Of a stretch of DNA of 64,000 bases, positions 1-64,000 are shown in pieces. Location: the NCBI GenBank assembly GCA_028697015.1, contig JAQVFW010000001.1:67603-131602 (forward strand), given 5' to 3'. How positions within the stretch are numbered: the first letter of the stretch is position 1; every line of letters begins with the position of its first letter. The DNA comes from Minisyncoccota bacterium (GTDB lineage: Bacteria > Patescibacteriota > Minisyncoccia > Minisyncoccales > GWA2-38-27). A model generated the notes under the pieces. It ran no database searches. It worked only from the letters and a program-made list of their open reading frames with translations, and had not been told where the DNA came from. The position numbers and the translations under genes are program-made.

Positions 1-1265
1 ACACTTTTTTTGCCCAAGTTGTAAAATTGGTTGAAGAGGCTCAAGGGAGCCGCATTCCTATTCAAGAATTTGCAGACAAGGTTACTTCCTATTTTGTTCC
101 AGCAATTCTTTTAATTGCAATTTTTACCGTTTTGTCTTGGCTTTTTGTTGGCAATTGGTATGTGGCAATTGTTGCAAGTATTACCGTTCTTATTATCGCT
201 TGTCCTTGCGCTCTTGGCCTTGCTACGCCTACCGCTTTAACTGTTGGCATTGGAAGAGGGGCAAAGCAAGGAATTTTATTTAGAAGAGGAGAAGCGATTG
301 AGCTGATGGGAAAAACAAAAGTGATTGTTCTTGATAAGACGGGAACCCTTACAAAGGGACAGCCGGATGTAACTGATATTATTGAAATTAACGGAAATAA
401 TATTTCTGATATTTTACAAATTGCGTCTTCTGTGGAAAATAATTCTGAGCATCCTTTAGCCAGGGCGATTGTGAAAAAAGCAAAGGAAAAAAATATTGAA
501 TTGCTAAGAACGGAAAATTTTAAGGCGGTTTTTGGCAAAGGAGTTGAAGCACTTGTAAACGGAAGGAGAATTTTAGTTGGCAGAAGAATGCTATTGCAAG
601 AGAATAATATTTCTTTTTCTTCCATTGAAGAAATTGCCTCAAAACTAGAAGAACAAGGGAAAACGGCCATGTTTGTTGCAGATGATAAAAAAGTTTTGGG
701 AATAATTGCCGTGGCTGATACTTTGAAAAAAGAGACCAAAGAAGCAATTAAAGAGCTTCATAATATGGGATATAAACTTGTTATGTTAACCGGTGACAAT
801 AAAAAAACAGCAAGCGCTATTTCGAAAGAAATTGGCATTGACGAGGTTATAGCAGAGGTCTTGCCTAGTGAAAAAGTTGATGTAATAAAAAAGCTGCAAG
901 AAGAAGGAAAGGTAAAAGTTGCCATGGTTGGCGACGGAATAAACGACGCTCCGGCCTTGACTCAGGCAGATGTGGGAATAGCTATTGGTACCGGAACCGA
1001 TATCGCAATTGAAGCGGGAGAGATTACTCTTGTAGGAGGAGAATTAAACGCTTTGATTAATTCTATAAAATTAAGTCGAATGACATTTAAAACAATTCGC
1101 CAGAATCTTTTTTGGGCTTATGTATATAATGCAATAGCGATTCCTATAGCTGCTTTTGGAATTTTAGCTACGATGATAGGCCCCATTATTGCCGCCGGGG
1201 CTATGGCTTTTTCTTCGTTTTCGGTAGTTCTTAATTCCTTGCGGCTGAGGAAAACAAAACTGTAA
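1..1265 (+). CDS. copA: Heavy-metal (copper-type) P1B-type ATPase, C-terminal part; 5' end cut by window edge
   Basis: The frame is open from position 3. It has the TM CPC motif (IIACPCALGLATP), the DKTGTLT phosphorylation site and the GDGINDAP hinge motif. Confidence 0.9.
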   Translation, partial: TFFAQVVKLVEEAQGSRIPIQEFADKVTSYFVPAILLIAIFTVLSWLFVGNWYVAIVASITVLIIACPCALGLATPTALTVGIGRGAKQGILFRRGEAIELMGKTKVIVLDKTGTLTKGQPDVTDIIEINGNNISDILQIASSVENNSEHPLARAIVKKAKEKNIELLRTENFKAVFGKGVEALVNGRRILVGRRMLLQENNISFSSIEEIASKLEEQGKTAMFVADDKKVLGIIAVADTLKKETKEAIKELHNMGYKLVMLTGDNKKTASAISKEIGIDEVIAEVLPSEKVDVIKKLQEEGKVKVAMVGDGINDAPALTQADVGIAIGTGTDIAIEAGEITLVGGELNALINSIKLSRMTFKTIRQNLFWAYVYNAIAIPIAAFGILATMIGPIIAAGAMAFSSFSVVLNSLRLRKTKL

Positions 1266-1272
1266 AAAAGAA

Positions 1273-1692
1273 TTAAAAAACCATAAAAAGCGCTCCTATT
1301 GTTATAAGAATGGCGCCTATTGCTACTTTTAAAGTCAAAGCTTCGGCTAAAAAGAGAGCGGCAAAAACAACGACGAAAACCACGCTCAACCTATCAAGAG
1401 CGGCTACTCCCGATGCCGGTCCGTATTTTAGCGCTACGAAATAAAAGAGCCACGAGAGGGCTCCGGCAATTCCTGAAAGGGCGATGAAAAAAAGAAGTTT
1501 CCCGCTTATTGTTGAAACTGTCTGCCATTTTCCCGATAACAATGTCACAATGGCAAGAAATGTTGCCATAATTATTGCTCTTACTGTTGTTGCAAGAGTG
1601 GGATCAATTCCCGCAATTCCTATTTTCCCGAAAATTGCAACTAGAGCTGCAAAGACCGCTGCTAAAAGCGCATATAGTATCCAAATAGGCAT
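1273..1692 (-). CDS. Small EamA/DMT-superfamily membrane transporter (single EamA domain, 139 aa)
   Basis: The protein is hydrophobic throughout with 4-5 predicted helices and an EamA-like pattern (LSWLFYFVALKYGPASGVAALDRLSVVF). Confidence 0.6.
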   Translation of the reverse strand: MPIWILYALLAAVFAALVAIFGKIGIAGIDPTLATTVRAIIMATFLAIVTLLSGKWQTVSTISGKLLFFIALSGIAGALSWLFYFVALKYGPASGVAALDRLSVVFVVVFAALFLAEALTLKVAIGAILITIGALFMVF

Positions 1693-1718
1693 ATTTTTTA
1701 AATTTAAATTTTATTTTT

Positions 1719-1789
1719 TCGGGGCGCCGAGATTCGAACTCGAACTAAATCCACCCCATGGACTCGTGCTACCGTTACACTACGCCCCG
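1719..1789 (-). tRNA. tRNA-Pro (anticodon GGG), no encoded CCA
   Basis: The reverse complement folds as CGGGGCG-TA-GTGT-AACGGTA-GCAC-G-AGTCC-ATGGGGT-GGATT-TAGT-TCGAG-TTCGAAT-CTCGG-CGCCCCG-A. This is a canonical cloverleaf with a TTCGAAT T-loop, U33 and G37. Confidence 0.85.
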
Positions 1790-1823
1790 TTTTTAAATAA
1801 AATAAATTAACACAAGCTGAAAT

Positions 1824-2009
1824 TTATTTTCCTTTTCCTACAGATTTAATACATTTAGTACAAGCAAGAACTCTTTCACCCGAAGGAAGCTTTACCCATT
1901 GAAGGTTTGGTTTTTTTCTTTTCTTAATCGTTGGATTATATTTTCCACGAAGTTTTACCAGCTTCTGGACCATTACCGAGCCCTTATTGCATATTGAACA
2001 TGTTTTCAT
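1824..2009 (-). CDS. rpmB: 50S ribosomal protein L28 (Cys4 zinc-ribbon form)
   Basis: A 61-aa basic protein with CSIC...PNLQ...CTKC, which is an L28-like pattern. Confidence 0.8.
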   Translation of the reverse strand: MKTCSICNKGSVMVQKLVKLRGKYNPTIKKRKKPNLQWVKLPSGERVLACTKCIKSVGKGK

Positions 2010-2110
2010 ATTTTTTTATCCTTTATTTTTTCTTAAAAGAAAGCAATTTAATTATCGCTTCAACAATAACCTATATTTGATAAATTTTCAAGTTCTGATA
2101 TAATATTTTA

Positions 2111-2737
2111 ATGGAAACGATATTTATTATTGTCATTTTAATACTTTCTGTAATTATCCATGAAGTTGCCCATGGAGCAATGGCAAATTATATGGGAGAT
2201 CCGACGGCAAAATATGCGGGGCGTCTTACATTAAATCCGATAAAGCATATTGATCCTATCGGTTCTGTTGTTATCCCTTTGCTTCTTGTTTTATTTCAGA
2301 GCGGAGTTATTTTTGGATGGGCGAAACCGGTTCCGATTAACCCTTACAATTTTAAAGATCAAAAATATGGCAGCGCAAAAGTTTCTGCCGCAGGCCCTTT
2401 TTCTAATTTTTCCTTAGCTCTTGTTTTTGGTCTTTCTATGCGCTTTTTGCCTCTTTCTCCCAATCTTCTTTTTATATTCGGAATCATTGTCTATATTAAT
2501 TTGGTTCTTGGAATTTTTAATTTAATTCCCATTCCTCCTCTTGACGGTTCTCATATTCTTTTTACCTTTCTTCCTCTCTCAATGGAGCATGTCAAAATTT
2601 TTCTAAGCCAGTACGGCCTTTTTATTCTTCTCTTTCTAATTTTCTTTCTGCTCGGGCCTATTTTTTCTTTTATTGCTTTTATTTTTGAACTTATTTCGGG
2701 AATTTCTTTTTCTCAAATAATCTATCTTCTTGGGTGA
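2111..2737 (+). CDS. Peptidase M50 / site-2 protease family membrane metalloprotease
   Basis: HEVAHG (HExxH) lies in the first TM helix. The protein is polytopic and hydrophobic, with NLIPIPPLDGSH as the second metal-ligand motif. Confidence 0.8.
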   Translation: METIFIIVILILSVIIHEVAHGAMANYMGDPTAKYAGRLTLNPIKHIDPIGSVVIPLLLVLFQSGVIFGWAKPVPINPYNFKDQKYGSAKVSAAGPFSNFSLALVFGLSMRFLPLSPNLLFIFGIIVYINLVLGIFNLIPIPPLDGSHILFTFLPLSMEHVKIFLSQYGLFILLFLIFFLLGPIFSFIAFIFELISGISFSQIIYLLG

Positions 2738-2790
2738 TTCTTTTTTTGGTTAATTCAAGTGTTGGTTTAGTAATTTTTTAAGAATAAAAT

Positions 2791-2973
2791 ATGCTTAAAA
2801 AAATTCTATATTATGAAGTGCCAACAAAGATAGGAGTTGCTATCATTCTTATTTTTTCTCTTATTGCATACGGAGGAATTCTGTTTTGGATTTATACAAC
2901 GCTAATGACTCTTGAAGAACATGAAACGGAAAAATCTGTAAAAGAGGAAAAAATAGAAAATACGAGAGAATAA
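2791..2973 (+). CDS. Hypothetical small membrane protein (60 aa)
   Basis: ORF with one clear TM helix, followed by a terminator. No family was recognised. Confidence 0.35.
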   Translation: MLKKILYYEVPTKIGVAIILIFSLIAYGGILFWIYTTLMTLEEHETEKSVKEEKIENTRE

Positions 2974-2993
2974 AAAATTGATTTTTATTCGCA

Positions 2994-3018
2994 TCTCTTT
3001 AAAAGAGAGAGTTTTTTT
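2994..3018 (+). terminator. Rho-independent terminator-like hairpin
   Basis: TCTCTTT-AAA-AGAGAGA stem-loop followed by G plus T7. Confidence 0.55.
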
Positions 3019-3089
3019 ATGATTTGTAAAAATAGATTCCCTTAATTTTTATTTATTAACTAATTGGCAAAGAAAAGCTAGTTTTTAAT

Positions 3090-3118
3090 TTGACATTATT
3101 TTTATTTTCTGCTACATT
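3090..3118 (+). promoter_or_regulatory. Putative sigma70-type promoter of the str operon
   Basis: TTGACA, a 17-nt spacer, then TACATT, about 55 nt upstream of the rpsL ATG. Confidence 0.4.
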
Positions 3119-3130
3119 TTTAACTACTTG

Positions 3131-3150
3131 AGCGTTATACGCTTTTTGTT
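3131..3150 (+). promoter_or_regulatory. Leader hairpin plus U-tract (attenuator-like) upstream of rpsL
   Basis: AGCGT-TAT-ACGCT stem-loop followed by TTTTGTTTT. It lies between the putative -10 box and the rpsL start. Confidence 0.35.
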
Positions 3151-3170
3151 TTAATTTTCAGCGCTATTTT

Positions 3171-3584
3171 ATGTCAACAATAAACCAACTGGTAAAAAAA
3201 GGAAGAAAGAAAACGAAAAAAAAGGTTACAATGCAAGCCCTTACTTTTGGTTTTAATTCTTTAAAAAATAGGCCCAAAAAATATTCTTCTCCTTTTAAAA
3301 AAGGAGTTTGCCTTAAGGTGTTTACAGCTACCCCGAGAAAGCCGAATTCCGCTTTGCGCAAAGTAGCAAGAGTTCGTCTTACAAACGGAATGGAAGTGAC
3401 TGCCTTTATCCCCGGAGAAGGGCATAACCTTCAAGAACACTCCATTGTTGTTATAAGAGGAGGGAAGGTAAAAGATCTTCCTGGAGTAAGATACCATGTC
3501 GTAAGAGGGGTTCTTGATGCGGGAGGAGTTGAAAAGAGAAAACAAGGAAGAAGCAAATACGGGGCAAAAAGAGCCAAAAAGTAA
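3171..3584 (+). CDS. rpsL: 30S ribosomal protein S12
   Basis: [12 protein letters not shown]... [19 protein letters not shown]... is the typical S12 sequence. Confidence 0.97.
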
Positions 3585-3595
3585 AATATTGAAAA

Positions 3596-4057
3596 ATGGG
3601 AAAAATAAAAAAAAGACAAATAAATCCTGATTCTCTTTACGATAGTGTTGAAGTTTCAAAATTAATTAATCAGATAATGAGGATGGGGAAAAAAACTATT
3701 GCAAGAAAAATTGTTTATGGTTCTTTTGATATTATCAAAGAAAAAACCAAAAAAGAGCCGCTTGATATTTTTATTCTTGCTATTGATAACGTTTCTCCAA
3801 TCCTTGAAGTAAAGTCAAAAAGAGTAGGGGGTGCCACTTATCAAGTTCCTGTTGAGGTTAAAAGCGACAGGAAAATAGCATTGGCTTTCAGATGGATTAT
3901 AAACGGAGCAAAAAGTAGAAAAGGTAAGCCGATGAAAGAAGCTCTTGCTCTTGAAATTATTGACGCTTCAAATAATACGGGATGGGCGGCGAAAAAGAAA
4001 ACAGATACCCATAAAATGGCTGAGGCAAACAGGGCTTTTGCTCATTTTGCATGGTAA
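3596..4057 (+). CDS. rpsG: 30S ribosomal protein S7
   Basis: S7-like sequence ([19 protein letters not shown] ... AFAHFAW) in the conserved position after rpsL. Confidence 0.95.
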
Positions 4058-4097
4058 GTTCTTTTACTATATCTAAATATTCTAATATTTTAATTAT

Positions 4098-6200
4098 ATG
4101 AGGCAGTATCAAATAGGAAAATACAGAGACATAGGCATTATCGCCCACATTGACGCCGGAAAGACAACCGTTTCCGAGCGTGTTTTGTTTTACACCGGAA
4201 TTTCCCATAAAATAGGCGAGGTTCACGACGGAGCCGCTATAATGGACTGGATGGAACAGGAAAGAGAAAGAGGGATTACGATAACTTCCGCTGCAACTAC
4301 TTGCTTTTGGACTCCTACCTATCTTGAAAAGAAAAAAGAAAATGAATATAGAATCAATCTTATTGATACTCCTGGGCATATCGATTTTACCGCTGAAGTT
4401 CAGCGTTCTTTGAGAGTTCTTGACGGAGCGGTTGTTGTTTTTGACGGAGTAGCCGGGGTGGAACCGCAATCGGAAACTGTATGGAGGCAGGCAGACAAGT
4501 TTAAAGTGCCCAGAATTTGTTTTATAAACAAACTTGACAGAACAGGTGCTTCTTTTGAAAATGCTCTAAATTCAATATATCAGAAACTTACTCCTAATGC
4601 TGTTGCTGTTCAATTGCCAATAGGAAAGGAGGAAGAATTAAAGGGAATAGTTGACCTTATAGAAATGAAGGCGGTTTTTTTTGAAGGGGATTTTGAACAA
4701 ATGATAAAAAAAGAGGATCTTCAGGAGGATATTGCAAATTTAGCAAAACCATGGAGAGAAAAAATGGTTGAAAAAATAGTTGCTGAAGACGAAGCAATCT
4801 TGGAGAAATATCTTTCAGGAGAAGATATTTTACCGGAAGAACTGAAAAAAATATTAAGAAAAGCTGTTCTTTCTTCTCGGCTTGTTCCTGTTTTTTGCGG
4901 TTCGGCTTTAAAAAATAAAGGAGTTCAATTATTACTTGATGCTGTTTGCGATTATCTTCCAAATCCAATTGATTTGCCTCCTGTCGAAGGAGAAGATCCT
5001 CAAACGGGAGAGAAATTATCAAGAAAAGCAGATGACTCTGAAAAGTTTTCTGCATTGGTTTTTAAAGTTGCTACCGACCCTTATGTCGGAACTTTGTCTT
5101 TCTTTCGAGTTTATTCAGGCACCCTGGAATCCGGTTCTTACGTTTTAAACTCTGCAACAGGAAGCAAAGAACGGCTTGGAAGAATTCTTAGAATGCATTC
5201 TGCGGAAAGAGAAGAGGTTAAAGAAGTTTTCGCAGGAGACATAGCCGCTGCAGTAGGACTAAAAAATACAAGAACAGGCGACACTATATGTGACGAAAGC
5301 GATCCGATTCTTCTTGAAAATATTGTTTTTCCGGATCCTGTTATTTCAATAAGAATAGAGCCGAAAACCAAGGCCGATCAGGAAAAGATGGGAATGGCCT
5401 TAAAGCGTCTTTCTGACGAGGATCCTACATTTAAGATAAAAAGCGATCAAGAAACAGGAGACACTCTTATTTCAGGAATGGGAGAGCTTCATCTTGATAT
5501 TATCGTTGATAGGATGAGAAGAGAATTTAACGTTGATTGTGCCGTTTCAAAACCCCAGGTTGCCTATAAAGAAACAATCAAATCTCAGAGCGAGGCGGAA
5601 GGAAAATATATCAAGCAATCAGGAGGAAGAGGACAGTATGGACACGTTAAAATTAGAATTAAACCGCTTGAAAGAGGAAAAGGATTTGTTTTTGTTGACG
5701 AAATAAGAGGAGGAATAATACCTAGAGAATTTATTCCGGCTGTGGAAAAAGGATTAAGGGAAGCAGTAGACAGAGGAATTCTTGCTGGCTATCCGGCAGT
5801 TGACATTGAAGCTACTCTCTATGACGGATCTTTCCATGATGTCGATTCTTCTGAAAATGCATTTAAAATTGCTGCCTCAATGGCTTTCCAAGAAGCGTCC
5901 AAAAAGGCAAATCCTGTTTTACTTGAACCTATAATGAAAATAGAAGTTATTATTCCAACGGATTTCTTTGGAGATGTTATAGGAGATCTTTCTTCGCGCA
6001 GAGGAAGAATTGAAGAAACGGAAGATCGTTTAAATATGAAAATAGTACATGCCAGAGTTCCGCTATCTGAAATGTTCGGCTATGCCACGGGGCTCAGGTC
6101 GATAACCGAAGGAAGAGGAAATTTCTCCATGGAATTCGATTATTATGCGGAGGTTCCTCAAAGCATAGCGGAAGAGATTATTAAAGGAGGAAGAAAATAA
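4098..6200 (+). CDS. fusA: Elongation factor G
   Basis: GTPase motifs [14 protein letters not shown] and NKLD in a 700-aa protein. The gene order is the str operon order. Confidence 0.97.
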
Positions 6201-6232
6201 TGATAAATAATTAAGTAAAAGAGAAAAAATAT

Positions 6233-6260
6233 TTGACTTTTATTTTAATTTCAGTAAAAT
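6233..6260 (+). promoter_or_regulatory. Putative internal promoter upstream of tuf
   Basis: TTGACT, a 16-nt spacer, then TAAAAT in the 155-bp fusA-tuf spacer. Confidence 0.35.
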
Positions 6261-6355
6261 AAAGTCACTAAAAATTTAATCAGACGCAAGGAAAGAATTT
6301 TCATAGGAAACCTTTTCTTATAAAATCCTTTATACTTTGCGCTCTATAAAATATT

Positions 6356-7555
6356 ATGGCAGAAAAAGAAAAATTTGAACGTTCCAAGCCCCATGTCAAT
6401 GTCGGTACTATTGGCCATGTTGACCATGGGAAAACAACCCTTACTGCCGCAATTCTTAATGTTTTGGACAAGAAGGGTTTGAAAGTTACAAAAAAGGGCG
6501 TTAACGAGATTGATGCCGCTCCTGAAGAAAAGGAGAGAGGTATAACTGTCGCTGTAGCGCATGTCGAATATGAATCGGAAAAGAGGCATTATGCCCATAT
6601 TGACTGCCCTGGACATGCCGATTACATTAAAAACATGATTACGGGAGCAGCTCAGATGGACGGAGCAATACTAGTTGTCTCTGCAACAGACGGTCCTATG
6701 CCTCAAACAAGAGAGCATATTCTTCTTGCAAAGCAAGTAGGATTGCCTTCTTTTGTCGTTTTCTTGAATAAATGCGACATGGTAGACGATCCGGAGATGA
6801 TTGACCTTATTGAATCAGAAATAAGGGAGCTTTTGAACAAACATGAGTATCCTGGTGATGAAACTCCGATTATAAGAGGGTCTGCTTTAAAAGCACTTGA
6901 AGCTGGTTCTGCTGAAGACGAGGCAGCAAAACCGGTATTGGAGCTTATCAGCGCTTTAGACGACTATATTAAGGAACCAAAAAGAGATACCGATAAACCT
7001 TTTTTGATGGCTATTGAAGATGTGTTTTCAATAGAAGGAAGAGGAACAGTTGCGACAGGAAGAATTGAAAGAGGAATTGTCAAGCAAAACGAAGAAATAG
7101 AAATTGTTGGGATGCGCCCGACTCAAAAAACGGTTGCCGTAAGCGTTGAGATGTTTAATAAGATACTTGATGAAGGAAGAGCAGGAGATAACGTTGGTAT
7201 TCTTCTTCGAGGTCTTAAGAAGGAAGATATTGAACGCGGACAGGTGCTTTCAAAAACAGGATCAGTTACTCCTCATACCGAGTTTGAAACTGAAGTATAT
7301 ATTTTAACCAAAGAAGAAGGAGGAAGGCATACACCCTTTTTTGCAGGGTATAAACCTCAGTTTTACATTAGAACAACCGATGTAACGGGAGAAGCGATTC
7401 TTCCAGAAGGAACAGAAATGGTTATGCCGGGAGATACTGTCAATTTGAAAGTAAAATTAATAGTTCCAGTAGCCCTTGAAGAACAGCAAAGATTTGCAAT
7501 CAGAGAAGGGGGAAGAACAGTTGGCGCCGGAGTTGTTACAAAGATTATTAAGTAA
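6356..7555 (+). CDS. tuf: Elongation factor Tu
   Basis: [18 protein letters not shown] and NKCD motifs in a 399-aa protein. Confidence 0.98.
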
Positions 7556-7561
7556 AAAAAC

Positions 7562-7595
7562 AGGCCCCAATCAAGCTTTTGGGGCCATGTTCTTT
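7562..7595 (+). terminator. Hairpin terminator/attenuator after tuf
   Basis: GGCCCCAA-TCAAGCTT-TTGGGGCC (8-bp GC-rich stem) followed by a T-rich tract. It sits 9 nt before the rpsJ start. Confidence 0.55.
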
Positions 7596-7603
7596 ATTAT
7601 AAA

Positions 7604-7930
7604 ATGGTTGAAGCAAAAGAAAAAACAAAACAACGATTAAGGATAAAGCTTCGAGCGTATGATTATAAAGTAATTGATACTTGCGCCAAGCAAATAATAG
7701 ACACGACTCTTCGTCATGGAGGAAAAGTGGTAGGTCCGGTTCCCTTACCAACTGAAATTAGTAAGTATACCGTAAATAGGTCTTCATTCGTTCATAAGGA
7801 TAGCAGGGAACAATTTGAAACTAGGGTCCATAAAAGATTAATTGATATTTTCGATTTTAATCCCGAAACAATGGATGCCTTAACAGACCTTACTTTGCCG
7901 GCAGGCGTTGATATTGAAATAAAGACATAA
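7604..7930 (+). CDS. rpsJ: 30S ribosomal protein S10
   Basis: RIKLRAYDYKVID...PLPT... is an S10 pattern. Confidence 0.95.
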   Translation: MVEAKEKTKQRLRIKLRAYDYKVIDTCAKQIIDTTLRHGGKVVGPVPLPTEISKYTVNRSSFVHKDSREQFETRVHKRLIDIFDFNPETMDALTDLTLPAGVDIEIKT

Positions 7931-7954
7931 AGATCGCACTACTTACTAGTTTTT

Positions 7955-7982
7955 AAAACCTAAGGCCGGTGCCTTGGTTTTT
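7955..7982 (+). promoter_or_regulatory. A-tract/hairpin/T-tract element between rpsJ and rplC
   Basis: AAAACC(T)AAGG-CCGGTG-CCTTGGTTTT forms 10 bp with one bulge. It sits in an 89-nt spacer inside the S10 operon. Confidence 0.45.
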
Positions 7983-8019
7983 AGTTAAAGGGTAAAGATT
8001 GATTAAAAGCATCAAAACA

Positions 8020-8616
8020 ATGAGCTTCATATTAGGAAAAAAAATAAAAATGTCACAGATTTTTGACGAAAGCGGAAAAGTAGTTCCCGTAACTGTTGTG
8101 GAAGCAGGTCCTGTTTTTGTGCTCCAAATTAAAAAGAAAGAAGGAAAGGACAATTATGATGCTGTTGCTGTCGGTTTTTTAAAAATAGAAAAAAAGAATA
8201 AAATCAAAAAGACGGCAAAAGGAAAAGAATTTAAGCATATTAAAGAATTTAAAAGCGATAATGAATTGAAAATAGGAGATAAGATAGATGTTTCCGTTTT
8301 CAATAAAGGAGACAAAGTAGATGTTTCAGGATTTTCAAAAGGAAAAGGATATACGGGAGTAGTAAAAAGATGGAACTTTACAATGAAACCGGCAACTCAT
8401 GGAACAAAGCATACGCAAAGAGCCATGGGTTCAACCGGAGGAAGATTTCCCCAGAGAGTTGTTAAAGGAAGAAAAATGCCTGGACGATTGGGTTTTGAAA
8501 AAACAACAGTTAAAAAGTTAAAAATAGAAGCAGTTGATGCAGAAAACAATTTAATATTATTAAGAGGAGCCGTTCCAGGGAGACCGGGAACTATTCTTTC
8601 ACTTATTAAGGTATGA
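8020..8616 (+). CDS. rplC: 50S ribosomal protein L3
   Basis: The ATG at 8020 gives MSFILGKKIKMSQIFDESGKVVPVTVVEAGP, a typical L3 N-terminus. The track start at 7999 is a TTG upstream extension. Confidence 0.93.
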   Translation: MSFILGKKIKMSQIFDESGKVVPVTVVEAGPVFVLQIKKKEGKDNYDAVAVGFLKIEKKNKIKKTAKGKEFKHIKEFKSDNELKIGDKIDVSVFNKGDKVDVSGFSKGKGYTGVVKRWNFTMKPATHGTKHTQRAMGSTGGRFPQRVVKGRKMPGRLGFEKTTVKKLKIEAVDAENNLILLRGAVPGRPGTILSLIKV

Positions 8617-9239
8617 AATATCCAGTTTACAACATAGAAGGAAAAGAAACAGATTCTGTTCTTCTTCCAGAGGATATTTTTGAAGTTGAAATGAACGATG
8701 ATTTAGTCCATCAGGTAATGGTTTTGCAGTCTTCAAACAGAAGGCAGAATACTGCAGACACAAAAGATAGGGCAGAAGCAAGAGGAGGAGGAAAAAAACC
8801 ATGGAGGCAAAAAGGCACGGGAAGAGCTCGTCATGGTTCAAGTCGTTCTCCCATATGGAAAGGAGGAGGAGTAACTTTTGGACCTACAGACGAGAGAAAT
8901 TATAAAAAAAAGATTAATAAAAAAACGAAAAAGAAGGCCTTGTATATGGTTTTATCAAGCAAAGCAAAGAACAGGTCTCTTTATATTATAGACAGTTTTG
9001 ATTCCATTGTTCCGAAAACAAAAGAAATGGCAAAAGTGCTAAAGAATCTAAAGATAGAAAAATCTGTTATTGTCGCTCCTTTATCAAACAATGAAACTGT
9101 TTTCAGGGCTTGCAGAAATATTCCCGGCGTACTTATTATGCCGATTTTAGACCTTAATGTTTTAGATTTGCTTTCTTTTAAGGATTTGATTTTAACTAAA
9201 GACGGAATCAAGAATATAAAGAAAAATTCAGTGAAATAA
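8613..9239 (+). CDS. rplD: 50S ribosomal protein L4
   Basis: GGGKKPWRQKGTGRARHGS motif. The start overlaps the rplC stop in an ATGA overlap. Confidence 0.9.
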   Translation: MKYPVYNIEGKETDSVLLPEDIFEVEMNDDLVHQVMVLQSSNRRQNTADTKDRAEARGGGKKPWRQKGTGRARHGSSRSPIWKGGGVTFGPTDERNYKKKINKKTKKKALYMVLSSKAKNRSLYIIDSFDSIVPKTKEMAKVLKNLKIEKSVIVAPLSNNETVFRACRNIPGVLIMPILDLNVLDLLSFKDLILTKDGIKNIKKNSVK

Positions 9240-9240
9240 T

Positions 9241-9648
9241 ATGGCCATACTTAATATTTTCAAAAAGGAGGATAAAAAGAAAAAATCAGCGGCCGTGTCT
9301 CTTGAAAAAAAGAAAGCGGTGTCTTCTTTGTCTTCTGTAAAAGAAGAAAAAAAAGAGGATATTAAAAAAAATCCGATAGTAAAGAATGTTCTTAGCGCTC
9401 CTTATTTTACTGAGAAAGCTGCTCTTCTTGAAAAGAACAACAAATATATTTTTAAGGTTCCAAAAGAAGCCAATAAGATTGAGATTAAAAAACAAGTGGA
9501 GAAAGAATATAACGTAAAGGTTGAAAGCGTAAACATTATTAATGTAAGAAGAAAAAGAAAACGCCTTGGGGGGCATAAGGGTTTTAAAAAAGGATATAAA
9601 AAAGCGATGGTTGCGCTTGAAGGAAGCAAGAAAATTGATTTGTCTTAA
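9241..9648 (+). CDS. rplW: 50S ribosomal protein L23 with ~50-aa Lys-rich N-terminal extension
   Basis: The L23 core starts near VLSAPYFTEKA...YIFKV. The gene lies in the expected position between rplD and rplB. Confidence 0.85.
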   Translation: MAILNIFKKEDKKKKSAAVSLEKKKAVSSLSSVKEEKKEDIKKNPIVKNVLSAPYFTEKAALLEKNNKYIFKVPKEANKIEIKKQVEKEYNVKVESVNIINVRRKRKRLGGHKGFKKGYKKAMVALEGSKKIDLS

Positions 9649-9662
9649 GAATAAAAAATATA

Positions 9663-10439
9663 ATGAAAACCGTATTAACTAAAAAAAAGCCGGAGAAAAA
9701 ACTGCTTAAATTCTTAAAGAACAAAGCAGGGCGTGGCAGTTCCGGAAGAATTACGGTTAGGCACAAAGGAGGGGGAGCAAAACGATTGTATAGGATTGTT
9801 GATTTTAAACAGCAAAAGATAGATATTCCTGCAGAGGTTATTTCAATAGAATATGATCCATACAGAACGGCCTATATCATGCTTCTTTTATATAAAGATG
9901 GAGAAAAGCGCTACAGCATAGCCCCTTTTAAAATAAAAGTCGGAGATAAGATTATTTGCTCTGAAAATGCGCAGGTTAAACCGGGAAATCGTTTAAAAAT
10001 AGAGAATGTTCCGGTTGGAACTCCCGTTTATAATATTGAACTTCAGCCCGGAAAAGGAGCCCAGATTGTAAGATCTGCGGGTGTTTCTGCTAAAGTTTCA
10101 GGAACAGAAGGAAAATATTCAATAGTTCAAATGCCCTCAGGAGAGATTAGAAAAATTTTAAAGGAATGTTACGTAACTGTGGGAGAAGTTTCGCATCCCG
10201 AATGGCGTTATGTTGATATAAAAAAGGCGGGAAACTCAAGGAGAAGAAGAATAAGACCAACTGTCAGAGGTTCTGCTATGAATCCGGTTGACCATCCTCA
10301 TGGAGGGGGAGAAGGAAGAACTTCAATCGGAATGAAATATCCTAAAACGCCTACCGGAAAACACGCTCTTGGAGTAAAGACAAGAGGGAAAAAACAAAGC
10401 GATAAGTATATTCTTCAAAGAAGGAAGAAGAAAAATTAA
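9663..10439 (+). CDS. rplB: 50S ribosomal protein L2
   Basis: GRITVRHKGGG and AMNPVDHPHGGGEGR motifs. Confidence 0.95.
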   Translation: MKTVLTKKKPEKKLLKFLKNKAGRGSSGRITVRHKGGGAKRLYRIVDFKQQKIDIPAEVISIEYDPYRTAYIMLLLYKDGEKRYSIAPFKIKVGDKIICSENAQVKPGNRLKIENVPVGTPVYNIELQPGKGAQIVRSAGVSAKVSGTEGKYSIVQMPSGEIRKILKECYVTVGEVSHPEWRYVDIKKAGNSRRRRIRPTVRGSAMNPVDHPHGGGEGRTSIGMKYPKTPTGKHALGVKTRGKKQSDKYILQRRKKKN

Positions 10440-10471
10440 CAATTATTTGCATTATTTCAATTATTGTAGTA

Positions 10472-10525
10472 CCTTGAATTACCAAATTAGACCGCTTATA
10501 AGTGATTTAATCTGGTAATTTAAGG
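10472..10525 (+). promoter_or_regulatory. 20-bp imperfect hairpin whose 3' arm contains the rpsS Shine-Dalgarno
   Basis: CCTTGAATTACCAAATTAGA (10472-10491) pairs with TTTAATCTGGTAATTTAAGG (10506-10525) at 17 WC pairs, 2 GU pairs and 1 mismatch. The loop is 14 nt. AAGGA at 10521-10525 lies 11 nt before the ATG. Confidence 0.5.
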
Positions 10526-10536
10526 AAAAATATTTT

Positions 10537-10824
10537 ATGACAAGAAGTTTAAAAAAAGGTCCATATATAGCCGAAAGTGTTTTGGAAAAGATTAAAAAAA
10601 GCAAGCCGGGAGAGAAAGCAATCAAAACATGGGCAAGAAGCTGTACAATCACTCCGGAAATGGTGGGATACTCTTTTGATGTTTATAACGGAAAGCAGTT
10701 TATCCAAGTTCAAATTAAGGAAGAGATGATTGGCCATAAACTTGGTGAATTTTCTCCAACTAAGAAATTTGTAAGGCATGGAGGAAAGATTCAAAGAGAA
10801 GTGGAAAAGAAGGGAAAGAAATAA
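10537..10824 (+). CDS. rpsS: 30S ribosomal protein S19
   Basis: MTRSLKKGPY...VYNGK.F..V.I.EEMIGHKLGEF is an S19 pattern. Confidence 0.95.
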   Translation: MTRSLKKGPYIAESVLEKIKKSKPGEKAIKTWARSCTITPEMVGYSFDVYNGKQFIQVQIKEEMIGHKLGEFSPTKKFVRHGGKIQREVEKKGKK

Positions 10825-10834
10825 AATAGAAAAA

Positions 10835-11335
10835 ATGATTATAAAAGCAGAAGCAAATTATATAAGGATTTCGCCAAGGAAAGTTAGAATGGTGGCAGAT
10901 ATTATCAGGGGAAAGGGTCTTGTTGAAGCGAAAGATATTCTCAGGTTTACGATAAAAAAACCGGCGCATCCTCTTGAAAAACTTTTGAAATCGGCAGAAA
11001 GCAATGCTAAAAATAATTTCGAAATAGTTCCCGAAACCCTTTATATTTCAAAGATAACAGTTGACGAAGGGCCAAAATTCAAAAGATGGATGCCAAGAGC
11101 AAGAGGACAAGCCTATCCGATTTTTAAAAAAACATCGCATATTACGGTTATTCTTGAACCGATAGAAGGAAAAATTAAAAAAGTGAAAAACAAAAAAAAG
11201 AAAGAAGAAATAAAAGAAGGAAAAGAGCAAGTTAGTGTTCTTAAAAAAGAAAGAAAAAAATGGGAAAGAAAGGAAAATATTAATGCAAGGGGAAAATCAG
11301 AAACAAAAAAAATGTTTAGAAGAAAATCAATGTAA
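10835..11335 (+). CDS. rplV: 50S ribosomal protein L22 with ~60-aa Lys/Glu-rich C-terminal tail
   Basis: The ATG at 10835 gives MIIKAEANYIRISPRKVRMVADIIRGK, an L22 N-terminus. The track ORF start at 10778 overlaps rpsS and is unlikely. Confidence 0.9.
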   Translation: MIIKAEANYIRISPRKVRMVADIIRGKGLVEAKDILRFTIKKPAHPLEKLLKSAESNAKNNFEIVPETLYISKITVDEGPKFKRWMPRARGQAYPIFKKTSHITVILEPIEGKIKKVKNKKKKEEIKEGKEQVSVLKKERKKWERKENINARGKSETKKMFRRKSM

Positions 11336-11351
11336 GTAAGATTGTAAAATT

Positions 11352-12002
11352 ATGGCGCATAAAGTTCATCCAAAAGCATATAGAATCAGAGAAAACGCGG
11401 ACTGGGATTCAAGGTGGTATCATAAAACCCCCGGTTTGTTGCTTGAAGAAGATTTTAAAGTAAGGGATTTCTTAAAAAAGAAACTTAATAAAATTGGTGT
11501 TGAAAAAATTGAAATAGAGCGATCTTTAAATAAATTGAATATTATAATCACAACTCCACGCCCGGGCCTTATCATTGGCCGTGGCGGAGAAGGAGTGGAT
11601 CTTCTCAAAAAAGAGATAGAGCGTAAAATTATTAAAAATACAGGCAAAGAAAAAAAAGAAATAAGGATTGAAATAAGAGAAATTAAAAATCCTTGGACTT
11701 CTGCCGCTTCAACTGCCACATGGGTTGCCCAGCAAATAGAGAAAAGAATGCCATACAGAAAAGTGATGAAGCAGGCTATTCAAAAAACGACAGTAAATAA
11801 AGAGATAAAAGGAGTAAAAGTGGAGCTTTCAGGACGGCTTAACGGAGCGGATATTGCAAGAAGAGAATGGCTTTCTTCCGGACGGTTGCCTTTGCAAACA
11901 ATAAGAGCAGATATTGACTATGCAAAGGCGGAGGCTTTTACAACTTTTGGAATAGTGGGAATAAAATTTTGGCTCTATAAAGGAGACAAATTTGATGAAT
12001 AA
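11352..12002 (+). CDS. rpsC: 30S ribosomal protein S3
   Basis: MAHKVHPKAYR start, a KH domain with GLIIGRGGEG, and a C-terminal S3 domain. Confidence 0.95.
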   Translation: MAHKVHPKAYRIRENADWDSRWYHKTPGLLLEEDFKVRDFLKKKLNKIGVEKIEIERSLNKLNIIITTPRPGLIIGRGGEGVDLLKKEIERKIIKNTGKEKKEIRIEIREIKNPWTSAASTATWVAQQIEKRMPYRKVMKQAIQKTTVNKEIKGVKVELSGRLNGADIARREWLSSGRLPLQTIRADIDYAKAEAFTTFGIVGIKFWLYKGDKFDE

Positions 12003-12008
12003 AAAATT

Positions 12009-12419
12009 ATGGCCGTATTAATACCAAGAAAAGTTAAACATAGAAAGAGCTTCAAAGGAAGATCAAAAGGAATAGCGACCCGCGGAACGGAGGTTTCTTT
12101 TGGTAGTTACGGACTTAAATCTCTTGGAACCAAATGGATTTCATCCCGCCAGCTTGAAGCCGCAAGAAGGGCTATAATAAGATATTTGAGAAAAGGAGGA
12201 AAAATGTGGATTAGGGTATTTCCCGACAAGCCGGTAACAAAGAAAGGAACAGAGGTTCCTATGGGCGGAGGAAAAGGAGCTGTTGATCATTATGTTTTTC
12301 CTATAAGACCAGGAAGAATGATATTTGAAGTTGAGGGGATAAAAGAAGAAGACGCAAGGAGCGCTTTTAAAAAAGCAGCGGACAAACTTCCCATTAAAAC
12401 AAAGTTTGTTAAGAGATAG
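12009..12419 (+). CDS. rplP: 50S ribosomal protein L16
   Basis: P.K.KHRK..KGR... MGGGKG is an L16 pattern. Confidence 0.95.
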   Translation: MAVLIPRKVKHRKSFKGRSKGIATRGTEVSFGSYGLKSLGTKWISSRQLEAARRAIIRYLRKGGKMWIRVFPDKPVTKKGTEVPMGGGKGAVDHYVFPIRPGRMIFEVEGIKEEDARSAFKKAADKLPIKTKFVKR

Positions 12420-12443
12420 GTTTTTTAATTTGTAAAGATAAAT

Positions 12444-12632
12444 ATGAAAATTTCTGAAATTATAAAAAAAGAAAATAAAGACATTGAGGTTTTTATTGCT
12501 GAAAAAAAGGCAAAGTTATCCCGTCTTAAATTTGATCTTCCCTTAAGAAAGGTAAAGAATACTTCAGAGATTAAAGAGATTAAAAAAGACATTGCAAGGG
12601 CGCTTACGGCTCTTTGCCAAAAACAAATATAA
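12444..12632 (+). CDS. rpmC: 50S ribosomal protein L29
   Basis: A 62-aa helical protein in the conserved slot between rplP and rpsQ. Confidence 0.85.
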   Translation: MKISEIIKKENKDIEVFIAEKKAKLSRLKFDLPLRKVKNTSEIKEIKKDIARALTALCQKQI

Positions 12633-12636
12633 AAAT

Positions 12637-12870
12637 ATGCCAAAAAGAAAATTAACAGGAGAGATTGTTTCTAGCAATATGGATAAAACGGTGGTAGTTA
12701 AAGTTTTGAGCGTGAAAGAACATCCTAAATACAAGAAAAGATACAAAGTCCATAAAAAATATCAAGCCGATGATCCCGAGAATCAATATAAAATAGGGGA
12801 AAGCGTTGTAATAGAAGAATGCCGTCCGATATCAAAAAATAAGAGATGGAAAGTTTTAAAGAAAATATAA
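12637..12870 (+). CDS. rpsQ: 30S ribosomal protein S17
   Basis: The ATG at 12637 gives MPKRKLTGEIVSSNMDKTVVVKV...HPKYKK, which is S17. The track start at 12592 overlaps rpmC. Confidence 0.9.
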   Translation: MPKRKLTGEIVSSNMDKTVVVKVLSVKEHPKYKKRYKVHKKYQADDPENQYKIGESVVIEECRPISKNKRWKVLKKI

Positions 12871-12885
12871 CTTGAGTTTTAAATT

Positions 12886-13254
12886 ATGATTCAGCCAAGA
12901 ACAATGTTAAAGGTAGCTGATAATTCTGGAGCAAAAATTGTCCAGTGTATTAAGGTTTTAGGAGGAACGCGAAGAAGATATGCTTTTTTGGGAGATATTA
13001 TTGTTGCGGCGGTGAAAGAAGCGGAACCAAGAAAACCGGTGAAAAAACATGATGTTGTAAAAGCGGTGATTGTAAGGCAAAAAAAGCATTTTAAGCGTCC
13101 TGATGGAACATATATTAGTTTTAGCGATAATGCGGTTGTTATTCTTGGAGCAGGAAAAGAGCCGAAAGGAGGAAGAATTTTAGGTCCTATCTCTAGAGAG
13201 ATAAAAGAAAAAGGTTTTGATAAAATATCAAGCTTGGCAAAAGAAGTTCTGTGA
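12886..13254 (+). CDS. rplN: 50S ribosomal protein L14
   Basis: [17 protein letters not shown] start in a 122-aa protein. Confidence 0.97.
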
Positions 13255-13272
13255 TTTTATCAAAAATTACAT

Positions 13273-13611
13273 ATGATTAAAAAAACCAAAAAAAATATTA
13301 CAGGAACAAAGTTAAAAAAAGGAGACCAAGTTCTTGTTATAACAGGCAAAGACAAAGGAAAGAAAGGAAAAATAATGAAAGTTCTTCTGAAAGAAGCAAG
13401 AGCGCTTGTTGAGGGAATTAATTTAAAGAAAAAAAGAATGAGGCCGAAAACGTCGGGAAAAAAGGGAGAAATAATAGAGATGCCTTCTCCCATTTCCATT
13501 TCCAACGTTAAAATTATTTGTCCAAAATGCGGAAAGGCTGCTCGAATTGGAAAAAATGAAAATGAAGGTAAAAAGCAAAGAATTTGCAAAAAATGTAAAC
13601 AAAGTATATAA
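13273..13611 (+). CDS. rplX: 50S ribosomal protein L24 (KOW plus C-terminal CxxC...CxxC)
   Basis: LKKGDQVLVITGKDKGKKGKI KOW motif plus CPKCG...CKKC. Confidence 0.9.
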   Translation: MIKKTKKNITGTKLKKGDQVLVITGKDKGKKGKIMKVLLKEARALVEGINLKKKRMRPKTSGKKGEIIEMPSPISISNVKIICPKCGKAARIGKNENEGKKQRICKKCKQSI

Positions 13612-13628
13612 AGGAGTTCAACGATTCT

Positions 13629-14186
13629 ATGTCACGATTAAAAGAAAAATATGAAAAGAAAGTTATACCGGCGATGATGGAAAAGTTCGGGTATAAAAAT
13701 AAGTTTTCTGTTCCTAAAATGGAAAAGGTGGTTTTAAACGTTGGATTTGGAAAGATAGCATCCGGGAAAGCTTCTACTGAACAAAAGAAAATAGAAGAAG
13801 CGGTTTTGGAAGATCTGGGATTGATTTCAGGCCAGAGGCCGTATCTTGCCAATGCAAAAAAATCGGTTGCTGCTTTCAAGCTTAGAAAAGGAACGCCAGT
13901 TGGAGCGGCAGTTGTTTTAAGAAAGAAAAAGATGTATGATTTCGTAGACCGCTTTATTAGCATTTCTCTTCCGCGAATGAGAGATTTTGCCGGAATAAAA
14001 AAAGAATCTTTTGATAAAAGCGGGAATCTTACGATAGGAATACGCGAACATATTATTTTCCCGGAAATTCTTCCGGAAAAAACAAAAAGTATTTTTGGAA
14101 TGGAGGTGACAATAGCGACTACTTCGAAAAACAAAGAAGAGGGAATTGAAATGTTAAGATTAATCGGATTCCCTATAAAGAAATAA
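13629..14186 (+). CDS. rplE: 50S ribosomal protein L5
   Basis: L5-like sequence (NVGFG..., [19 protein letters not shown]) in spc-operon order. Confidence 0.95.
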
Positions 14187-14371
14187 TGGCAAAAAAAGGA
14201 AAAATAGAAAAATCAAAGAAAAAGCCGAAGTTTAGCACGAGAGAAATAAACAGATGTTTTAAGTGTGGCAGAAAAAGAGCATACTTAAGGAAATTCCACT
14301 TGTGCAGAATTTGTTTTAGAGAAATGGCAAATAAAGGGGAAATCCCTGGAGTTAAAAAGTCATCCTGGTAA
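14186..14371 (+). CDS. rpsZ: 30S ribosomal protein S14, short zinc-binding (type Z) form
   Basis: A 61-aa protein with CFKCGR...CRIC and a terminal KKSSW. Confidence 0.9.
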
Positions 14372-14391
14372 ACTAAAAATAAAAGAAAAAT

Positions 14392-14784
14392 ATGACAGAT
14401 CCAATTGCAGACATGCTAAGCAGAATAAGAAATGCTAAGGCCGTTTCCAAAAAAACGGTTTCTATTCCTTTTTCCAATTTAAAATATCGTCTCGCCAATA
14501 TTCTTCTTGAAGAAAAATTTGTTGCCAAAGTTGAAAAAAAGGGAAGAAATACTAGCAGAACAATAGAAATTGATTTGAAGTACGAGAAAGAAGGAGAATC
14601 AGTTATAACTGGATTAAAAAGAATTTCAAAGCCGGGCCAAAGGATATATTCTGGTTCAGATAAGATAAAAGGAGTAAGAGGCGGATACGGCATATCTGTT
14701 GTTTCAACTCCCAAGGGCCTTATGACAGGAAAAGAAGCGAAGAAAAAAAATCTTGGAGGAGAAATTATTTGTGAAATCTGGTAA
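14392..14784 (+). CDS. rpsH: 30S ribosomal protein S8
   Basis: MTDPIADMLSRIRNA is the S8 N-terminus. Confidence 0.95.
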   Translation: MTDPIADMLSRIRNAKAVSKKTVSIPFSNLKYRLANILLEEKFVAKVEKKGRNTSRTIEIDLKYEKEGESVITGLKRISKPGQRIYSGSDKIKGVRGGYGISVVSTPKGLMTGKEAKKKNLGGEIICEIW

Positions 14785-14803
14785 AATTGAAAAATATATT
14801 ATT

Positions 14804-15346
14804 ATGTCAAGAATAGGAAAAAAACCAATTATAATACCATCAAATGTGGAAGTTAAAATAGACGGTTTGCAAGTTTCTGTAAAAGGCCAGAGGGGAGAAC
14901 TTGTAAGAATTTTTCGTCCAGAAGTGAAAATTGAATTAAAAGAAAATCAAGTTTTTGTTTCTTTAAAAGTTGAGAACAATAATTCTAAAAAATATTGGGG
15001 TCTTACCAGAACGCTTCTGTCAAACATGATAGAAGGAGTATTAAACGGCTACCAGGAAAAACTCCAAATAGAAGGAGTTGGATACAGAGCGGAAATTGAA
15101 GGAGGAGACATTAATTTGAAAGTTGGTTTTTCTCATGTGGTTAAAATCAAAAAACCCGAAGGAATTTCTTTTTCAGTAGATAAAAATATTATTACGGTAG
15201 AAGGGATAGAAAAAGAAAAGGTTGGGCTTATCGCTGCAAAAATTAGAGCTGTCCGCCCTCCTGAACCATATAAAGGAAAAGGAATAAGATATGTCGGAGA
15301 AGTTGTTAAAAAGAAAGTCGGCAAGAAAGTTGCCAGCGCCGCTTAA
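14804..15346 (+). CDS. rplF: 50S ribosomal protein L6
   Basis: The ATG at 14804 gives MSRIGKKPIIIPSNVEV, an L6 N-terminus. The track start at 14753 overlaps rpsH. Confidence 0.93.
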   Translation: MSRIGKKPIIIPSNVEVKIDGLQVSVKGQRGELVRIFRPEVKIELKENQVFVSLKVENNNSKKYWGLTRTLLSNMIEGVLNGYQEKLQIEGVGYRAEIEGGDINLKVGFSHVVKIKKPEGISFSVDKNIITVEGIEKEKVGLIAAKIRAVRPPEPYKGKGIRYVGEVVKKKVGKKVASAA

Positions 15347-15352
15347 ACGATT

Positions 15353-15694
15353 ATGCTTAAAAAACAATTAAAAAGAAAACAAAGGCAAAAAAGAGTTTCC
15401 AAAAAAATTATTGGCTATACAGAAAAGCCCCGTCTTTCCGTTTTCCGTTCAGCCAATCATATTTATGCCCAAATTATTGATAGCAATACAGGAAAAACGG
15501 TTGTTTCTGCAAACGACAAAAATATAAAAAAAGGGAAAAAAACAGAAAAGGCCTTTAAGGCGGGAGAAATTATTGCCAAAGAGGCAATGTCTAAAAAAAT
15601 AAAAGAAGTTGTTTTTGACAGGGCCGGATACAAATATCATGGCAGAGTAAAGTCGCTTGCCGAGGGTGCCCGCAAAGAAGGATTAAAATTTTAA
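15353..15694 (+). CDS. rplR: 50S ribosomal protein L18
   Basis: PRLSVFRSANHIYAQIID and FDRAGYKYHGRVKSLAEGAR motifs. Confidence 0.9.
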   Translation: MLKKQLKRKQRQKRVSKKIIGYTEKPRLSVFRSANHIYAQIIDSNTGKTVVSANDKNIKKGKKTEKAFKAGEIIAKEAMSKKIKEVVFDRAGYKYHGRVKSLAEGARKEGLKF

Positions 15695-15700
15695 TCAGAC

Positions 15701-16198
15701 ATGAATAATTTTACAAGAAAACCAGCAGAAAAAAAAGATAACTTTGATTCAAAGCTTCTTGATCTTGCAAGAGTTGTAAGAATGACAGGAGGAGGAAGAA
15801 AGTTTCGCTTTAGAGCCACGGTAATCGTAGGTAATTATCAAGGGCTTGTTGGAATGGGAATTGCGAAAGGAAAGGACGTTGCAGAAGCGATTGAAAAAGC
15901 CACAAAAGCCGCCAAAAAAAATATTATTCAGGTTCCTATTTTAAAAGATACGATTGCTCATCAGGTTGAGTCGAAATTTAAAGCCGCTAAGGTTGTTTTA
16001 AAGCCGCAAAGCAAAGGGAGAGGAGTTGTTGCAGGAGGAACAGTCAGGGTTATTTGTAATTTAGCGGGAATTAAGAATATTTCTTCTAAAATTATCGGTA
16101 AGACAAATAACAAGATTAATAATGCAAACGCGGCGATTTCCGCCTTGAAAAAATTGAAAAACAAAAATGCAAATACACGAACTGAAAATCAAAAATAA
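15701..16198 (+). CDS. rpsE: 30S ribosomal protein S5
   Basis: RVVRMTGGGRKFRFRATVIVGN...GIAKGKDV is an S5 pattern. Confidence 0.93.
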   Translation: MNNFTRKPAEKKDNFDSKLLDLARVVRMTGGGRKFRFRATVIVGNYQGLVGMGIAKGKDVAEAIEKATKAAKKNIIQVPILKDTIAHQVESKFKAAKVVLKPQSKGRGVVAGGTVRVICNLAGIKNISSKIIGKTNNKINNANAAISALKKLKNKNANTRTENQK

Positions 16199-16628
16199 GG
16201 CCAAAAAAAAGAAAAGAGTTGGAAGAGGAGGAAAAAGAGGAACATATTCGGGAAGAGGGATGAAGGGCCAAAAATCAAGAGCGGGAAGAAAAATGGAGCC
16301 GCTTATAAGAGGATCTATCAAAAGGTATCCTAAGTTAAAAGGTTATAAATTTAAGAGCTTTAAAGATATTGTTGTTTTGAATTTATCCGTCTTGAATAAA
16401 AAATTCAATGAAGGGGAAAAAGTAACACCTCAGATTTTAGTTTCAAAAAAGCTTGTTTCCAGAGTTTCAGGGAGAACGCCCAAGGTAAAAATTTTAGCAA
16501 CTGGCAAGATAGAAAAGGGTCTATTTTTTGAAAACTGCCTTTTTTCGAATGCAGCAAAAGAAAAAATAGAAAAAGCAAACGGGAAAATTAAAGCAAAAAG
16601 CGTGAAGGAAGAGAAAAGCAAGCAATAA
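16167..16628 (+). CDS. rplO: 50S ribosomal protein L15
   Basis: KKKKRVGRGGKRGTYSGRGMKGQKSRAG motif. The start overlaps the end of rpsE, leaving no room for rpmD. Confidence 0.9.
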   Translation: MQIHELKIKNKAKKKKRVGRGGKRGTYSGRGMKGQKSRAGRKMEPLIRGSIKRYPKLKGYKFKSFKDIVVLNLSVLNKKFNEGEKVTPQILVSKKLVSRVSGRTPKVKILATGKIEKGLFFENCLFSNAAKEKIEKANGKIKAKSVKEEKSKQ

Positions 16629-16644
16629 AAGATTGAAATAAATT

Positions 16645-17922
16645 ATGTGGTACCAAAAAATTATCCAAATTTACAAGATAAAAGATCTTAGGAAAAAGAT
16701 ACTCTTTATTTTGGGTATTTTAGCTTTTTTCAGAGTTATGGCGAGTATTCCGATGCCTGGAATAGACGCCCAAAATTTAAAACTTTTCTTTGAACAATTT
16801 CAGATGTTCGGGCTTCTTAATGTTTTTACAGGAGGGGCTCTTGATAGAATGTCTATCGTGATGCTTGGGGTTGGCCCTTATATTACAGCCGTTATTATAC
16901 TGCAGCTTTTGACGATGATAATTCCCCAGCTGGAAAAGCTCTATAAAGAAGAAGGAGAAGCGGGGAGAAAGAAGTTTAACCAATACGGAAGAATGCTTAC
17001 TGTTCCTTTCGCCCTTGTTCAGGGATATGGAATGCTGGCTCTTTTTCAAAGGCAAAATGTTATTCCTTCTCTTGATGGAATGACTCTTGCTGTTTCTCTT
17101 CTTACGGTTACTGCAGGAACGGTTCTTTTAATGTGGCTTGGAGAATTGATATCTGAAAAAGGAATAGGTAACGGAGTTTCTATTTTAATTTTTGCCGGAA
17201 TAGTTGCCGATTTTCCTTCGAATATACGTCAAATGGTTTTTACATGGGACCCCGCCATGATTCCTTCTTATTTGATATTTTTTGCTCTGGCAATTTTGAT
17301 TATTGCCGGGGTTGTTCTGGTAAACGAAGGAAGAAGGAATATTCCCATATCATACGCAAAAAGAGTCAGGGGAATGAAAATGTACGGAGGAGCTTCCACT
17401 TATTTGCCTTTAAATGTTAATCCTGCCGGAGTAATACCAATTATATTCGCTCTGTCGGTTGTTCTTCTTCCCGGAATGCTGGCTAGTTTTTTTGTAGGGA
17501 AAGAAGGTATGATTGGGGCAATTGCAACTGGTGTTTCTTCTTTTCTTTCCGATCCTTGGATTCATAATATTCTTTATTTCACACTAGTTGTTCTTTTCAC
17601 TTTTTTCTATACGGCCGTTACTTTCGACCCGAAAAATATTTCCGGCAATCTTCAGAAAATGGGTGGCTTTATTCCGGGGATAAGACCAGGAGATCCGACT
17701 GCCGATTTTATACAGCATATTTTAAATAGAGTTTTGCTTTTTGGCGCTATTTTTCTTGGAACTATAGCGGTAATGCCTTCAATTGTAGCTGGGATAACTC
17801 AGGTTGGCGTTTTTAATTTTTTAATAGGGGGAACTTCTCTTCTTATCGCGGTGAGCGTTGTTCTTGATACAATGAAACAAATAAATGCCCAGCTCCAAAT
17901 GAGAGAGTACGAAACGTTTTAA
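16645..17922 (+). CDS. secY: Preprotein translocase subunit SecY
   Basis: A 425-aa protein with 10 TM helices and SecY-type motifs (GIGNGVSILIFAGI), in the conserved position after rplO. Confidence 0.95.
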   Translation: MWYQKIIQIYKIKDLRKKILFILGILAFFRVMASIPMPGIDAQNLKLFFEQFQMFGLLNVFTGGALDRMSIVMLGVGPYITAVIILQLLTMIIPQLEKLYKEEGEAGRKKFNQYGRMLTVPFALVQGYGMLALFQRQNVIPSLDGMTLAVSLLTVTAGTVLLMWLGELISEKGIGNGVSILIFAGIVADFPSNIRQMVFTWDPAMIPSYLIFFALAILIIAGVVLVNEGRRNIPISYAKRVRGMKMYGGASTYLPLNVNPAGVIPIIFALSVVLLPGMLASFFVGKEGMIGAIATGVSSFLSDPWIHNILYFTLVVLFTFFYTAVTFDPKNISGNLQKMGGFIPGIRPGDPTADFIQHILNRVLLFGAIFLGTIAVMPSIVAGITQVGVFNFLIGGTSLLIAVSVVLDTMKQINAQLQMREYETF

Positions 17923-17929
17923 AATTTTT

Positions 17930-18643
17930 ATGGGGGAGAAAAACAAGAAAGTTTTAATTATTTTTGGCGCTCCTGGAGCGGGAAAAGGAACACAAGCCCA
18001 ATTGCTTTCCGAAGCTTTGGACTTTTTTTATCTTGAAACAAGCAAAGTTCTTGAAGAAAACTTTAAAAATGAAGAAGATGACAGATTTCTTTTAATCGAC
18101 GGAGAAAAGTATGATACCTTAAAAGAGAAAAAACTTTGGGAAGAAGGAATTTTATGCAGTCCGCCTTTTGTTGTTTTTTTAATAAAGAAAAAAATAAAGA
18201 AGCTTTTTGATGCCGGAGAGAGCATAATACTAGCAGGCTCTCCCAGGACTATTTATGAAAGCTCCAAGGTAATTCCTTTTCTCAAAGAACTCTATGGAGA
18301 AAAAAATATTAAAACTGTTCTTGTCAATATAACTCCGGAAGAAACAATAAAAAGAAATTCAAAAAGAAGGATATGCTCTTTAATGAGGCATCCTATTATT
18401 TATACGGAAGAAACAAAAGACCTGAAAAAATGTCCCCTTGACGGTTCAAAACTTATGAAGCGGGAAGGATTAGACGATGTTGAAACGATAAAAATACGCC
18501 TTAAAGAATATGAATCAAGAACTTTTCCAGTCGTGGAAGATATGAAAAAACAAGGAATTGAAGTTAAGTCAATTGACGGAAGCGGTTCTCCTGTTGATAT
18601 TTTTGAAGAGATAATAAAAAAATTAGGAGAGTTTGCTAATTGA
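17930..18643 (+). CDS. adk: Adenylate kinase (divergent, with insertions)
   Basis: P-loop GAPGAGKGTQA, a lid-like segment RRICS...CPLDGSKLMKREGLDD, and the conserved position after secY. Confidence 0.8.
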   Translation: MGEKNKKVLIIFGAPGAGKGTQAQLLSEALDFFYLETSKVLEENFKNEEDDRFLLIDGEKYDTLKEKKLWEEGILCSPPFVVFLIKKKIKKLFDAGESIILAGSPRTIYESSKVIPFLKELYGEKNIKTVLVNITPEETIKRNSKRRICSLMRHPIIYTEETKDLKKCPLDGSKLMKREGLDDVETIKIRLKEYESRTFPVVEDMKKQGIEVKSIDGSGSPVDIFEEIIKKLGEFAN

Positions 18644-18650
18644 TTAAAAA

Positions 18651-19826
18651 ATGAAAAATTTCTTATTCACTTCCGAATCTGTAACCGAAGGTCATCCAGA
18701 TAAAGTTGCCGACCAAATTTCCGATGCCGTTTTGGATTCTTTGCTTAAAAAAGACAAATATTCAAGAGTTGCCTGCGAAGTTGCGGTCGGAATGGGTTAT
18801 GTTCTTGTCGGGGGAGAGGTTACAACAAAGGCCTTTGTCAATGTTAATAATATTGTAAGGGATGTTGTGCACGATATTGGTTATGATAAGCCCGAGTATG
18901 GTTTTGATTACCGCACTTTTGCCATTTTCAATGCCATTAACGAGCAATCGAAGGACATTGCAATGGGAGTTAAAAAAACAGCAGATAAAAAGCAGGGAGC
19001 GGGAGATCAGGGAATGCAGACAGGATTTGCTTGCAGAGAAACCTCAGAACTTATGCCTTTGCCGATTATATTAAGTCATAAGCTTTCAAAACGCCTTGCA
19101 GAAGTGAGAAAAAAGAAAATTCTTCCTTTTTTAAGACCGGACGGAAAAAGTCAAGTTACCGTTTATTATGAGAATATGAAGCCAAAATTTGTACAGGCCG
19201 TAGTAATTGGCGCCCAACATGACCCTAATGTTAACTCTTCAAAATTAAGAAAAGAAATAATAAACAAAGTGATAAAGCCGGTGTGCGGGAAATATCTTAC
19301 TTCAAAAACTTCTTACCATATCAATACGACTGGCCGTTTTGTTATTGGAGGGCCTGTTGCAGATTGTGGAGCAACCGGAAGAAAAATTATAGTCGATACT
19401 TATGGAGGAATGGCTAATGTCGGAGGAGGGGCTTTTTCAGGAAAAGACCCGACAAAAGTGGACAGATCCGGAGCTTATATGGCCCGATATATTGCCAAGA
19501 ATATCGTTGCTTCCGGAATTTGTGAAAGATGTGAAATTCAAATTGCCTATACTATTGGAGGAACATCTCCTCTTTCTTTAAATGTTAACACTTTTGATTC
19601 CATCAACTTTAAAAAATTTCCGAATTTGACCGAAGAAAAAATAACTAAAATTATTCCAAAAGTTTTTGACCTTTCTCCGGGGATGATTATAAAACAACTT
19701 AATCTTTTAAGGCCGATATACAGAAAAACATCATGTTACGGCCATTTTGGCAGAAAAGAAAAAGAATTTACCTGGGAAAAAACAAACAAAGCCAGAAAAA
19801 TACTAATAGAAATTAAGAATATCTGA
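18651..19826 (+). CDS. metK: S-adenosylmethionine synthetase
   Basis: FTSESVTEGHPDKVADQISD, GAGDQG and GGGAFSGKDPTKVDRSGAY motifs. Confidence 0.95.
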   Translation: MKNFLFTSESVTEGHPDKVADQISDAVLDSLLKKDKYSRVACEVAVGMGYVLVGGEVTTKAFVNVNNIVRDVVHDIGYDKPEYGFDYRTFAIFNAINEQSKDIAMGVKKTADKKQGAGDQGMQTGFACRETSELMPLPIILSHKLSKRLAEVRKKKILPFLRPDGKSQVTVYYENMKPKFVQAVVIGAQHDPNVNSSKLRKEIINKVIKPVCGKYLTSKTSYHINTTGRFVIGGPVADCGATGRKIIVDTYGGMANVGGGAFSGKDPTKVDRSGAYMARYIAKNIVASGICERCEIQIAYTIGGTSPLSLNVNTFDSINFKKFPNLTEEKITKIIPKVFDLSPGMIIKQLNLLRPIYRKTSCYGHFGRKEKEFTWEKTNKARKILIEIKNI

Positions 19827-19835
19827 TTTTTGCAA

Positions 19836-20582
19836 ATGGCTCTAATTAAAACAAAAGAAGAAATAGAAGCAATAGAGGAAGGAGGAAAAATTTTAGCAGG
19901 CATAATGGATCGTTTAAAAAAAGAAGTTATTGTTGGCGTTTCCGGAGACCATTTGAATAATCTTGCTGAAGAATTAATTTTAAAAAATAAAGGTATCCCT
20001 TCTTTTAAAAATTATAATGGTTTTCCCGCTGCTCTTTGCCTTTCCTTGAATGAGGAAATTGTTCATGGAATTCCTTTCGGGAAAAAAATAAAAGAAGGAG
20101 ATGTTGTTTCTCTTGATTTGGGTTTTTTTTATAAAGGATTCCATAACGATATGGCAACTACCGTTTTTTTAAATGAGGTTCCTTTTGACGTTTTGCGCCT
20201 TATCAAGACAACAAAGAAGGCTTTAAAGAGAGGAATAAAAAAAGCAAGAATAGGAAATACTCTAGGAGACATTGGCAATACAATTGAAAGATGCATTACA
20301 AGTCAGGGTTTTAAGGTTATTGAAAATCTTTGCGGCCATGGGATTGGGAAGGAAGTTCATGAACCTCCGGACGTTCTTAATTTTGGGAAAAGGCATAAAG
20401 GAATGAAAATCGAAGAAGGTATGATTTTATGCCTTGAACCGATGGCTTCTCTTGGTTCTTCTGAAATAGTTTTAGGTAAGGATATGTGTACCTATAAAAC
20501 AAAAGATGGCTCTATTTCGGCTCACTTTGAACACACGATAATTATTACAAAAGACGGAGCTAAAGTTGCAACGGAACTATAA
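19836..20582 (+). CDS. map: Methionine aminopeptidase type I
   Basis: The ATG at 19836 (the track start at 19830 is TTG). MetAP pattern VSLDLG...D...T, GHGIG...HE, LEPM and FEHT. Confidence 0.93.
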   Translation: MALIKTKEEIEAIEEGGKILAGIMDRLKKEVIVGVSGDHLNNLAEELILKNKGIPSFKNYNGFPAALCLSLNEEIVHGIPFGKKIKEGDVVSLDLGFFYKGFHNDMATTVFLNEVPFDVLRLIKTTKKALKRGIKKARIGNTLGDIGNTIERCITSQGFKVIENLCGHGIGKEVHEPPDVLNFGKRHKGMKIEEGMILCLEPMASLGSSEIVLGKDMCTYKTKDGSISAHFEHTIIITKDGAKVATEL

Positions 20583-20600
20583 TTTGGTTATAATATAGGA

Positions 20601-21344
20601 ATGTATTTGTCAATTATCATTCCCGCCTATAATGAAAAAAACCGCATTATTAAAACTTTGCGGGATTTTGATTTTTATTTTAAGAACAAGGACTATGAAT
20701 ATGAGATAGTGGTAGTAAACGACGGTTCAAAAGACGAAACGGCAGAAATTGTTTCTAAAATGAAAAAAGAGATAAAGAATCTTGTTTTTATTAATAATAA
20801 AAAAAACAACGGAAAAGGTTTTGTTGTCAGGCAGGGACTTTTATCTGCAAAAGGAGATTGGCGTCTTTTTGCGGACGCGGATAATTCAACTCCCATTGAA
20901 GAAATTGAAAAATTCATTCCCTTTTTTAAAAACAATCATATTATAATCGGTTCAAGAGCGATAAAAGGATCTCTTATTAAAAATCCTCAGCCTTTTTCAA
21001 GGCGCTTTGTCGGGAAAGTTTTTAATCTAATGGTTCAATTTCTTATCGGGCTTTGGGGCGTTTGGGATACTCAGTGCGGTTTTAAGGTCTTAAGCAAACA
21101 GGCAGCTGAAAATATATTGCCTTTGTGTAAAATAAACAGATGGGCTTTTGACCCTGAGATTTTGATAATAGGCAAAAAACTTGGTTACGGGATAAAAGAA
21201 ATTCCTGTAGTTTGGATTAATGATATTGAAAGTAAGGTAAAAAAAAGCGCAATGTTTAAAATGGGACTTGATTTGATTTTAATAAGATGGAATTTAATTA
21301 CAAACAAATATGGAAGAAAACAAAAAACCTCCTTCGGAGCTTAG
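20601..21344 (+). CDS. Family 2 glycosyltransferase (polyprenyl/dolichyl-phosphate hexosyltransferase-like)
   Basis: LSIIIPAYNE, VVNDGSKDET and ADADNSTP (the DxD region). Confidence 0.8.
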   Translation: MYLSIIIPAYNEKNRIIKTLRDFDFYFKNKDYEYEIVVVNDGSKDETAEIVSKMKKEIKNLVFINNKKNNGKGFVVRQGLLSAKGDWRLFADADNSTPIEEIEKFIPFFKNNHIIIGSRAIKGSLIKNPQPFSRRFVGKVFNLMVQFLIGLWGVWDTQCGFKVLSKQAAENILPLCKINRWAFDPEILIIGKKLGYGIKEIPVVWINDIESKVKKSAMFKMGLDLILIRWNLITNKYGRKQKTSFGA

Positions 21345-22326
21345 GTTTGACTTAGTTTCTAAAAACTGGGTTGTTGTTGCTTCCGGCAGGGCAAAAAGGC
21401 CGGAATCTTTTAAAAAGAAAAAAAAGAAAAAACCCCTTCAAGACAAGAATTGTCCTTTTCGCACTCTTGCAAACCAGGAACAGCCTGTTTTAATGACATA
21501 TAAAGGGAAAGAAGTTCCTTTTGGCTCTAAAAAGTGGACTCTTGCTGTCATACCTAATAAATTTCCAGCTGTTGTTCCTTCTTTAAAATTAAATGAAAGA
21601 ATAGAAGGGGGAATTTATGAAAAAATGGATGCGGTGGGGTTTCATGAAGTTGTAATAACAAAAAGCCACAGCAGGCATATGGCTGATTTTAAAGTTAATG
21701 AAGTAAAGGAAGTTTTTAATGCTTACAGAAAAAGGTATTTATTTTTGAAAAAACAAAAACACGTTAATCATATTTCCATTTTCCATAATCAAGGAGAAAA
21801 AGCTGGCGCTTCGGTTAACCATCCTCATTCTCAAATAATAACAACCCCGCTTATTGATGTTGACCTTTTGGGGGCTCTTTCAAATTCTGAAAAATATTTC
21901 AAAAAAACAAACAAGTGCATATATTGTAAAATGAGCGACTGGGAGAGAAAAGAAAAAGAAAGAGTTGTTTTTGAAAACAAAGAATTTATAGCTCTTTGCC
22001 CTTTTGCTTCAAAGTCCGCTTTCCAGATTATTATTACCCCTAAAAAACATCGTCCTTATTTTGAAAAGATAAGCGAAAAAGAAATAACTTTTTTATCAGA
22101 AGCGTTTTCTTCAGTAATGAAGAAAATTAAAAAAGGACTTGGAGATCCGGATTATAATTTTTATCTTCATAGTGCTCCTTGTGATGGAAAAAAACATGAT
22201 TATTACCATTATCACTGGACAATATTGCCCAGAACTTCAACTTTTGCCGGTTTTGAAATAGGAACAAGAATGGAAATACTTGTTGTAAAGCCGGAAAAAG
22301 CGGCAAAATATTTAAGAGAACAATGA
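21310..22326 (+). CDS. GalT-family (HIT superfamily) hexose-1-phosphate nucleotidyltransferase / nucleotide-sugar phosphorylase
   Basis: ELRFDLVSKNWVVVASGRAKRP N-terminus and the active-site motif NHPHSQI (HxHxQ). Confidence 0.75.
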   Translation: MEENKKPPSELRFDLVSKNWVVVASGRAKRPESFKKKKKKKPLQDKNCPFRTLANQEQPVLMTYKGKEVPFGSKKWTLAVIPNKFPAVVPSLKLNERIEGGIYEKMDAVGFHEVVITKSHSRHMADFKVNEVKEVFNAYRKRYLFLKKQKHVNHISIFHNQGEKAGASVNHPHSQIITTPLIDVDLLGALSNSEKYFKKTNKCIYCKMSDWERKEKERVVFENKEFIALCPFASKSAFQIIITPKKHRPYFEKISEKEITFLSEAFSSVMKKIKKGLGDPDYNFYLHSAPCDGKKHDYYHYHWTILPRTSTFAGFEIGTRMEILVVKPEKAAKYLREQ

Positions 22327-23006
22327 AAAAAATAATCATCGCTAATTTCAAATGCAATCCGAAAAGTTTAACTGAAAGCAAAAGGATTTTTGAATTGATA
22401 AAAAAAACGTCTTTAAAGGCGAAAAAAACAGAAATTGTCGTTTGCCCTTCTTTTGTTCATATTCCTTTTCTAAAAGGTCTTTCTCTTGGCGCCCAAAATT
22501 GCTTCTATGAAGATGGACCTTATACTGGAGAAGTTTCCGCTTCTATGCTTAAAGATTTTGGATGCAAATATGTTATTGTCGGCCATTCGGAAAGAAGGCG
22601 GTATTTTAATGAAAAAGATGATGTTATAAAAAGGAAGATAAAAGCTGTTTTAGAAAACAAGATGATTCCCGTTTTGTGTGTCGGTGAAACACTAAAAGAA
22701 AAAGAAAACGGGAAAACTAAAAGCGTTATAAAAAAACAGATAATGTCATCTCTTAAAGGAGTAAGCGTTAAAAAGGCAATTATCGCTTATGAGCCAGTTT
22801 GGGCGATAGGAACAGGTAATTCTTGCAGTTTAAAAATTGCTTCTGAAATTCGGTTATTTATTTCAAATCTTTTTGATACTAAAATTATCTACGGAGGAAG
22901 CGTAAATGGAAAAAATGCAAAAGATTATTTAGAAATTGGATTTGACGGACTTCTTGTCGGAAAAGCTTCTTTAAATCCTGGAGAAATTGAAAAAATGGCA
23001 GATTAG
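22323..23006 (+). CDS. tpiA: Triosephosphate isomerase
   Basis: ANFKCN, VGHSERR, AYEPVWAIGTG and YGGSV motifs. Confidence 0.9.
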   Translation: MKKIIIANFKCNPKSLTESKRIFELIKKTSLKAKKTEIVVCPSFVHIPFLKGLSLGAQNCFYEDGPYTGEVSASMLKDFGCKYVIVGHSERRRYFNEKDDVIKRKIKAVLENKMIPVLCVGETLKEKENGKTKSVIKKQIMSSLKGVSVKKAIIAYEPVWAIGTGNSCSLKIASEIRLFISNLFDTKIIYGGSVNGKNAKDYLEIGFDGLLVGKASLNPGEIEKMAD

Positions 23007-23060
23007 CGCTTTAGTTTAAAATTTGATTTTTAGGAAATTTTAAGTTAAAATATCTCTATT

Positions 23061-24941
23061 ATGGATTCGCTTAAATTAAGAGAAGATTTTTTGAGTTTTT
23101 TTGAGGAAAACGGGCATAAAATAGTTGCTTCCAGCTCTTTAATTCCGGAAGATAAAACCGTTCTTTTGACTTCTGCGGGGATGCAGCAGTTTGTTCCTTA
23201 TCTTTCCGGAGAAAAAGATATTCTTTCCGATTTTAAATCGCGCCATCTTGCCTCCGTTCAAAAATGTTTCAGGACTCCAGATATTGAAGAAGTAGGAGAT
23301 GATACTCACCACACTTTTTTTGAAATGCTTGGTAATTGGTCAATAGGGGAAGACAAAGATAAAGGGTATTTTAAAGAGGGAGCCATTGATCTGGCTTTCC
23401 GCTTTTTTGTAGACCGGCTTTTTCTTGATAAGGACAGAATTTGGATAACTATTTTTAAAGGAGAACAGGGGATTCCCAAAGATGAAGAATCATCTTTAAT
23501 ATGGCAAAAAAAAGGAATTCCGGAAGAAAGGATTTTGGAATTCGGATGGAAAGATAATTTTTGGGGGCCAACGTCAAAAGTTGGGCCATGCGGCCCTAGC
23601 TCTGAAATCCACTATGATAGAGGAGAGGAATTTGGATGTAAAAAACCGTCTTGTTCTGTCGGGTGCGATGATTGTAGAAGATTCGTAGAGCTTTGGAATT
23701 TGGTTTTTATGGAGTATAATAAGAATGAAGATGGTTCTTATACAAAACTTCCTCAAAGAAATGTTGATACAGGAATTGGTTTTGAAAGATTAATTTCTCT
23801 TCTTACAAAAAAAGAGTCGGCATACGAAACGGATCTTTTTATGCCTCTGATAAGGAAAATTGAAGAACTTTCTTTAAAAAAGTATAAAGAGAACAAAATC
23901 TTTTTTCGAGTCATATCCGACCATGTAAGAGGAGCTGTTTTTCTCATAACCGATGGGGTTCTTCCAAGCAATATAGAAAGAGGGTATATTTTAAGAAGAA
24001 TAATAAGAAGAGCTATAAGGTTTGGAAAAATAATCGATATGCCTAAAAATTTTTTGTCTTTACTTGCGAAAGAAGTCATTGAAAACTATAAAGGATTTTA
24101 TCCTGAAACGGAAAAAAGTAAATCTAATGTTTTAAATGTCATTAAGGAAGAAGGGGAAAAATTTGAAAAAACATTGGAAAGCGGATTAAAAGAACTTCAT
24201 AAAATTATTGAATGGTTTGATGATGAAAAAACGGTTCCGGAGGCAAATTTGTCAATCGGAGAAATTAAAGATTCAGATGATCCGATTAAAAAATGCAAGG
24301 AATTAGGTAGGAAATTATTTTTCCTTTACCAAAGCTTTGGCTTTCCTATTGAACAATCATTGGAAGAATTTAAAAATTTTAATGTCAAAATTATTTTTAA
24401 AAAAGAAGTTGAAGATGCCTTTAAAGAGCAATTTAAAGATCACCAAGAAATTTCAAGAGCTGGAGCAGAAAAGAAATTTGGAGGAGTCGGAGACAGGGAT
24501 GATTATAGGGCAGTTAAATATCATACAGCCACTCATCTTCTCCATAGAGCTCTTTATGAGGTTTTGGGGAAAAACGTAAAGCAAATGGGCTCTGATATTA
24601 CCAAGGAGCGTCTTCGTTTTGATTTTTCTCATTCTTTGAAAATGACAAAGGAGGAAATTAAGAAAGTCGAGGATATTGTCAATCAAAAAATAAAAGAGAA
24701 ACTAGAAGTAAGGAAGGAAGAAATAAGCTATGATGAGGCAATTAAAAGCGGAGCGTTTGCATATTTCAAGGACAAATACGGGGAAAAGGTAACAGTTTAT
24801 TCAATAGGAGATTTTTCAAAGGAGGTTTGCGGAGGGCCGCATGTTAAAAATACTTCCGAGCTTTCAGATTTTAAGATTATAAAAGAAGAATCAGCAGGAT
24901 TTGGCATAAGGAGGATAAGAGCCGTTTTGTCAGATTCTTAA
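23061..24941 (+). CDS. alaS: Alanyl-tRNA synthetase, short form (catalytic plus editing domains, no C-Ala domain)
   Basis: FFEENGHK, RFVELWNLVFMEYN, the editing motifs HTATHLLH and CGGPHV, and an end at 626 aa. Confidence 0.92.
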   Translation: MDSLKLREDFLSFFEENGHKIVASSSLIPEDKTVLLTSAGMQQFVPYLSGEKDILSDFKSRHLASVQKCFRTPDIEEVGDDTHHTFFEMLGNWSIGEDKDKGYFKEGAIDLAFRFFVDRLFLDKDRIWITIFKGEQGIPKDEESSLIWQKKGIPEERILEFGWKDNFWGPTSKVGPCGPSSEIHYDRGEEFGCKKPSCSVGCDDCRRFVELWNLVFMEYNKNEDGSYTKLPQRNVDTGIGFERLISLLTKKESAYETDLFMPLIRKIEELSLKKYKENKIFFRVISDHVRGAVFLITDGVLPSNIERGYILRRIIRRAIRFGKIIDMPKNFLSLLAKEVIENYKGFYPETEKSKSNVLNVIKEEGEKFEKTLESGLKELHKIIEWFDDEKTVPEANLSIGEIKDSDDPIKKCKELGRKLFFLYQSFGFPIEQSLEEFKNFNVKIIFKKEVEDAFKEQFKDHQEISRAGAEKKFGGVGDRDDYRAVKYHTATHLLHRALYEVLGKNVKQMGSDITKERLRFDFSHSLKMTKEEIKKVEDIVNQKIKEKLEVRKEEISYDEAIKSGAFAYFKDKYGEKVTVYSIGDFSKEVCGGPHVKNTSELSDFKIIKEESAGFGIRRIRAVLSDS

Positions 24942-24967
24942 TTTTTTAAATTTTAATTTTTTAAAAT

Positions 24968-26215
24968 ATGCCTGAAAAAATATTTGATATAATTCCAGTT
25001 CAGAAAAAAGTCACCAAAGAAGAAGAGGTTTTTGAAGAAGAAAAAGTAAAGAAAGAAAGACATTTTGATTTCAAAAAATATATTTTTTATTTTTTTGTTT
25101 TCCTTTTTTTATTTTCTGGAATTTGGGCTTATTTTTCCTTTTCTATTGCTCAAATTGAAATTTGGATTAAAACAGAACGCTTGGATTTTAGCGAGACGGT
25201 TTTGATAGATACAAATATTGATTACATAAATATTAATGACAGGGTTATTCAGGGAAAGCTTTTTATAGAAAACGCTTCTGGAATTCAAAATTTTCCCTCT
25301 TCAGGAAAGGCAACCGTTCAGGAAAGCGCAACGGGAATAATACGTGTCTATAACAATCATTCAACGGAAGACCAATCTCTTCTTGATAGTACCAGGTTTG
25401 TTTCTTCCGACGGAAAGCTTTTCAGATCTTTAAAAAGGGAGGTTATTCCCGGGGGAAAGTATTCCGGAGGCAAGCTTGAGCCCGGATATGTTGATATAGA
25501 AGTAAAGGCGGCAGAAGCCGGAGAAGATTATAATATCGGACCTGCTACCTTTTCAATACCGGGCTTTGCCGGAACGGCAAAATATATTGATTTTTACGGA
25601 AAATCTTTTGAACCGATGAAAGGAGGATTTCAAGGAGAGGCGTCCGTTGTTCTAAAGGAAGATATTGAAACGGCAAAAAATCTTTTACACGAAGGAGTTT
25701 TAAAGAGCGCCTATGTGTCTGCTTTAAGCGCAGCGGAGAAAGAAGGATTTGTTCTCCAGGGAGAAAATATCATTTCTGAAAAAAATATTCTGAAAGAAGA
25801 GATATTTGCAGAGGCGGGGGATATTGTTTCTAATTTTGATTATGAACTTGAAATGGAATTGAAATTTCCCGGTTTTAAAAAGGCAGATATGGAGGTTTTG
25901 GCGGAGGATTTTATTACTAGAAATATACTTGAAGGGCAAAAAATAAAAAGAGAAAGCATGGAAATAAGCTATCAGTTTCTTGAAGTTGACGAAAGTGGAA
26001 GAATTGCTTTAAATGTCACCTATAGCGCGGAAATTTACTCTGAAGTTTCAATGATTGAAATTGATAATTTTGTTTTAGGAAAAGAGAGAGAGACAATAAA
26101 AACCAACCTTGCAAGTATTCCCCAGATAGAGAGGATCCAGATAAATTCTTGGCCCTTATTGAGAAGCAAGGCTCCTTCTCAAAAGGAAAAGGTTGAAATA
26201 AAAATAAATATTTAA
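24968..26215 (+). CDS. Hypothetical N-terminally membrane-anchored protein (415 aa)
   Basis: A long ORF with a charged N-terminus, one TM helix (IFYFFVFLFLFSGIWAYFSF) and a large extracytoplasmic domain. No family was confidently recognised. Confidence 0.5.
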   Translation: MPEKIFDIIPVQKKVTKEEEVFEEEKVKKERHFDFKKYIFYFFVFLFLFSGIWAYFSFSIAQIEIWIKTERLDFSETVLIDTNIDYININDRVIQGKLFIENASGIQNFPSSGKATVQESATGIIRVYNNHSTEDQSLLDSTRFVSSDGKLFRSLKREVIPGGKYSGGKLEPGYVDIEVKAAEAGEDYNIGPATFSIPGFAGTAKYIDFYGKSFEPMKGGFQGEASVVLKEDIETAKNLLHEGVLKSAYVSALSAAEKEGFVLQGENIISEKNILKEEIFAEAGDIVSNFDYELEMELKFPGFKKADMEVLAEDFITRNILEGQKIKRESMEISYQFLEVDESGRIALNVTYSAEIYSEVSMIEIDNFVLGKERETIKTNLASIPQIERIQINSWPLLRSKAPSQKEKVEIKINI

Positions 26216-26219
26216 TTTA

Positions 26220-26240
26220 GGAGAAAAATGCTTTTTCTCT
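26220..26240 (+). terminator. Terminator-like hairpin
   Basis: GAGAAAAA-TGC-TTTTTCTC lies immediately after the stop at 26215. Confidence 0.4.
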
Positions 26241-26249
26241 TAAATCAGT

Positions 26250-26278
26250 TTGACAAAAAAGATAAATTTTGCTAAATT
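26250..26278 (+). promoter_or_regulatory. Putative sigma70-type promoter of infA
   Basis: TTGACA, a 17-nt spacer, then TAAATT, ending 10 nt before the infA ATG. Confidence 0.45.
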
Positions 26279-26288
26279 ACTCGCATAA

Positions 26289-26513
26289 ATGAAAGATCAA
26301 AGTAAAAACATTCTTCGTAAAAACGGTGTTGTTCTTGAGGCATTGCCTAACGCAAGTTTCAGGGTTGAACTGGAAGACGGAGGGGAGGTAATTGCTCATT
26401 TAGCTGGGAAAATGAGAATTTACAGAATAAGGATACTACCCGGAGACAAGGTTCAAGTAGAAACAACTCCTTATGACGATAAAAAGGGAAGAATTGTTTA
26501 TAGAGGGAAATAG
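26289..26513 (+). CDS. infA: Translation initiation factor IF-1
   Basis: A 74-aa S1-like protein with G.V.E.LPNA.FRVELE.G....AH..GKMR...[14 protein letters not shown]...GRI.YR. Confidence 0.95.
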
Positions 26514-26524
26514 GATAAAATATC

Positions 26525-26557
26525 AAATCTTTCCAGTTGGAAAAGATTATTATTTTT
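26525..26557 (+). terminator. Rho-independent terminator after infA
   Basis: AATCTTTCC-AGTT-GGAAAAGATT (one bulge) followed by ATTATTTTTT. Confidence 0.55.
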
Positions 26558-26575
26558 TAAAAAAGTCTTATAAAT

Positions 26576-26722
26576 TTGTTGCTTAATAATATTTCATTGT
26601 AATTCTTGTATTTTAACTGCGGATTTTAAAAATTTTTAAAGATATACGGTGTATATGCCCAAAGATTTTTATTCCGTTTTCTTTTAAATTGCAGAATTGC
26701 TTTAGAAAAATTATTAAGCAAC
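26576..26722 (+). repeat. 147-nt imperfect palindrome (long hairpin) in the infA-rpmJ spacer
   Basis: The outer arms TGTTGCTTAATAAT (26576-89) and ATTATTAAGCAACA (26709-22) form 14 perfect bp. The central palindrome ATATAC-GGT-GTATAT (26641-55) shares the same symmetry axis. By hand alignment, roughly 55 of about 70 positions can pair (including GU) with a few bulges. Confidence 0.6.
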
Positions 26723-26740
26723 AGATCTAATAATTAAAAA

Positions 26741-26854
26741 ATGAAAATCAGGTCTTCAGTCAAGAAAATTTGCAAAGATTGTAAAATCGTCCGAAGAAAA
26801 GGACGCATTTATGTTTTTTGCAAAATTGCAAAACACAAACAAAGACAGGGATAA
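26741..26854 (+). CDS. rpmJ: 50S ribosomal protein L36 (37 aa; below ORF-track cutoff)
   Basis: My own translation gives [37 protein letters not shown], with the C-x2-C-x12-C-x4-H zinc motif. The gene sits in the conserved slot between infA and rpsM. Confidence 0.9.
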
Positions 26855-26879
26855 TATTAAGAATAATAGATAAAAAATA

Positions 26880-27269
26880 ATGCCTAGAATAGCAGGGATA
26901 AACATACCGGAAAATAAAAAAATATTAATTGCTCTTACTTACATATATGGAGTTGGTTTGGTTTTGAGCAAAAAAATATTAGAAAAAGCTAAAATTAGCC
27001 CTGATAAGAAAGCTGCAGATTTGAAGCCGGACGAAATAAACAAATTGAAAGAAATCATAGAAAAAGAGTATAAGATTGAAGGAGAATTGAGAAGAGAAAT
27101 TATGCTCAATATCAAACGGCTCAAGGATATTAACTGCTATAAAGGAATTCGCCACAGTAAAAGGTTGCCGGTAAGAGGACAAAGGACGAAAACAAATACA
27201 AGGACCGTAAGAGGGAATGTCCGCAGAACAGTCGGCTCAGGAAGGAAGCCACCTCCTGCTCCAAAATAG
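26880..27269 (+). CDS. rpsM: 30S ribosomal protein S13
   Basis: MPRIAGINIP start and CYKGIRH..RLPVRGQRTKTN motif. Confidence 0.95.
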   Translation: MPRIAGINIPENKKILIALTYIYGVGLVLSKKILEKAKISPDKKAADLKPDEINKLKEIIEKEYKIEGELRREIMLNIKRLKDINCYKGIRHSKRLPVRGQRTKTNTRTVRGNVRRTVGSGRKPPPAPK

Positions 27270-27299
27270 AGATTTTGAGTATTTTATTGCAAACAAATT

Positions 27300-27749
27300 A
27301 TGGGAAAAAAGAGAATTATTAAAAAAACCGATAAAGAGCTTTTGGACGAGAAGGATAAAATAGAAGGCGGATTAAAGAAAGAGACAAAATCGCCAAAAAG
27401 AATTCTTGCAGAGGGCAAGATCTATATTTCTTCTACTTACAACAATACGATAATGACCCTTTCAGATGCAAAAGGTAATGCTTTGTCCTGGGTGAGCGCC
27501 GGTTCTGTCGGGTTTAAAGGGACTAAAAAAGCAACGCCTTTTGCTGCTTCAAAAGTCGCAGAATCGCTTTTTTTTACCATTCAAAAGCTTGGAATTGAAA
27601 AAGTGGATATTTTTGTAAAAGGAATTGGATCAGGAAGAGAATCAGCAATAAGGGCCTTGATTGGAAAGGGAATTAATGTTAATTCAATAAAGGATGTCAC
27701 TCCTGTTCCTCATAACGGATGCAGGCCTAAAAAACCAAGAAAACCTTAA
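27300..27749 (+). CDS. rpsK: 30S ribosomal protein S11
   Basis: YISSTYNNTIMTLSDAKGN...GFKG.KK.TPFAA...DVTP.PHNGCRP motif. Confidence 0.95.
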   Translation: MGKKRIIKKTDKELLDEKDKIEGGLKKETKSPKRILAEGKIYISSTYNNTIMTLSDAKGNALSWVSAGSVGFKGTKKATPFAASKVAESLFFTIQKLGIEKVDIFVKGIGSGRESAIRALIGKGINVNSIKDVTPVPHNGCRPKKPRKP

Positions 27750-27771
27750 TAATTAATATAAAAAGCCATTT

Positions 27772-28398
27772 ATGGTAGTAGATAAATCAAAATGTAAGAT
27801 TTGCAGAAGAGCTGGAACAAAACTTTTCTTAAGGGGAGACAGGTGTCTTTCGGCTAAATGCGCGATGGTTAAAAGACCTTATAGTCCGGGAGTAAAAGCC
27901 AAGAAAGTAAGAAAAAACGTTTCTGAATATGGAAAAGAGCTAGCTGAAAAACAAAAATTGAAAAACTGGTATTATCTTAGCGAAAAGCAATTTGGAAATT
28001 ATGTCAAAGATATTCTCCAAAAAAGAGGAAAGGTAGAGGATATGAGTTTGGCTTTGATTAAAAAACTTGAGCACCGCCTTGATAATGTAATTTTCCGTAT
28101 TGGATTTGCTTCTTCTCGTGCCAGTGCGCGCCAAATGGTTACTCATGGTCATTTTTGGGTCAATGGGAAAAGAGTTGATATTCCTTCTTATGAAACAAGA
28201 AAAGGGGACAAGGTAAGTATTAGGCCTGGTTCAACAAAAAAAGCTATTTTTAAAGAAAACATAAAAGAAGATGAAGTTCCTTCATGGATTAAGTATGATT
28301 CTGTAAAAAAAGAAGCAGAAATAATTAGGGATGCGTTTCTTGAAGAATCCGCCATTCCTGCCGAAATTGCCAGCATTTTTGAGTTTTATTCAAGATAA
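27772..28398 (+). CDS. rpsD: 30S ribosomal protein S4 (zinc-finger form)
   Basis: CKICRR...C..AKC near the N-terminus and S4 domain RLDNVIFRIGFASSRASARQMVTHGH. Confidence 0.95.
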   Translation: MVVDKSKCKICRRAGTKLFLRGDRCLSAKCAMVKRPYSPGVKAKKVRKNVSEYGKELAEKQKLKNWYYLSEKQFGNYVKDILQKRGKVEDMSLALIKKLEHRLDNVIFRIGFASSRASARQMVTHGHFWVNGKRVDIPSYETRKGDKVSIRPGSTKKAIFKENIKEDEVPSWIKYDSVKKEAEIIRDAFLEESAIPAEIASIFEFYSR

Positions 28399-28473
28399 AT
28401 TGATTTAATATATAAATACTTCTTAAAAGCTCAAAATTTAAATAAATTTTTAAACAAGCTTTTATAAAAAAAT

Positions 28474-29436
28474 ATGATACCACTACCTTTAAAATCAACC
28501 CTTATTGAGGAAAAAAAGAATTTAGTTCATCTTGAGGTGGATGGCCTTTATCCTGGCTATGGGACAACAATTGGGAACACTTTAAGAAGAGTTCTTATGT
28601 CTTCTTTGCAGGGAGCAGCCGTTACGAAGGTAAAGATAAAAGGGGTTCAGCATGAATTTTCAACGATTCCAGGGGTTCTTGAGGATGTTATTTCCATAAT
28701 AATGAATATAAAGCAAATGAGGTTTAAATTGCATACGGATGAGCCACAGAAAGCTATTCTTAGCGTAAAAGGGGAAAAGAAAGCCAAAGGTTCCGATTTC
28801 AAGGTTTCAAGCCAAATGGAATTGATAAATAAAGATTGCCACATAGCTACTCTTACTTCAAAGAAATCAGAAATTGAAATGGAGCTTACGGTTGAAAAAG
28901 GAATTGGCTATGAGATGGTTGAACAAAGAAAAGAGCAAAAGAAGCTTGAAATAGGAGTTATTCCAATAGATGCGATTTTTTCTCCAGTAAAAAGAATAAG
29001 CTTTAGAGTGGAGAACATGAGAGTAAAAGACAGAACCGATTTTGAACGCCTTTTTCTTGATATAGAAACCGACGGTACAGTTGAACCTAAGGAAGTTTTT
29101 TTAAATGCAACTGAAATATTAATTGACCATTTTTCATCAATTAAGAATTCTCTTCAAGGAGAAGAAAAGAAAGAGAAGGAAGAAAAAAAAGATAAGAAAA
29201 CCGATAAAAAAGAAGAAAGAAAAGAAGAGAAAGAAGATTCTAGTAAAAAGCAAATAAGCGATCTTAATATATCCCAAAGAACAGTTTCTGTTTTAGGTAA
29301 TGGCAATATTAAGACGATTGCAGGAATTCTTCGAAAAAGCGAAGATGATTTAATGGCTTTAGAAGGGATGGGAGAAAAAGGTTTAAAAGAAATAAAGAAA
29401 GCCCTTAAAAAATTGGGCTTGGAGTTGAAAGCATGA
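28474..29436 (+). CDS. rpoA: DNA-directed RNA polymerase alpha subunit with Lys/Glu-rich expanded inter-domain linker
   Basis: NTD motif (PGYGTTIGNTLRRVLMSS), CTD helix-hairpin-helix region (LNISQRTVSVLGNGNIKTIAGIL), and position after rpsD. Confidence 0.93.
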   Translation: MIPLPLKSTLIEEKKNLVHLEVDGLYPGYGTTIGNTLRRVLMSSLQGAAVTKVKIKGVQHEFSTIPGVLEDVISIIMNIKQMRFKLHTDEPQKAILSVKGEKKAKGSDFKVSSQMELINKDCHIATLTSKKSEIEMELTVEKGIGYEMVEQRKEQKKLEIGVIPIDAIFSPVKRISFRVENMRVKDRTDFERLFLDIETDGTVEPKEVFLNATEILIDHFSSIKNSLQGEEKKEKEEKKDKKTDKKEERKEEKEDSSKKQISDLNISQRTVSVLGNGNIKTIAGILRKSEDDLMALEGMGEKGLKEIKKALKKLGLELKA

Positions 29437-29789
29437 AAAAGAAAAAAGTTGGAAGAAAATTTGGGAGGGAAAAAGCGCAGAGAAAAGCTTTACTAAAATC
29501 TTTAACAAGGGAGCTTTTTGTTCGTGAAAAAATAAAGACCACAGAAGGAAAGGCCAAAGAAGCTCTTCCTATTGTTGAGAATATTATTACAAAGGCGAAA
29601 AAAGGAGATTTGCATTCTCGCAGAATTTTACTTGAAAGTTTTGATAAAAAAGTGGTTAAGAAAATAATAGAAGATGTTGCTCCAAGATATAAGGAAAAAA
29701 GCGGTGGATATGCCAGAGTTATTAAACTTGGACAAAGAAAATCCGATGGTGCCAAAATGGCTAATTTGGAATTAATTAAGAATAAATAA
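29433..29789 (+). CDS. rplQ: 50S ribosomal protein L17
   Basis: GRKFGREKAQRKALLKSLTRELF...GGYARV is an L17 pattern. Confidence 0.9.
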   Translation: MKKKKVGRKFGREKAQRKALLKSLTRELFVREKIKTTEGKAKEALPIVENIITKAKKGDLHSRRILLESFDKKVVKKIIEDVAPRYKEKSGGYARVIKLGQRKSDGAKMANLELIKNK

Positions 29790-29790
29790 A

Positions 29791-30147
29791 ATGGAGAGGG
29801 AAACACATACAATAGACGCAAAAGACAGACCTCTTGGACGATTGGCAACAGAGATTGCCGTTCTTCTTAGGGGAAAAGAAAAAGAGTCATTTGCCCCAAA
29901 TAAGGATATAGGGGGTTTTGTGGTTGTTAAAAACATAAAAAGGATTGTTTTTACTGGAAAAAAATTCGACAAGAAAATTTATTACCGTCATACTGGTTAT
30001 ATGGGAGGATTGAAAGAAACTCCTTTAAAAAATCTTTTTGAAAATAATCCGGGAGAAGTTTTAAGAAAGGCTGTTTATGGAATGCTTCCTGTAAATAAAT
30101 TAAGAGCCAAACAAATAAAACGATTAAAAATAGAAGACAATGGTTAA
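29791..30147 (+). CDS. rplM: 50S ribosomal protein L13 (short)
   Basis: IDAKDRPLGRLATEIAVLLRGK...YYRHTGYMGGLK motif. Confidence 0.9.
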   Translation: MERETHTIDAKDRPLGRLATEIAVLLRGKEKESFAPNKDIGGFVVVKNIKRIVFTGKKFDKKIYYRHTGYMGGLKETPLKNLFENNPGEVLRKAVYGMLPVNKLRAKQIKRLKIEDNG

Positions 30148-30553
30148 AACAACTGAAGAAAAAAAGAAGACATATTTTGAAGCAGTCGGGAAAAGAAAAA
30201 GATCTGCGGCAAGAGTTAGAATTTTTCCGGACGGCAAGGGTTTTTTGGTCAATGAAAAAGAAAATAAGGAATATTTTTCTCGTCCAGAACTTGAAGAAAA
30301 AGCCGCTTCTCCTCTTACAAAAATGAAGGTTTTAAGCAAGTTTGGCGTTATTGCGAAAGTAAGCGGAGGAGGCATTGTGGGACAAGCGGAAGCAATAAGG
30401 CATGGAATTTCAAGAGCCCTTGTTGATTTTAATCCTGAATTTAGAAAACGCCTTAGAAGAGCAGGCTTTCTTACAAGAGATCCTCGAAAAAGAGAAAGAA
30501 AGAAATTCGGATTAAGAAGAGCCAGGAGAGCTCGTCAGTGGAGAAAGAGATAA
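30140..30553 (+). CDS. rpsI: 30S ribosomal protein S9
   Basis: GKRKRSAARVRI...GGG..GQAEAIRHGISRAL...LTRD.R..ERKK.G...ARR..Q..KR motif. Confidence 0.93.
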   Translation: MVKTTEEKKKTYFEAVGKRKRSAARVRIFPDGKGFLVNEKENKEYFSRPELEEKAASPLTKMKVLSKFGVIAKVSGGGIVGQAEAIRHGISRALVDFNPEFRKRLRRAGFLTRDPRKRERKKFGLRRARRARQWRKR

Positions 30554-30570
30554 TATTTGTTTAAATTTTA

Positions 30571-30599
30571 AAAACCGTCAAAGAAATTTGGCGGTTTTT
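30571..30599. terminator. Bidirectional terminator between convergent rpsI and the 30602-31954 gene
   Basis: AAAACCGTC-(10 nt)-GGCGGTTTT, flanked by an A-tract and a T-tract. Confidence 0.6.
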
Positions 30600-30601
30600 A
30601 T

Positions 30602-31954
30602 TTAGAATATCAAACTCTCGGAGATGTATAAAAATCCCTCAGAAAGAACAAAAAGCTTTCTGTTTATTTTACTCCAAAAAATTTCAGGTTCTTTGAATTC
30701 TGCAAGGTCAAAAATATTTATCTTGTTTCTATTGTCTATTTCCATTATTTTTATTTTGTCAGAAAGAGCGAAGATAAGATAATGGTCCGTCCACCAGTAT
30801 ATTTCTTTTATTTTTTCAGAAAATCGGGAAAGAAAAATAATTTCTTCTTTTTCTCTTTGCGGCTGGTCATACTGCTGTTTCTGAAAAAATATTCTTATTT
30901 CATGATTTCCGGCAAAAAGAGTTTTTCCTTTGTCGTTTGAAACTTTAATTTGCTCTATTGAATCAAGAAAATGATCGAATTTTTCTTCTTCCGGGTTAAA
31001 GCGGTAGAGTTTATCATTTTCTTTTATATAAAAAATTGAATCAATAATTAAAATATCATAATTTGAAGAATTTATTTCCAAAGGAGTTTCGTTTATTTTT
31101 TCTTTTTCAAGGTTGTTTTTTGTAACAAACCCCTTATTGTCAAGATAAATATTTTCATTTTCCAGGACTAAAACCGAAAGAATGTCTTTGCTTATGACTT
31201 CTGTTTTTTCAGAAAACAGATTTTTTTTGTAAAAGGAGCCGTTTTTTAAAAGATAAATAACATCTCTATTTTTAGGGTCAAATATTATTTCTTCTTTTTT
31301 TACGGGTTCTTTTATTCCAAAAGAAACAGGAGTAAGAGAGAGTGTTTCAATAATAAGAAGAAGCCAGTCGCTTTTTGTTTTTAAGAGAATTCTTTCGGAA
31401 TCTGGGAAAAAAAGAAGGTCTTCTACTTCAGATGAAGTTCTGGCTAAAACCTGCTGCCTGTTTGTTTGCAAGTTATATAAATTTATTTCTCTTCCTTTTA
31501 TAAAAACAATTCCTTTTTCATCGGGAGAAATATAAAATTTATCCACTTTTTCAGAGATTAATCCGAAATAAGGGTTTTTCTTAACGAGAGTTATATTTTT
31601 GAGTTCCGTTATTTCTCCGGGATTTACATTTAATCTTTTTTCAAAAGAATAAAAACCGTCTTTTTTTACCGTTATGCCATATTCTTTCGGAAGAATATTT
31701 TCGATGTATATTGTATTAAAAAGAGTTTTCTTTTCTATTAATTCTTCTTCTATTTCTTTGTCTTTGTATATGGGGACAAGAGATATATCAACTCCTCGGG
31801 GCCATATTCTGAAATAAAAAGAACCTGCCCTGATTATTCTTTTTTCAAGCGAGTCAATTCGCCAACCCAGAGAATAAAAAATCACCGGAATTATGGTAAA
31901 GATACAGGCAAGGGATATTAATATAAGTAGTAGTGTTCTTTTTTTTCTAGTCAT
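30602..31954 (-). CDS. Hypothetical membrane-anchored protein (450 aa), possible PEGA-like domain followed by repeat/beta-rich domain
   Basis: An N-terminal TM helix (LLLILISLACIFTIIPVIFY). The segment GITVKKDGFYSFEKRLNVNPGEITELKNITL resembles a PEGA fold signature. The remainder is unassigned. Confidence 0.5.
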   Translation of the reverse strand: MTRKKRTLLLILISLACIFTIIPVIFYSLGWRIDSLEKRIIRAGSFYFRIWPRGVDISLVPIYKDKEIEEELIEKKTLFNTIYIENILPKEYGITVKKDGFYSFEKRLNVNPGEITELKNITLVKKNPYFGLISEKVDKFYISPDEKGIVFIKGREINLYNLQTNRQQVLARTSSEVEDLLFFPDSERILLKTKSDWLLLIIETLSLTPVSFGIKEPVKKEEIIFDPKNRDVIYLLKNGSFYKKNLFSEKTEVISKDILSVLVLENENIYLDNKGFVTKNNLEKEKINETPLEINSSNYDILIIDSIFYIKENDKLYRFNPEEEKFDHFLDSIEQIKVSNDKGKTLFAGNHEIRIFFQKQQYDQPQREKEEIIFLSRFSEKIKEIYWWTDHYLIFALSDKIKIMEIDNRNKINIFDLAEFKEPEIFWSKINRKLFVLSEGFLYISESLIF

Positions 31955-32022
31955 ATTCGCTAATATTACCTTAAAAATCCAAACTTGCCAAGAATAAAAA
32001 ATTAAGTTATTATGGTTTTGAT

Positions 32023-33306
32023 ATGGATGAAAAATTTATTATTCAAGGCGGTCGTCCTCTTAAGGGAGAGGTTAAAATTAGAGGAGCAAAGAACGCGGCT
32101 TTTCCAATAATAGCCGCTTCTCTTCTTACGAAAGAGGATTGCTTTATAGATAATATTCCGCTTATAGAAGATGTTTTTAAAATGCTTGAAATAATGGAAA
32201 ATATTGGAGCAAAGGTTACTTGGCTTGGAGAAAGAAAGATTAAATTAAATTGCAAAGATATTGATCCTTTAAAACTTCCTTTTAATATTATAAGCCGCCT
32301 TCGAGGATCTGTCTTAATATTAGGCCCCCTTCTTGCGCGGTTCAAAGAGATAAAAATTGTATCTCCAGGAGGATGTGTAATTGGATCAAGGCCCATAGAT
32401 ACCCACCTTGACGCTTTATCCCAGTCAGGAGTAAAAATTGAACAAAGGGGGCGTTTTTTCTACTTTAACGCGAAGAAAGAAAAAGAAGGAAAAACCGAAA
32501 TTGTTTTAAGTGAATTTAGCGTGACGGCAACCGAAAATATTCTTCTTTTCTCTTCTCTTAAAGACAAAGAAACGATTCTTAAAATAGCAGATGAAGATTA
32601 TCAAGTGCAAGAACTTATTAATGTTTTAATAAAAATGGGCGCGCAACTGAAATCTCTCGGATGCCATAGTTTTAGAATTAAAGGAAAGAGAAATCTTAAG
32701 GGATTTTCCCATAAAATTATTCCTGATCCTATCGAAGCGGGAACATTTATTGTGGCTTCCCTTATTACAAAAGGAAAAGTTCTCGTTAAAAACGCGGGAA
32801 CCCCGTTTTTGACTCTTTTTCTAAGAAAGCTGGAAAAATCTGGAGCGGTTTTAAAGGTTTTAAAAGATGATTCAGTAAAGGTTTTTCCTTCTTCTAATCT
32901 CAAAATAGAAAAAATACAAAGTTCTATTTACCCTGGCATTCATTCTGACCTTCAGCCAGTATTGGGGGTTCTTGCTACTCAATGCAAGGGGCCAACTCTT
33001 ATCCATGACCCTCTATACGAAGGACGATTAAAATATTTGGAGGGGCTTAATAAAATGGGAGCGGATATCGTTTTTTGTGACCCCCATAGAGCGATAGTAA
33101 ATGGTCCTAGTCAGCTTTATAGAACGGAAATACCTTCTCTTGATCTAAGAGCCGGAGCGGCTCTCGTTATAGCCGGACTTGCCGCAAAAGGGAAAAGCAT
33201 TCTTAATAATATTTATCAGATTGACAGAGGTTATGAAAAAATAGAAGAGCGTCTTTTGCTACTGGGTGCTGAAATCAAAAGGCAAAAAGAAACAAATAAC
33301 GAATAA
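32023..33306 (+). CDS. murA: UDP-N-acetylglucosamine 1-carboxyvinyltransferase
   Basis: I.GG.PLKGEV.I.GAKNAA, the active-site loop SPGGCVIGSRPID and GAALVIAGLAA. Confidence 0.93.
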   Translation: MDEKFIIQGGRPLKGEVKIRGAKNAAFPIIAASLLTKEDCFIDNIPLIEDVFKMLEIMENIGAKVTWLGERKIKLNCKDIDPLKLPFNIISRLRGSVLILGPLLARFKEIKIVSPGGCVIGSRPIDTHLDALSQSGVKIEQRGRFFYFNAKKEKEGKTEIVLSEFSVTATENILLFSSLKDKETILKIADEDYQVQELINVLIKMGAQLKSLGCHSFRIKGKRNLKGFSHKIIPDPIEAGTFIVASLITKGKVLVKNAGTPFLTLFLRKLEKSGAVLKVLKDDSVKVFPSSNLKIEKIQSSIYPGIHSDLQPVLGVLATQCKGPTLIHDPLYEGRLKYLEGLNKMGADIVFCDPHRAIVNGPSQLYRTEIPSLDLRAGAALVIAGLAAKGKSILNNIYQIDRGYEKIEERLLLLGAEIKRQKETNNE

Positions 33307-33331
33307 TAAAAAGAATTTTTAAAAAAAGAAT

Positions 33332-34339
33332 ATGTTTGTTCAAAAAATAGGAATTGATCTTGGTACCTGCAACTCAATTGTTTTTATTCCCAAAAAGGGA
33401 ATAGTTTTAAACGAACCTTCCGTTGTCGCGGTCGGCCTTTTTGAAAACAGAATTCTTGCTGTTGGAAAAGAAGCAAAAGAAATGACCGGTAAAACGCCCG
33501 ATACTATAAAAGTTTATAGGCCATTAAGAGACGGAGTTATTGCCGATTATAGGGTAACTGAAGCGATGATTAAGTATTTTATTAATAAGACAGCAGGTAA
33601 GTTTAGAATTTTAAAACCGGAGCTTGTTGTCGGAGTTCCTGCGGGAATAACTTCGACAGAAAGAAGAGCTGTTATTGAAGCTGGAATGTCTGCCGGAGCG
33701 AAAGCAGTATATGTCGTCAAAGAGCCGATACTTGCCGCCATAGGAGCGGGCATACCGATAGAATCTTGCTCAGGCCACATGATTGTCGATATTGGTGGAG
33801 GAACGGCAGAAGTTGCCGTTATATCGTTGGGCGGGATAGTAAAGAGCAAATCGCTTAGAGTTGCCGGAGACAAGATAGACAGGGCTATTTCAAGTTATAT
33901 TAAAAGAAAATACAATTTGGCGATTGGAGAGCAAACAGCTGAAGAAATAAAGATGAAAATAGGGACGGCTATTTTAGATAAAAAACCTCTCTTCCTTGAA
34001 ATAAGAGGAGGGGATTTAGTGTCCGGATTGCCGAAGAACATTAAAATTTCTTCAAATGAGATTTGCGAAGCCACGGCGGAACGGCTTTCGGAAATTATTC
34101 AAGTTATAAAACAGGTTTTAAAGGAAACTCCTCCTGAAATTGCCGCTGATATTATAGATAAGGGAATGGTTTTATCGGGAGGCGGAGCTCTTTTTAGAAA
34201 TATTGACCGTCTTATTTCTCAGGCGACTGGAGTTCCTTGCTTTGTAGCAGATGAAGCACTTCTTTGTGTCGCAAAGGGAGCGGGAATAGCGATAAATAAT
34301 CTTGAGGATTACAAAAGAAGCATTATGACAAAAAAATAA
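33332..34339 (+). CDS. mreB: Actin-like rod-shape protein MreB (paralog 1)
   Basis: IGIDLGTCNSIVF, NEPSVVAV, RPLRDGVIADY, VDIGGGTAEVAVISLGG and LSGGGALFRNID motifs. Confidence 0.9.
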   Translation: MFVQKIGIDLGTCNSIVFIPKKGIVLNEPSVVAVGLFENRILAVGKEAKEMTGKTPDTIKVYRPLRDGVIADYRVTEAMIKYFINKTAGKFRILKPELVVGVPAGITSTERRAVIEAGMSAGAKAVYVVKEPILAAIGAGIPIESCSGHMIVDIGGGTAEVAVISLGGIVKSKSLRVAGDKIDRAISSYIKRKYNLAIGEQTAEEIKMKIGTAILDKKPLFLEIRGGDLVSGLPKNIKISSNEICEATAERLSEIIQVIKQVLKETPPEIAADIIDKGMVLSGGGALFRNIDRLISQATGVPCFVADEALLCVAKGAGIAINNLEDYKRSIMTKK

Positions 34340-34352
34340 TTAATATAAAGAT

Positions 34353-35252
34353 ATGATTATTGGTCATAAAAAACAATGGCAGTTTTTTCAGAAAATGAAA
34401 AAAACAGAAGAAATTCCTCATGCTTTTCTTTTTTCAGGCGAGGAGAAATTAGGAAAAAAATGCTTGTCTTTGGAAATTTCAGCTCTTTTAAATTGTAGCG
34501 CAAATAAAGAAGAACCTTGCAATATTTGCTCTTCTTGCAGGGCGATCTCAAAAAGGATTCATCCAGATATTCACATAATAGAAGAGAGTAAGGAAATAAA
34601 AATAGGAGAAATAAGGCGCTTTATCGAGAATCTTTCATTCAAGCCGTCCTTGGGAAATTTTAAAGTGGGAGTAATTGACAATGCTCATCTGATGACAAGA
34701 GAATCGCAAAATTGCCTTTTGAAAACCCTTGAAGAACCTACGGGGAATACAGTATTTTTTCTTATAACGGAATATCCTGATTTTCTTCTTAAGACGGTTC
34801 TTTCCCGTCTTTGGAAAATGAGATTTTTCCCAGTAGGGAATGATGAAATGAAAAAATATCTGGAGATAGAAAATATAAACGGAAAGACAACAGAGAATTT
34901 ACTTAATCTTTCCTTTGGGAGACCAGGAATTCTTTTTAATCTTTTAGAAGATAAAGAAAAAGAAAAAAAAGATTATTTAACGGATTTAGAAATTGAAAAA
35001 GTTTCTTCTGCTTCCTTTTTTTCCCGCCTTAAATATGCAAAAGATATTTCAGAAAAAGAAGATATGGTTGAAATTTTAAAAAAGTGGATTGATCATTTCA
35101 GGAAAAAGATTTTTGCCCCGTCCGTCTCTTTCTCTGACTTTCAAATAGCAAAAGAAAACTTAAAGCTTATTCTTGATGCCAAATTTCTAATAATGACAAC
35201 AAACGTTAATCAAAAATTATTATTCGAGAATTTATTAATTAATATTAAATAA
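34353..35252 (+). CDS. holB: DNA polymerase III delta-prime subunit
   Basis: HAFLFSGEEKLGKK, the zinc module CNICSSC and the SRLWKMRF (SRC-like) motif. Confidence 0.8.
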   Translation: MIIGHKKQWQFFQKMKKTEEIPHAFLFSGEEKLGKKCLSLEISALLNCSANKEEPCNICSSCRAISKRIHPDIHIIEESKEIKIGEIRRFIENLSFKPSLGNFKVGVIDNAHLMTRESQNCLLKTLEEPTGNTVFFLITEYPDFLLKTVLSRLWKMRFFPVGNDEMKKYLEIENINGKTTENLLNLSFGRPGILFNLLEDKEKEKKDYLTDLEIEKVSSASFFSRLKYAKDISEKEDMVEILKKWIDHFRKKIFAPSVSFSDFQIAKENLKLILDAKFLIMTTNVNQKLLFENLLINIK

Positions 35253-35265
35253 AAAGCAATTAATT

Positions 35266-35820
35266 ATGTATAAAGAAATTATTGAAAGTATAAAGCCGGA
35301 AATGGAAAAAGCCCTTGCTTTTTTAGATGCTGAATTTTCAAAAATCAGAACTGGCAGGGCGAATCCTTCGTTAGTTGAGGATATGTCAGTTGATTGTTTT
35401 AATGAAAAATTTCCCTTAAAACAACTTGGGGCAATCTCTCTTTTTGATTCAAAGACCCTTGTTATCCAGCCGTGGGATAAATCTTATATCGAGGGGATTG
35501 TCTCTTCTCTTTCAAAGTCAGGTCTTGGCCTTTCCGTTGTTTTGGATAAGGATATTATTAGAGTTTCTTTGCCTTCTCTTAGTAATGAATACAGGGAAGA
35601 ACTAAAGCGCCTTATTTCCTTAAAACACGAGGAAATAAGGAAATCTATCAGGAAATGGAGAGAAGAAGCCTGGGGAAAAATACAGGAAAAAACTCGCCTT
35701 GGAGAAATAAGAGAAGATGATAAATTCAGAGCAAAGGACGAGCTTCAAAAAATTGTAGACGATTATAATAAAAAAGCCGAAGAAAGGAAAGAAAGAAAAA
35801 TAAAGGAAATTAACGAGTGA
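35266..35820 (+). CDS. frr: Ribosome recycling factor
   Basis: F.KIRTGRANPSLVEDM.V, PWDKS and IRVSLP.L..E.R..L motifs. Confidence 0.93.
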   Translation: MYKEIIESIKPEMEKALAFLDAEFSKIRTGRANPSLVEDMSVDCFNEKFPLKQLGAISLFDSKTLVIQPWDKSYIEGIVSSLSKSGLGLSVVLDKDIIRVSLPSLSNEYREELKRLISLKHEEIRKSIRKWREEAWGKIQEKTRLGEIREDDKFRAKDELQKIVDDYNKKAEERKERKIKEINE

Positions 35821-36944
35821 TGACATTTTTTTTAACCCTTTTAATATTTATTTTTATAATCGGTTTTTTGATTTTTTCCCATGAGCTTGGACATTTTATT
35901 GCCGCTAAATCCGCCGGACTTCTTGTTGAAGAATTTGCCCTTGGTTTTCCTCCGAATATTTTTTCAAAGAAAATAGGAGAAACAAAATATTCAATTAATC
36001 TTATTCCTTTCGGTGGATATGTTAAAATATACGGAGAAGATCCCGACGAAGATTCAACAAAAAACGAAAGAAGCTTTTATTGCCAAAAGCCGATTGTAAA
36101 AGCAAAAGTTTTAATAGCAGGTGTTTTTGCAAATATCTTGGTTGCTGCTTTTATTTTTTATATCGTTCTTTCTTTTTCCGGATTTAAATGGAATGTATTT
36201 TTGCCGTTTGATTATAACTTTATATTTGGCAAACAATCGCAAGTGCCTTTAATAGTTACTGTTCTTGAGAATTCTCCAGCTGAAGAATCTGGATTGAAAG
36301 AAGGAGAAATGGTTTTATCGGTGAACGGACTTTCTGTTTCAACAAGAGAAGATTTTGTAAAATATGTGAATATAGACAAAGAAAAAGTAGTTCTGGCTTT
36401 ACGCGATGTTCGTTCTAAAGAAGAAAGAGAGGTTGAAATTATTCCAAAAGAGGAAGACGGAACTTATTTTATAGGAGTTCTTCTCAGTAATGTAACAGAA
36501 ATTAAATATGAGTCATTTAATAAGGTTTTTTCCGGTTTTCTGCATGCCGTAAATATGACTCATCTATCTTTTTATTCTCTGGCTAAACTTACCTACACTT
36601 CTATTGGAGAAAAAACAGTAGAACCCTTTAGAGATTCTACTGCCGGAGTAGTTGGAATTTTTGCCATTACCCACATTGTAATGAAGGAAGGGATTATAGA
36701 ATTATTAAATATGGCGGCTCTTATTTCCATAGGTCTTGCAGTCGTCAATATTTTGCCTATTCCTGCTCTTGACGGAGGTCGGCTGGTTTTTGTCATATAT
36801 GAGGCTGTTTCCAGAAGAAAAACTTCTCCCAATTTTGAAAGAAATCTTAATCTTGCCGGTTTTGCATTCTTGATTCTACTTATAATTACCATAACCTATA
36901 ACGATATAATTCGCTTTGGAGGACTTATAAAGGGAATGTTTTAA
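35817..36944 (+). CDS. rseP: RIP metalloprotease RseP (M50 with PDZ)
   Basis: HELGHF in TM1, a PDZ-like segment (SPAEESGLKEGEMVLSVNG), and NILPIPALDGGR. Confidence 0.85.
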   Translation: MMTFFLTLLIFIFIIGFLIFSHELGHFIAAKSAGLLVEEFALGFPPNIFSKKIGETKYSINLIPFGGYVKIYGEDPDEDSTKNERSFYCQKPIVKAKVLIAGVFANILVAAFIFYIVLSFSGFKWNVFLPFDYNFIFGKQSQVPLIVTVLENSPAEESGLKEGEMVLSVNGLSVSTREDFVKYVNIDKEKVVLALRDVRSKEEREVEIIPKEEDGTYFIGVLLSNVTEIKYESFNKVFSGFLHAVNMTHLSFYSLAKLTYTSIGEKTVEPFRDSTAGVVGIFAITHIVMKEGIIELLNMAALISIGLAVVNILPIPALDGGRLVFVIYEAVSRRKTSPNFERNLNLAGFAFLILLIITITYNDIIRFGGLIKGMF

Positions 36945-36961
36945 TAATAAATGTAAAGAAA

Positions 36962-38194
36962 ATGAGACAATCAAAACTTTTCAGCAAAGTATTGAGAGAA
37001 GAACCAAAAGACGAAAAAAGTATTAACGCCAAGCTTCTTGTAAGAGCTGGTTTTGTTGACAAACTAATGGCCGGAGTTTATTCTTTTCTTCCTCTTGGAA
37101 ATTTTGTTTTAAAGAAAATAGAAAATATTATTCGTGAAGAAATGCTTAAAGTTGACGCTTTCGAAGTTTTTTTACCGACTCTTCATCCGAAAGAAAACTG
37201 GCAAAAAACCGGACGTTGGGAAAAAATGGACGATTTGTACAAACTCAAAGTTGAAGACAAAGAATTTGCCCTTGGACCGACCCATGAAGAAGTAATTTCT
37301 CCCTTAGTAAAAAAGTTTTTGTCTTCCTATAAAGATATGCCCCTTAATTTATTTCAATTTCAAAATAAATTTAGAAATGAAAAGAGGGCAAAATCGGGAT
37401 TGCTTAGGGGTCGGGAATTTTTAATGAAAGACCTTTATTCTTTTAACTCTTCAGAAGAAGAATTGGAAAATTATTATGAGAAGATTAAACAAGCTTACAA
37501 AAATATTTTTCAAAGATGCGGTATTTGGGAAAAAACTTATCTTACTCTTGCAAGCGGAGGAAGTTTTTCAAAATTTTCCCACGAATATCAAACTTTAACG
37601 CAAGCAGGGGAGGATATAATATATATATGTAAGAAATGTAATCTTGCCATTAATAAGGAAATTATAGACATAGAAGAAGGAAAATGCTTTCAGTGTAAAA
37701 ATAGTAATTTGAAAGAGGAAAAGGCGGTTGAGGTTGGAAATATATTCAAACTTAATGAAAAGTATAGTAAACCTTTTGATCTTTCTTTTACGGATAAAAA
37801 TGGAAAGAAGAAATTTGTTTTAATGGGATGCTACGGAATAGGCCTTTCCCGACTGATGGGAACAATTGTTGAGGTTCATCATGACAACAAAGGGATTATC
37901 TGGCCAAAAGAAGTTTCTCCTTTTAAATTTCACTTGATTGAAATAGGCAAAAGCGGTAAAGTAAAGGAAATTGCGAATGAAATTTATCAGTTTGATGAGG
38001 AAAATATCCTTTATGACGACAGAGAAGACAAATCAGCTGGTGAAAAATTTGCCGAGGCAGATTTGATAGGCATAAGTTTAAGGATTATAGTAAGCGATAA
38101 AACGGCTGAAAAAGAAAGTGTGGAAATAAAGGAAAGGGGAGAAGAATTCTCAAAAGTTATAAAGAAAGACGAAATCAAAAAAATAATCAAATGA
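36962..38194 (+). CDS. proS: Prolyl-tRNA synthetase, minimal bacterial-like form lacking the INS editing domain
   Basis: MRQSKLF...LVRAGF.....G.Y..LPLG start, class II motifs (FRNEKRAKSGLLRGREFLMKD; GCYGIGLSRL), and only 410 aa. Confidence 0.9.
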   Translation: MRQSKLFSKVLREEPKDEKSINAKLLVRAGFVDKLMAGVYSFLPLGNFVLKKIENIIREEMLKVDAFEVFLPTLHPKENWQKTGRWEKMDDLYKLKVEDKEFALGPTHEEVISPLVKKFLSSYKDMPLNLFQFQNKFRNEKRAKSGLLRGREFLMKDLYSFNSSEEELENYYEKIKQAYKNIFQRCGIWEKTYLTLASGGSFSKFSHEYQTLTQAGEDIIYICKKCNLAINKEIIDIEEGKCFQCKNSNLKEEKAVEVGNIFKLNEKYSKPFDLSFTDKNGKKKFVLMGCYGIGLSRLMGTIVEVHHDNKGIIWPKEVSPFKFHLIEIGKSGKVKEIANEIYQFDEENILYDDREDKSAGEKFAEADLIGISLRIIVSDKTAEKESVEIKERGEEFSKVIKKDEIKKIIK

Positions 38195-39246
38195 CAATAC
38201 GTAAACTTTTTTCTTACATATCAAGCGATATAGCGATAGACCTTGGAACTGCGACTTCTCTTGTTTACGTAAAAGGGAAGGGAATTGTTATTCATGAACC
38301 GTCGGTTGTTGCCGTTAATAAAAAGACAGGCCAGATACTGGCGATAGGAGAAGAGGCAAAAAAGATGGTTGGAAGAACTCCTGCTCATATTGTTGCTACA
38401 AGGCCGCTTGTTGACGGAGTTGTTTCCGATTTTGAGGTAACAGAGCAAATGCTCAAATATTTCATTGAAAAAGTCCATAAAGGAAGATTTTTTATCGGAC
38501 CTCGCCCAAGAGTAATTGTTGGAATTCCTTACGGAGTTACCGAAGTTGAACAAAGAGCCGTTCGCGATGCTGCCAAAAGCGCGGGAGCGGGAGAAGTTTT
38601 TCTTATAGAAGAACCAATGGCCGCTGCGATTGGTTCGCGCCTTCCGGTTCAAGAAGCCGGAGGAAACTTTATTGTCGATATCGGAGGAGGAACAACGGAA
38701 GTTGCCGTAATGTCTCTAGGGGGGATAGTAACGGCCAAAAGCCTTAGAATTGCCGGAGACCGTCTTAATGAGGATATAATAAGGTATGCTGAGGAAAACT
38801 ATAAGCTTCTTATAGGAGAAAGAGGAGCGGAAGATATAAAAATAAGAATTGGATCTGCTTATTCTATGAAAGAGAAAAAAGAACTTCCTTTGAGAGGAAG
38901 AAATCTTGTAACGGGATTGCCGGAAGAAATTATGATATCAAGCGAAGAGGTAAAAAAAGCAATGTCAAAATCAATAAAGGAGATAGTAATGGCGATTAAA
39001 ACAACAGTTGAGGAAACTCCTCCTGAGCTTTTATCGGATATTATGTCAAGAGGAATATATCTTGCCGGAGGAGGCAGTCTTTTAAAGGGCCTTGATATTT
39101 TAATCCAAGAAGAGGTCAAAATACCGACAAGATTGATTGAAGACCCGGTTACAGCGGTTGCAAGGGGAGCGGGACTAGTTCTTGAAAATATAGACGAATT
39201 GTATGATGTTCTTACAAACTCTGAAGAATTGGATCCTTTGAAATAA
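38191..39246 (+). CDS. mreB: Actin-like rod-shape protein MreB (paralog 2)
   Basis: IAIDLGTATSLVYV, HEPSVVAV, RPLVDGVVSDF, VDIGGGTTEVAVMSLGG and LAGGGSLLKGLD motifs. Confidence 0.9.
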   Translation: MTIRKLFSYISSDIAIDLGTATSLVYVKGKGIVIHEPSVVAVNKKTGQILAIGEEAKKMVGRTPAHIVATRPLVDGVVSDFEVTEQMLKYFIEKVHKGRFFIGPRPRVIVGIPYGVTEVEQRAVRDAAKSAGAGEVFLIEEPMAAAIGSRLPVQEAGGNFIVDIGGGTTEVAVMSLGGIVTAKSLRIAGDRLNEDIIRYAEENYKLLIGERGAEDIKIRIGSAYSMKEKKELPLRGRNLVTGLPEEIMISSEEVKKAMSKSIKEIVMAIKTTVEETPPELLSDIMSRGIYLAGGGSLLKGLDILIQEEVKIPTRLIEDPVTAVARGAGLVLENIDELYDVLTNSEELDPLK

Positions 39247-39247
39247 A

Positions 39248-39523
39248 ATGATAAAAAAAGAAGAAGTAGAAAAAATAGCTAAATTGGCAAGAATTGACCT
39301 TCAGCAAAAAGAAATATCCAAAATGGAAACAGAGATGTCAACTATTCTTGACTATTTTGACCGTCTTTCTGAAATTGATGTTTCAAATGTTGAGCCATTC
39401 CACTTTTCTTTTTTAGACGGAAATACGTCAAGAGAAGATTTAATTCTTATTAAAAAAGAAGAAGTAAAAAAATCTTTTCCTAAAAAGGAAGGAGATTATC
39501 TAAAAGTAAAAGAAGTTTTTTGA
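39248..39523 (+). CDS. gatC: Asp/Glu-tRNA amidotransferase subunit C
   Basis: A 91-aa protein with V.KIAKLARIDL...E......IL.YF..L.E.DV..VEP, upstream of gatA. Confidence 0.85.
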   Translation: MIKKEEVEKIAKLARIDLQQKEISKMETEMSTILDYFDRLSEIDVSNVEPFHFSFLDGNTSREDLILIKKEEVKKSFPKKEGDYLKVKEVF

Positions 39524-40926
39524 TGGAAGATTTTACAATTTCAGAGCTTTATAGAAAGTTAAGAGATAAAGATATTTCTGCTTTGGAAGTGGCAAAAAAA
39601 TATATAGATAGAATAAAAGAAGAGGACAATAATATCGGGGCTTTTTTATCGTTTGATGAGGAAAGAGCAATCAGCTCTGCCAAGTTAGCCGATAAAGAAA
39701 TTTCGGAGGGAAAAGGCTCTTTGCTAACAGGAATACCTTTTGCTCTTAAAGACAATATTTTAGTTGAAGATTTGAAAAATACTTGTGCTTCTAAAATACT
39801 TAAGGATTATATTGCTCCCTATGACGCTACTTGTTTTAAAAAATTAAAAGAGAAAGGAGCAGTTTTGCTCGGAAAAACAAACCTTGATGAATTTGCAATG
39901 GGAGCTTCTACAGAAAATTCCGCTTTTTCTATTACAAAGAATCCGAAAGATAAAGAGCGCGTTCCCGGAGGAAGTTCTGGAGGGTCCGCTGCCGCTGTTT
40001 CTTCCAATATGTGTGTTTTTGCCCTCGGATCTGATACAGGCGGGTCTATAAGGCAGCCAGCCAGCTTTTGTTCTGTTGTTGGATTAAAACCAACCTATGG
40101 AGCCGTTTCAAGATATGGCCTTACTGCTTTTGCTTCTTCTCTTGACCAAATAGGCCCTTTATCGAAAAACGTGGAAGATGCAAAAATTGTCTTTAACGTT
40201 ATAAAAGGAAAAGATATTAATGATTCTACTAGTGTTGATTATAAAAAAAGAGAAGAGAAAAAAAATTTGAAAATAGGATTGCCGAAAGAATATTTTGCCG
40301 ATGGGCTTGATAAAGAGATTGAAAGGTTAATTTCAAAAGAAATTGAAAAGATAAAAAAATTAGGATTTGAAATAAAAGAAATAAGTTTGCCTAACACAAA
40401 GTATGTAATACCTGTTTATTATCTAACCAGTTCTCCTGAAGCGTCTTCAAACCTTTCTCGATTTGACGGCATAAAGTACGGGTTATCAATTCAAGGAGAA
40501 AAGACAAATAATTTATTTGATGTTTATTCCAAAACGAGGGAGGAGGGATTCGGAGATGAGGTAAAAAGAAGAATTATTCTCGGAACATATGCTCTATCTT
40601 CCGGTTATTATGATGCTTATTATCTTAAAGCTCAAAAAGTAAGGACTTTAATAGCCAGAGATTTTGACAATGCGTTTAAAGATGTTGATATTATAATCAG
40701 TCCCGTTTCTCCTTTTTCTGCTTTTAAAATAGGGGAAAAAAAAGATGACCCTCTTTCAATGTATCTTTGCGATATTCTTACCGCTCCGGTAAGTCTTGCC
40801 GGGCTTCCCGCTCTTTCTTTGCCTCTTAAAGTAAACGATTTGCCTGTTGGTTTGCAGATTATAGGCAGGCATTTTGAAGAAGAAAATATATTTAAATTTG
40901 CTAAAATATTAGAAGAAAATGAATGA
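39520..40926 (+). CDS. gatA: Asp/Glu-tRNA amidotransferase subunit A
   Basis: Amidase signature GGSSGGSAAAV...GSDTGGSIRQPA. Confidence 0.93.
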   Translation: MMEDFTISELYRKLRDKDISALEVAKKYIDRIKEEDNNIGAFLSFDEERAISSAKLADKEISEGKGSLLTGIPFALKDNILVEDLKNTCASKILKDYIAPYDATCFKKLKEKGAVLLGKTNLDEFAMGASTENSAFSITKNPKDKERVPGGSSGGSAAAVSSNMCVFALGSDTGGSIRQPASFCSVVGLKPTYGAVSRYGLTAFASSLDQIGPLSKNVEDAKIVFNVIKGKDINDSTSVDYKKREEKKNLKIGLPKEYFADGLDKEIERLISKEIEKIKKLGFEIKEISLPNTKYVIPVYYLTSSPEASSNLSRFDGIKYGLSIQGEKTNNLFDVYSKTREEGFGDEVKRRIILGTYALSSGYYDAYYLKAQKVRTLIARDFDNAFKDVDIIISPVSPFSAFKIGEKKDDPLSMYLCDILTAPVSLAGLPALSLPLKVNDLPVGLQIIGRHFEEENIFKFAKILEENE

Positions 40927-41440
40927 AACAACTTCAAAAATAATAACTTTTATTTTACAGCCTGAATTTACGGGAGTGCTTTATTATATAAGAGCTGTTT
41001 TTCTTTCTGTTTCGGCAATTCTTTTTGTCGCTATTGTTTTTCTTTTTTTAAAAACAAGCTGGTTTAAAGACAGATTTTTGGAAAATACAAAAGAGATTTT
41101 GACCTATAGCCCTCTTAAAGAGGGAAAATTCAAGAAAGAATGGAAGTCAATACTGGAAAAGTTTAATACGGGAATAGAGGGAGAGCAAAAAATGGCAATA
41201 ATAAAAGCGGACGAAATGCTCAACGATGTCCTTGAAAAACTGGATTTTAAAGGGGATTTTATTGTGGAAAAGTTAAGAACTATGACATCGGAGAATTTAA
41301 AAAATATAGACGATGTTTGGCAAGCCCATAAAATAAGAGATAATATTGTTTATGATCCTGATTATAAGCTTCCTTTGCAAGAATCAAAAAAAGCAATTGA
41401 CGCATATATGGCAGCTTTTCAGAATTTAGACGTTATTTAA
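40919..41440 (+). CDS. Hypothetical membrane protein (173 aa)
   Basis: The ORF overlaps the gatA stop by 8 nt. It has one or two N-terminal TM helices and a helical C-terminal domain. No family was recognised. Confidence 0.45.
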   Translation: MNETTSKIITFILQPEFTGVLYYIRAVFLSVSAILFVAIVFLFLKTSWFKDRFLENTKEILTYSPLKEGKFKKEWKSILEKFNTGIEGEQKMAIIKADEMLNDVLEKLDFKGDFIVEKLRTMTSENLKNIDDVWQAHKIRDNIVYDPDYKLPLQESKKAIDAYMAAFQNLDVI

Positions 41441-41488
41441 AACAAAAACTCCACTTGATTTTTATAAAAAAATACGCTAAGGTACAGT

Positions 41489-41559
41489 TGCGGGGTGGTG
41501 GAGTAGTACCATTTGAGGCCCATAACCTCAAGGCGTCAGTGCAATTCTGACCCCCGCAA
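41489..41559 (+). tRNA. Initiator-like tRNA (anticodon CAU) with non-canonical D-loop, T-loop and C33
   Basis: Fold: TGCGGGG-TG-GTGG-AGTAGTA-CCAT-T-TGAGG-CCCATAA-CCTCA-AGGC-GTCAG-TGCAATT-CTGAC-CCCCGCA-A. The acceptor stem GCGGGG/CCCCGC plus A73 matches the E. coli tRNA-fMet acceptor stem as I remember it. Confidence 0.55.
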
Positions 41560-41603
41560 CATAAAAACATTTAATCTCTTTAAGATATTTTAAATTTCTG
41601 TTT

Positions 41604-41676
41604 GCCGGTGTAGCTCAGTGGTTAGAGCAGAGTCTTCATAAGGCTAAGGTCGCAGGTTCGATCCCTGCCACCGGCA
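41604..41676 (+). tRNA. tRNA-Met (CAU; elongator Met or Ile2-lysidine type cannot be distinguished), no encoded CCA
   Basis: GCCGGTG-TA-GCTC-AGTGGTTA-GAGC-A-GAGTC-TTCATAA-GGCTA-AGGTC-GCAGG-TTCGATC-CCTGC-CACCGGC-A, a canonical cloverleaf. Confidence 0.85.
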
Positions 41677-41684
41677 CTTTGGCA

Positions 41685-41706
41685 GGATTGCTATAAAACG
41701 CTAACA
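41685..41706 (+). terminator. Terminator-like hairpin after the tRNA pair
   Basis: AAAACGC-TAACAG-GCG(C)TTTT followed by a T. Confidence 0.45.
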
Positions 41707-41782
41707 GGCGCTTTTTAAATAAAGAAGCAGTATTATTATCTTGTATTATAAATATCGGAAAATAATTTCTGTCTAAAATTTT

Positions 41783-42361
41783 ATGATTAAAAGTAATTTG
41801 GCAGGCAATTTTTTGAGAGATAAAAACGTAGCTTCTGTTTTTCCGACGACAAAAAAGACCGTCTCAAAAATATGCAGCTCAATTGATTTTGAAAAAAATA
41901 TTATTATTGTTGAATATGGTCCGGGAACAGGCATTTTCACAGAGTATTTACTGTCTAAAATGAATAAAGATTCAAAATTGATTGTTATTGAAAAAAATAA
42001 AAATCTTTCTTTCTTTCTTAAAAATAAATTTAAAGACAAACGCCTTAGAATATTTAATGATAGCGCAGAAAATATTAAAGATATTTTAAAGAAAGAAAAA
42101 ATCAGAGGCATTGACTATATTATTTCAGGGATACCTCTTTCATTTTTAAGCTCTTTGCAAAGAGATAATTTGCTTAAAGATACTTATAATATTCTAAAAA
42201 AAGGAGGAAAATTTCTTGTCTATCAATTTTCAAGAAAGTCAAAAAGCTTAATTGCAAAGCATTTTGACCAAATTTTTTCCTATCTTCAAATCTTTAATAT
42301 CCCTCCTTTGTTTGTTTTTGAAGCGTCAAAAAAAAGCGAAAAGAGCAAGTTTTCTTCTTGA
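41783..42361 (+). CDS. Class I SAM-dependent methyltransferase (rRNA adenine dimethylase / phospholipid N-methyltransferase-like)
   Basis: Motif I VEYGPGTGIFTEYLL, an acidic residue at the end of beta-2 (VIE), and motif-IV-like SGIPLS. Confidence 0.7.
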   Translation: MIKSNLAGNFLRDKNVASVFPTTKKTVSKICSSIDFEKNIIIVEYGPGTGIFTEYLLSKMNKDSKLIVIEKNKNLSFFLKNKFKDKRLRIFNDSAENIKDILKKEKIRGIDYIISGIPLSFLSSLQRDNLLKDTYNILKKGGKFLVYQFSRKSKSLIAKHFDQIFSYLQIFNIPPLFVFEASKKSEKSKFSS

Positions 42362-42395
42362 TTTATGGTTTAAATTTGCTAGTATGTTCTCTGTA

Positions 42396-42472
42396 GGGGG
42401 CGTAGCTCAATTGGTCAGAGCATCCGCCTGTCACGCGGAAGGTTGCCGGTTCGAGTCCGGTCGTCCCCGCCA
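42396..42472 (+). tRNA. tRNA-Asp (GTC) with genomically encoded CCA
   Basis: GGGGGCG-TA-GCTC-AATTGGTCA-GAGC-A-TCCGC-CTGTCAC-GCGGA-AGGTT-GCCGG-TTCGAGT-CCGGT-CGTCCCC-G-CCA. Confidence 0.92.
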
Positions 42473-42524
42473 ATTGGAAAATTATGCGTGAATAAAAAAG
42501 ACATTTTTCGGGATTAAAAAGAGC

Positions 42525-42553
42525 TTGATTTAATGTCTTTTTTAAGGTAAAAT
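42525..42553 (+). promoter_or_regulatory. Putative gyrB promoter
   Basis: TTGATT, a 17-nt spacer, then TAAAAT, about 40 nt upstream of the gyrB ATG. Confidence 0.4.
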
Positions 42554-42595
42554 TAGAGTGCGGAGCCAGTCCAATCTCTTATTTTTTTTAACAAA

Positions 42596-44518
42596 ATGAA
42601 AGAAAAAAAATCATCTTATTCAGCCAAAGATATTTATGTTTTAGAGGGTCTTGATCCTGTCAGGAAAAGGCCAGGAATGTATATAGGTTCAACCGGAGTT
42701 GATGGTCTTCATCATCTTGTTTGGGAATGTCTTGATAATATTATAGACGAATTTATGGGGGGGAACGGGAATAAGGGGGAAATCGCTCTTTTGCAAAATA
42801 ACAGGGTAAGAGTAAGCGATAATGGAAGAGGAATACCGGTAGACAGGCATGCTTTGACCAAGAAATCGGCTCTAGAAACGATTATGACAACTCTTCATGC
42901 CGGAGGAAAATTTGGAGGAGATGCTTATAAAGTTTCAGGAGGGCTTCATGGAGTTGGTATTTCCGTTGTTTGTGCTCTTTCTTCATATATGAAAGCGGAA
43001 GTAAAGAGAGACGGCTTTATTTTTACCCAAGAATATGCAAAAGGAAAGCCAATGACAAAGGTTAAAAAAATTGGTCCATCCAAGGAGACAGGAACGACTA
43101 TAATTTTTGAACCGGATGAAGAAATATTCAAAGAGATAAAATTTGACAAGAAAAAGATTTTAAGCCATCTTAGGCAACAGTCATATCTTACAAAAGGCAT
43201 AAGAATTGATTTTAAAGATGAAAGAGAGAAAGGGAAAGAATCTTCATACTCTTTTTATTTTGAAGGAGGATTAAAATCTTATATCAAGTATTTAACAAGA
43301 GGGGTAAATTTGCAGCATCAGAATGTTTTTTATTGCTCTGGAGAAAAAAATGAAATTATAATTGAAGCAGGTTTTCAATATTCTGACGAATATGAATGCT
43401 ATGAAGAAAGTTTTGCCAATAATATTTTCACTCCCGAAGGAGGGACTCATCTTACAGGATTTAGAACCGCTCTTACGAGGACTTTAAACGATTATGCCAG
43501 ACGGAATGACATTTTAAAGAGCTCAGATGACAATCTTACAGGAGAAGACGTGAGAGAGGGGTTTACCGGGGTTATTTCAATAAAAATAAGAGAACCTCAA
43601 TTCGAAGGTCAGACAAAAGCAAAACTCGGCAATCCTGAAGTAAAGCCGGTTGCGGACCAAATTGTTTCAGAAAACTTGGCTGATTTTTTAGAAAGGAATC
43701 CTCAAGATGCAAGGTCAATAATTGAAAAATGTCTTTTATCCGCTAAAGCTAGAAAAGCGGCAAGAGCGGCAAAAGAGACCGTTCTTAGAAAAGGGGTTTT
43801 GGACGGGCTTGCTCTGCCAGGGAAACTTGCGGATTGTTCTTCTAAAAAGCCGGAAGAATCGGAGATTTTCATAGTGGAAGGAGATTCTGCCGGAGGTTCT
43901 TGTAAATCAGCAAGAGACAGAAGATTTCAGGCAATACTGCCTTTAAGAGGAAAAATTCTTAATGTTGAAAGAGCCAGGCTTGATAAAATACTGGCCTCAA
44001 AAGAAATCAGGGCTCTTGTTATTGCTCTTGGAACTGCAATAGGAGATGATTTTAATATAGAGAAACTGAGGTATCATAAGATTATTCTTACCCTTGATGC
44101 TGATGTTGATGGATCGCATATCAGAACATTGCTTCTTACTTTTTTTTACAGATATTTTAAGCCCATAATAGAAAAGGGCCATTTATACATTGCCCAGCCC
44201 CCTCTCTACAAGCTTCAATCGGGAAAAAGAGTGGAATATGTATATACCGAAGAACAAAAAAATATCATAATTGAATCATTTAAGAAAGATAAAATTGCAA
44301 ATATATCAATTCAAAGGTATAAAGGATTAGGAGAAATGGATCCCTCCTTATTATGGGAAACAACAATGGATCCTGAGAAAAGAATGCTCTATAGAGTGCT
44401 TATTGAAGACGGAAAAGAGGTGGACAGGATATTTGACACTTTAATGGGTAATGAGGTTTTTCCAAGAAAGAAGTTTATTCAAACATACGCAAAGGAAGTA
44501 AGAAATCTTGATATATAA
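42596..44518 (+). CDS. gyrB: DNA gyrase subunit B
   Basis: LEGLDPVRKRPGMYIG, GGLHGVG, the Toprim motifs EGDSAGG and PLRGKILNVE, and LTLDADVDGSHI. Confidence 0.97.
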   Translation: MKEKKSSYSAKDIYVLEGLDPVRKRPGMYIGSTGVDGLHHLVWECLDNIIDEFMGGNGNKGEIALLQNNRVRVSDNGRGIPVDRHALTKKSALETIMTTLHAGGKFGGDAYKVSGGLHGVGISVVCALSSYMKAEVKRDGFIFTQEYAKGKPMTKVKKIGPSKETGTTIIFEPDEEIFKEIKFDKKKILSHLRQQSYLTKGIRIDFKDEREKGKESSYSFYFEGGLKSYIKYLTRGVNLQHQNVFYCSGEKNEIIIEAGFQYSDEYECYEESFANNIFTPEGGTHLTGFRTALTRTLNDYARRNDILKSSDDNLTGEDVREGFTGVISIKIREPQFEGQTKAKLGNPEVKPVADQIVSENLADFLERNPQDARSIIEKCLLSAKARKAARAAKETVLRKGVLDGLALPGKLADCSSKKPEESEIFIVEGDSAGGSCKSARDRRFQAILPLRGKILNVERARLDKILASKEIRALVIALGTAIGDDFNIEKLRYHKIILTLDADVDGSHIRTLLLTFFYRYFKPIIEKGHLYIAQPPLYKLQSGKRVEYVYTEEQKNIIIESFKKDKIANISIQRYKGLGEMDPSLLWETTMDPEKRMLYRVLIEDGKEVDRIFDTLMGNEVFPRKKFIQTYAKEVRNLDI

Positions 44519-44547
44519 TTGACATTTCTTCTCTTTTTGGCTATTAT
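44519..44547 (+). promoter_or_regulatory. Putative sigma70-type promoter of secE-nusG-rplK
   Basis: TTGACA (44519-24), an exactly 17-nt spacer, then TATTAT (44542-47). Confidence 0.5.
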
Positions 44548-44603
44548 CGGGCTAAAGAGCCCTCCAAAAAAGGTATAAAAAGGGCTTTTTAAGATAAAAA
44601 AGA

Positions 44604-44795
44604 ATGAATAAAATTAAAAAAGGAATAAATTTTTTAGGAGAAGTAAAAACGGAAATTAAGAAGGTTAATTGGCCGACAAGGAAAGAAACAACAAGGTATA
44701 CTTTAATTGTGATAGGTATTTCTTTCGCTCTTGCCACTTATCTTGGCGCTCTTGATTTTATCTTCAGTTTTTTACTGAGGACATTTGTAATTTAA
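44604..44795 (+). CDS. secE: Preprotein translocase subunit SecE
   Basis: A 63-aa protein with EVKTEIKKVNWPTRKET followed by a single TM helix, directly upstream of nusG. Confidence 0.85.
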   Translation: MNKIKKGINFLGEVKTEIKKVNWPTRKETTRYTLIVIGISFALATYLGALDFIFSFLLRTFVI

Positions 44796-44796
44796 A

Positions 44797-45342
44797 ATGG
44801 CAAAACAACAATTACCAGAACAAAGGAATTGGTATGTAATACATACTTATTCCGGATACGAAGATGCAGTTGCTAAAAACCTTAAACAAAGAGCAGAGTC
44901 TTTCGGAATGGAAGACAAGATTTTCAGTATTATTGTTCCTAAAGAAAAGAAAATAAAGATAAAAAACGGAAAAAGAAAAACAGTTGAAGAAAAGATATAT
45001 CCAGGGTATGTTTTAATTGAAATGATAGTAACGGATGATTCATGGTATGTAGTTAGAAATACTCCCAATGTTACCGGATTTATCGGAGTAGGAACTACTC
45101 CTGTTCCTATTTCTCTAAAGGAGGTGGAATATTTAAAAGGCAGAATGGGAGCCGAAAAACCCCAGCATAAAATAGAATCCAAAATAGGGGATTTGGTTAA
45201 GATTACAGATGGACCATTTAAAAATCTTGAAGGAAAGGTTTTTGAAATAGACGAAGAAAAAGGAAAAGTGAGAGTTCATGTAAATATGTTTGGCAGAGAT
45301 ACTCCCGTGGAGCTTGATTCACTGCAGATAAAAAAAATATAA
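44797..45342 (+). CDS. nusG: Transcription termination/antitermination factor NusG
   Basis: NWYVIHTYSGYE, PGYVLIEM and a KOW domain (GDLVKITDGPFKNLEGKV). Confidence 0.95.
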   Translation: MAKQQLPEQRNWYVIHTYSGYEDAVAKNLKQRAESFGMEDKIFSIIVPKEKKIKIKNGKRKTVEEKIYPGYVLIEMIVTDDSWYVVRNTPNVTGFIGVGTTPVPISLKEVEYLKGRMGAEKPQHKIESKIGDLVKITDGPFKNLEGKVFEIDEEKGKVRVHVNMFGRDTPVELDSLQIKKI

Positions 45343-45364
45343 AGATAGTCAATACTAAAAATCA

Positions 45365-45787
45365 ATGGCTAAAAAAATAAAAACAGTTATTAAAATTCAG
45401 CTTGCAGCCGGAAAAGCAACTCCGGCTCCACCCGTGGGACCAGTACTGGCCCAGCACGGAGTGAATATTTCCGAATTTTGCCAAAAATTCAACGATAAGA
45501 CAAAAGATCAGGTAGGGTTTGTTATCCCGGCGGAAATTACCGTTTACGAAGACAGAACGTATGATTTTGTTCTAAAGGAATCTCCTGCAGCGGAGCTCTT
45601 AAAGAAAGCTGCCGGGATTGAAAAAGGATCAGGTACTCCCAATAAGAAAAAAGTAGGGAAGATAAGTAAAGAAAAATTAAAGGAAATTGCGCAGCGAAAA
45701 ATGAAAGATCTCAATACTACAAACATTGAAGCTGCAATGAAAACATTAGAAGGGACGGCGAAAAACATGGGTATTGAAATCGGATAA
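45365..45787 (+). CDS. rplK: 50S ribosomal protein L11
   Basis: [27 protein letters not shown] motif. Confidence 0.95.
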
Positions 45788-45794
45788 CTATGCT

Positions 45795-46640
45795 ATGGGA
45801 AAAATCCTTATTCTTTATATCCCCGTTGTACACAAGGGTTATTTGGATTTTTTAGAGGAGATTAAAAAAGAAACTTCATTTGTCTATATCATATCTGATA
45901 AGCTTTTAAAAAAGCTTTCCGAAATAAATCCCGATATTGCCGCTTTAAGGTCAGAAAAAGTTAAAGAACTTCTTAAAGTATTCGGGTTTGAAAATGTTAA
46001 AATTCTTTCAGAAAAAAATTTGAAAGAATTAAAAGGAAAGAAAGTTATTCTCGTTAATGATTCTGTTTCTCGCAGTTTTACTGCTAAATACTTAAAAGAA
46101 GACAATGTAAAGTGGAAGTCTGTTTTTCTTCGCTGGGATAAAGACAAGGTCTTAAGCAGATCTCCTCTTGTTAAAATTTCATTTTCAAAAGATCCTTTTG
46201 ATATTAGAATAATGAAAAGGGCATATGATGAATCGTTAAAGAGCGCTGATTGGTGGAGGCAGGTTGGAGCCGTTTTGGTAAAAGGAAGGAATATTCTTTT
46301 TACTGAATATAATATGGGGATTTTGACAGACCATGAACCGTATCAACTTGGTTCAATGAGAGATTTTTTTAAAGCGGGAGAAAATCAGGAATTTTCTCCG
46401 ACTATTCATGCGGAACAGATAATTGTAGCAAAGGCAGCAAATGAAGGCGTTAAGATAAAAGGAACATCCCTTTACGTAACCCATTTTCCTTGTCCTTTAT
46501 GTGCAAAGCTAATCGCTTTTTCAGGAATAAAGAAAATCTATTTTTCTGAAGGGGATGCTTCTTTTGAAGCGGAAAGAATATTGCAATATTTTAAAGTAAA
46601 AATATTTCAAATAGAAAAGAAGATTAAGAATAAAAAATAA
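45795..46640 (+). CDS. dCMP/cytidine deaminase-family protein with ~140-aa uncharacterised N-terminal domain
   Basis: The C-terminal half carries the zinc motifs HAEQ and PCPLCAKLI. The N-terminal half ([20 protein letters not shown]...) is not recognised. I chose the ATG at 45795 rather than the track start at 45774, which overlaps rplK. Confidence 0.7.
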
Positions 46641-46647
46641 TTTTCAA

Positions 46648-47469
46648 ATGAAACAATATTTAGATCTGTTAAAATATGTTTTAGAAAACGGAGAAAAGAA
46701 GGGAGATCCTCAAGGGGTAGGGAATATTGCAGTTTGCGGTTACCAAATGCGTTTTAATATAGACGACGGATTTCCGTTGATAACTACCAAGAAAACCCAT
46801 TTAAAATCCATTATTTATGAACTTTTATGGTTTTTAAGAGGAGATACCAATGTTAAATATTTGAATGACAATGGAGTGACAATTTGGAACGAATGGGCGA
46901 CCAAAGAGGCCTGTGCTAAGTATAATCTGCCTGTCGGAGAACTTGGCCCTATTTATGGAGAAAAATGGAGAAGATGGAAGAAGAGAGATGGAGGAACAAT
47001 AGATCAGATTTCAAATGCAATAGAGGAAATAAAAAAAAATCCTAATTCAAGGCGGCTTGTTGTCTCATCGTGGGACCCGGAAGATGTTGATAAAGTTTTT
47101 GTCGCTCCTTGCCATTGCTTTTTTAAATTTTTTGTGGCAAATAACAAGCTTTCTTTGCATCTTTTTCAAAGAAGCTGCGATGTTTTTTTAGGAGTTCCCT
47201 TTAATATCGCTTCCTATTCTCTTTTACTTATGATGGTTGCACAGGTAACGGGACTGAAAGCTCATGAATTTATCCATACTCTTTCAGATGCTCATATATA
47301 TCTTAATCATATAAATCAAGTAAAGACCCAGCTTGAAAGAGAGCCAAAGGCCTTGCCCAAGATGACTATTAATCCAGAGGTTAAAAATATATTTGATTTT
47401 ACCTATGAGGATTTCAAACTTGAAGGATATGACCCTCATCCTTCAATAAAAGGAGATATTGCCGTTTAA
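46648..47469 (+). CDS. thyA: Thymidylate synthase (ThyA type)
   Basis: [23 protein letters not shown], the PCH active-site Cys ([10 protein letters not shown]), and [17 protein letters not shown]. Confidence 0.95.
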
Positions 47470-47477
47470 ATACTAAA

Positions 47478-47948
47478 CTAACCGATAGTAAAAGCAATTT
47501 TTTTGCTTTTCTTTGTTTTTTGATTTACGTTTGGAGATAACAAGTGGAAATGGATATGGCTTACTGAACCGCCTGTAAATTTCGTGTCCCCGAATCTTAC
47601 AATCAGTCCTCCTCCTTTTATTTTCCATTTTTTAACTGCAAAATTAATAAGAAAAAATATAGATTGAAGGTCTTTTTTTGTAAGTTCAAAAAGATTTTCT
47701 TTATGCTCTTCCCCAATAAGAAGGAAGTGGTGTTTTGAATTTTTGTAAGGCCAGCTGTTATCTGTTAAAAACCAGTTGTTTTTTTTCTTGAATATCGGTT
47801 TTTTATGGTATTTGAAATTTTCTTTGCAAAAAGGGCATTTGCCGGTTGATACTATTTCTTCAATTACTTTTTTGTATTCTCCCTTTCTTGCATTTTGAAG
47901 GTTTACGAATTTCTTTTTAGCCATTTTTCTTTTTTCCCATATTGACAA
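47478..47948 (-). CDS. HIT-superfamily nucleotide hydrolase/transferase
   Basis: Histidine-triad motif GGSVSHIHFHLL plus an N-terminal CPFC. The true start may be the second Met (47924). Confidence 0.7.
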   Translation of the reverse strand: MSIWEKRKMAKKKFVNLQNARKGEYKKVIEEIVSTGKCPFCKENFKYHKKPIFKKKNNWFLTDNSWPYKNSKHHFLLIGEEHKENLFELTKKDLQSIFFLINFAVKKWKIKGGGLIVRFGDTKFTGGSVSHIHFHLLSPNVNQKTKKSKKIAFTIG

Positions 47949-48453
47949 GTAAAACTTCCAGGTGCTTTTTTACCATTCTTTCAATAATTTCAGTTGAGGA
48001 AGTTGTTTCTGCCTGCCTTGGCAACACTACTACTTTTTTTGAATATTTTTTAATATCATTGATTTGCTTTTTGGTATAACTATAGTTTGTGGTTACAAAA
48101 ACATCCGGAAGAATGGTTTTGACAAGATCATACTGCCAAGCGCCATTATTATCTATATCGTCAATAAGAGTAACATAATCAACGCATCCTTGATAACTAA
48201 GCATTTCCATTCTTTCTTTTTGAGGGATAACCGGCCTTAATTCATTCTTATAAAGCTTTATTCCTCTGTCGCTGTCTGCTCCGACAATAAGGACGTCTCC
48301 CTCATTTTTGGCTTTTATAAGGTATCTTAGGTGTCCTATGTGAAGCATATCCCAAGATCCGGCTGTGCTTATAATTCTGTGTCCCAGAACTCTGTGAGCA
48401 GAGACAATTTCTTTTAACTTTGAATAATCAAGGACGATTTTGTTTTTATTCAT
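47917..48453 (-). CDS. Cytidylyltransferase-like nucleotidyltransferase (HxGH family; RfaE-domain-II / TagD-like)
   Basis: TAGSWDMLHIGHLRYL (HIGH-type motif) in a 178-aa protein. Confidence 0.75.
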   Translation of the reverse strand: MNKNKIVLDYSKLKEIVSAHRVLGHRIISTAGSWDMLHIGHLRYLIKAKNEGDVLIVGADSDRGIKLYKNELRPVIPQKERMEMLSYQGCVDYVTLIDDIDNNGAWQYDLVKTILPDVFVTTNYSYTKKQINDIKKYSKKVVVLPRQAETTSSTEIIERMVKKHLEVLLVNMGKKKNG

Positions 48454-48538
48454 GGTTTTTATAATTATTATTCCCGTATAATAGCAATAAAAAGAAAAGA
48501 GGGCAAGTACTTCTTTTTCTGTATTTTTTTATCTTTTA

Positions 48539-48547
48539 TGTTATAAT
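48539..48547 (+). promoter_or_regulatory. Extended -10 promoter element upstream of deoC
   Basis: TGtTATAAT lies about 55 nt upstream of the deoC ATG. No good -35 box was found. Confidence 0.35.
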
Positions 48548-48603
48548 GATAAAGCAAAAATGATCTTAAGATTTGAAGTTATAAAAATAAAAAACATTAA
48601 AAT

Positions 48604-49260
48604 ATGAAAAATATAGCCAAAATAATTGACCACACAGACATAAGAAAAGAAGCTACATTAAAAGATATTAAAAATATTTGTCTTGAAGCCAAAGAATATG
48701 GTTTTCACGGGGTTTGCGTAAGAGAAAAATGGACAAAAACAGTAAGCAAAGAGTTAAAAGGAACGGATATAAAGACGGTTGTTTTGGCCGATTCTCCAAT
48801 GGGTCTTTCAAGATCAAGCGAAAGAATAAAATTGGCAAAAAAGATTAAAAAAGACGGAGGAAACGAGCTTGATATTGTTTTAAATATTGTAGACATAAAG
48901 TACGGAAGATATGAGAAAGTTTTAAACGACTTAAAAAATATCTGCAGGATTATGCCTACAAAAGTTATTATTGGCTCAGGTTATTTGACTGATGATGAAA
49001 TAATAAAGGCCTCTCAAATTGTAAAAAAGGCCGGAGCAATATGCGTTAAAACAGCGACAGAAAAAGATCCCCTTGAAAACAGGGAGATGGAAGAAAAGGC
49101 AAGGCATTTAAAACTTATGAAAAAAGGAGCTCCAGGACTTCTTATTAAAGCGTCTGGAAATATAAGGACATTAAAGGATGCAGAGAAAATGGTAAAGGCA
49201 GGGGCGGATATTATAGGGACAAGTTCGGGAGTTAAAATGGCAAAAGAATTTAAGAAATAA
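48604..49260 (+). CDS. deoC: Deoxyribose-phosphate aldolase
   Basis: IDHTDI..., the CVKTAT region with the Schiff-base Lys, and IKASGNIRTL....MV.AGADIIGTSSG. Confidence 0.85.
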   Translation: MKNIAKIIDHTDIRKEATLKDIKNICLEAKEYGFHGVCVREKWTKTVSKELKGTDIKTVVLADSPMGLSRSSERIKLAKKIKKDGGNELDIVLNIVDIKYGRYEKVLNDLKNICRIMPTKVIIGSGYLTDDEIIKASQIVKKAGAICVKTATEKDPLENREMEEKARHLKLMKKGAPGLLIKASGNIRTLKDAEKMVKAGADIIGTSSGVKMAKEFKK

Positions 49261-49267
49261 TTTAAAT

Positions 49268-50758
49268 ATGTACAAACCAACAATTGGTCTTGAAATACAC
49301 GTAGGGCTAAACACCAAATCTAAAATGTTTTGCTCTTGTGTTAATAATTCAAGTGAAAAAGAACCCAATAAAAATGTTTGTTCAGTTTGTCTTGGGCATC
49401 CGGGAACTCTTCCTGTTGCAAATAAAGAAGCGATAAAAAAAGTAATAAAAGCAGGACTTTCATTGAATTGTGAAATAGCAAGAGAGACTAAATTTGACAG
49501 AAAGAATTATTTCTATCCCGACCTTCCAAAAGGATACCAAATTTCCCAATATGACAAGCCAATTTGCAAAGGAGGATTTCTTATTATAAACGGCAAAAAG
49601 ATAAGAATAACAAGAATTCATCTTGAAGAAGATACGGGAAGAATAAACTATTTACCAAAAGAGAAGAGTTCTTTGATTGATTTTAACAGGGCGGGAGTGC
49701 CCTTGATGGAGCTTGTAACAGAGCCGGACATTGGAACTGGCAAAGAAGCAGTTAATTTTGCAAAGGAACTCCAGCTTATTTTCAGATATATTGATATTTC
49801 GGATGCAGATATGGAAAAAGGACAGATGAGAGTAGAGGTAAATATTAGTATTAGTAAAGACGATAATCTCGGAACAAAAGTGGAAATAAAAAATCTTAAT
49901 TCTTTCAGAGTTGTTGAAAAAGCCATTGATTATGAAATAAAAAGACAGACGGATATTTTAGAAAAAGGGGAAAAGGTAGTTCAAGAAACAAGAGGTTGGC
50001 ATGATAAAAAAGAGATAACCTTTTCTCAAAGAGAAAAAGAACAGGCTCATGATTATAGGTATTTTCCAGAGCCGGATTTGCCTGTTTTTAATTTTTCAGA
50101 AGAGTTTATAAAAGAAATAACTATTCCAGAGCTTCCAGAACAAAAGAGGGAAAGATTTAGGAATGAATATTTTTTGAAAGAAAAAGATATTGAAGTTTTT
50201 GTGAAAAACAAAGATCTTGGAAACTATTTTGAAAAAGTTATTTCCGAACTTTATAACTGGAAAAAAGAAATTGATATAAAGAAGGGAATTTCAAAAGAAG
50301 AAAAAGAAAATCTTTCAAAATTAGCTTCAAACTATATTATAAGCGATTTCCAAGGATTACTTGGAATTTTATCCGTTGATAAAAGCAAAATTACACCTGA
50401 AAATTTTGCAGAATTTATAATTCTTCTCTATAAAGGAGAAATCTTATCAAAAATGGCAAAGAATATCTTGGAAAAGATGTTCAAGACAGGAGCTGATCCT
50501 TCTCATATTATAGAAGAAGAGGGGATTAAAAAAATTACCAACAGGGGAGAAATTGAAAAAACGATAGAAGAGGTAATTTTAGAAAACGAAAAAGCGTTTG
50601 ATGATTACAAAAAAGGGAAGGAAAATGCTTTGCAATTTCTGACAGGCAAGGTAATGGCAAAAACAAAAGGAATGGCGGATCCTAAAGCGGTATCGAAAGT
50701 ATTGGAAGCAAAAATTTCTGCTGTTGCCAAAGTAGAAACAAAAACTATAAAAAAATAA
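49268..50758 (+). CDS. gatB: Asp/Glu-tRNA amidotransferase subunit B
   Basis: IGLEIHV.L.T.SKMFC.C, LGHPGTLPV, HLEEDTG and a C-terminal YqeY-like tail. Confidence 0.95.
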   Translation: MYKPTIGLEIHVGLNTKSKMFCSCVNNSSEKEPNKNVCSVCLGHPGTLPVANKEAIKKVIKAGLSLNCEIARETKFDRKNYFYPDLPKGYQISQYDKPICKGGFLIINGKKIRITRIHLEEDTGRINYLPKEKSSLIDFNRAGVPLMELVTEPDIGTGKEAVNFAKELQLIFRYIDISDADMEKGQMRVEVNISISKDDNLGTKVEIKNLNSFRVVEKAIDYEIKRQTDILEKGEKVVQETRGWHDKKEITFSQREKEQAHDYRYFPEPDLPVFNFSEEFIKEITIPELPEQKRERFRNEYFLKEKDIEVFVKNKDLGNYFEKVISELYNWKKEIDIKKGISKEEKENLSKLASNYIISDFQGLLGILSVDKSKITPENFAEFIILLYKGEILSKMAKNILEKMFKTGADPSHIIEEEGIKKITNRGEIEKTIEEVILENEKAFDDYKKGKENALQFLTGKVMAKTKGMADPKAVSKVLEAKISAVAKVETKTIKK

Positions 50759-50767
50759 AGAAAAAAA

Positions 50768-51694
50768 TTAGATTTTCTCTAAATTTTTTTTGGCTTCTTT
50801 TAATCCTTCAATCCAAATAATTTCTTTGTTTCTCTTAAACCAGGTCATTTGCCTTTTTGCAAAATGTTCTATTTCTTTTTGCAGTTTTTCTATCATTTCA
50901 TCATAAGGCATCTTGCCTTGTAAATAATAAGCGATGTATCTGTATTCAAGACCCAAATCCTCAAGGCGCTTCCACGAAATTCCTTTTTTGTGAAGATTTT
51001 CTACTTCTTTCACCATCCCTTCTCTTAGTCGTTTTTTTAGGCGTTTTGCTATTAATATTTTTTGCTTTTCTTGGCTTTTTTTTATTCCAAATATTAAAGA
51101 ATCGAAAAGAGGATTGTTTTCTTTCTTTGGAATTCTTTTCCCCGTACTTTCTATTATTTCAAGAGCTCTTATAATACGCCTTTTATTGTTCTTATCTATC
51201 TCTTTGGCTCTTCTTTTGTCTTTTTTTTCAAGCATTAAAAAAAGCTCTTTTTTTGTTTTTTGCTCCAATTTTTTTCTTAATTTCCAATCCGGCATAACTT
51301 CCGGGATAGTTGTGTTTTTTATTATTGCATCAACATAAAAACCAGTTCCTCCGACAATAATAGGAATCTTATTTTCTTTATGGAGATTTTCTATTTTTTT
51401 TATTGCTTTTTTCTTATAATCGGCAACAGTAAATATCTTTTTGGGTGATACAATGTCTATTAAATGATGGGGAATTCCTTTTGTCTCTTTCTTTTTTATT
51501 TTACCAGAACCGATATCAAGGCCTTTATATACTTGCCTTGAATCGGCAGATATGATTTCCGCTCCCTTAATATTGAAATGCTTTTTTATTTTTTTCGAAT
51601 TTAAATAAAGACAGATTCCAATTGAAAGGGAAGTTTTTCCCGAAGCGTTTGGCCCGACTATTGCAATTATTTTATTTTTCCAATAAGTCCCCAT
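50768..51694 (-). CDS. miaA: tRNA dimethylallyltransferase
   Basis: P-loop GPNASGKTS, DSRQVYKGLDIGSGK and IVGGTGFY motifs. Confidence 0.9.
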   Translation of the reverse strand: MGTYWKNKIIAIVGPNASGKTSLSIGICLYLNSKKIKKHFNIKGAEIISADSRQVYKGLDIGSGKIKKKETKGIPHHLIDIVSPKKIFTVADYKKKAIKKIENLHKENKIPIIVGGTGFYVDAIIKNTTIPEVMPDWKLRKKLEQKTKKELFLMLEKKDKRRAKEIDKNNKRRIIRALEIIESTGKRIPKKENNPLFDSLIFGIKKSQEKQKILIAKRLKKRLREGMVKEVENLHKKGISWKRLEDLGLEYRYIAYYLQGKMPYDEMIEKLQKEIEHFAKRQMTWFKRNKEIIWIEGLKEAKKNLEKI

Positions 51695-52884
51695 GGCATA
51701 CTTTTTATAATTTTAACTTTTATGAATTTCCCAATAAGGTCTTTTTTTAATGATTCTATTTTTACTGTTTTATAATCTTCAGTTTTTCCCAAATAAAGAC
51801 CGTTTCGTATTGAATTTATAAGCACTGTCACTTCTTTATTAAGATATTTCTTATTTTTTATAAAGCTGTTTTTTTTGATTATCTCATTGAGAATCTCCTC
51901 TCTCCTTTTTTTTTCTTTTAATGAGACATTGTCTTTCAATTCTGCCGCTTTTGTTCCTGGTCTTTCTGAATATCTTGAAATATAGGCCATTTCAAACTTT
52001 ATTTTTTTCAGAGCATCCGCGGTATCCTGAAACTGTTTTTTTGTTTCCGAAGGAAATCCGACAATTATATCCGTTGAAAGAGATATATCTTTTATTTCTT
52101 TTTTGATCATTTGAACAGTTTTTTCATATTGGGAAAAAGTATAAGGCCTGTTCATTTTTTTTAGAATTTTATCGTTTCCCGACTGAAGAGGAAGATTAAG
52201 ATATTTTGAAACTTTTTTTGAATTTTTCATTGCTTCAATTAATTCTTTCGTAAAGTCCTTAGGATGAGAAGATGTAAATTTAAGCCAAAAATCTCCCTTT
52301 AAATTATTTACCGTCTTAAGCAAGGAAGGAAAATTTCTTTCTTTTTTGTCAAAATAGGAATTGACGTTTTGGCCAAGAAGCCAAATTTCTTTATATCCTT
52401 TTTTTATTAGATTTTTCGCCTCTTTAACTATTTCTTCAACCGATCTTGAATATTCCCTCCCTCTTGTATATGGAACGACGCAGTAAGTGCAGAAGTTATT
52501 GCATCCGGTCATAATCGGTATGTATCCAATTGGGAATGAAGAATATGCCGGTTCTATATTTAAAAATTCGGATTTGCTTTTTAAAAATTCCGGAAATTGG
52601 CTTGGCTTTATCACAAAATCAAAAAGCTCTTCAAGTTTTTTTTGGTCTTTTTTTAAAAAACAGCCGGTTAAAATGCTTTTTCCTTTTATTTCCCTTAATT
52701 TAGGAACAAGTCCGTAAACTCTTGTTACGGCCGATTGTCTTACAGAGCACATATTAATAATCACTAAATCTGCTTTTGTTATATCTTTGGTTTTTCTGTA
52801 TTTTTCTTTTTCAAAAAGAGAAGCGATTCTTTGGGAATCGGAGATGTTCATCTGGCAGCCGAAAGTAATTATTGAATATTTCAT
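51667..52884 (-). CDS. miaB: Radical-SAM methylthiotransferase (MiaB-like)
   Basis: N-terminal ITFGCQMN, the radical-SAM cluster motif GCNNFCTYCVVP, a C-terminal TRAM-like region, and adjacency to miaA. Confidence 0.85.
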   Translation of the reverse strand: MKYSIITFGCQMNISDSQRIASLFEKEKYRKTKDITKADLVIINMCSVRQSAVTRVYGLVPKLREIKGKSILTGCFLKKDQKKLEELFDFVIKPSQFPEFLKSKSEFLNIEPAYSSFPIGYIPIMTGCNNFCTYCVVPYTRGREYSRSVEEIVKEAKNLIKKGYKEIWLLGQNVNSYFDKKERNFPSLLKTVNNLKGDFWLKFTSSHPKDFTKELIEAMKNSKKVSKYLNLPLQSGNDKILKKMNRPYTFSQYEKTVQMIKKEIKDISLSTDIIVGFPSETKKQFQDTADALKKIKFEMAYISRYSERPGTKAAELKDNVSLKEKKRREEILNEIIKKNSFIKNKKYLNKEVTVLINSIRNGLYLGKTEDYKTVKIESLKKDLIGKFIKVKIIKSMPWGLIGKIK

Positions 52885-52887
52885 AAA

Positions 52888-54567
52888 TCAATCAAGCATA
52901 GGGCTTTCAAATACAAGTTTTCCTGTTATTTTTCCCTCTTCTTTCATCTTTTTTAATTTTTCCCTTATTTCATTTGAAAGATTAAAACCGTCAAAATAAG
53001 CGTCTCCGTTAAATTTTACATCGTCATCAATAGAGAGTAATGCAACATCGAAAAAGTAAGCATTTCCGTTAAATATCGTTCCTTTTGGGATTGAGGACAA
53101 AGATATGCAGTTATCGAAATTGACATCTTTATTAAATATTGTTCCTTCTGGAATTGATTTAAATTTGGTTTCATTTTGAAGAATGACTCTTCCGTCTATC
53201 ATTATGGGATTTTTTCTTTCGCTTAATACTCTATAGTTTTCAGGATGAAGATCTCCTGTATAAACTTTTGAATCCTCGTTAATATCTGATATTTTTTCAA
53301 CTATTTGTTCTTTTTTACAGTTGAAAATAGTACAGTAGTCGCTTATTTTATCTCTCTTTGATTTTATTTCCTCAATTGCAGGGTCATCGCTAAGTCCGAA
53401 TCCTTCTATTTTTTTTTCTATTTCGTACAAAAAAATCAAATCTTCTTGATTTAATTCTACATTTTCTTTGATTTTTCTTTGCAAATCAGCAAGTTTTCTT
53501 GTATCTTTTTCCTTTTCCATATTCCTTTTTTTATTTTCAAAATCCGATGATTCTAATTTCTCACTTAAAATATTTCCTATATAAGGATCAAGATTTTGTT
53601 CTTCTCCTCTCCCTCTTATTTCTACTATTTTTTTGCCCTTTAATCTGATCGCAATACGAGGAATTGTCGGATTGCCTTTTTCATCATTTGAATAAAAAAC
53701 ATCCAAATCACTGTCTTTTAGATAAAGAGCGGCAGTGTTTTCTCCGGCAATACACCATCCTGTTCCTTTTCCTCTTATTGAATTTGCCAATGTTTCAAAA
53801 TCGTCTTTTTTATATTTTTTCCATACTCCTTCTTTTGTAAGTAAAAGCTCTTCTTGTATCGGGGCTATAAGTTCGTTTGCAAAAGAATAAAGCTCTCTAA
53901 AATTAGCTCCTTGAAGAGACTTTTTAAATTTCTCTTCTTCTTCGGGAGAAATATCGTATTTCAGTTCTATATCCTTTCCCTGCTTTTTTTTATTCAGGGC
54001 GTTTACAATAAATTCTAGGGCTTTTTCATTGATATCGGGAAATTTCTTAACGGTTCCCTTGGAACGAATCGGGAATTTTTTTCTTTTTCCATCATATTCC
54101 TGCATATGAATGATGTCTCTAAAAATCCAGTATTTTAATTCTTTAGGAATATGACTTGAATCATCTGAAATAAAATAATCAATCCATTGCTCAAGGGAAG
54201 CCCTTTGGTCCTTCAATGCTTCTTCAATTTCTTCTCTTTTTATTCTCTCTCTTTCTTCATTGGGAATTCTTTGCCAATTGGATAGTCCTTCTCTGTGACT
54301 TATTATTTTTTCCTGAAAAATAAGATATTCTTTAGGAATATCTTCAAATTTTGTAATATTTTCTTCTAGTATTTTTTCTTTTAATAGATGAAATCCTCTT
54401 TCTTTTTTTGATATTTCTTCTAACCGGGAAAGATAAATATCGATTCTTTTTTCACTATCAAGAGGGTTTTCTCCTTTTTTTCTGACAGCGCGCTCTACGG
54501 GTTTTGAAAAAGCAAGGTCTTTGTATTTCTCTCCTAAAAATTTTTCCATATTTTCTTCAAGATTCAA
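52888..54567 (-). CDS. Hypothetical soluble protein (559 aa), Cys-containing central domain plus C-terminal degenerate repeats
   Basis: A long uninterrupted ORF, 3 nt from each flanking gene, with no TM segment. It has a central GKGTGWCIAGENTA motif and C-terminal repeats (SIPEGTIFNKDVNFDNC / SIPKGTIFNGNAYFFDV / DDVKFNGDAYFDGF). No family is assigned. Confidence 0.6.
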   Translation of the reverse strand: MNLEENMEKFLGEKYKDLAFSKPVERAVRKKGENPLDSEKRIDIYLSRLEEISKKERGFHLLKEKILEENITKFEDIPKEYLIFQEKIISHREGLSNWQRIPNEERERIKREEIEEALKDQRASLEQWIDYFISDDSSHIPKELKYWIFRDIIHMQEYDGKRKKFPIRSKGTVKKFPDINEKALEFIVNALNKKKQGKDIELKYDISPEEEEKFKKSLQGANFRELYSFANELIAPIQEELLLTKEGVWKKYKKDDFETLANSIRGKGTGWCIAGENTAALYLKDSDLDVFYSNDEKGNPTIPRIAIRLKGKKIVEIRGRGEEQNLDPYIGNILSEKLESSDFENKKRNMEKEKDTRKLADLQRKIKENVELNQEDLIFLYEIEKKIEGFGLSDDPAIEEIKSKRDKISDYCTIFNCKKEQIVEKISDINEDSKVYTGDLHPENYRVLSERKNPIMIDGRVILQNETKFKSIPEGTIFNKDVNFDNCISLSSIPKGTIFNGNAYFFDVALLSIDDDVKFNGDAYFDGFNLSNEIREKLKKMKEEGKITGKLVFESPMLD

Positions 54568-54570
54568 AAA

Positions 54571-56175
54571 CTAGTATATTTTTTCTTTTTTTTCTTTTAT
54601 AAAATATCTCCACTGTTCGACAAATTCAATAAACAGCATAAAAGGCATGTCTATTAAGGCGCTAAAGAAAACAGATATTACATTGTATCTTTCCCATTTT
54701 GACGCCAGCCATTTTCCAAGATGAATAATGGGAGCCGATAGGGAGTCCAAAAATACGAAATAAAGCTGTTCTTTTTCTTCTATCATGTGGAGCTCTTTTG
54801 CTCTTTCTTTTATTTTTGCTCCTGCAAAAGCTATAAGCGAGAGGAATATTATAAATATGATATAAGAGAAGGGAGGGAAGCTTATTTTATAAAGGCCGTA
54901 GAATATTAATCCGACTATAAGAATAAATATTACAAAATAAACAAGATCTATTATTGCTCCGAAAAAGGCCCCTCTTTTTTTGAAGAATTTTATTTCGTAA
55001 ATATCTTCTTTTTCCTTTTTATAAACCGCCTTTATTACTTCTGAAATTACTATATCTAAATTTTCTTTAGGAGGCAGTTTTATTGTTAAAACCAAAAAGG
55101 CCATAAGAAAGGTTGGAACAAAAATATCTATTATTATTGAATAAGGATTGAATATTCCAATTATTTTGGTGAGAGGTATTTCTATTGCAAGGAGAACGAC
55201 AATATTTGTAAGAAATATGGATAAAGTAGAATAAAAAGCAGCTCTTCTCATTCTTGACTTTAAGGTTTTAAAACGTTCGTTATATGATTTTCTGATCATT
55301 GTTTCTAATTTTTCCGGATTTTCAATTTCTTCTCTTATTTGCAAAGGGTTTGATTTTATAATGTCTCCAATTATAAGGTAGACAGTATTGTATTTTTTGC
55401 AAACGCGATAAAATTTATCTCCCAGTGGATGCTCCAAAGAAGCAAGTAGCATCTCTTTTATCGAATGTATTTTTTCCCTGATTTCTTCCAATTCCTTTTT
55501 ATTTAAATTTTTCCAGTTTGGATATTTATAATTTAAAAGATGATAGCTTATAACCGGATTGTCGAGATTAAAAAGAGCTCTTTGAACGGCTATATATATC
55601 TGAATATTTTCTTCTTCCTTTGTTATGGGATTTATGGCAATAACTCCTTGGTTAAGAACAATTTTTCTTTTCATTGCCAAAAACATATAATTAATTAATG
55701 CTCTTTCTTTTATAGACGGGATTAAAATTTCTTCTATTTCGCAAGCGGCTATTGAAAATAAAAAGTTATAGAAACGGAGATTTTCTTCTTTATATTTTTT
55801 AAGTATGAAGAGATATTTATTTATGGCAATTTGGACTTCCTCTATTTTACTTTCTTTTATATTATCGTTTGGAAAATGCCCTCCCCGTATTAATTCCAGA
55901 ACCAATGGTTCTGCTTCAATCGGCGTTTCGTCTATTTCTCCGTTTATAATATCAAAGTTCGCAAAGACCCTTCTTTTTAAAGCTCTTTCTGTTGCATTTC
56001 TTCTTAAGAGGTGCTCTTCTTTCCAATCTATTATTCCTCTTATTTTTTCATAAAAACTTGCAACCCTTGAGGCCGCTTCATCAACGTGAATTGTTCCTGT
56101 TTTTTTCTCTTCAAGGCCTTTTCTCCACCTTTCATTTATATCTATTAAATTTTGAGCGTCTTTTGACAGTTCCAT
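54571..56175 (-). CDS. Hypothetical polytopic membrane protein (534 aa) with ~300-aa cytoplasmic N-terminal domain
   Basis: The start abuts the thrS stop with 0-nt spacing. The C-terminal half has at least 4 hydrophobic helices (for example LSIFLTNIVVLLAIEI, FFGAIIDLVYFVIFILIVGLIFYGL). No family is assigned. Confidence 0.6.
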   Translation of the reverse strand: MELSKDAQNLIDINERWRKGLEEKKTGTIHVDEAASRVASFYEKIRGIIDWKEEHLLRRNATERALKRRVFANFDIINGEIDETPIEAEPLVLELIRGGHFPNDNIKESKIEEVQIAINKYLFILKKYKEENLRFYNFLFSIAACEIEEILIPSIKERALINYMFLAMKRKIVLNQGVIAINPITKEEENIQIYIAVQRALFNLDNPVISYHLLNYKYPNWKNLNKKELEEIREKIHSIKEMLLASLEHPLGDKFYRVCKKYNTVYLIIGDIIKSNPLQIREEIENPEKLETMIRKSYNERFKTLKSRMRRAAFYSTLSIFLTNIVVLLAIEIPLTKIIGIFNPYSIIIDIFVPTFLMAFLVLTIKLPPKENLDIVISEVIKAVYKKEKEDIYEIKFFKKRGAFFGAIIDLVYFVIFILIVGLIFYGLYKISFPPFSYIIFIIFLSLIAFAGAKIKERAKELHMIEEKEQLYFVFLDSLSAPIIHLGKWLASKWERYNVISVFFSALIDMPFMLFIEFVEQWRYFIKEKKEKIY

Positions 56176-57903
56176 TTATTTTTTTGATTTTATCTCTTCT
56201 TCTATTTTTTCAACAAAACTATTTAAGGACATTTCCCCTTTGTTCCCTTCGGTTCTTTTTCTTACGCTTATTGAATTTTCTTTTTTTTCTTTTTCTCCTA
56301 TGACAAGAATATAGGGGATTTTGTTCATCTCCGCTTCTCTTATTTTTTTTGAAATTGTATTGTTTTCAATATCTATTTCAACGCGTATGTCCTTACTTGA
56401 AAGAGCGTCTTTTACCTTCTTTGCATAATCCATACAGGAATCGTTTATTGTTAAAATCTTTACTTGAACAGGGGAGAGCCAAAGAGGAAACGCGCCGCCA
56501 AAATGTTCTATGATTAAAGCAATAAATCTTTCATAGGAACCGAGTATTGCTCTATGAACCATAACAGGAGGGATCTCTTTACCTTTTTCACTGATATAGG
56601 AAAGATTAAATCTTTTTGGAGTGGCAAAATCAATTTGAACTGTTGGGATTTGAATTTCTTTTCCGAGAGCGTCTTTAAACATGAAATCAATTTTTGGACC
56701 GTAAAGAGCTGCTTCTCCTTCTTGTTTTTCTGCTTTTAAATTCATTTCCTTACAAACCTCTCCAAGTATTTTTTCGCATTTTTTCCAATCTTTTTCTTCT
56801 CCTATGTATTTTTCTGGATGTTTATAATCTCTTAATGCAAGATAAACGGAATGATTTCCCCATAGTCCCAAGGAAGAGTAAAAATCTTTTATTATATTTA
56901 CCATAATCTTAATTTCTTCTTTTACTTGTTCTACCATGCAAAAAGAATGGCCGTCTTCAACTGTTATGGCATATACTCTATTTAATCCTGCGACTTCTCC
57001 TGTTTTTTCCGCTCTATATTGTTTTTCGCTTTCCATATATCTTATGGGAAGGTCTCTATAAGAACGAATTCTTGAGGCGTATATTTGAGTTTGATGAGGA
57101 CACTGGACTGGCTTCATAACAAATTTATGTCCTTTTTCAGAAGAGACATGAAAAAGCTCGTCTTTGAATTTTTGTTTATGGCCTGATATTTCGTATAAAT
57201 CAATCTTAGCAAGGTGAGGAGTAATAACTTTCTGAAATCCGTAATTTTTACATATTTTCTCCACTTCTTTCTGAAGCTCTTCTTTAACTATTGTTCCTTT
57301 GGGAGTAAAAAGAGGTAATCCAGGCCCTACAATATCCGAAAAACAAAAAAGATCAAGCTCTTTTCCTAGCTTTCTGTGGTTTCTTTTTTCAGCTTCCTCT
57401 TGCATTTTTATGTGATTTTCCAGTTCTTCTTTCGTTTCAAAAGCAAGTCCGTAAATGCGAGTAAGCATTTTGTTTTTCTCGTTTCCTTTAAAATAAGCAC
57501 CGGCAATTCTTGAAATCTTAAAACTTTCAATGTTTATTTCTTTTGTATTTTTTATATGGGGGCCTTCGCAAAGGTCGGTAAATTTTCCAACGGTAAAAAT
57601 AGAAACGTTTTTTCCTTTTATATCATTAATTATTTCCAGCTTATATTTTTGGCCTTTAAAGAGATCATTAGCTTTCTGTTTTGAAATTACCTCTTTTTTA
57701 AAGGGGATATTTTCCTTTATTATTTTTTCCATTTCCATTTCAATTTCAGAAAGGTCTACTTTCAAAGTGCCAAGATCAAAATCGTAATAGAACCCGTTTT
57801 CTATTGCAGGACCCATTCCAAATTTTACTTTTGGATAGAGATTTTTTACCGCATGCGCCATTATATGCGCAAGGGAATGCCTGATATTTTTAATGTTTGA
57901 CAT
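56176..57903 (-). CDS. thrS: Threonyl-tRNA synthetase lacking the N-terminal TGS domain
   Basis: It starts directly in the editing domain (RHSLAHIMAHAV). It has class II motifs (YRAEKTGEVAGLNRV..., HRAILGSYERF) and is 575 aa long. Confidence 0.95.
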   Translation of the reverse strand: MSNIKNIRHSLAHIMAHAVKNLYPKVKFGMGPAIENGFYYDFDLGTLKVDLSEIEMEMEKIIKENIPFKKEVISKQKANDLFKGQKYKLEIINDIKGKNVSIFTVGKFTDLCEGPHIKNTKEINIESFKISRIAGAYFKGNEKNKMLTRIYGLAFETKEELENHIKMQEEAEKRNHRKLGKELDLFCFSDIVGPGLPLFTPKGTIVKEELQKEVEKICKNYGFQKVITPHLAKIDLYEISGHKQKFKDELFHVSSEKGHKFVMKPVQCPHQTQIYASRIRSYRDLPIRYMESEKQYRAEKTGEVAGLNRVYAITVEDGHSFCMVEQVKEEIKIMVNIIKDFYSSLGLWGNHSVYLALRDYKHPEKYIGEEKDWKKCEKILGEVCKEMNLKAEKQEGEAALYGPKIDFMFKDALGKEIQIPTVQIDFATPKRFNLSYISEKGKEIPPVMVHRAILGSYERFIALIIEHFGGAFPLWLSPVQVKILTINDSCMDYAKKVKDALSSKDIRVEIDIENNTISKKIREAEMNKIPYILVIGEKEKKENSISVRKRTEGNKGEMSLNSFVEKIEEEIKSKK

Positions 57904-57914
57904 GTTTTTTTTAA

Positions 57915-60900
57915 TTATTGGCCTATTATTTCTTGAATTTCGTCCGCTACAACCTGTATTTCTCCGTTCCTGCTGTCTATTTTTCCCAGGACGAATACTA
58001 TTTTATTTTCTTCAATTGCCGCTTTGCTGTTTTCAATAATGGATGGGAAAAGGGTAACATCTATTTTCCCAGTAGGGTCTTCTAGTGTTAGAAACATCAT
58101 TTGCTTTCCGTTTTTAGTGATTATTTTTTTTATCTTTAAAATTATTCCGGCTAGCTTTACTTTTCTATTTATCAAGGAATCGTCTATTTTCGCTATTGAA
58201 AAAGCATTTTTATTAAGGAACTCTTTCATGCTGTCGAGAGGATGAGAAGATATGTAGAGTCCAAGTAATTCTTTTTCCCAAGCAAGCTTTTCTTGGTCTT
58301 TTGCCGGTTCTGAAGGAATAAGGGTAATTTCGCTTTTTAAATTTTGAACTCCAAAAAGGCCGATTTGCCCGTTTGTTTTTGTTTTTGCAGTTTCTCTGGC
58401 CCAAGCAAGGAGGTTTTCTAAATTATACAGTAACTGGTTTCTTTCGGCAAATTTATCGAATGCTCCTGCTTTTATAAGGCTTTCAAATGACTTTTTATTA
58501 AGTTCGCGGGAACTTGTTCTTTCTATAAAATTTCCAATAGATTCGAAAGGGCCGTTCTTTTTTCTTTCTTCCGTTATTATATCTATAATCCCTTCTCCGA
58601 CATTTTTAATTGCCAAAAGGCCAAAAGTTATTTTCTTTTCTTTCGGTATGACGGTGAAGTTTTTTAAGCTTTCGTTGATGTCGGGAGGAAGAACTTCTAT
58701 TCTCATTTTTTTGCACTCGTCTATAAGTATTGCAACTCTTTCCGTATCTGTTTTTTCAGAAGTAAGAAGGGAAGCCATAAATTCAACAGGGTAGTGGGCT
58801 TTAAGATAGGCGGTCTGATAGGCAATCATAGCGTAAGCCGTGCTGTGGCTTTTATTAAAGCCGTAGCTTGCAAAAGGTAAAATCCACTGCCATATTTTTT
58901 CAGCTGTTTTCTTCGGAATATTGTTTTTAACACAGCCGTTAATGAATTTTTCTTCTTGAGCTCCAAGAAGCTCTTTTATTTTTTTACCGACAGCTTTTCT
59001 TAAAACGTCTGCTTCTGAAAGGGAAAATCCCGCAAGTTCCTGGGCAATTTTCATTAATTGCTCTTGATAAACCATTATGCCATAGGTTTTTTCCAAGATG
59101 GGCTTTAATTTTAAGTGAAGATAAGTTATTTCTTCTTCTTTATTTTTTCTTTTTATGTAGGAAGGAATAAGTTCCATCGGGCCTGGACGATAAAGGGCTA
59201 TTAAAACTTCGATGTCCTCAAATCTTGTAGGAGCCATTTCCTTGAGGTATCTTTTCATTCCTCCGCTTTCCAGCTGGAAAATTCCCGTGCTTTCAGCGTT
59301 TCTTAATATCTGGTATGTTTCTTTGTCGTCATCGGGTATTTTTTCAATGTCTATCTTTTCATTTCTTATAACATAAATGCGGGCTAGCGTATCTTCAATA
59401 ATGGTAAGATTTTTTAATCCTAAAAAATCCATTTTAAGCAGGCCTAGTGATTCTACAGAGTGCATTTCATACTGAGTTACTATTGTTTTTTCATTTTGCG
59501 TTGGCCTTTGGAGAGGAACATAATTTGTCAGAGGTTCCGGGGAAATTACTACTCCGCAGGCATGGGTTGAAGCATGTCTTATTACTCCTTCAAGTTTTTT
59601 GGCGATATCTATAAGCCGTTTTGCCTGCTCGTCGCTATTATATATTTCTTTAAACTCATCCACTTTTTTAAGAGCCATCTCAAGATTAAATCCGAAAGGA
59701 ATCATCTTTGCAAGTTTGTCGCAGTAAAAATATGGATATCCCAACACTCTTCCTACGTCCCTTATAACAGCTCTTGCCGCCATGGTTCCAAAAGTGATTA
59801 TTTGGGCGACTTTATCTCTTCCGTATTTTTCCGCGGCATAGTTTATTACCTCGTCTCTTCTTCTGTCTGTAAAATCAAGGTCAATATCGGGAAGCCCTGC
59901 AACTCTTCCCGGATTTAAAAACCTTTCGAAAATAAGACCGTGTTTTATTGGGTCAACATTTGTAATGCCAAGGACATAAGAAACAAGAGAACCGGCGGCA
60001 GAACCTCTTCCTGGGCCTACTACTATTCTTTTACTTTTTGCCCAGTTAACCAGGTCTTGGACAATAAGAAAGTAAGAAGAAAACTTTAATTCTTTTATAA
60101 CGGAAAGTTCGTATTTTAACCGCTGTTTTATTTCATTTGTTATCTCTTCCTTGTAGCGTTTTTTAAGCCCGTTGCAGCATAATTCTTCTAAATATTGCTC
60201 TTCTGTTTTCCCGTTTGGAACTTCAAATTTAGGGAGGCGGGAATTGCCAAGCTCAAATTCAAAATCGCACATATTTTTAATTTTTTCCGTATTTTCAATT
60301 GCCTCGGGAACATCTTTAAACGCCTCTGTCATTTCTTGTGGGGATTTAAGAGAAAAGTCCTCGTTTTTCATCGTGAGGCGCTCGGAATCGTTTATATCCG
60401 CTCCAGTGTTTATAAGCATTAAAATATCTTGGGCTTCGGCGTCTTCTTTTTTTAAATAATGACTATCTGCCGTTGCTACTATTGGAATTTTTGATTCTTT
60501 TGAAAAATCAATCAGAAAATCATTAACTTTTTTTTGTTCCGGAATGTTTGGATGGTGCTGTATTTCCAGGAAAAAATTATCTTTCCCAAATGTTTTTTGC
60601 CATTTTAGCGCCATTTCTTTGGCTTCTTTATGCTTATTTGAAATAATCAGCCGGGCGATTTTTCCCTGAATGCATCCAGATAAAACTATAAGCCCTTCTT
60701 TGTGTTTTTCTAAGAGGTCTTCGTCGATTCTTGGCTTATAATAAAAACCGTCAAGATGAGCTTTTGTAATAAGATTGACTAGGTTTTTATATCCTTCTTT
60801 GTTTTTTACAAGAAGAACTACATGGTATCTTTTATGGTCTATATTCGGCCTTTTCTGCTCCATCTTTTCGTGGGAAAGATAAAGTTCGGCTCCGATTATC

Positions 60901-61082
60901 GGCTTTATTCCTTTCTTTTTTGCTTCCTTGTAAAATTCAACAGCTCCATAAAGAACACCATGGTCAGTAAGGGCAATAGAGTCCATTCCTAATTTTTTGA
61001 CATGGTCTACAAGGTCGCCTATCTTAGATAACCCGTCAAGGAGAGAATAATGGCTGTGGACGTGCAAATGAGTGAATTTCAT
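57915..61082 (-). CDS. dnaE: DNA polymerase III alpha subunit (DnaE type)
   Basis: The PHP domain start MKFTHLHVHSHYSLLDG uses the ATG at 61082. Also seen are GPGRGSAAGSLVSYVLGIT, DIDLDF and a C-terminal OB fold. The 12 upstream codons in the track ORF are probably not translated. Confidence 0.95.
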   Translation of the reverse strand: MKFTHLHVHSHYSLLDGLSKIGDLVDHVKKLGMDSIALTDHGVLYGAVEFYKEAKKKGIKPIIGAELYLSHEKMEQKRPNIDHKRYHVVLLVKNKEGYKNLVNLITKAHLDGFYYKPRIDEDLLEKHKEGLIVLSGCIQGKIARLIISNKHKEAKEMALKWQKTFGKDNFFLEIQHHPNIPEQKKVNDFLIDFSKESKIPIVATADSHYLKKEDAEAQDILMLINTGADINDSERLTMKNEDFSLKSPQEMTEAFKDVPEAIENTEKIKNMCDFEFELGNSRLPKFEVPNGKTEEQYLEELCCNGLKKRYKEEITNEIKQRLKYELSVIKELKFSSYFLIVQDLVNWAKSKRIVVGPGRGSAAGSLVSYVLGITNVDPIKHGLIFERFLNPGRVAGLPDIDLDFTDRRRDEVINYAAEKYGRDKVAQIITFGTMAARAVIRDVGRVLGYPYFYCDKLAKMIPFGFNLEMALKKVDEFKEIYNSDEQAKRLIDIAKKLEGVIRHASTHACGVVISPEPLTNYVPLQRPTQNEKTIVTQYEMHSVESLGLLKMDFLGLKNLTIIEDTLARIYVIRNEKIDIEKIPDDDKETYQILRNAESTGIFQLESGGMKRYLKEMAPTRFEDIEVLIALYRPGPMELIPSYIKRKNKEEEITYLHLKLKPILEKTYGIMVYQEQLMKIAQELAGFSLSEADVLRKAVGKKIKELLGAQEEKFINGCVKNNIPKKTAEKIWQWILPFASYGFNKSHSTAYAMIAYQTAYLKAHYPVEFMASLLTSEKTDTERVAILIDECKKMRIEVLPPDINESLKNFTVIPKEKKITFGLLAIKNVGEGIIDIITEERKKNGPFESIGNFIERTSSRELNKKSFESLIKAGAFDKFAERNQLLYNLENLLAWARETAKTKTNGQIGLFGVQNLKSEITLIPSEPAKDQEKLAWEKELLGLYISSHPLDSMKEFLNKNAFSIAKIDDSLINRKVKLAGIILKIKKIITKNGKQMMFLTLEDPTGKIDVTLFPSIIENSKAAIEENKIVFVLGKIDSRNGEIQVVADEIQEIIGQ

Positions 61083-61148
61083 AGTTATTATTCTACTTTT
61101 AAAGAGGGCTATAGTCAATAACCCGTTCTTATTCTATAATACCCTATT

Positions 61149-61778
61149 ATGAAGTTTTTAGGATTTAGAAAAGAAAAAAGCATTCAAAAAAAGGGATATA
61201 ATTTTATTGCCGGAATTGACGAAGTTGGAAGAGGAGCTTTAGCCGGGCCCGTTTGTGCTTCCGCTGTTTTTATTAAGGATTTTAGAGATATAAAAGGATT
61301 TTTGAGAAATATTAATGATTCAAAAAAAGTTTCCGCTGAAAAAAGAAAAGAGCTTTTTTCCCTTATTACAAAAAGTAAAAGTATTGAGTGGGGGATAGGA
61401 ATATCTTCAAATAAAATAATAGATAAAATTAATATTTTAGAGGCCACCAAAGCGGCAATGAGAAGAGCTCTTTTTTCTCTTAATAATAAGTTAAAGGGAG
61501 AGAAGATTGATTATTTAATTTTAGACGGAAATTTTGAAATAGACGCTGGTATTTTAGAAGAGCCGGTTATAAAAGGAGACGAAAAGATTTTTTCTTGTGC
61601 CGCCGCCTCTATTCTTGCCAAGGTTTATCGCGACAAGATAATGGTTAAATTTTCCAGAAGATATCTTAATTATGGCTTTGATAGAAATAAGGGATACGGT
61701 ACTGATTTTCATATAAGGCAAATCAAAAAATACGGCTTTTCTAAAATTCACAGAGAAAGCTTTAAAATTTCAAAATAA
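61149..61778 (+). CDS. rnhB: Ribonuclease HII
   Basis: IAGIDEVGRGALAGPV, LDGN and SILAKV.RD motifs. Confidence 0.9.
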   Translation: MKFLGFRKEKSIQKKGYNFIAGIDEVGRGALAGPVCASAVFIKDFRDIKGFLRNINDSKKVSAEKRKELFSLITKSKSIEWGIGISSNKIIDKINILEATKAAMRRALFSLNNKLKGEKIDYLILDGNFEIDAGILEEPVIKGDEKIFSCAAASILAKVYRDKIMVKFSRRYLNYGFDRNKGYGTDFHIRQIKKYGFSKIHRESFKISK

Positions 61779-61782
61779 AAAG

Positions 61783-61810
61783 AAGAGCGCTTTTGACGCT
61801 CTTTTTTAAA
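61783..61810. terminator. Bidirectional terminator between convergent rnhB and the phosphoesterase gene
   Basis: AAGAGCG-CTTTTGA-CGCTCTT followed by TTTT and preceded by an A-tract. Confidence 0.6.
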
Positions 61811-61821
61811 AGGAAAGATTT

Positions 61822-62913
61822 TTATGGTAAAGGGTCGAAAGGAACGTTTGAAAAAGTAATTTCCGCTCTTGGAAGGCAGATTACTGCCATGTTTTGGCTT
61901 TGATTTGCATCTCCCGGATTTACAATACGAACTTGCTCTCCTTCTTCATAAAAAGCATCGTTTGTAAAGCCGCAAAGAACAAAGCTTATTTCGGGATATT
62001 TTCTTCGAAGCTCTCTGCATAATTTTTGCATGGCAATTTCCGATTTTTCCAAAAGATCAATGCCTAAATCCAGTTGAACATAGAATTTATAGCCGTTTAT
62101 TTCAACTACCGGATTTTCACGTTCAATCAAATGCCAATTTTCCGGTGGTTTTTCAGTTTTCAGCAATTTTCTGATTTGGTCTTCTCTAAGATTGTAAAAA
62201 ACCTCGAAATTGCAAAGCTCTTTTCTGCCTATATCATTTATCGCTATATTTCCGCAATGAACAATAAATTTCACTCCTCTGTTATTTAGTTCTTTAACTA
62301 ATTTTTCCCAGAAAACGGGATTCATTTCCGATATGTCAAGAGTGTCGGAAATAACCCCGATAGAGAAAGTTTCTTTGATAGGGTTTGTTTTATGAATTCT
62401 GCTAAAAACAACCTGTCCGGTTTTAGTGTCAATAACTGCGAATTCATATCCGTCAATTGTTGTTTCAATAGCGCCCGGGTTAATGAAATTTACAATTCCC
62501 TGTTGGTAAATTTGATGGTGGGTATGCCCCGAAAACAGCCATCTTAAATTGTCGTTTGTTTTTCTTATTTCAGCCAAAATTTTTATCAGCTCTATCTCAG
62601 AATTCATTAAAAAGTCAAAAGACCTTTTATGCCCCAAATATATTCTTTGACCGTTAATATCCAAAATTCTGTTTTTTGGCCTTGTAAAAACCCATTTTTC
62701 GGGAGGATTTTTAAACTCAATTTTGTCTGATTGCTCTTCCAAAAGAGCGCAATAGACCGGCAAATTACCAAAGAGTTCCGGATTTAAGTGTTGAGTTTCA
62801 ATGTCTCCGCAGTGTATTATTAATTCAACGTTTCTTTTTTTAAATTCGGCGACAATATGAGGGATTGCATTCCCTTTATCGCCATGGGTATCTGAAATTA
62901 TTCCCCAAATCAT
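61822..62913 (-). CDS. Tandem-domain metallophosphoesterase (YfcE/MJ0936-like); second domain degenerate
   Basis: Domain 1 has ISDTHGD, HCGDI and SGHTHHQ. Domain 2 has ISDTLDI, HCGNI and CGFTNDA. I chose the ATG at 62913 because AAAGGAGG lies 5 nt upstream. The track start at 62979 adds 22 aa. Confidence 0.75.
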   Translation of the reverse strand: MIWGIISDTHGDKGNAIPHIVAEFKKRNVELIIHCGDIETQHLNPELFGNLPVYCALLEEQSDKIEFKNPPEKWVFTRPKNRILDINGQRIYLGHKRSFDFLMNSEIELIKILAEIRKTNDNLRWLFSGHTHHQIYQQGIVNFINPGAIETTIDGYEFAVIDTKTGQVVFSRIHKTNPIKETFSIGVISDTLDISEMNPVFWEKLVKELNNRGVKFIVHCGNIAINDIGRKELCNFEVFYNLREDQIRKLLKTEKPPENWHLIERENPVVEINGYKFYVQLDLGIDLLEKSEIAMQKLCRELRRKYPEISFVLCGFTNDAFYEEGEQVRIVNPGDANQSQNMAVICLPRAEITFSNVPFDPLP

Positions 62914-62986
62914 ATATCCTCCTTTGTCAAAGAACTTTACTTTCCTTTTAGATATTAATCTGGTGAAAATTTTTGTCAATGATAAT

Positions 62987-63014
62987 TTGACTTTTCTTAG
63001 TAACCTGATATCTT
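62987..63014 (+). promoter_or_regulatory. Possible promoter of the tRNA-Ala-like gene
   Basis: TTGACT, a 16-nt spacer, then TATCTT, about 30 nt upstream of 63047. The -10 box is weak. Confidence 0.3.
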
Positions 63015-63046
63015 TAAGGGCAGTTCTTTTTTTGAATGTATCAAGT

Positions 63047-63158
63047 GGGGCCGTAGCTCAATCAGGGAGAGCGCCTTTTCTTATGGACACTTTTCCGGCA
63101 ACCATGGTGCCGTCGTCCTTAAGGGGGGAAGTTGATGGTTCAAATCCATCCGGCTCCA
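63047..63158 (+). tRNA. tRNA-Ala-like gene (G3:U70) with ~40 extra nt forming stacked hairpins in place of a normal anticodon arm
   Basis: The 5' part is GGGGCCG-TA-GCTC-AATCAGGGA-GAGC-G. The 3' part is GATGG-TTCAAAT-CCATC-CGGCTCC-A. Between them, 60 nt lie where about 22 nt are expected. See the findings for the fold. Confidence 0.6.
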
Positions 63159-63240
63159 CTTTTTTTATTTTCTTTTTTTTTTATAATATAGGGGCGTTTT
63201 AGTCAAAGCGCATTAAGATTTTAAATTAAATAAAAATTAT

Positions 63241-63675
63241 ATGAATAAAAAATTAATTATATCTTTTGTTGTTGTTTTTTTTGTAATAATAGGAGGTTTT
63301 TTCTTTTTTAGCGGGAATAATTTAGAAGTTAATAATACTGAAAACAGTATTGAGCAGGAAAACTTAGAGAATTTTCCAGTTAAAGAATTCTCAATAGAAT
63401 CTTACAGCGAGATTATTGATGGGAATTTTTCACCTCGATTTTCATTAAGCGAAATCAATGTTCAGAAAGGCGATCTGGTAAGAATTAAAATCATGACGAC
63501 GAGCGGAATGCATGATTTCAAGATTGACGAATTTAATGTTTTTTCCGAGACTCCGGTAAATCAGGAAGTCGTTGTTGAATTTATTGCCGACAAAGCGGGG
63601 GAGTTTGTCTATTATTGCAGCAAGCCGATGCACAGAGATCTTGGTCAATGGGGATTGTTGAGAATTTCTGAATAA
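63241..63675 (+). CDS. Membrane-anchored cupredoxin-domain (type-1 copper-like) protein
   Basis: An N-terminal TM anchor. The ligand pattern is His in GMHDFKIDEF, then YYCSKPMHRDLGQWG (Cys, His, with Gln where the Met axial ligand usually sits). Confidence 0.7.
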   Translation: MNKKLIISFVVVFFVIIGGFFFFSGNNLEVNNTENSIEQENLENFPVKEFSIESYSEIIDGNFSPRFSLSEINVQKGDLVRIKIMTTSGMHDFKIDEFNVFSETPVNQEVVVEFIADKAGEFVYYCSKPMHRDLGQWGLLRISE

Positions 63676-63676
63676 A

Positions 63677-64000
63677 ATGGCAGAAGAGATTCAATTATCA
63701 GTTTTGTTTTATAATTTAGGCAGGTGGTCCGGGATTATAGGATTCACCTGTCTTTCTCTTCTTATTTTTTCAGGAGATACCGCAAGATTTTTCGACAGGT
63801 TTTTAGGTCTTGATAGAATTATAAAGTTTCAGAGAAAATTTTCTCTTTTTACAGCTTTTTTCGTTTTTTTACATCCTATATTTTTTATAATTTCAAATCG
63901 GACTTTTGCAAGATATCTGATTCCTGATTTTGCCATTTTTCCTCTTGCTCTTGGAGCAGTATCTTTATATATTTTTATTGTCGTTCTTATTTCTTCTTTA
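63677..64000 (+). CDS. Ferric-reductase-like transmembrane domain protein (MsrQ/YedZ-like), 3' end beyond window
   Basis: The frame is open from the ATG at 63677 to the window edge, so it is absent from the ORF track. My translation is MAEEIQLSVLFYNLGRWSGIIGFTCLSLLIFSGDTARFFDRFLGLDRIIKFQRKFSLFTAFFVFLHPIFF..., which has successive TM helices and a conserved His. Confidence 0.55.
   Translation, partial: MAEEIQLSVLFYNLGRWSGIIGFTCLSLLIFSGDTARFFDRFLGLDRIIKFQRKFSLFTAFFVFLHPIFFIISNRTFARYLIPDFAIFPLALGAVSLYIFIVVLISSL

Follow-up and report, generated by a model that had tools for sequence, protein, structure and literature searches.

Genes X and Y between thrS and miaB in a Patescibacterial genome: a conserved membrane protein and its probable chance neighbour

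The gene string from dnaE to miaA

The stretch of DNA analysed here (64 kb; the window) carries on its minus strand a string of six genes, in which two large ORFs, X and Y, lie between thrS and miaB.

57915-61118, minus strand: dnaE, an ORF identified by Pfam
56176-57903, minus strand: thrS, an ORF identified by Pfam
54571-56175, minus strand: gene X, an ORF of 534 aa
52888-54567, minus strand: gene Y, an ORF of 559 aa counted from a TTG
51667-52884, minus strand: miaB, an ORF identified by Pfam
50768-51694, minus strand: miaA, an ORF identified by Pfam
56176-61118, minus strand: dnaE and thrS together, the upstream neighbours of X, conserved within X's own clade
50768-52884, minus strand: miaB and miaA together, the conserved downstream neighbours; the interval from X to miaB is a variable slot

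By the ORF layout, the spacers along dnaE-thrS-X-Y-miaB are 11, 0, 3 and 3 nt, and miaB and miaA overlap by 28 nt. A sequence-only reading had described this tight packing of six minus-strand genes, and both the ORFs and their junctions were reproduced as it gave them. The longest ORF of Y opens at TTG. Its homologues open with 'ME..FL' and the near-identical P0121 has 553 aa, so the start is likely the ATG at 54549, which gives a Y of 553 aa and an X-Y spacer of 21 nt. In an independent gene call miaB begins 11 codons further on, which would lengthen the Y-miaB spacer to 36 nt. No excess of promoter-like sites was found inside the six-gene string. Terminator-like sites number 16, about twice the shuffle mean of 8.7 ± 3.1, and all lie within coding sequence. 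Co-transcription of the whole string is plausible from its layout, and the packing at 0-21 nt, with no terminator between the genes, makes it probable for X and Y here.

Gene X, its family and its neighbours

The X protein divides into two parts.

55246-56175, minus strand: X residues 1-310, a hydrophilic, cytoplasmic, all-helical domain, from the AF2 model, alignments, hydropathy and charge
54574-55245, minus strand: X residues 311-534, the membrane domain, from the AF2 model, alignment and hydropathy

The AF2 model is all-helical (pLDDT 77, pTM 0.77). The cytoplasmic domain carries a conserved Arg/Lys-rich motif, YEKIR..DWKEEHLLR..ER.LKRR, and the residues Y42, E43, R46, R68 and D205 are invariant throughout the family. 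Four TM helices are firm (311-339, 344-363, 403-430 and 435-459), and a hydrophobic or amphipathic hairpin lies at 471-520; the total is put at four to six. The ~300-aa helical domain with at least four TM helices that had been read from the sequence was thus found again, at ~310 aa and 4-6 helices. Conserved polar or kink residues lie within the membrane (E332-x-P334, N350, P368 and N372). The extracellular loops are only 4 residues long, and the predicted topology is N-in/C-in, with nearly no surface outside the cell.

X is a conserved, vertically inherited membrane protein of Patescibacteria whose family has a single architecture. There are 1,136 homologues at E<=1e-3, and the best 120 of the 1,136 are without exception full-length, with identities of 51% or more. 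At 50% identity the family falls into 1,021 clusters, almost all of them 515-580 aa long, and it is carried by 296 species genomes, its hosts being Nealsonbacteria, Staskawiczbacteria and Paceibacterota-type genomes. Across 80 species-level loci the median identity of X to the window is 51.7%; at the same loci the values for its neighbours are 46.9% for rnhB, 47.1% for thrS, 52.8% for miaB, 54.7% for miaA, 61.4% for gatB and 65.5% for dnaE. X therefore evolves at a housekeeping rate, as slowly as the genes around it, and the earlier view of it as lineage-specific and membrane-associated is borne out by this large, conserved Patescibacterial family. Like the CPR-enriched hypothetical membrane families (Méheust et al., 2019; PMC6744442), X occurs only in CPR/Parcubacteria-type genomes, lacks annotation and has several TM helices. 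It stands out from them by its housekeeping-level conservation and by a 310-aa cytoplasmic domain that has no detectable relative.

X matched nothing in Pfam, NCBIfam, PDB, PHROGs or PADLOC. Searches of all members of the X alignment against Pfam, and of 44 diverse relatives against NCBIfam, gave nothing consistent, and the cluster names of distant relatives were uninformative. Foldseek comparison of the cytoplasmic domain with the PDB returned nothing significant, the best match (E=0.65) being to a Class I terpenoid synthase/prenyltransferase at a probability <0.1 and an rmsd of 17-19 Å. This match was rejected because its TM-score was poor and the defining motif absent: there is no DDxxD, and of the acidic residues of the domain only E43 and D205 are invariant across the family. 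A likeness to the 'EExxxR' of CPBP proteases was also dropped, since the stretch in question is hydrophilic and lies outside the membrane.

The surroundings of X were compared in 92 X-anchored loci, the window included, in 80 loci of a divergent subfamily, which came from a metagenome scan with a 7-sequence alignment, and in one outlier; the sample thus covers two X subfamilies and the outlier. Of the 77 X-anchored loci with enough sequence, 70 have thrS upstream of X at a distance of no more than 200 nt, and in 55 of 58 miaB follows X in the same orientation. The order rnhB / dnaE-thrS-X-[slot]-miaB-miaA / gatB is kept throughout X's own clade, so that X is a member of the dnaE-thrS-X-miaB-miaA synteny block; Y is not (0 of 91 other loci). 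In the subfamily at ~28-30% identity, thrS, miaB, miaA and dnaE were found within 7 kb of X in none of 80 loci; there the next gene encodes an RsmI-type methylase (65 of 80), followed by MetRS and CvpA. The distant relative P0349 is located between ispD and secE-nusG-rplK-rplA. Since the association of X with thrS and miaB is gone in distant members of the family, it is inherited gene order, a synteny at the level of the clade and not a functional module. Of the linkage to an essential operon that had been proposed for X, the tight packing in a housekeeping string stands, but the tie to thrS and miaB is lost in those members. Such packing need not mean functional partnership, and a tempting inference is removed.

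Gene Y, its family and its core

Two parts of Y have a recognisable form.

53533-53904, minus strand: the Y core, residues 222-345, conserved alpha/beta, from invariant columns and a structure model
52984-53154, minus strand: the C-terminal repeats of Y, residues 472-528, three degenerate LRR-like units

As had been read from its sequence, Y is soluble and highly charged: it has no TM segment and no signal peptide, and is 18% K+R and 20% D+E. Its 181 homologues are 32-49% identical to it. The plan of the family is a conserved N-terminal region of ~460 aa, which on the alignments and model holds a Cys-containing alpha/beta core, and an exchangeable C-terminal module. The central Cys motif noticed earlier, GKGTGWC...PRIAIR...EIRG..QN (the codon of Cys272 is at 53752-53754), proved to be the most conserved part of the family, at residues 266-325; all of 34 sequences share T269, G270, C272, R304, E316 and G319. 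The core is modelled as a four-strand sheet with helices at a pLDDT around 90. The same module was found inside a 3,290-aa, LPD38-bearing phage large polyvalent protein.

Toward the C-terminus, three repeats with a period of 21-24 lie at residues 472, 493 and 517, where the pLDDT of the model is <50. They were seen by eye as degenerate units, and when the tail was compared with P0122, P0169, P0173, P0232 and P0239, the corresponding part of P0122, a homologue of the same architecture, proved to have BspA-type LRR units that are easier to recognise. The units resemble the BspA-type LRR (LRR_5, PF13306) in their period and in a pattern like F.g/nC.sL..IP.gt.F; they differ in being degenerate and just three in number, and Y itself has no significant Pfam or PDB match. 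The weak LRR matches were PDB 8z5u for Y (E=0.39) and Pfam LRR_5 for one member of the family (E=0.047).

Y had no match in Pfam, NCBIfam, PHROGs, PADLOC or PDB, and the members of its alignment, all searched against Pfam, gave nothing consistent. PDB sequence searches with X and Y as single sequences and with three profiles returned nothing, and Foldseek comparison of the two models with the PDB gave nothing below E=0.6. A GNAT/MYST acetyltransferase fold for the Y core (best Foldseek PDB E=0.84, probability <=0.3, TM-score <=0.14 on the query) was set aside for the same reasons as the terpene-synthase-like match of X. As first supposed, both genes are real and uncharacterised.

The family is widespread in Patescibacteria and positionally unstable. 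Its members were found after parB or ftsZ, in the interval from clpP to rny, and next to lipid genes with a DGR. In three independent loci (L009, L180 and L181) they are DGR targets, the C-terminal module being the VR; bAvd and RVT_1 genes are adjacent, the TR lies downstream of the VR, and mismatches between VR and TR fall at template adenines in 19 of 20, 24 of 25 and 19 of 21 cases, respectively. These three members are of the same kind as the CPR DGR targets described previously (Wu et al., 2018, PMC5758913, category g; Roux et al., 2021, PMC8144416, clade 2), and likewise lack TM segments or recognisable domains. Some of the CPR targets listed by Wu et al. (2018; PMC5758913) have, upstream of their VR, a PcfJ-like motif. 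The Y of the window differs from them: where most of the family have a DGR-diversified domain, it and a few relatives have a short LRR-like array and no DGR. This Y has no VR-type C-terminal domain, and the 64 kb contain neither a TR-like repeat that copies its 3' region nor a match to RT or Avd (best E=0.42), so that this Y is not itself a DGR target. The GC, GC3 and codon usage of Y match those of its neighbours, and an origin from a distant foreign donor was rejected on this native-like composition.

The PcfJ-like domain is Pfam PF14284; its archetype is PcfJ of the Enterococcus faecalis plasmid pCF10, and many Herelleviridae and other phages have it. The PF14284 model, which found pCF10 PcfJ as a positive control at E=1e-43, did not match Y or any of 34 family members at E<=1, nor, at E<=10, the family consensus, the phage module or the Y core. 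With hhalign, residues 222-345 of Y (32 sequences) aligned with a 22-sequence PcfJ profile over 94 columns (P=0.0075, probability 5%), with the conserved Cys and the strand motifs in register, and of 500 column shuffles 3 reached this score, of 60 block shuffles none; the statistical support comes to a P of only about 0.006-0.008. A domain-level comparison that used a shallower PcfJ profile gave no significant result (E=0.41), and alignment with the single pCF10 sequence was spurious, pairing an N-terminal 'NWCTA'. In Foldseek searches of BFVD the core found PcfJ-like proteins at ranks 1, 6, 7, 8 and 9, with E from 0.027 to 0.25 and probabilities of 0.30-0.82, none at E<=0.001. No solved PcfJ structure surfaced in the PDB searches, and tblastn of the core against 50,697 phage records gave no match.

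In both PcfJ and the Y core, a loop preceding a helix holds a conserved Cys ([WH]-C-[VIT]-[GA]), and a beta strand and then a hairpin with P..[TA][IV][ER] and [EQ].[RQ]G...N follow. Both occur in proteins of mobile elements, the Y core in the phage polyvalent protein and PcfJ on a conjugative plasmid beside an AcrIIA9-family gene. They differ in that His precedes the Cys in PcfJ and Trp in Y, and that the domain is C-terminal in PcfJ but central in Y, whose conserved surround of ~460 aa is absent from PcfJ proteins. A PcfJ-like nature of the Y core is therefore suggestive and not proven, the relationship lying below conventional significance.

Chance neighbours and possible functions

The sequence-only reading had taken X and Y for a functional pair. 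A preset test of adjacency went against it: among the 92 loci, Y stands beside X in the window only. In the other 91, tblastn at E<=1e-3 found no Y, and these include the relatives whose X is 75%, 74% and 62% identical, in which miaB begins 527, 235 and 31 nt past X. The X-to-miaB gap is bimodal: 25 loci have a gap of <=108 nt, and in 30 it measures 248-3,838 nt. One DUF5667/Kazal family, unrelated to Y, lies directly after X on the same strand in 35 long gaps; its proteins carry a signal peptide and are secreted. The interval is thus a variable slot, which some genomes leave empty, which most often holds a DUF5667/Kazal protein, and which in the lineage of the window only is occupied by Y, an accessory gene. 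The argument that a gene embedded in an essential operon must be important consequently fails for Y, because relatives leave its slot empty or fill it differently.

We consider it probable that X and Y are independent of each other and became neighbours by chance in the lineage of the window. A lineage-specific, membrane-associated pair, in which Y docks on the cytoplasmic domain of X and both are tied to the functions of the operon, would accord with their adjacency (co-directional, spacer 3-21 nt), with the large cytoplasmic surface of the one orphan and the solubility of the other, and with their probable co-transcription in the window, which leaves room for a functional link in this lineage. 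It is nevertheless highly improbable, given the 91 loci without Y and the fact that in 7 loci of the Y family (checked by tblastn for L007-L012 and by ORF layout only for L180/L181) neither X nor thrS nor miaB is nearby. Moreover many of the lineages named for the Y family (Moranbacteria, Vogelbacteria, Falkowbacteria, Curtissbacteria and Roizmanbacteria) differ from those named for X loci, in a comparison of names only. Slightly less improbable, but still very unlikely, is that the slot is reserved for an exchangeable partner of X and that Y substitutes functionally for DUF5667/Kazal, whose position after X it shares. A gap of <=108 nt leaves no gene in the slot in 25 of 55 loci, close relatives included, and the divergent X subfamily has neither protein. 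The two cannot share a role because DUF5667/Kazal is extracytoplasmic and Y has no signal peptide or TM segment, and X exposes only its 4-residue loops outside the membrane. That Y is unique to the window among X loci might also point to an assembly or binning artefact joining X, Y and miaB from different organisms. Practically no weight attaches to this: an independent Logan assembly (SRR22315508), 99.4% identical to and colinear with window positions 54613-49887, covers the 3' end of X, Y, miaB, miaA and gatB, and because both Y junctions recur in it the string is not a chimera; the composition of Y, like its neighbours', agrees.

Functions for X and Y can be proposed from architecture, and no fold or family match backs a specific activity. 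For X the most likely is an oligomeric channel or transporter gated by the cytoplasmic domain, a possibility short of probable; two alternatives, each less likely than that and about equal to one another, are an enzyme embedded in the membrane whose substrate is phosphorylated and a protein that serves as membrane anchor or scaffold. As an analogy only, X may be set beside the CorA, MgtE and MscS types, small-subunit channels and transporters with large cytoplasmic domains: each chain has few TM helices and very short external loops, a long helix continues from the cytoplasmic domain into TM1, and polar residues within the membrane are conserved. X has no sequence or fold similarity to these types, and their signatures, for example the GMN motif of CorA, are absent from it.

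A coupling of X to translation or protein export is suggested by thrS, miaB and miaA near X in the clade of the window, by rsmI and metG in the divergent subfamily and by secE-nusG-rplK-rplA after P0349, and would, if true, explain why X is no more than one or two genes away from aaRS, RNA-modification or secE-nusG-rplKA genes in three unrelated gene orders. We think it unlikely. No single partner is common to the three contexts, and in the searches made no domain of X resembled an RNA- or ribosome-binding fold. Patescibacterial genomes are small, rich in translation genes and arranged in long co-directional strings, and such neighbours are therefore expected by chance. The fuller proposal, in which X would be a new, essentially universal membrane machine of a large Patescibacterial branch, its fold without a solved relative and its Arg-rich domain coupling it to translation or export, is equally doubtful. 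What can be said is that X belongs to a large unannotated family, conserved like the tRNA-modification enzymes in organisms with genomes of about 600 kb, and may reasonably be put forward as a candidate for an essential membrane function specific to its lineage.

Neither the findings on X nor those on Y alone alter current understanding. Y may be an accessory recognition-plus-effector protein, whose C-terminal module would bind a variable ligand and whose Cys core would act on it. If the core is a distant relative of PcfJ, then a part in conflict, between cells or between cell and mobile element, would follow more readily than one in translation; we hold this view tentatively. Y links the CPR DGR targets, a module of a phage large polyvalent protein and, tentatively, the PcfJ domain of conjugative plasmids, which were previously separate, and a true link to PcfJ would give a first handle on the role of intracellular DGR targets in CPR bacteria.

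X and Y are evolutionarily independent

The two uncharacterised genes considered here belong to the string dnaE-thrS-X-Y-miaB-miaA:
54571-56175, minus strand: X, a membrane protein of 534 aa
52888-54567, minus strand: Y, a soluble protein with a Cys motif

The six minus-strand open reading frames lie where the sequence-only reading had placed them, with spacers of 11, 0, 3 and 3 nt and a 28-nt overlap between miaB and miaA, and the identities of thrS, miaB and miaA were confirmed with Pfam. The stretch from the 3′ end of X through Y, miaB and miaA into gatB is colinear and 99.4% identical in an independent assembly (Logan SRR22315508); the X-Y-miaB junctions are therefore real. The longest frame for Y starts at a TTG. 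Because the homologues all start near ‘ME..FL’, and P0121, which is 99% identical to Y, is 553 aa long, the true start is likely the ATG at 54549, which would give an X-Y spacer of 21 nt. The start of miaB is ambiguous (52848-52884 in the window; 1727-1763 in the independent assembly, L194): the longest frame, of 405 aa, begins 3 nt past the Y stop, and the gene call of the independent assembly begins 11 codons later, giving 394 aa and a spacer of 36 nt. Promoter-like sites showed no excess in the gene string, and terminator-like sites, at about twice the shuffle mean, all fell inside coding sequence. Co-transcription of the string is plausible.

The sequence-only reading had also suggested that X and Y form a membrane-associated pair, a proposal that is refuted by the absence of their adjacency in related genomes. 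Among 92 X-anchored loci (80 species-representative genomes and 12 contigs from exact-protein look-ups), searched by tblastn with the window proteins (E ≤ 1e-3), Y was found in the window only. In the three closest relatives, whose X is 75%, 74% and 62% identical, the distance from X to miaB is 527, 235 and 31 nt. Four Y homologues occupy four unrelated contexts (after parB; between clpP and rny; after ftsZ; and between CarS-like lipid genes and a diversity-generating retroelement, DGR), and tblastn found neither X, thrS nor miaB at these four loci. X and Y are thus evolutionarily independent, each being a member of a large family of unnamed Patescibacteria proteins.

Protein X and its neighbourhood

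The AF2 model of X, built from a 33-sequence alignment (pLDDT 77, pTM 0.77), is wholly helical. The predicted features, assigned by hydropathy and charge, are:
1-310: cytoplasmic N-terminal domain
311-339: TM1, followed by a 4-residue outside loop
344-363: TM2
364-402: basic cytoplasmic loop
403-430: TM3, followed by a second 4-residue outside loop
435-459: TM4
471-520: hydrophobic/amphipathic hairpin, of low confidence in the model
C-terminal tail: Lys-rich

This topology would therefore leave nearly all of the hydrophilic mass on the cytoplasmic side. Across 44 relatives, with identity down to 27%, the invariant residues are Y42, E43, R46, R68, D205, E332, P334, P368, N372, Y413, P482, G487 and N498. 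Those of the soluble domain form an Arg/Lys-rich helix-loop-helix, YEKIR..D[WY]KEEHLLR..ER.LKRR, and the remainder are polar and proline residues within the membrane. X may tentatively be read as a channel or transporter that works as an oligomer under the control of its cytoplasmic domain: each chain has few TM helices and minimal external loops, Glu, Asn and Pro are conserved within the membrane, and a long helix runs from the soluble domain into TM1. Somewhat less likely, and equally so, are a membrane-bound enzyme with a phosphorylated substrate and a membrane anchor or scaffold.

Searches returned 1,136 matches to X, of which the best 120 all span the full length with identities of 51% or more. 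An exhaustive profile search gave 1,021 clusters at 50% identity, nearly all of 515-580 aa, and just two peptide patterns located X in 296 species genomes. X is conserved on a par with its neighbour genes: compared with the window, the median identities are 51.7% (X), 47.1% (thrS), 52.8% (miaB), 54.7% (miaA), 46.9% (rnhB), 61.4% (gatB) and 65.5% (dnaE). Within the X clade the order rnhB, dnaE-thrS-X-slot-miaB-miaA, gatB is near-invariant, where the slot is the interval from X to miaB. thrS lies at most 200 nt upstream of X in 70 of the 77 loci with enough sequence, and 55 of 58 loci have miaB downstream in the same orientation. In three loci (L037, L052 and L066; X at 8001-~9590) the end of dnaE is separated from X by 15-20 nt and the locus contains no thrS, which has been lost from, or was never in, the position upstream of X. 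X is thus a conserved syntenic membrane protein. It resembles the ‘conserved hypothetical’ proteins of CPR bacteria (PMC6744442), of which it is a good example, unremarkable in kind.

The thrS genes at this syntenic position (L013-L098 compared with window 56176-57903) fall into two identity classes, 15 loci at 65-75% and 51 at 40-51%, with nothing between. X (57 vs. 51%) and dnaE (66 vs. 66%) are similar across these classes, which suggests two divergent types of thrS or its replacement in place.

In 80 metagenome loci of an X subfamily ~28-30% identical (L100-L179), thrS, miaB, miaA and dnaE were found within 7 kb in none. An RsmI-type TP_methylase directly follows the X-like gene in 65 of the 80, and is followed by MetRS and CvpA; upstream are a small 75-aa protein with two TM segments or a lipoprotein and, on the opposite strand, nusG-rplK-rplA. 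The gene set is different and its conservation equals that in the window clade. A still different setting is that of P0349, a distant relative of 599 aa (L099, 5801-9800), which lies 360 nt downstream of dxr-ispD and has secE-nusG-rplK-rplA on its other side. Because the linkage to thrS and miaB does not extend over the X family, it is inherited gene order, not a conserved functional module. Translation genes occur near X in all three contexts, as is expected where small genomes are dominated by such genes. dxr and ispD belong to the MEP isoprenoid pathway, and the soluble domain of X gave weak, non-significant Foldseek matches to terpene synthases; dxr-ispD was seen next to X at no locus except L099.

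The slot and the Y family

The distances from X to miaB have a bimodal distribution: 25 loci have 108 nt or less, and 30 have 248-3,838 nt. Long gaps in 35 loci hold a single DUF5667/Kazal family, unrelated to Y. This usual occupant (e.g., L005 8687-10033; L078 9655-10995) has ~260-540 aa, a signal peptide, an N-terminal DUF5667, a long charged helical middle and Kazal-like Cys-rich modules at the C-terminus. The slot is filled by Y in the window’s lineage only. Because its GC (0.308), GC3 and codon usage resemble those of the neighbour genes, Y probably moved within the lineage or from a close relative, not from a distant donor.

Y lacks TM segments and is highly charged (K+R 18%, D+E 20%). 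The model is confident for residues 1-460, which form helices round a four-strand sheet, and the invariants T269, G270, C272, R304, E316 and G319 cluster in the core GKGTGWC...PRIAIR...EIRG..QN. In the last 100 residues, where model confidence is low, there are three degenerate repeats, at residues 472, 493 and 517. At the same position BspA-type units are clear in P0122, a homologue of the same architecture, and other members carry regular 20-residue LRR-like arrays. Y has 181 matches, 32-49% identical and mostly of 610-650 aa. The ~460-aa N-terminal region is common to the family, and the C-terminus varies.

At three loci the variable end belongs to a DGR, in which a variable region (VR) is paired with a template repeat (TR):
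L009, 7001-10764: Y homologue with DGR; 19 of 20 VR/TR mismatches at template adenines
L180, 5983-9814, IMG/VR contig: Y relative with DGR; 24 of 25 mismatches at template adenines
L181, 5971-10008, IMG/VR contig: Y relative with DGR; 19 of 21 mismatches at template adenines

The VR, of 110-134 nt, is at the 3′ end of the gene and the TR is 430-490 nt downstream; in L009 the final 129 nt of the Y homologue recur 469 nt downstream with 84% identity. Past the TR come bAvd, on the minus strand, and then the reverse transcriptase (RT). Pfam confirmed RVT_1 and bAvd in L180 and L181, whose ‘viral’ label is that of IMG/VR. From these three cassettes it follows that members of the family usually end in a DGR-diversified binding module. 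The family fits the published description of CPR DGR targets without recognisable domains (PMC8144416). No RT, Avd or template repeat was found within the window, and its Y is without the DGR-type C-terminal domain; the LRR-like tail is a putative alternative binding module. Y is thus a DGR-less, accessory member of a DGR-target family in a variable slot.

The Y core and PcfJ

When the Y model was compared with viral protein models (Foldseek), PcfJ-like proteins took ranks 1, 6, 7, 8 and 9 (E 0.027-0.25). To make a PcfJ-domain profile, pCF10 PcfJ (PF14284, E=1e-43) was combined with related sequences and with ten phage domains. hhalign matched this profile to Y residues 222-345 at P=0.0075; the alignment covers 94 columns and keeps both the Cys and the strand motifs downstream of it in register, and its score was equalled by 3 of 500 column shuffles and 0 of 60 block shuffles. 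Pfam’s own PcfJ model did not detect Y. Among the DGR targets of CPR bacteria listed by Wu et al. (2018; PMC5758913) are some in which a ‘PcfJ-like protein’ motif precedes the VR. A relationship between the Y core and PcfJ is likely but unproven.

A third viral locus (L182; IMGVR_UViG_3300011339_000259) matches Y at residues 268-345 only, within a 3,290-aa frame (121-9993) bearing LPD38, which marks the ‘large polyvalent proteins’ of phages. Its copy of the Y-type Cys core, which is unannotated, reads …GTGWCTAGENTA…DFYVYY…VAVRM…GEVRG…, and the same frame has an HExxH-like ‘LHEGVHA’ motif.

Given the analogy to other DGR targets and the presence of the core in phage and plasmid proteins, Y could be a two-part protein of conflict between cells or between cells and mobile elements, in which the variable C-terminal module would recognise a ligand and the Cys core would act on it; we consider this possible, at slightly less than an even chance. 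In pCF10 the PcfJ gene (L183 15874-17984; NC_006827.2 35873-37983) overlaps by 10 nt, co-directionally, with a gene whose annotation is that of an AcrIIA9-family Cas9 inhibitor, a location that hints at an anti-defence cluster.

Follow-up and report, generated by a model that had tools for sequence, protein, structure and literature searches.

At positions 63047-63158 (+) of the window (the whole stretch of 64,000 nucleotides that was analysed) lies a 112-nt element that matches the Rfam tRNA family (RF00005) with 45.1 bits, above the gathering score of 29, and, with the whole window searched, at E = 2.3e-6. This match exceeds chance. The alignment runs over the full length of the family (model positions 1-71), with a large insert limited to the anticodon arm; ARAGORN in its default mode does not call the element.

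The remainder of the molecule is a regular cloverleaf with a 7-bp acceptor stem, a D arm in which U8, A14, G18, G19 and A21 are all in position, and a T arm (Table 1); A15 and U48 may form a Levitt pair. The initial annotation had placed the element at these coordinates with a fully paired (7/7) acceptor helix, G3:U70, A73 and canonical D and T arms, all of which is correct according to the sequence, the Rfam alignment and the fold. Specifically, G3 (63049) pairs with U70 (63155) to form the alanine identity pair and, together with A73 and the pairing of G1-G4 with C69-C72, completes the alanine identity set. The gene for alanyl-tRNA synthetase (AlaRS) lies in the same window (23061-24941), and no canonical tRNA-Ala was found elsewhere in the source genome in the ~74 kb of sequence examined. 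The CCA end is absent from the gene; as it is likewise not encoded in 3 of the 4 ordinary tRNAs of the window, it would be added post-transcriptionally.

Thus, the element resembles canonical bacterial tRNA-Ala in the acceptor (GGGG.../...CUCC), with G3:U70 and A73, in the D arm (...GGGAGAGCG), in positions 27-28 (CC) and 42-43 (GG), in the 5-nt variable loop and in the T arm. It also resembles tRNA-Ala in being a stand-alone gene with a promoter (predicted for the element) and a T-tract. Unlike tRNA-Ala, it has a 55-nt arm of 18 bp instead of a 5-bp stem with a 7-nt loop, and no usable NGC anticodon.

Both flanking signals that the initial annotation had mentioned, a plausible promoter of its own and a following T-tract, are present. 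Transcription from the putative promoter at 62987-63014, an extended -10 site, would start ~25-30 nt upstream of the mature 5' end. The T-rich tract directly after the gene is likely to be a 3' trailer or a termination signal; a simple terminator scan called no separate terminator hairpin after the element, so that the tRNA-like helix would itself serve as the hairpin.

Table 1. Features of the element and its flanks (positions are those of the window)
Feature	Position	Strand	Basis
Promoter-like site: -35 TTGACT, 16-nt spacer, TG-extended -10 TATCTT	62987-63014	+	Consensus scan
Acceptor stem, 5' strand GGGGCCG	63047-63053	+	Rfam tRNA alignment, MFE fold
D arm GCUC / AAUCAGGGA / GAGC	63056-63072	+	Rfam alignment
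Long arm ("rod"), 55 nt, 18 bp in total	63074-63128	+	MFE, pair probabilities
Rod, lower helix, 9 bp	63075-63083 with 63120-63128	+	MFE, pair probabilities
Rod, U.U mismatch	63084/63119	+	MFE, pair probabilities
Rod, helix GGAC/GUCC	63085-63088 with 63115-63118	+	MFE, pair probabilities
Rod, 7x2 internal loop	63089-63095/63113-63114	+	MFE, pair probabilities
Rod, helix CGGCA/UGCCG	63096-63100 with 63108-63112	+	MFE, pair probabilities
Rod, apical loop ACCAUGG, 7 nt	63101-63107	+	MFE, pair probabilities
Variable loop AAGUU, 5 nt	63129-63133	+	Rfam alignment
T arm GAUGG / UUCAAAU / CCAUC	63134-63150	+	Rfam alignment
Acceptor stem, 3' strand CGGCUCC, and discriminator A73 (63158)	63151-63158	+	Sequence, Rfam alignment
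T-rich tract CTTTTTTTATTTTCTTTTTTTTTT directly after the gene	63159-63185	+	Sequence

The long arm in place of the anticodon arm

An irregular 55-nt hairpin, the rod, occupies the place of the 17-nt anticodon arm, and the 60-nt segment 63074-63133 stands where ~22 nt are expected, as had been noted at the outset. The two upper helices and the 7-nt apical loop fold in the way the initial annotation described. Its outer helix, CCTT/AAGG with a free TTCTTAT, is not borne out by the favoured fold with its lower helix of 9 bp (Table 1), which is 7-8.5 kcal/mol better in both the element and its ortholog from a sister species (L152), the proposed outer pairs having an ensemble probability of about zero. 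As the outer helix consists of 9 bp in a different register, the "anticodon-loop-like" TTCTTAT is a helix strand. Nor is the reading of this strand as U33, A37 and a CUU anticodon conserved, its C being shifted by one position in L152 (UUUUCUUAU to UUUCUUUAU), and the proposed location of the insert, at position 38/39 behind a CUU anticodon loop, finds no support. ARAGORN in its intron mode returns a tRNA-Lys(CUU) in which the intron has 19 nt, the stem is mismatched and the variable arm has 21 nt; this call was rejected because it is forced and L152 does not keep its CUU register.

The element has no canonical anticodon stem-loop, that is, no 5-bp stem, 7-nt loop with U33, NGC or R37. It had been stated initially that no NGC anticodon occurs in a canonical loop context; this holds true, and none of the single excisions, all of which were enumerated under strict and relaxed rules, creates one either. 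Strict rules give no solution, and relaxed rules yield only the anticodons UUA, UAA, CUU, UUU or UAU. The apical hairpin CGGCA-ACCAUGG-UGCCG was considered as an anticodon arm (5 bp, 7-nt loop, central CAU) and rejected: its distance to the elbow is ~13 bp too great, positions 33 and 37 are C and G, and the other members of the class described below have no counterpart. Elsewhere, anticodon stems have 5 bp and rarely 6 (PMC7609411). The folding energy is unexceptional as compared to shuffled sequences (z-scores of -1.5 and -1.6 for the entire RNA and the arm, respectively), 19 of 200 shuffles folding as well as the element. Apart from tRNA, no Rfam family, including ribozymes, riboswitches and sRNAs, matches the arm at E up to 10.

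Conservation of the element

Ten independent assemblies carry the element without a single difference, and in the window it occurs once, even when up to 3 mismatches are tolerated; hence it is neither an assembly artefact nor, in the data searched, a MITE-like repeat. Among 201 fetched loci, the hairpin occurs at the orthologous site only, and it was not found in viral contigs. The multiple unrelated sites that characterise a dispersed hairpin repeat (MITE/REP-like) are thus absent from the data searched.

The orthologous locus L152 keeps both the insert and its pairing. The two elements are identical at 104 of 112 positions (93%) versus 59-73% in the flanks, and the neighbouring protein is 71% identical. 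Upstream, the block 62966-62995, which overlaps the promoter-like site, is unchanged (30/30), followed by a leader with 30 of 51 identical positions; downstream, the figure is 61 of 83. Within the rod, 50 of 55 nucleotides are identical, and the apical 36 nt, with one change, are conserved to the same degree as the tRNA body (P = 1e-7 to 2e-4 versus the flanks). Paired positions carry four changes, three of them within the rod, and each of these preserves the pair; one substitution falls in the D loop and one (63130, A to G) in the variable loop, the T arm is identical, and G3:U70 and A73 are both retained. The support for the arm comes from this one true ortholog, as conservation and single-sided changes, with no double compensatory change in the arm between the two. 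In L152, the cloverleaf-plus-rod fold lies 2.2 kcal/mol above an alternative MFE structure.

Judged from the compared sequences, the whole RNA, including its hairpin loops, is under purifying selection. The promoter-like block and the element are both kept in L152, so that the putative independent transcription unit is conserved across species. Homologs of the upstream gene, a phosphoesterase, with 64-66% identity are found in another gene order, adjoining an ordinary tRNA-Glu, and the distant cupredoxin homologs P0123, P0125 and P0126, one of them on an archaeal contig, have HxlR upstream and no element.

Related genes in CPR genomes and phages

Genes that combine a tRNA-Ala body with unrelated arms of 15-20 bp are found in other CPR genomes (L149, L140, L145, L139, L138 and L162A). 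Such long-armed, anticodon-less tRNA-like genes are sporadic and sometimes tandem, with arrays in L162 and L149. Close relatives of L149 have none at all, which indicates that these genes are dispensable. A further 35 genes of the same design reside on phage contigs; in 28 of their 32 distinct sequences the anticodon arm is replaced, and 1 of the 32 gives a canonical excision product. In the phage-type gene L136, excision of 28 nt restores a perfect tRNA-Ala(UGC) arm, so that this gene, unlike that of the window, appears to behave like a tRNA-Ala(UGC) with a short intron.

Across 10 members of the class, the acceptor and T-stem pairs show 1 mismatch in 120, with compensatory changes at 5:68, 6:67, 7:66, 49:65, 50:64 and 51:63. 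G3:U70 is present in 9 of the 10 (including two found by synteny) and A73 in all 10, U70 and A73 having been fixed by the search patterns for most members and being independent only in L152 and L162A. Long arms are also borne by non-Ala acceptor stems (L162B and L162C), so that the class as a whole may not centre on alanine. The Y-shaped inserts of L162 match no known RNA at E up to 1.

No recurrent partner gene was found near the CPR elements, nor one adjoining the element or elsewhere in the window. In one phage group, the neighbours encode a ParB-like methyltransferase, HNH, terminase and portal proteins, with no translation-related gene among them. No similar sequence was found in GenBank phage genomes, and a scan of contigs with the loose pattern GGGAGAGCGCC-N40-70-GGTTCRANTCC yielded no relatives, its matches being tRNAs with introns from archaea, tandem tRNAs and chance hits. 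A description of such RNAs was not found in the literature searched. Partial tRNA-Ala duplications resembling integration scars are common in metagenomes.

Possible functions and relation to known RNAs

Here we argue, with a probability that we put at roughly 0.55, that 63047-63158 encodes a stable tRNA-like sRNA that derives from tRNA-Ala and probably accepts alanine, being neither a decoding tRNA nor a pseudogene. Among the readings offered by the initial annotation, that of an alanylatable but non-decoded tRNA-like RNA is favoured by the alanine identity set, the toolkit for the L-shape, the lack of an anticodon, the selection on the arm and the existence of a wider class. The element retains every part required for the tRNA L-shape, and its transcript would be matured as a tRNA, with the 5' end made by RNase P, 3' trimming and CCA addition. 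The G3:U70 pair in the acceptor stem is the basis of AlaRS identity; as AlaRS recognises this stem and ignores the anticodon, the enzyme encoded at 23061-24941 would be expected to alanylate this RNA. With an arm ~13 bp longer than normal and no anticodon, the RNA could hardly be accommodated by the decoding centre and would act outside codon reading. The acceptor/T minihelix (the "top half") would then be the charged, enzyme-recognised part, and the fast-evolving arm a lineage-specific module for partner binding or ribosome exclusion. The RNA might supply alanine, as a dedicated donor, to a tRNA-dependent transferase; alternatively, it might target tRNA-binding proteins, either as a regulator or as a decoy.

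More tentatively, and with somewhat less than even confidence, the element can be envisaged as belonging to a widespread, so far undescribed class of long-armed, tRNA-like RNAs of CPR bacteria and phages that have no anticodon and would be matured and aminoacylated like tRNAs (here with alanine) but employed outside decoding. They could be dedicated donors of aminoacyl groups to tRNA-dependent transferases, or they could modulate enzymes that bind tRNA or nucleases involved in defence, with specificity conferred by the hypervariable arm. To our knowledge, very few bacterial RNAs outside tmRNA are charged yet excluded from decoding. The element, if it is one, would be a compact case (112 nt) whose cognate AlaRS is encoded in the window as well, and its dozens of relatives reside in CPR genomes and phage tRNA arrays, where current annotation pipelines skip them or call odd tRNAs; these genes thus also bear on CPR tRNA gene counts and on calls of "missing" tRNAs. 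Charging would point to tRNA-dependent chemistry or regulation in minimal-genome organisms and phages, and splicing would make these the first short, non-self-splicing tRNA introns in bacteria, so that either outcome would be informative.

It is conceivable, if unlikely, that the tRNA body is a mere processing scaffold, or the arm an RNase III-type intervening sequence; excision of the long double-stranded arm would then release an effector hairpin sRNA or leave a nicked two-piece tRNA-like body, and aminoacylation would be irrelevant. The intervening sequences of rRNA are hypervariable hairpins that replace the terminal loop of a helix and are excised by RNase III without functional loss. The arm resembles them as a hypervariable, sporadic, mostly helical extension of 18 bp in place of the terminal loop of a conserved helix; the conservation of the arm-loop sequence between the two orthologs would fit an effector hairpin, and the sole excision that restores tRNA-Ala(UGC) in L136 has junctions offset by 2 bp, a geometry like that of RNase III. 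Unlike in rRNA, however, the loop replaced here is the functional anticodon loop, so that the host RNA could not retain its original role. Furthermore, 18 bp broken by a 7x2 loop make a marginal substrate, no rnc or ligase gene was found among the ~30 window ORFs scanned, and a strict, covarying set of G3:U70, A73 and acceptor/T helices alongside a freely changing arm would be left unexplained.

It seems still less probable that the element is a decoding tRNA with a short intron of a new kind, the small intervening sequence of the initial annotation, from which ~38 nt (e.g. 63084-63121) would be removed and the ends ligated. The product would be charged with alanine and have a weak CCUUU/GGGGG stem, the loop UCUUAAG (CUUUAAG in L152) and the anticodon UUA, UAA or CUU. 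It is true that, under relaxed rules, NNUUAAG loops can be obtained at the same coordinates in both orthologs, that the cut pair leaves a 2-nt 3' overhang as in L136, and that "enigmatic" short tRNA introns have been reported in Lak megaphages (PMC6784885). But such products are expected whenever any U-rich strand is joined to an A/G-rich one, and the stem of this one contains three consecutive G.U pairs. In the normal one-nucleotide register, moreover, the window element has no solution with U33, the product carrying C33, whereas the U33 loop CUUUAAG requires an extra spacer nucleotide and hence a register different from that of L152. No solution exists in six other CPR members (relaxed rules) or in 31 of the 32 distinct phage sequences. 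As TAA serves as a stop codon in this genome (e.g. 63673-63675), a tRNA that inserts alanine at UAA, Leu or Lys codons would do harm, and the apical arm shows the same degree of conservation as the exons.

Intron-containing tRNAs, namely those with archaeal or eukaryal bulge-helix-bulge introns, those of bacteria, including Patescibacteria, with group I introns, and those of Lak megaphages with short introns, are missed or mis-called by standard finders (PMC13011429, PMC6784885). They share with the element the extra sequence in the anticodon-arm region and, in the pre-tRNA, an arm extended into a longer helix; they differ in that the element is without an exon-encoded anticodon, paired 3-nt bulges flanking a 4-bp helix, or a group I core. 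A group I intron had been dismissed from the start, and rightly so: the insert has ~38 nt, whereas the core (P3-P9) takes ~200 nt or more, and neither Intron_gpI nor any other ribozyme family matches. The statement that no clean bulge-helix-bulge (BHB) motif is formed also stands, the favoured fold having a 1x1 mismatch, 4 bp and a 7x2 loop in place of the bulges of 7/2 and 7/2 nt given in its support; two 3-nt bulges around a 4-bp helix are lacking, and the exons give no anticodon arm that would match the identity of the acceptor. Neither the splicing endonuclease (EndA) nor a ligase was found among the ~30 window ORFs scanned with Pfam. With no NGC obtained by excision, no BHB or group I core, and a conserved arm, a new small intervening sequence is disfavoured.

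The third reading of the initial annotation, a tRNA-Ala gene inactivated by a hairpin element that inserted into or replaced the anticodon arm, with the remnant not yet decayed, is quite improbable. Such a dead gene would be in line with the missing anticodon, the lack of a default ARAGORN call, the absence of such genes from close relatives in a second synteny group, and the frequency of scar-like partial tRNA-Ala duplications in metagenomes. Against decay speak the identity of 93% to the ortholog versus 59-73% in adjacent non-coding DNA and 71% in the neighbouring protein, the pairing preserved at every changed paired position, the perfectly conserved promoter block, a hairpin that is not repeated in the data searched, and, class-wide, the covariation of acceptor and T stems with a single mismatch in 120 pairs.

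Finally, a miniature tmRNA-like ribosome-rescue RNA, charged with alanine and carrying a short tag frame in the arm (63099-63122, CAA CCA UGG UGC CGU CGU CCU UAA), is highly improbable: the G3:U70 identity and the lack of an anticodon are common to tmRNA, and a 7-codon frame ending in UAA can be read in both orthologs, but the putative frame is base-paired within the rod, the arms of other members are too short or too different for it, the complete D arm and the helical arm fill the space required by SmpB, the element has no pseudoknots, ARAGORN in tmRNA mode finds nothing, and the best score of any tmRNA family, that of the permuted Rfam model, amounts to no more than 15.5 bits, with the match lying on the T arm and the trailer that follows the element.

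Both tmRNA and the element have G3:U70, a T arm and no anticodon, in both a long irregular helix exits the tRNA-like part, and both would be charged by AlaRS without decoding. tmRNA, in contrast, has ~350 nt, lacks a D stem, depends on SmpB and contains pseudoknots and a reading frame for the tag; the element, of 112 nt, has a full D arm and an arm that ends in a simple loop, and does not match the tmRNA models.

The tRNA-like sRNA "tRNA-Other" of Bacillus cereus and the "irregular tRNA" polycistrons of Mukai et al. are chargeable and apparently unused in translation (PMC5389517). Like the element, they are chromosomal, tRNA-shaped and sporadic, and some are tandem, as are the arrays of L162 and L149. 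Their anticodon arm, however, is of normal size, they are of Lys, His or Ser type, and their acceptor/T geometry is 8/4 or 9/3; none has been described with a long hairpin in place of the anticodon arm.

The bacterial Y RNA-like YrlA (RF02553) combines a tRNA-like module of T arm, D arm and acceptor-like helix with a long helix that takes the place of the anticodon stem (PMC4201824), as in the element. YrlA is nonetheless permuted: its long, Ro-binding helix carries the RNA termini at the tip, and its acceptor helix is capped by a loop, which precludes aminoacylation, whereas the termini of the element lie at the acceptor end. The YrlA model has no match on the window at E up to 10, and its single match, with 27 bits versus a gathering score of 69, spans two adjacent genes in L162.

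The element and its ortholog

The element, a 112-nt tRNA-Ala-like RNA gene, is matched over its full length by the Rfam tRNA model (45.1 bits, gathering score 29, E = 2.3e-6 for the window), with ~51 nt modelled as an insertion within the anticodon arm. ARAGORN did not call it in default mode. In intron mode, this program returned a tRNA-Lys(CUU), a forced solution (19-nt intron, mismatched stem, 21-nt variable arm) that was rejected and that is removed by a U/C swap in the ortholog at L152, a sister-species locus, where the supposed CUU anticodon is displaced by one position.

The minimum free energy (MFE) fold has the normal acceptor, D and T arms of a cloverleaf, with a long irregular hairpin at the site of the anticodon arm (see the table). 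The initial annotation had correctly placed the gene, its D and T arms and A73, the acceptor helix with G3:U70 (63049:63155), the two upper arm helices and the terminal loop; a promoter-like site and a T-tract, as it proposed, are present as well. However, its outer helix CCTT/AAGG with a free heptamer TTCTTAT has to be abandoned: this arrangement is worse than the 9-bp helix by 7.3 kcal/mol in the window and by 8.5 kcal/mol in the ortholog, and its pairing probability in the ensemble is essentially zero. Hence the heptamer, which had been taken to fit the anticodon-loop consensus, is a helix strand. The folding energy alone is unremarkable (z = -1.5 for the element RNA and -1.6 for the arm). 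The residues that support the L-shape are intact (U8, A14, G18, G19, T-loop UUCAAAU and a possible A15:U48 pair), and the alanine identity set is complete, with the anticodon absent. An encoded CCA is also missing from three of the window's four ordinary tRNAs, so that its lack here is normal.

Features of the element and its surroundings, with identity to the L152 ortholog
Feature	Position	Strand	Identical in L152	Basis
Whole element	63047-63158	+	104/112	
Arm	63074-63128	+	50/55	
Apical 36 nt of arm			35/36	
Lower arm helix, 9 bp	63075-83 with 63120-28	+		MFE fold
U.U mismatch in arm	63084/63119	+		MFE fold
Above the mismatch, in order: helix GGAC/GUCC, 7x2 internal loop, helix CGGCA/UGCCG, loop ACCAUGG		+		MFE fold
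Promoter-like site with extended -10	62987-63014	+		Sequence scan
Promoter block			30/30	
Leader between promoter and gene			30/51	
T-tract directly 3' of element		+		
Downstream spacer			61/83	

An assembly artefact, a concern raised at the outset, was not found, the 112-nt sequence being identical in 10 independent assemblies (ENA, NCBI, Logan and JGI samples). Nor is the arm a dispersed repeat: with up to three mismatches allowed, its hairpin occurs once in the window; among the 201 loci compared, it is found only at the orthologous site, and it was not found in viral contigs. In L152, the gene occupies the same place, and the flanking cupredoxin is 71% identical. With the neutral rate taken from the flanks, the scarcity of changes in the apical arm has a P between 1e-7 and 2e-4. 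Eight substitutions separate the element from its ortholog, four at unpaired positions and four at paired ones, with the pair kept in 4/4 cases. Of the paired changes, three fall in the lower arm helix (U:G to C:G, C:G to U:G, G:U to A:U) and one in the acceptor stem (C71 to U71). Purifying selection extends to the loops of the arm. The window belongs to a Candidatus Paceibacterota (Patescibacteria/CPR) bacterium. Genes of bacterial type flank the element (for DnaE, RNase HII, a two-domain metallophosphoesterase and a cupredoxin-like protein), and their products are also named in NCBI MAG records, e.g. GCA_028715565.1. The gene is genuine, conserved and out of the ordinary.

Long-armed genes in CPR bacteria and viral contigs

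Metagenomes were scanned for tRNA-Ala bodies in which 46-76 nt separate the D arm from the T loop. Among the 19 loci obtained are six new tRNA-Ala-bodied genes (L136, L138, L139, L140, L145 and L149). All of these except L136 have a long hairpin in place of the anticodon arm (15-20 bp each, sequences unrelated) and are called by Rfam like the window element (40-50 bits). L140, L145 and L149, the latter from Candidatus Staskawiczbacteria, have a common neighbourhood, TypA - MsrA - MsrB - (MFS) - element - hrcA-like - grpE - dnaK. A locus found via grpE, L162, contains three tandem long-armed tRNA-like genes (2912-3354, +) flanked by an MFS gene and hrcA-grpE. The middle gene, L162A, is the only Ala-type one (GGGGCUU/AAGCUCC, G3:U70, 78-nt insert), the two others having different acceptor stems, which shows that the design extends beyond alanine. 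In the second and third genes, the inserts (~77 nt) are Y-shaped, with a common base helix GCUUG/CAAGU and differing hairpin sequences. In L159, L160 and L161, close relatives of L149 with GrpE 70-78% identical to its own, tRNA-like genes are absent from the syntenic site, and the gap from the MFS or msrB gene to the hrcA-like gene retains only a CIRCE-like operator. The tRNA-like genes thus represent a presence/absence polymorphism.

Across ten members of the class, the acceptor and T stems contain 1 mismatch in 120 pairs, with double compensatory changes at 5:68, 6:67, 7:66, 49:65, 50:64 and 51:63. G3:U70 is kept in 9/10 members and A73 in 10/10, U70 and A73 being imposed by the search patterns on most of them, with only L152 and L162A independent of these patterns. 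The stem covariation indicates selection on the "top half" of the molecule, the only demand on the "bottom half" being some structured extension.

Several peculiarities accompany these CPR loci. Directly upstream of the Ala-like gene of L149 lies an odd 82-nt tRNA (3185-3266, -) whose anticodon loop region holds ~10 extra nt and whose T-loop, UCUUAAU, is devoid of the TTC motif. In the AT-rich genome of L161, a GC-rich, strongly structured-looking stretch (~3780-3950, +) separates msrB from the hrcA-like gene; Rfam gives no match to it at the gathering threshold. Homologous small ORFs immediately 3' of the long-armed gene in two CPR lineages (L140, 4334-4831, +; L145, 2936-3250, -) could be part of a mobile element or encode a partner protein. 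In six other loci (L134, L135, L141, L144, L146 and L150), a 5' fragment of tRNA-Ala is followed after ~25 nt by a complete tRNA-Ala(GGC), which looks like the scars of an element integrating into tRNA-Ala.

The IMG/VR viral contigs (L166-L201) yielded 35 more Ala-acceptor tRNA-like genes of 96-124 nt that lack a usable anticodon, often inside ordinary tRNA arrays. In 28 of the 32 distinct sequences, 39-68 structured nt replace the anticodon arm; the other four have an extra hairpin in the D loop and an anticodon arm reduced to a stub, so the middle part is hypervariable. The search for a partner gene of the element was negative: RNase III, RNA ligase, SmpB, RqcH, a Fem-type transferase and Ro60 were all absent from the scanned window ORFs. 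No recurrent neighbour gene was found for the CPR elements; in one phage group (~12 related contigs), the gene lies between those for a ParB-like DNA methyltransferase and terminase/portal, often with an HNH gene nearby.

No description of long-armed, anticodon-less tRNA-like genes of CPR bacteria or phages was found in searches of open-access full text. YrlA has the same modules in a permuted topology and is not chargeable (PMC4201824), and the tRNA-Other or irregular tRNAs, unlike the element, have anticodon arms of normal size (PMC5389517).

Excision tests and alternative explanations

Among the interpretations offered in the initial annotation, the best supported is a tRNA-like RNA that AlaRS can charge and the ribosome does not decode. 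Judging from sequence, we assign a probability of roughly 0.55 to the element being such a chargeable small RNA, with this function as a proposal.

Removal of the arm was modelled for every member by enumerating each single internal deletion after which a 17-nt arm remains, with a 5-bp stem, U33 and R37 required; the relaxed rules tolerated one stem mismatch, C33, one more spacer nucleotide and a variable loop of 4-6 nt. Under neither set could an NGC anticodon be obtained from any CPR member, and a canonical product arose from only 1/32 distinct viral sequences. In L136, a 28-nt deletion between positions 34 and 35 produces the arm CCGUC-CUUGCAC-GGCGG, that of a textbook tRNA-Ala(UGC); the test is thus able to detect introns, which marks the window gene as different. 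L136 (300-405, -, metagenome contig Ga0255055_10030851), which shares its phage-type tRNA array with an ORF for an HNH endonuclease, resembles the Lak megaphage tRNAs with short "enigmatic" introns (PMC6784885) and is a candidate case of a short tRNA intron not of group I. In our own mapping onto the arm fold, its two junctions are staggered by 2 bp across the helix with a 2-nt 3' overhang, a geometry that would be RNase III-like.

It is unlikely that RNase III cuts the arm out of the element itself, which would make the tRNA body only a scaffold. A new short intron, with an Ala-charged UUA or CUU tRNA as the product, appears doubtful, being opposed by the excision test and by the conservation of the arm. 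The window sequence has no strict solutions, and its relaxed products (UUA, UAA, CUU, UUU and UAU, in registers that differ between the window and L152) are the inevitable outcome of joining a U-rich to an A/G-rich strand. The bulge-helix-bulge motif is absent from the element, a permissive Rfam scan matched only tRNA, and a group I intron was rejected, 38 nt being far too short. A decaying pseudogene is quite improbable, the conservation pattern and the class-wide covariation arguing most strongly against it. Least of all can the element be expected to be a mini-tmRNA: the tRNA-like domain of tmRNA, Ala-charged and without an anticodon, is the nearest functional analogue, but the defining features of tmRNA are not found here, and ARAGORN in tmRNA mode gave no match.

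Proposed charging and neighbouring genes

Under the preferred reading, that of a chargeable, non-decoded RNA, the transcript would, following established tRNA biology, be matured by RNase P and 3' trimming, followed by CCA addition. It would then be charged by the AlaRS encoded at 23061-24941 (+), since AlaRS recognises G3:U70 and not the anticodon. This AlaRS is only 626 aa long and consists of a catalytic tRNA-synt_2c domain and a tRNA_SAD editing module; the C-terminal C-Ala/DHHA1 domain, which contacts the tRNA elbow in other bacteria, was not matched by Pfam. The element would be excluded from decoding because its arm is ~13 bp longer than a normal stem and the anticodon is absent; the anticodon stem is invariantly 5-6 bp (PMC7609411).

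The cupredoxin-like gene (63241-63675, +) has homologs with 65-67% identity. A gene for ferric reductase comes after it, both in the contig of the window itself and in L121, L153 and L163, the relatives on the CPR side. One of the homologs, P0123, comes from an archaeal-looking contig labelled Diapherotrites (L165), with Spt5-NGN and L10P neighbours, which suggests that the cupredoxin gene has passed between CPR bacteria and DPANN archaea. Elsewhere in the window, one of the two tRNA-Met(CAU) genes (41489-41559, +) starts with U1:A72 and has an unusual T loop, GUGCAAU, without TTC; it may be an initiator or a lysidine-type tRNA-Ile2 with a non-standard elbow.
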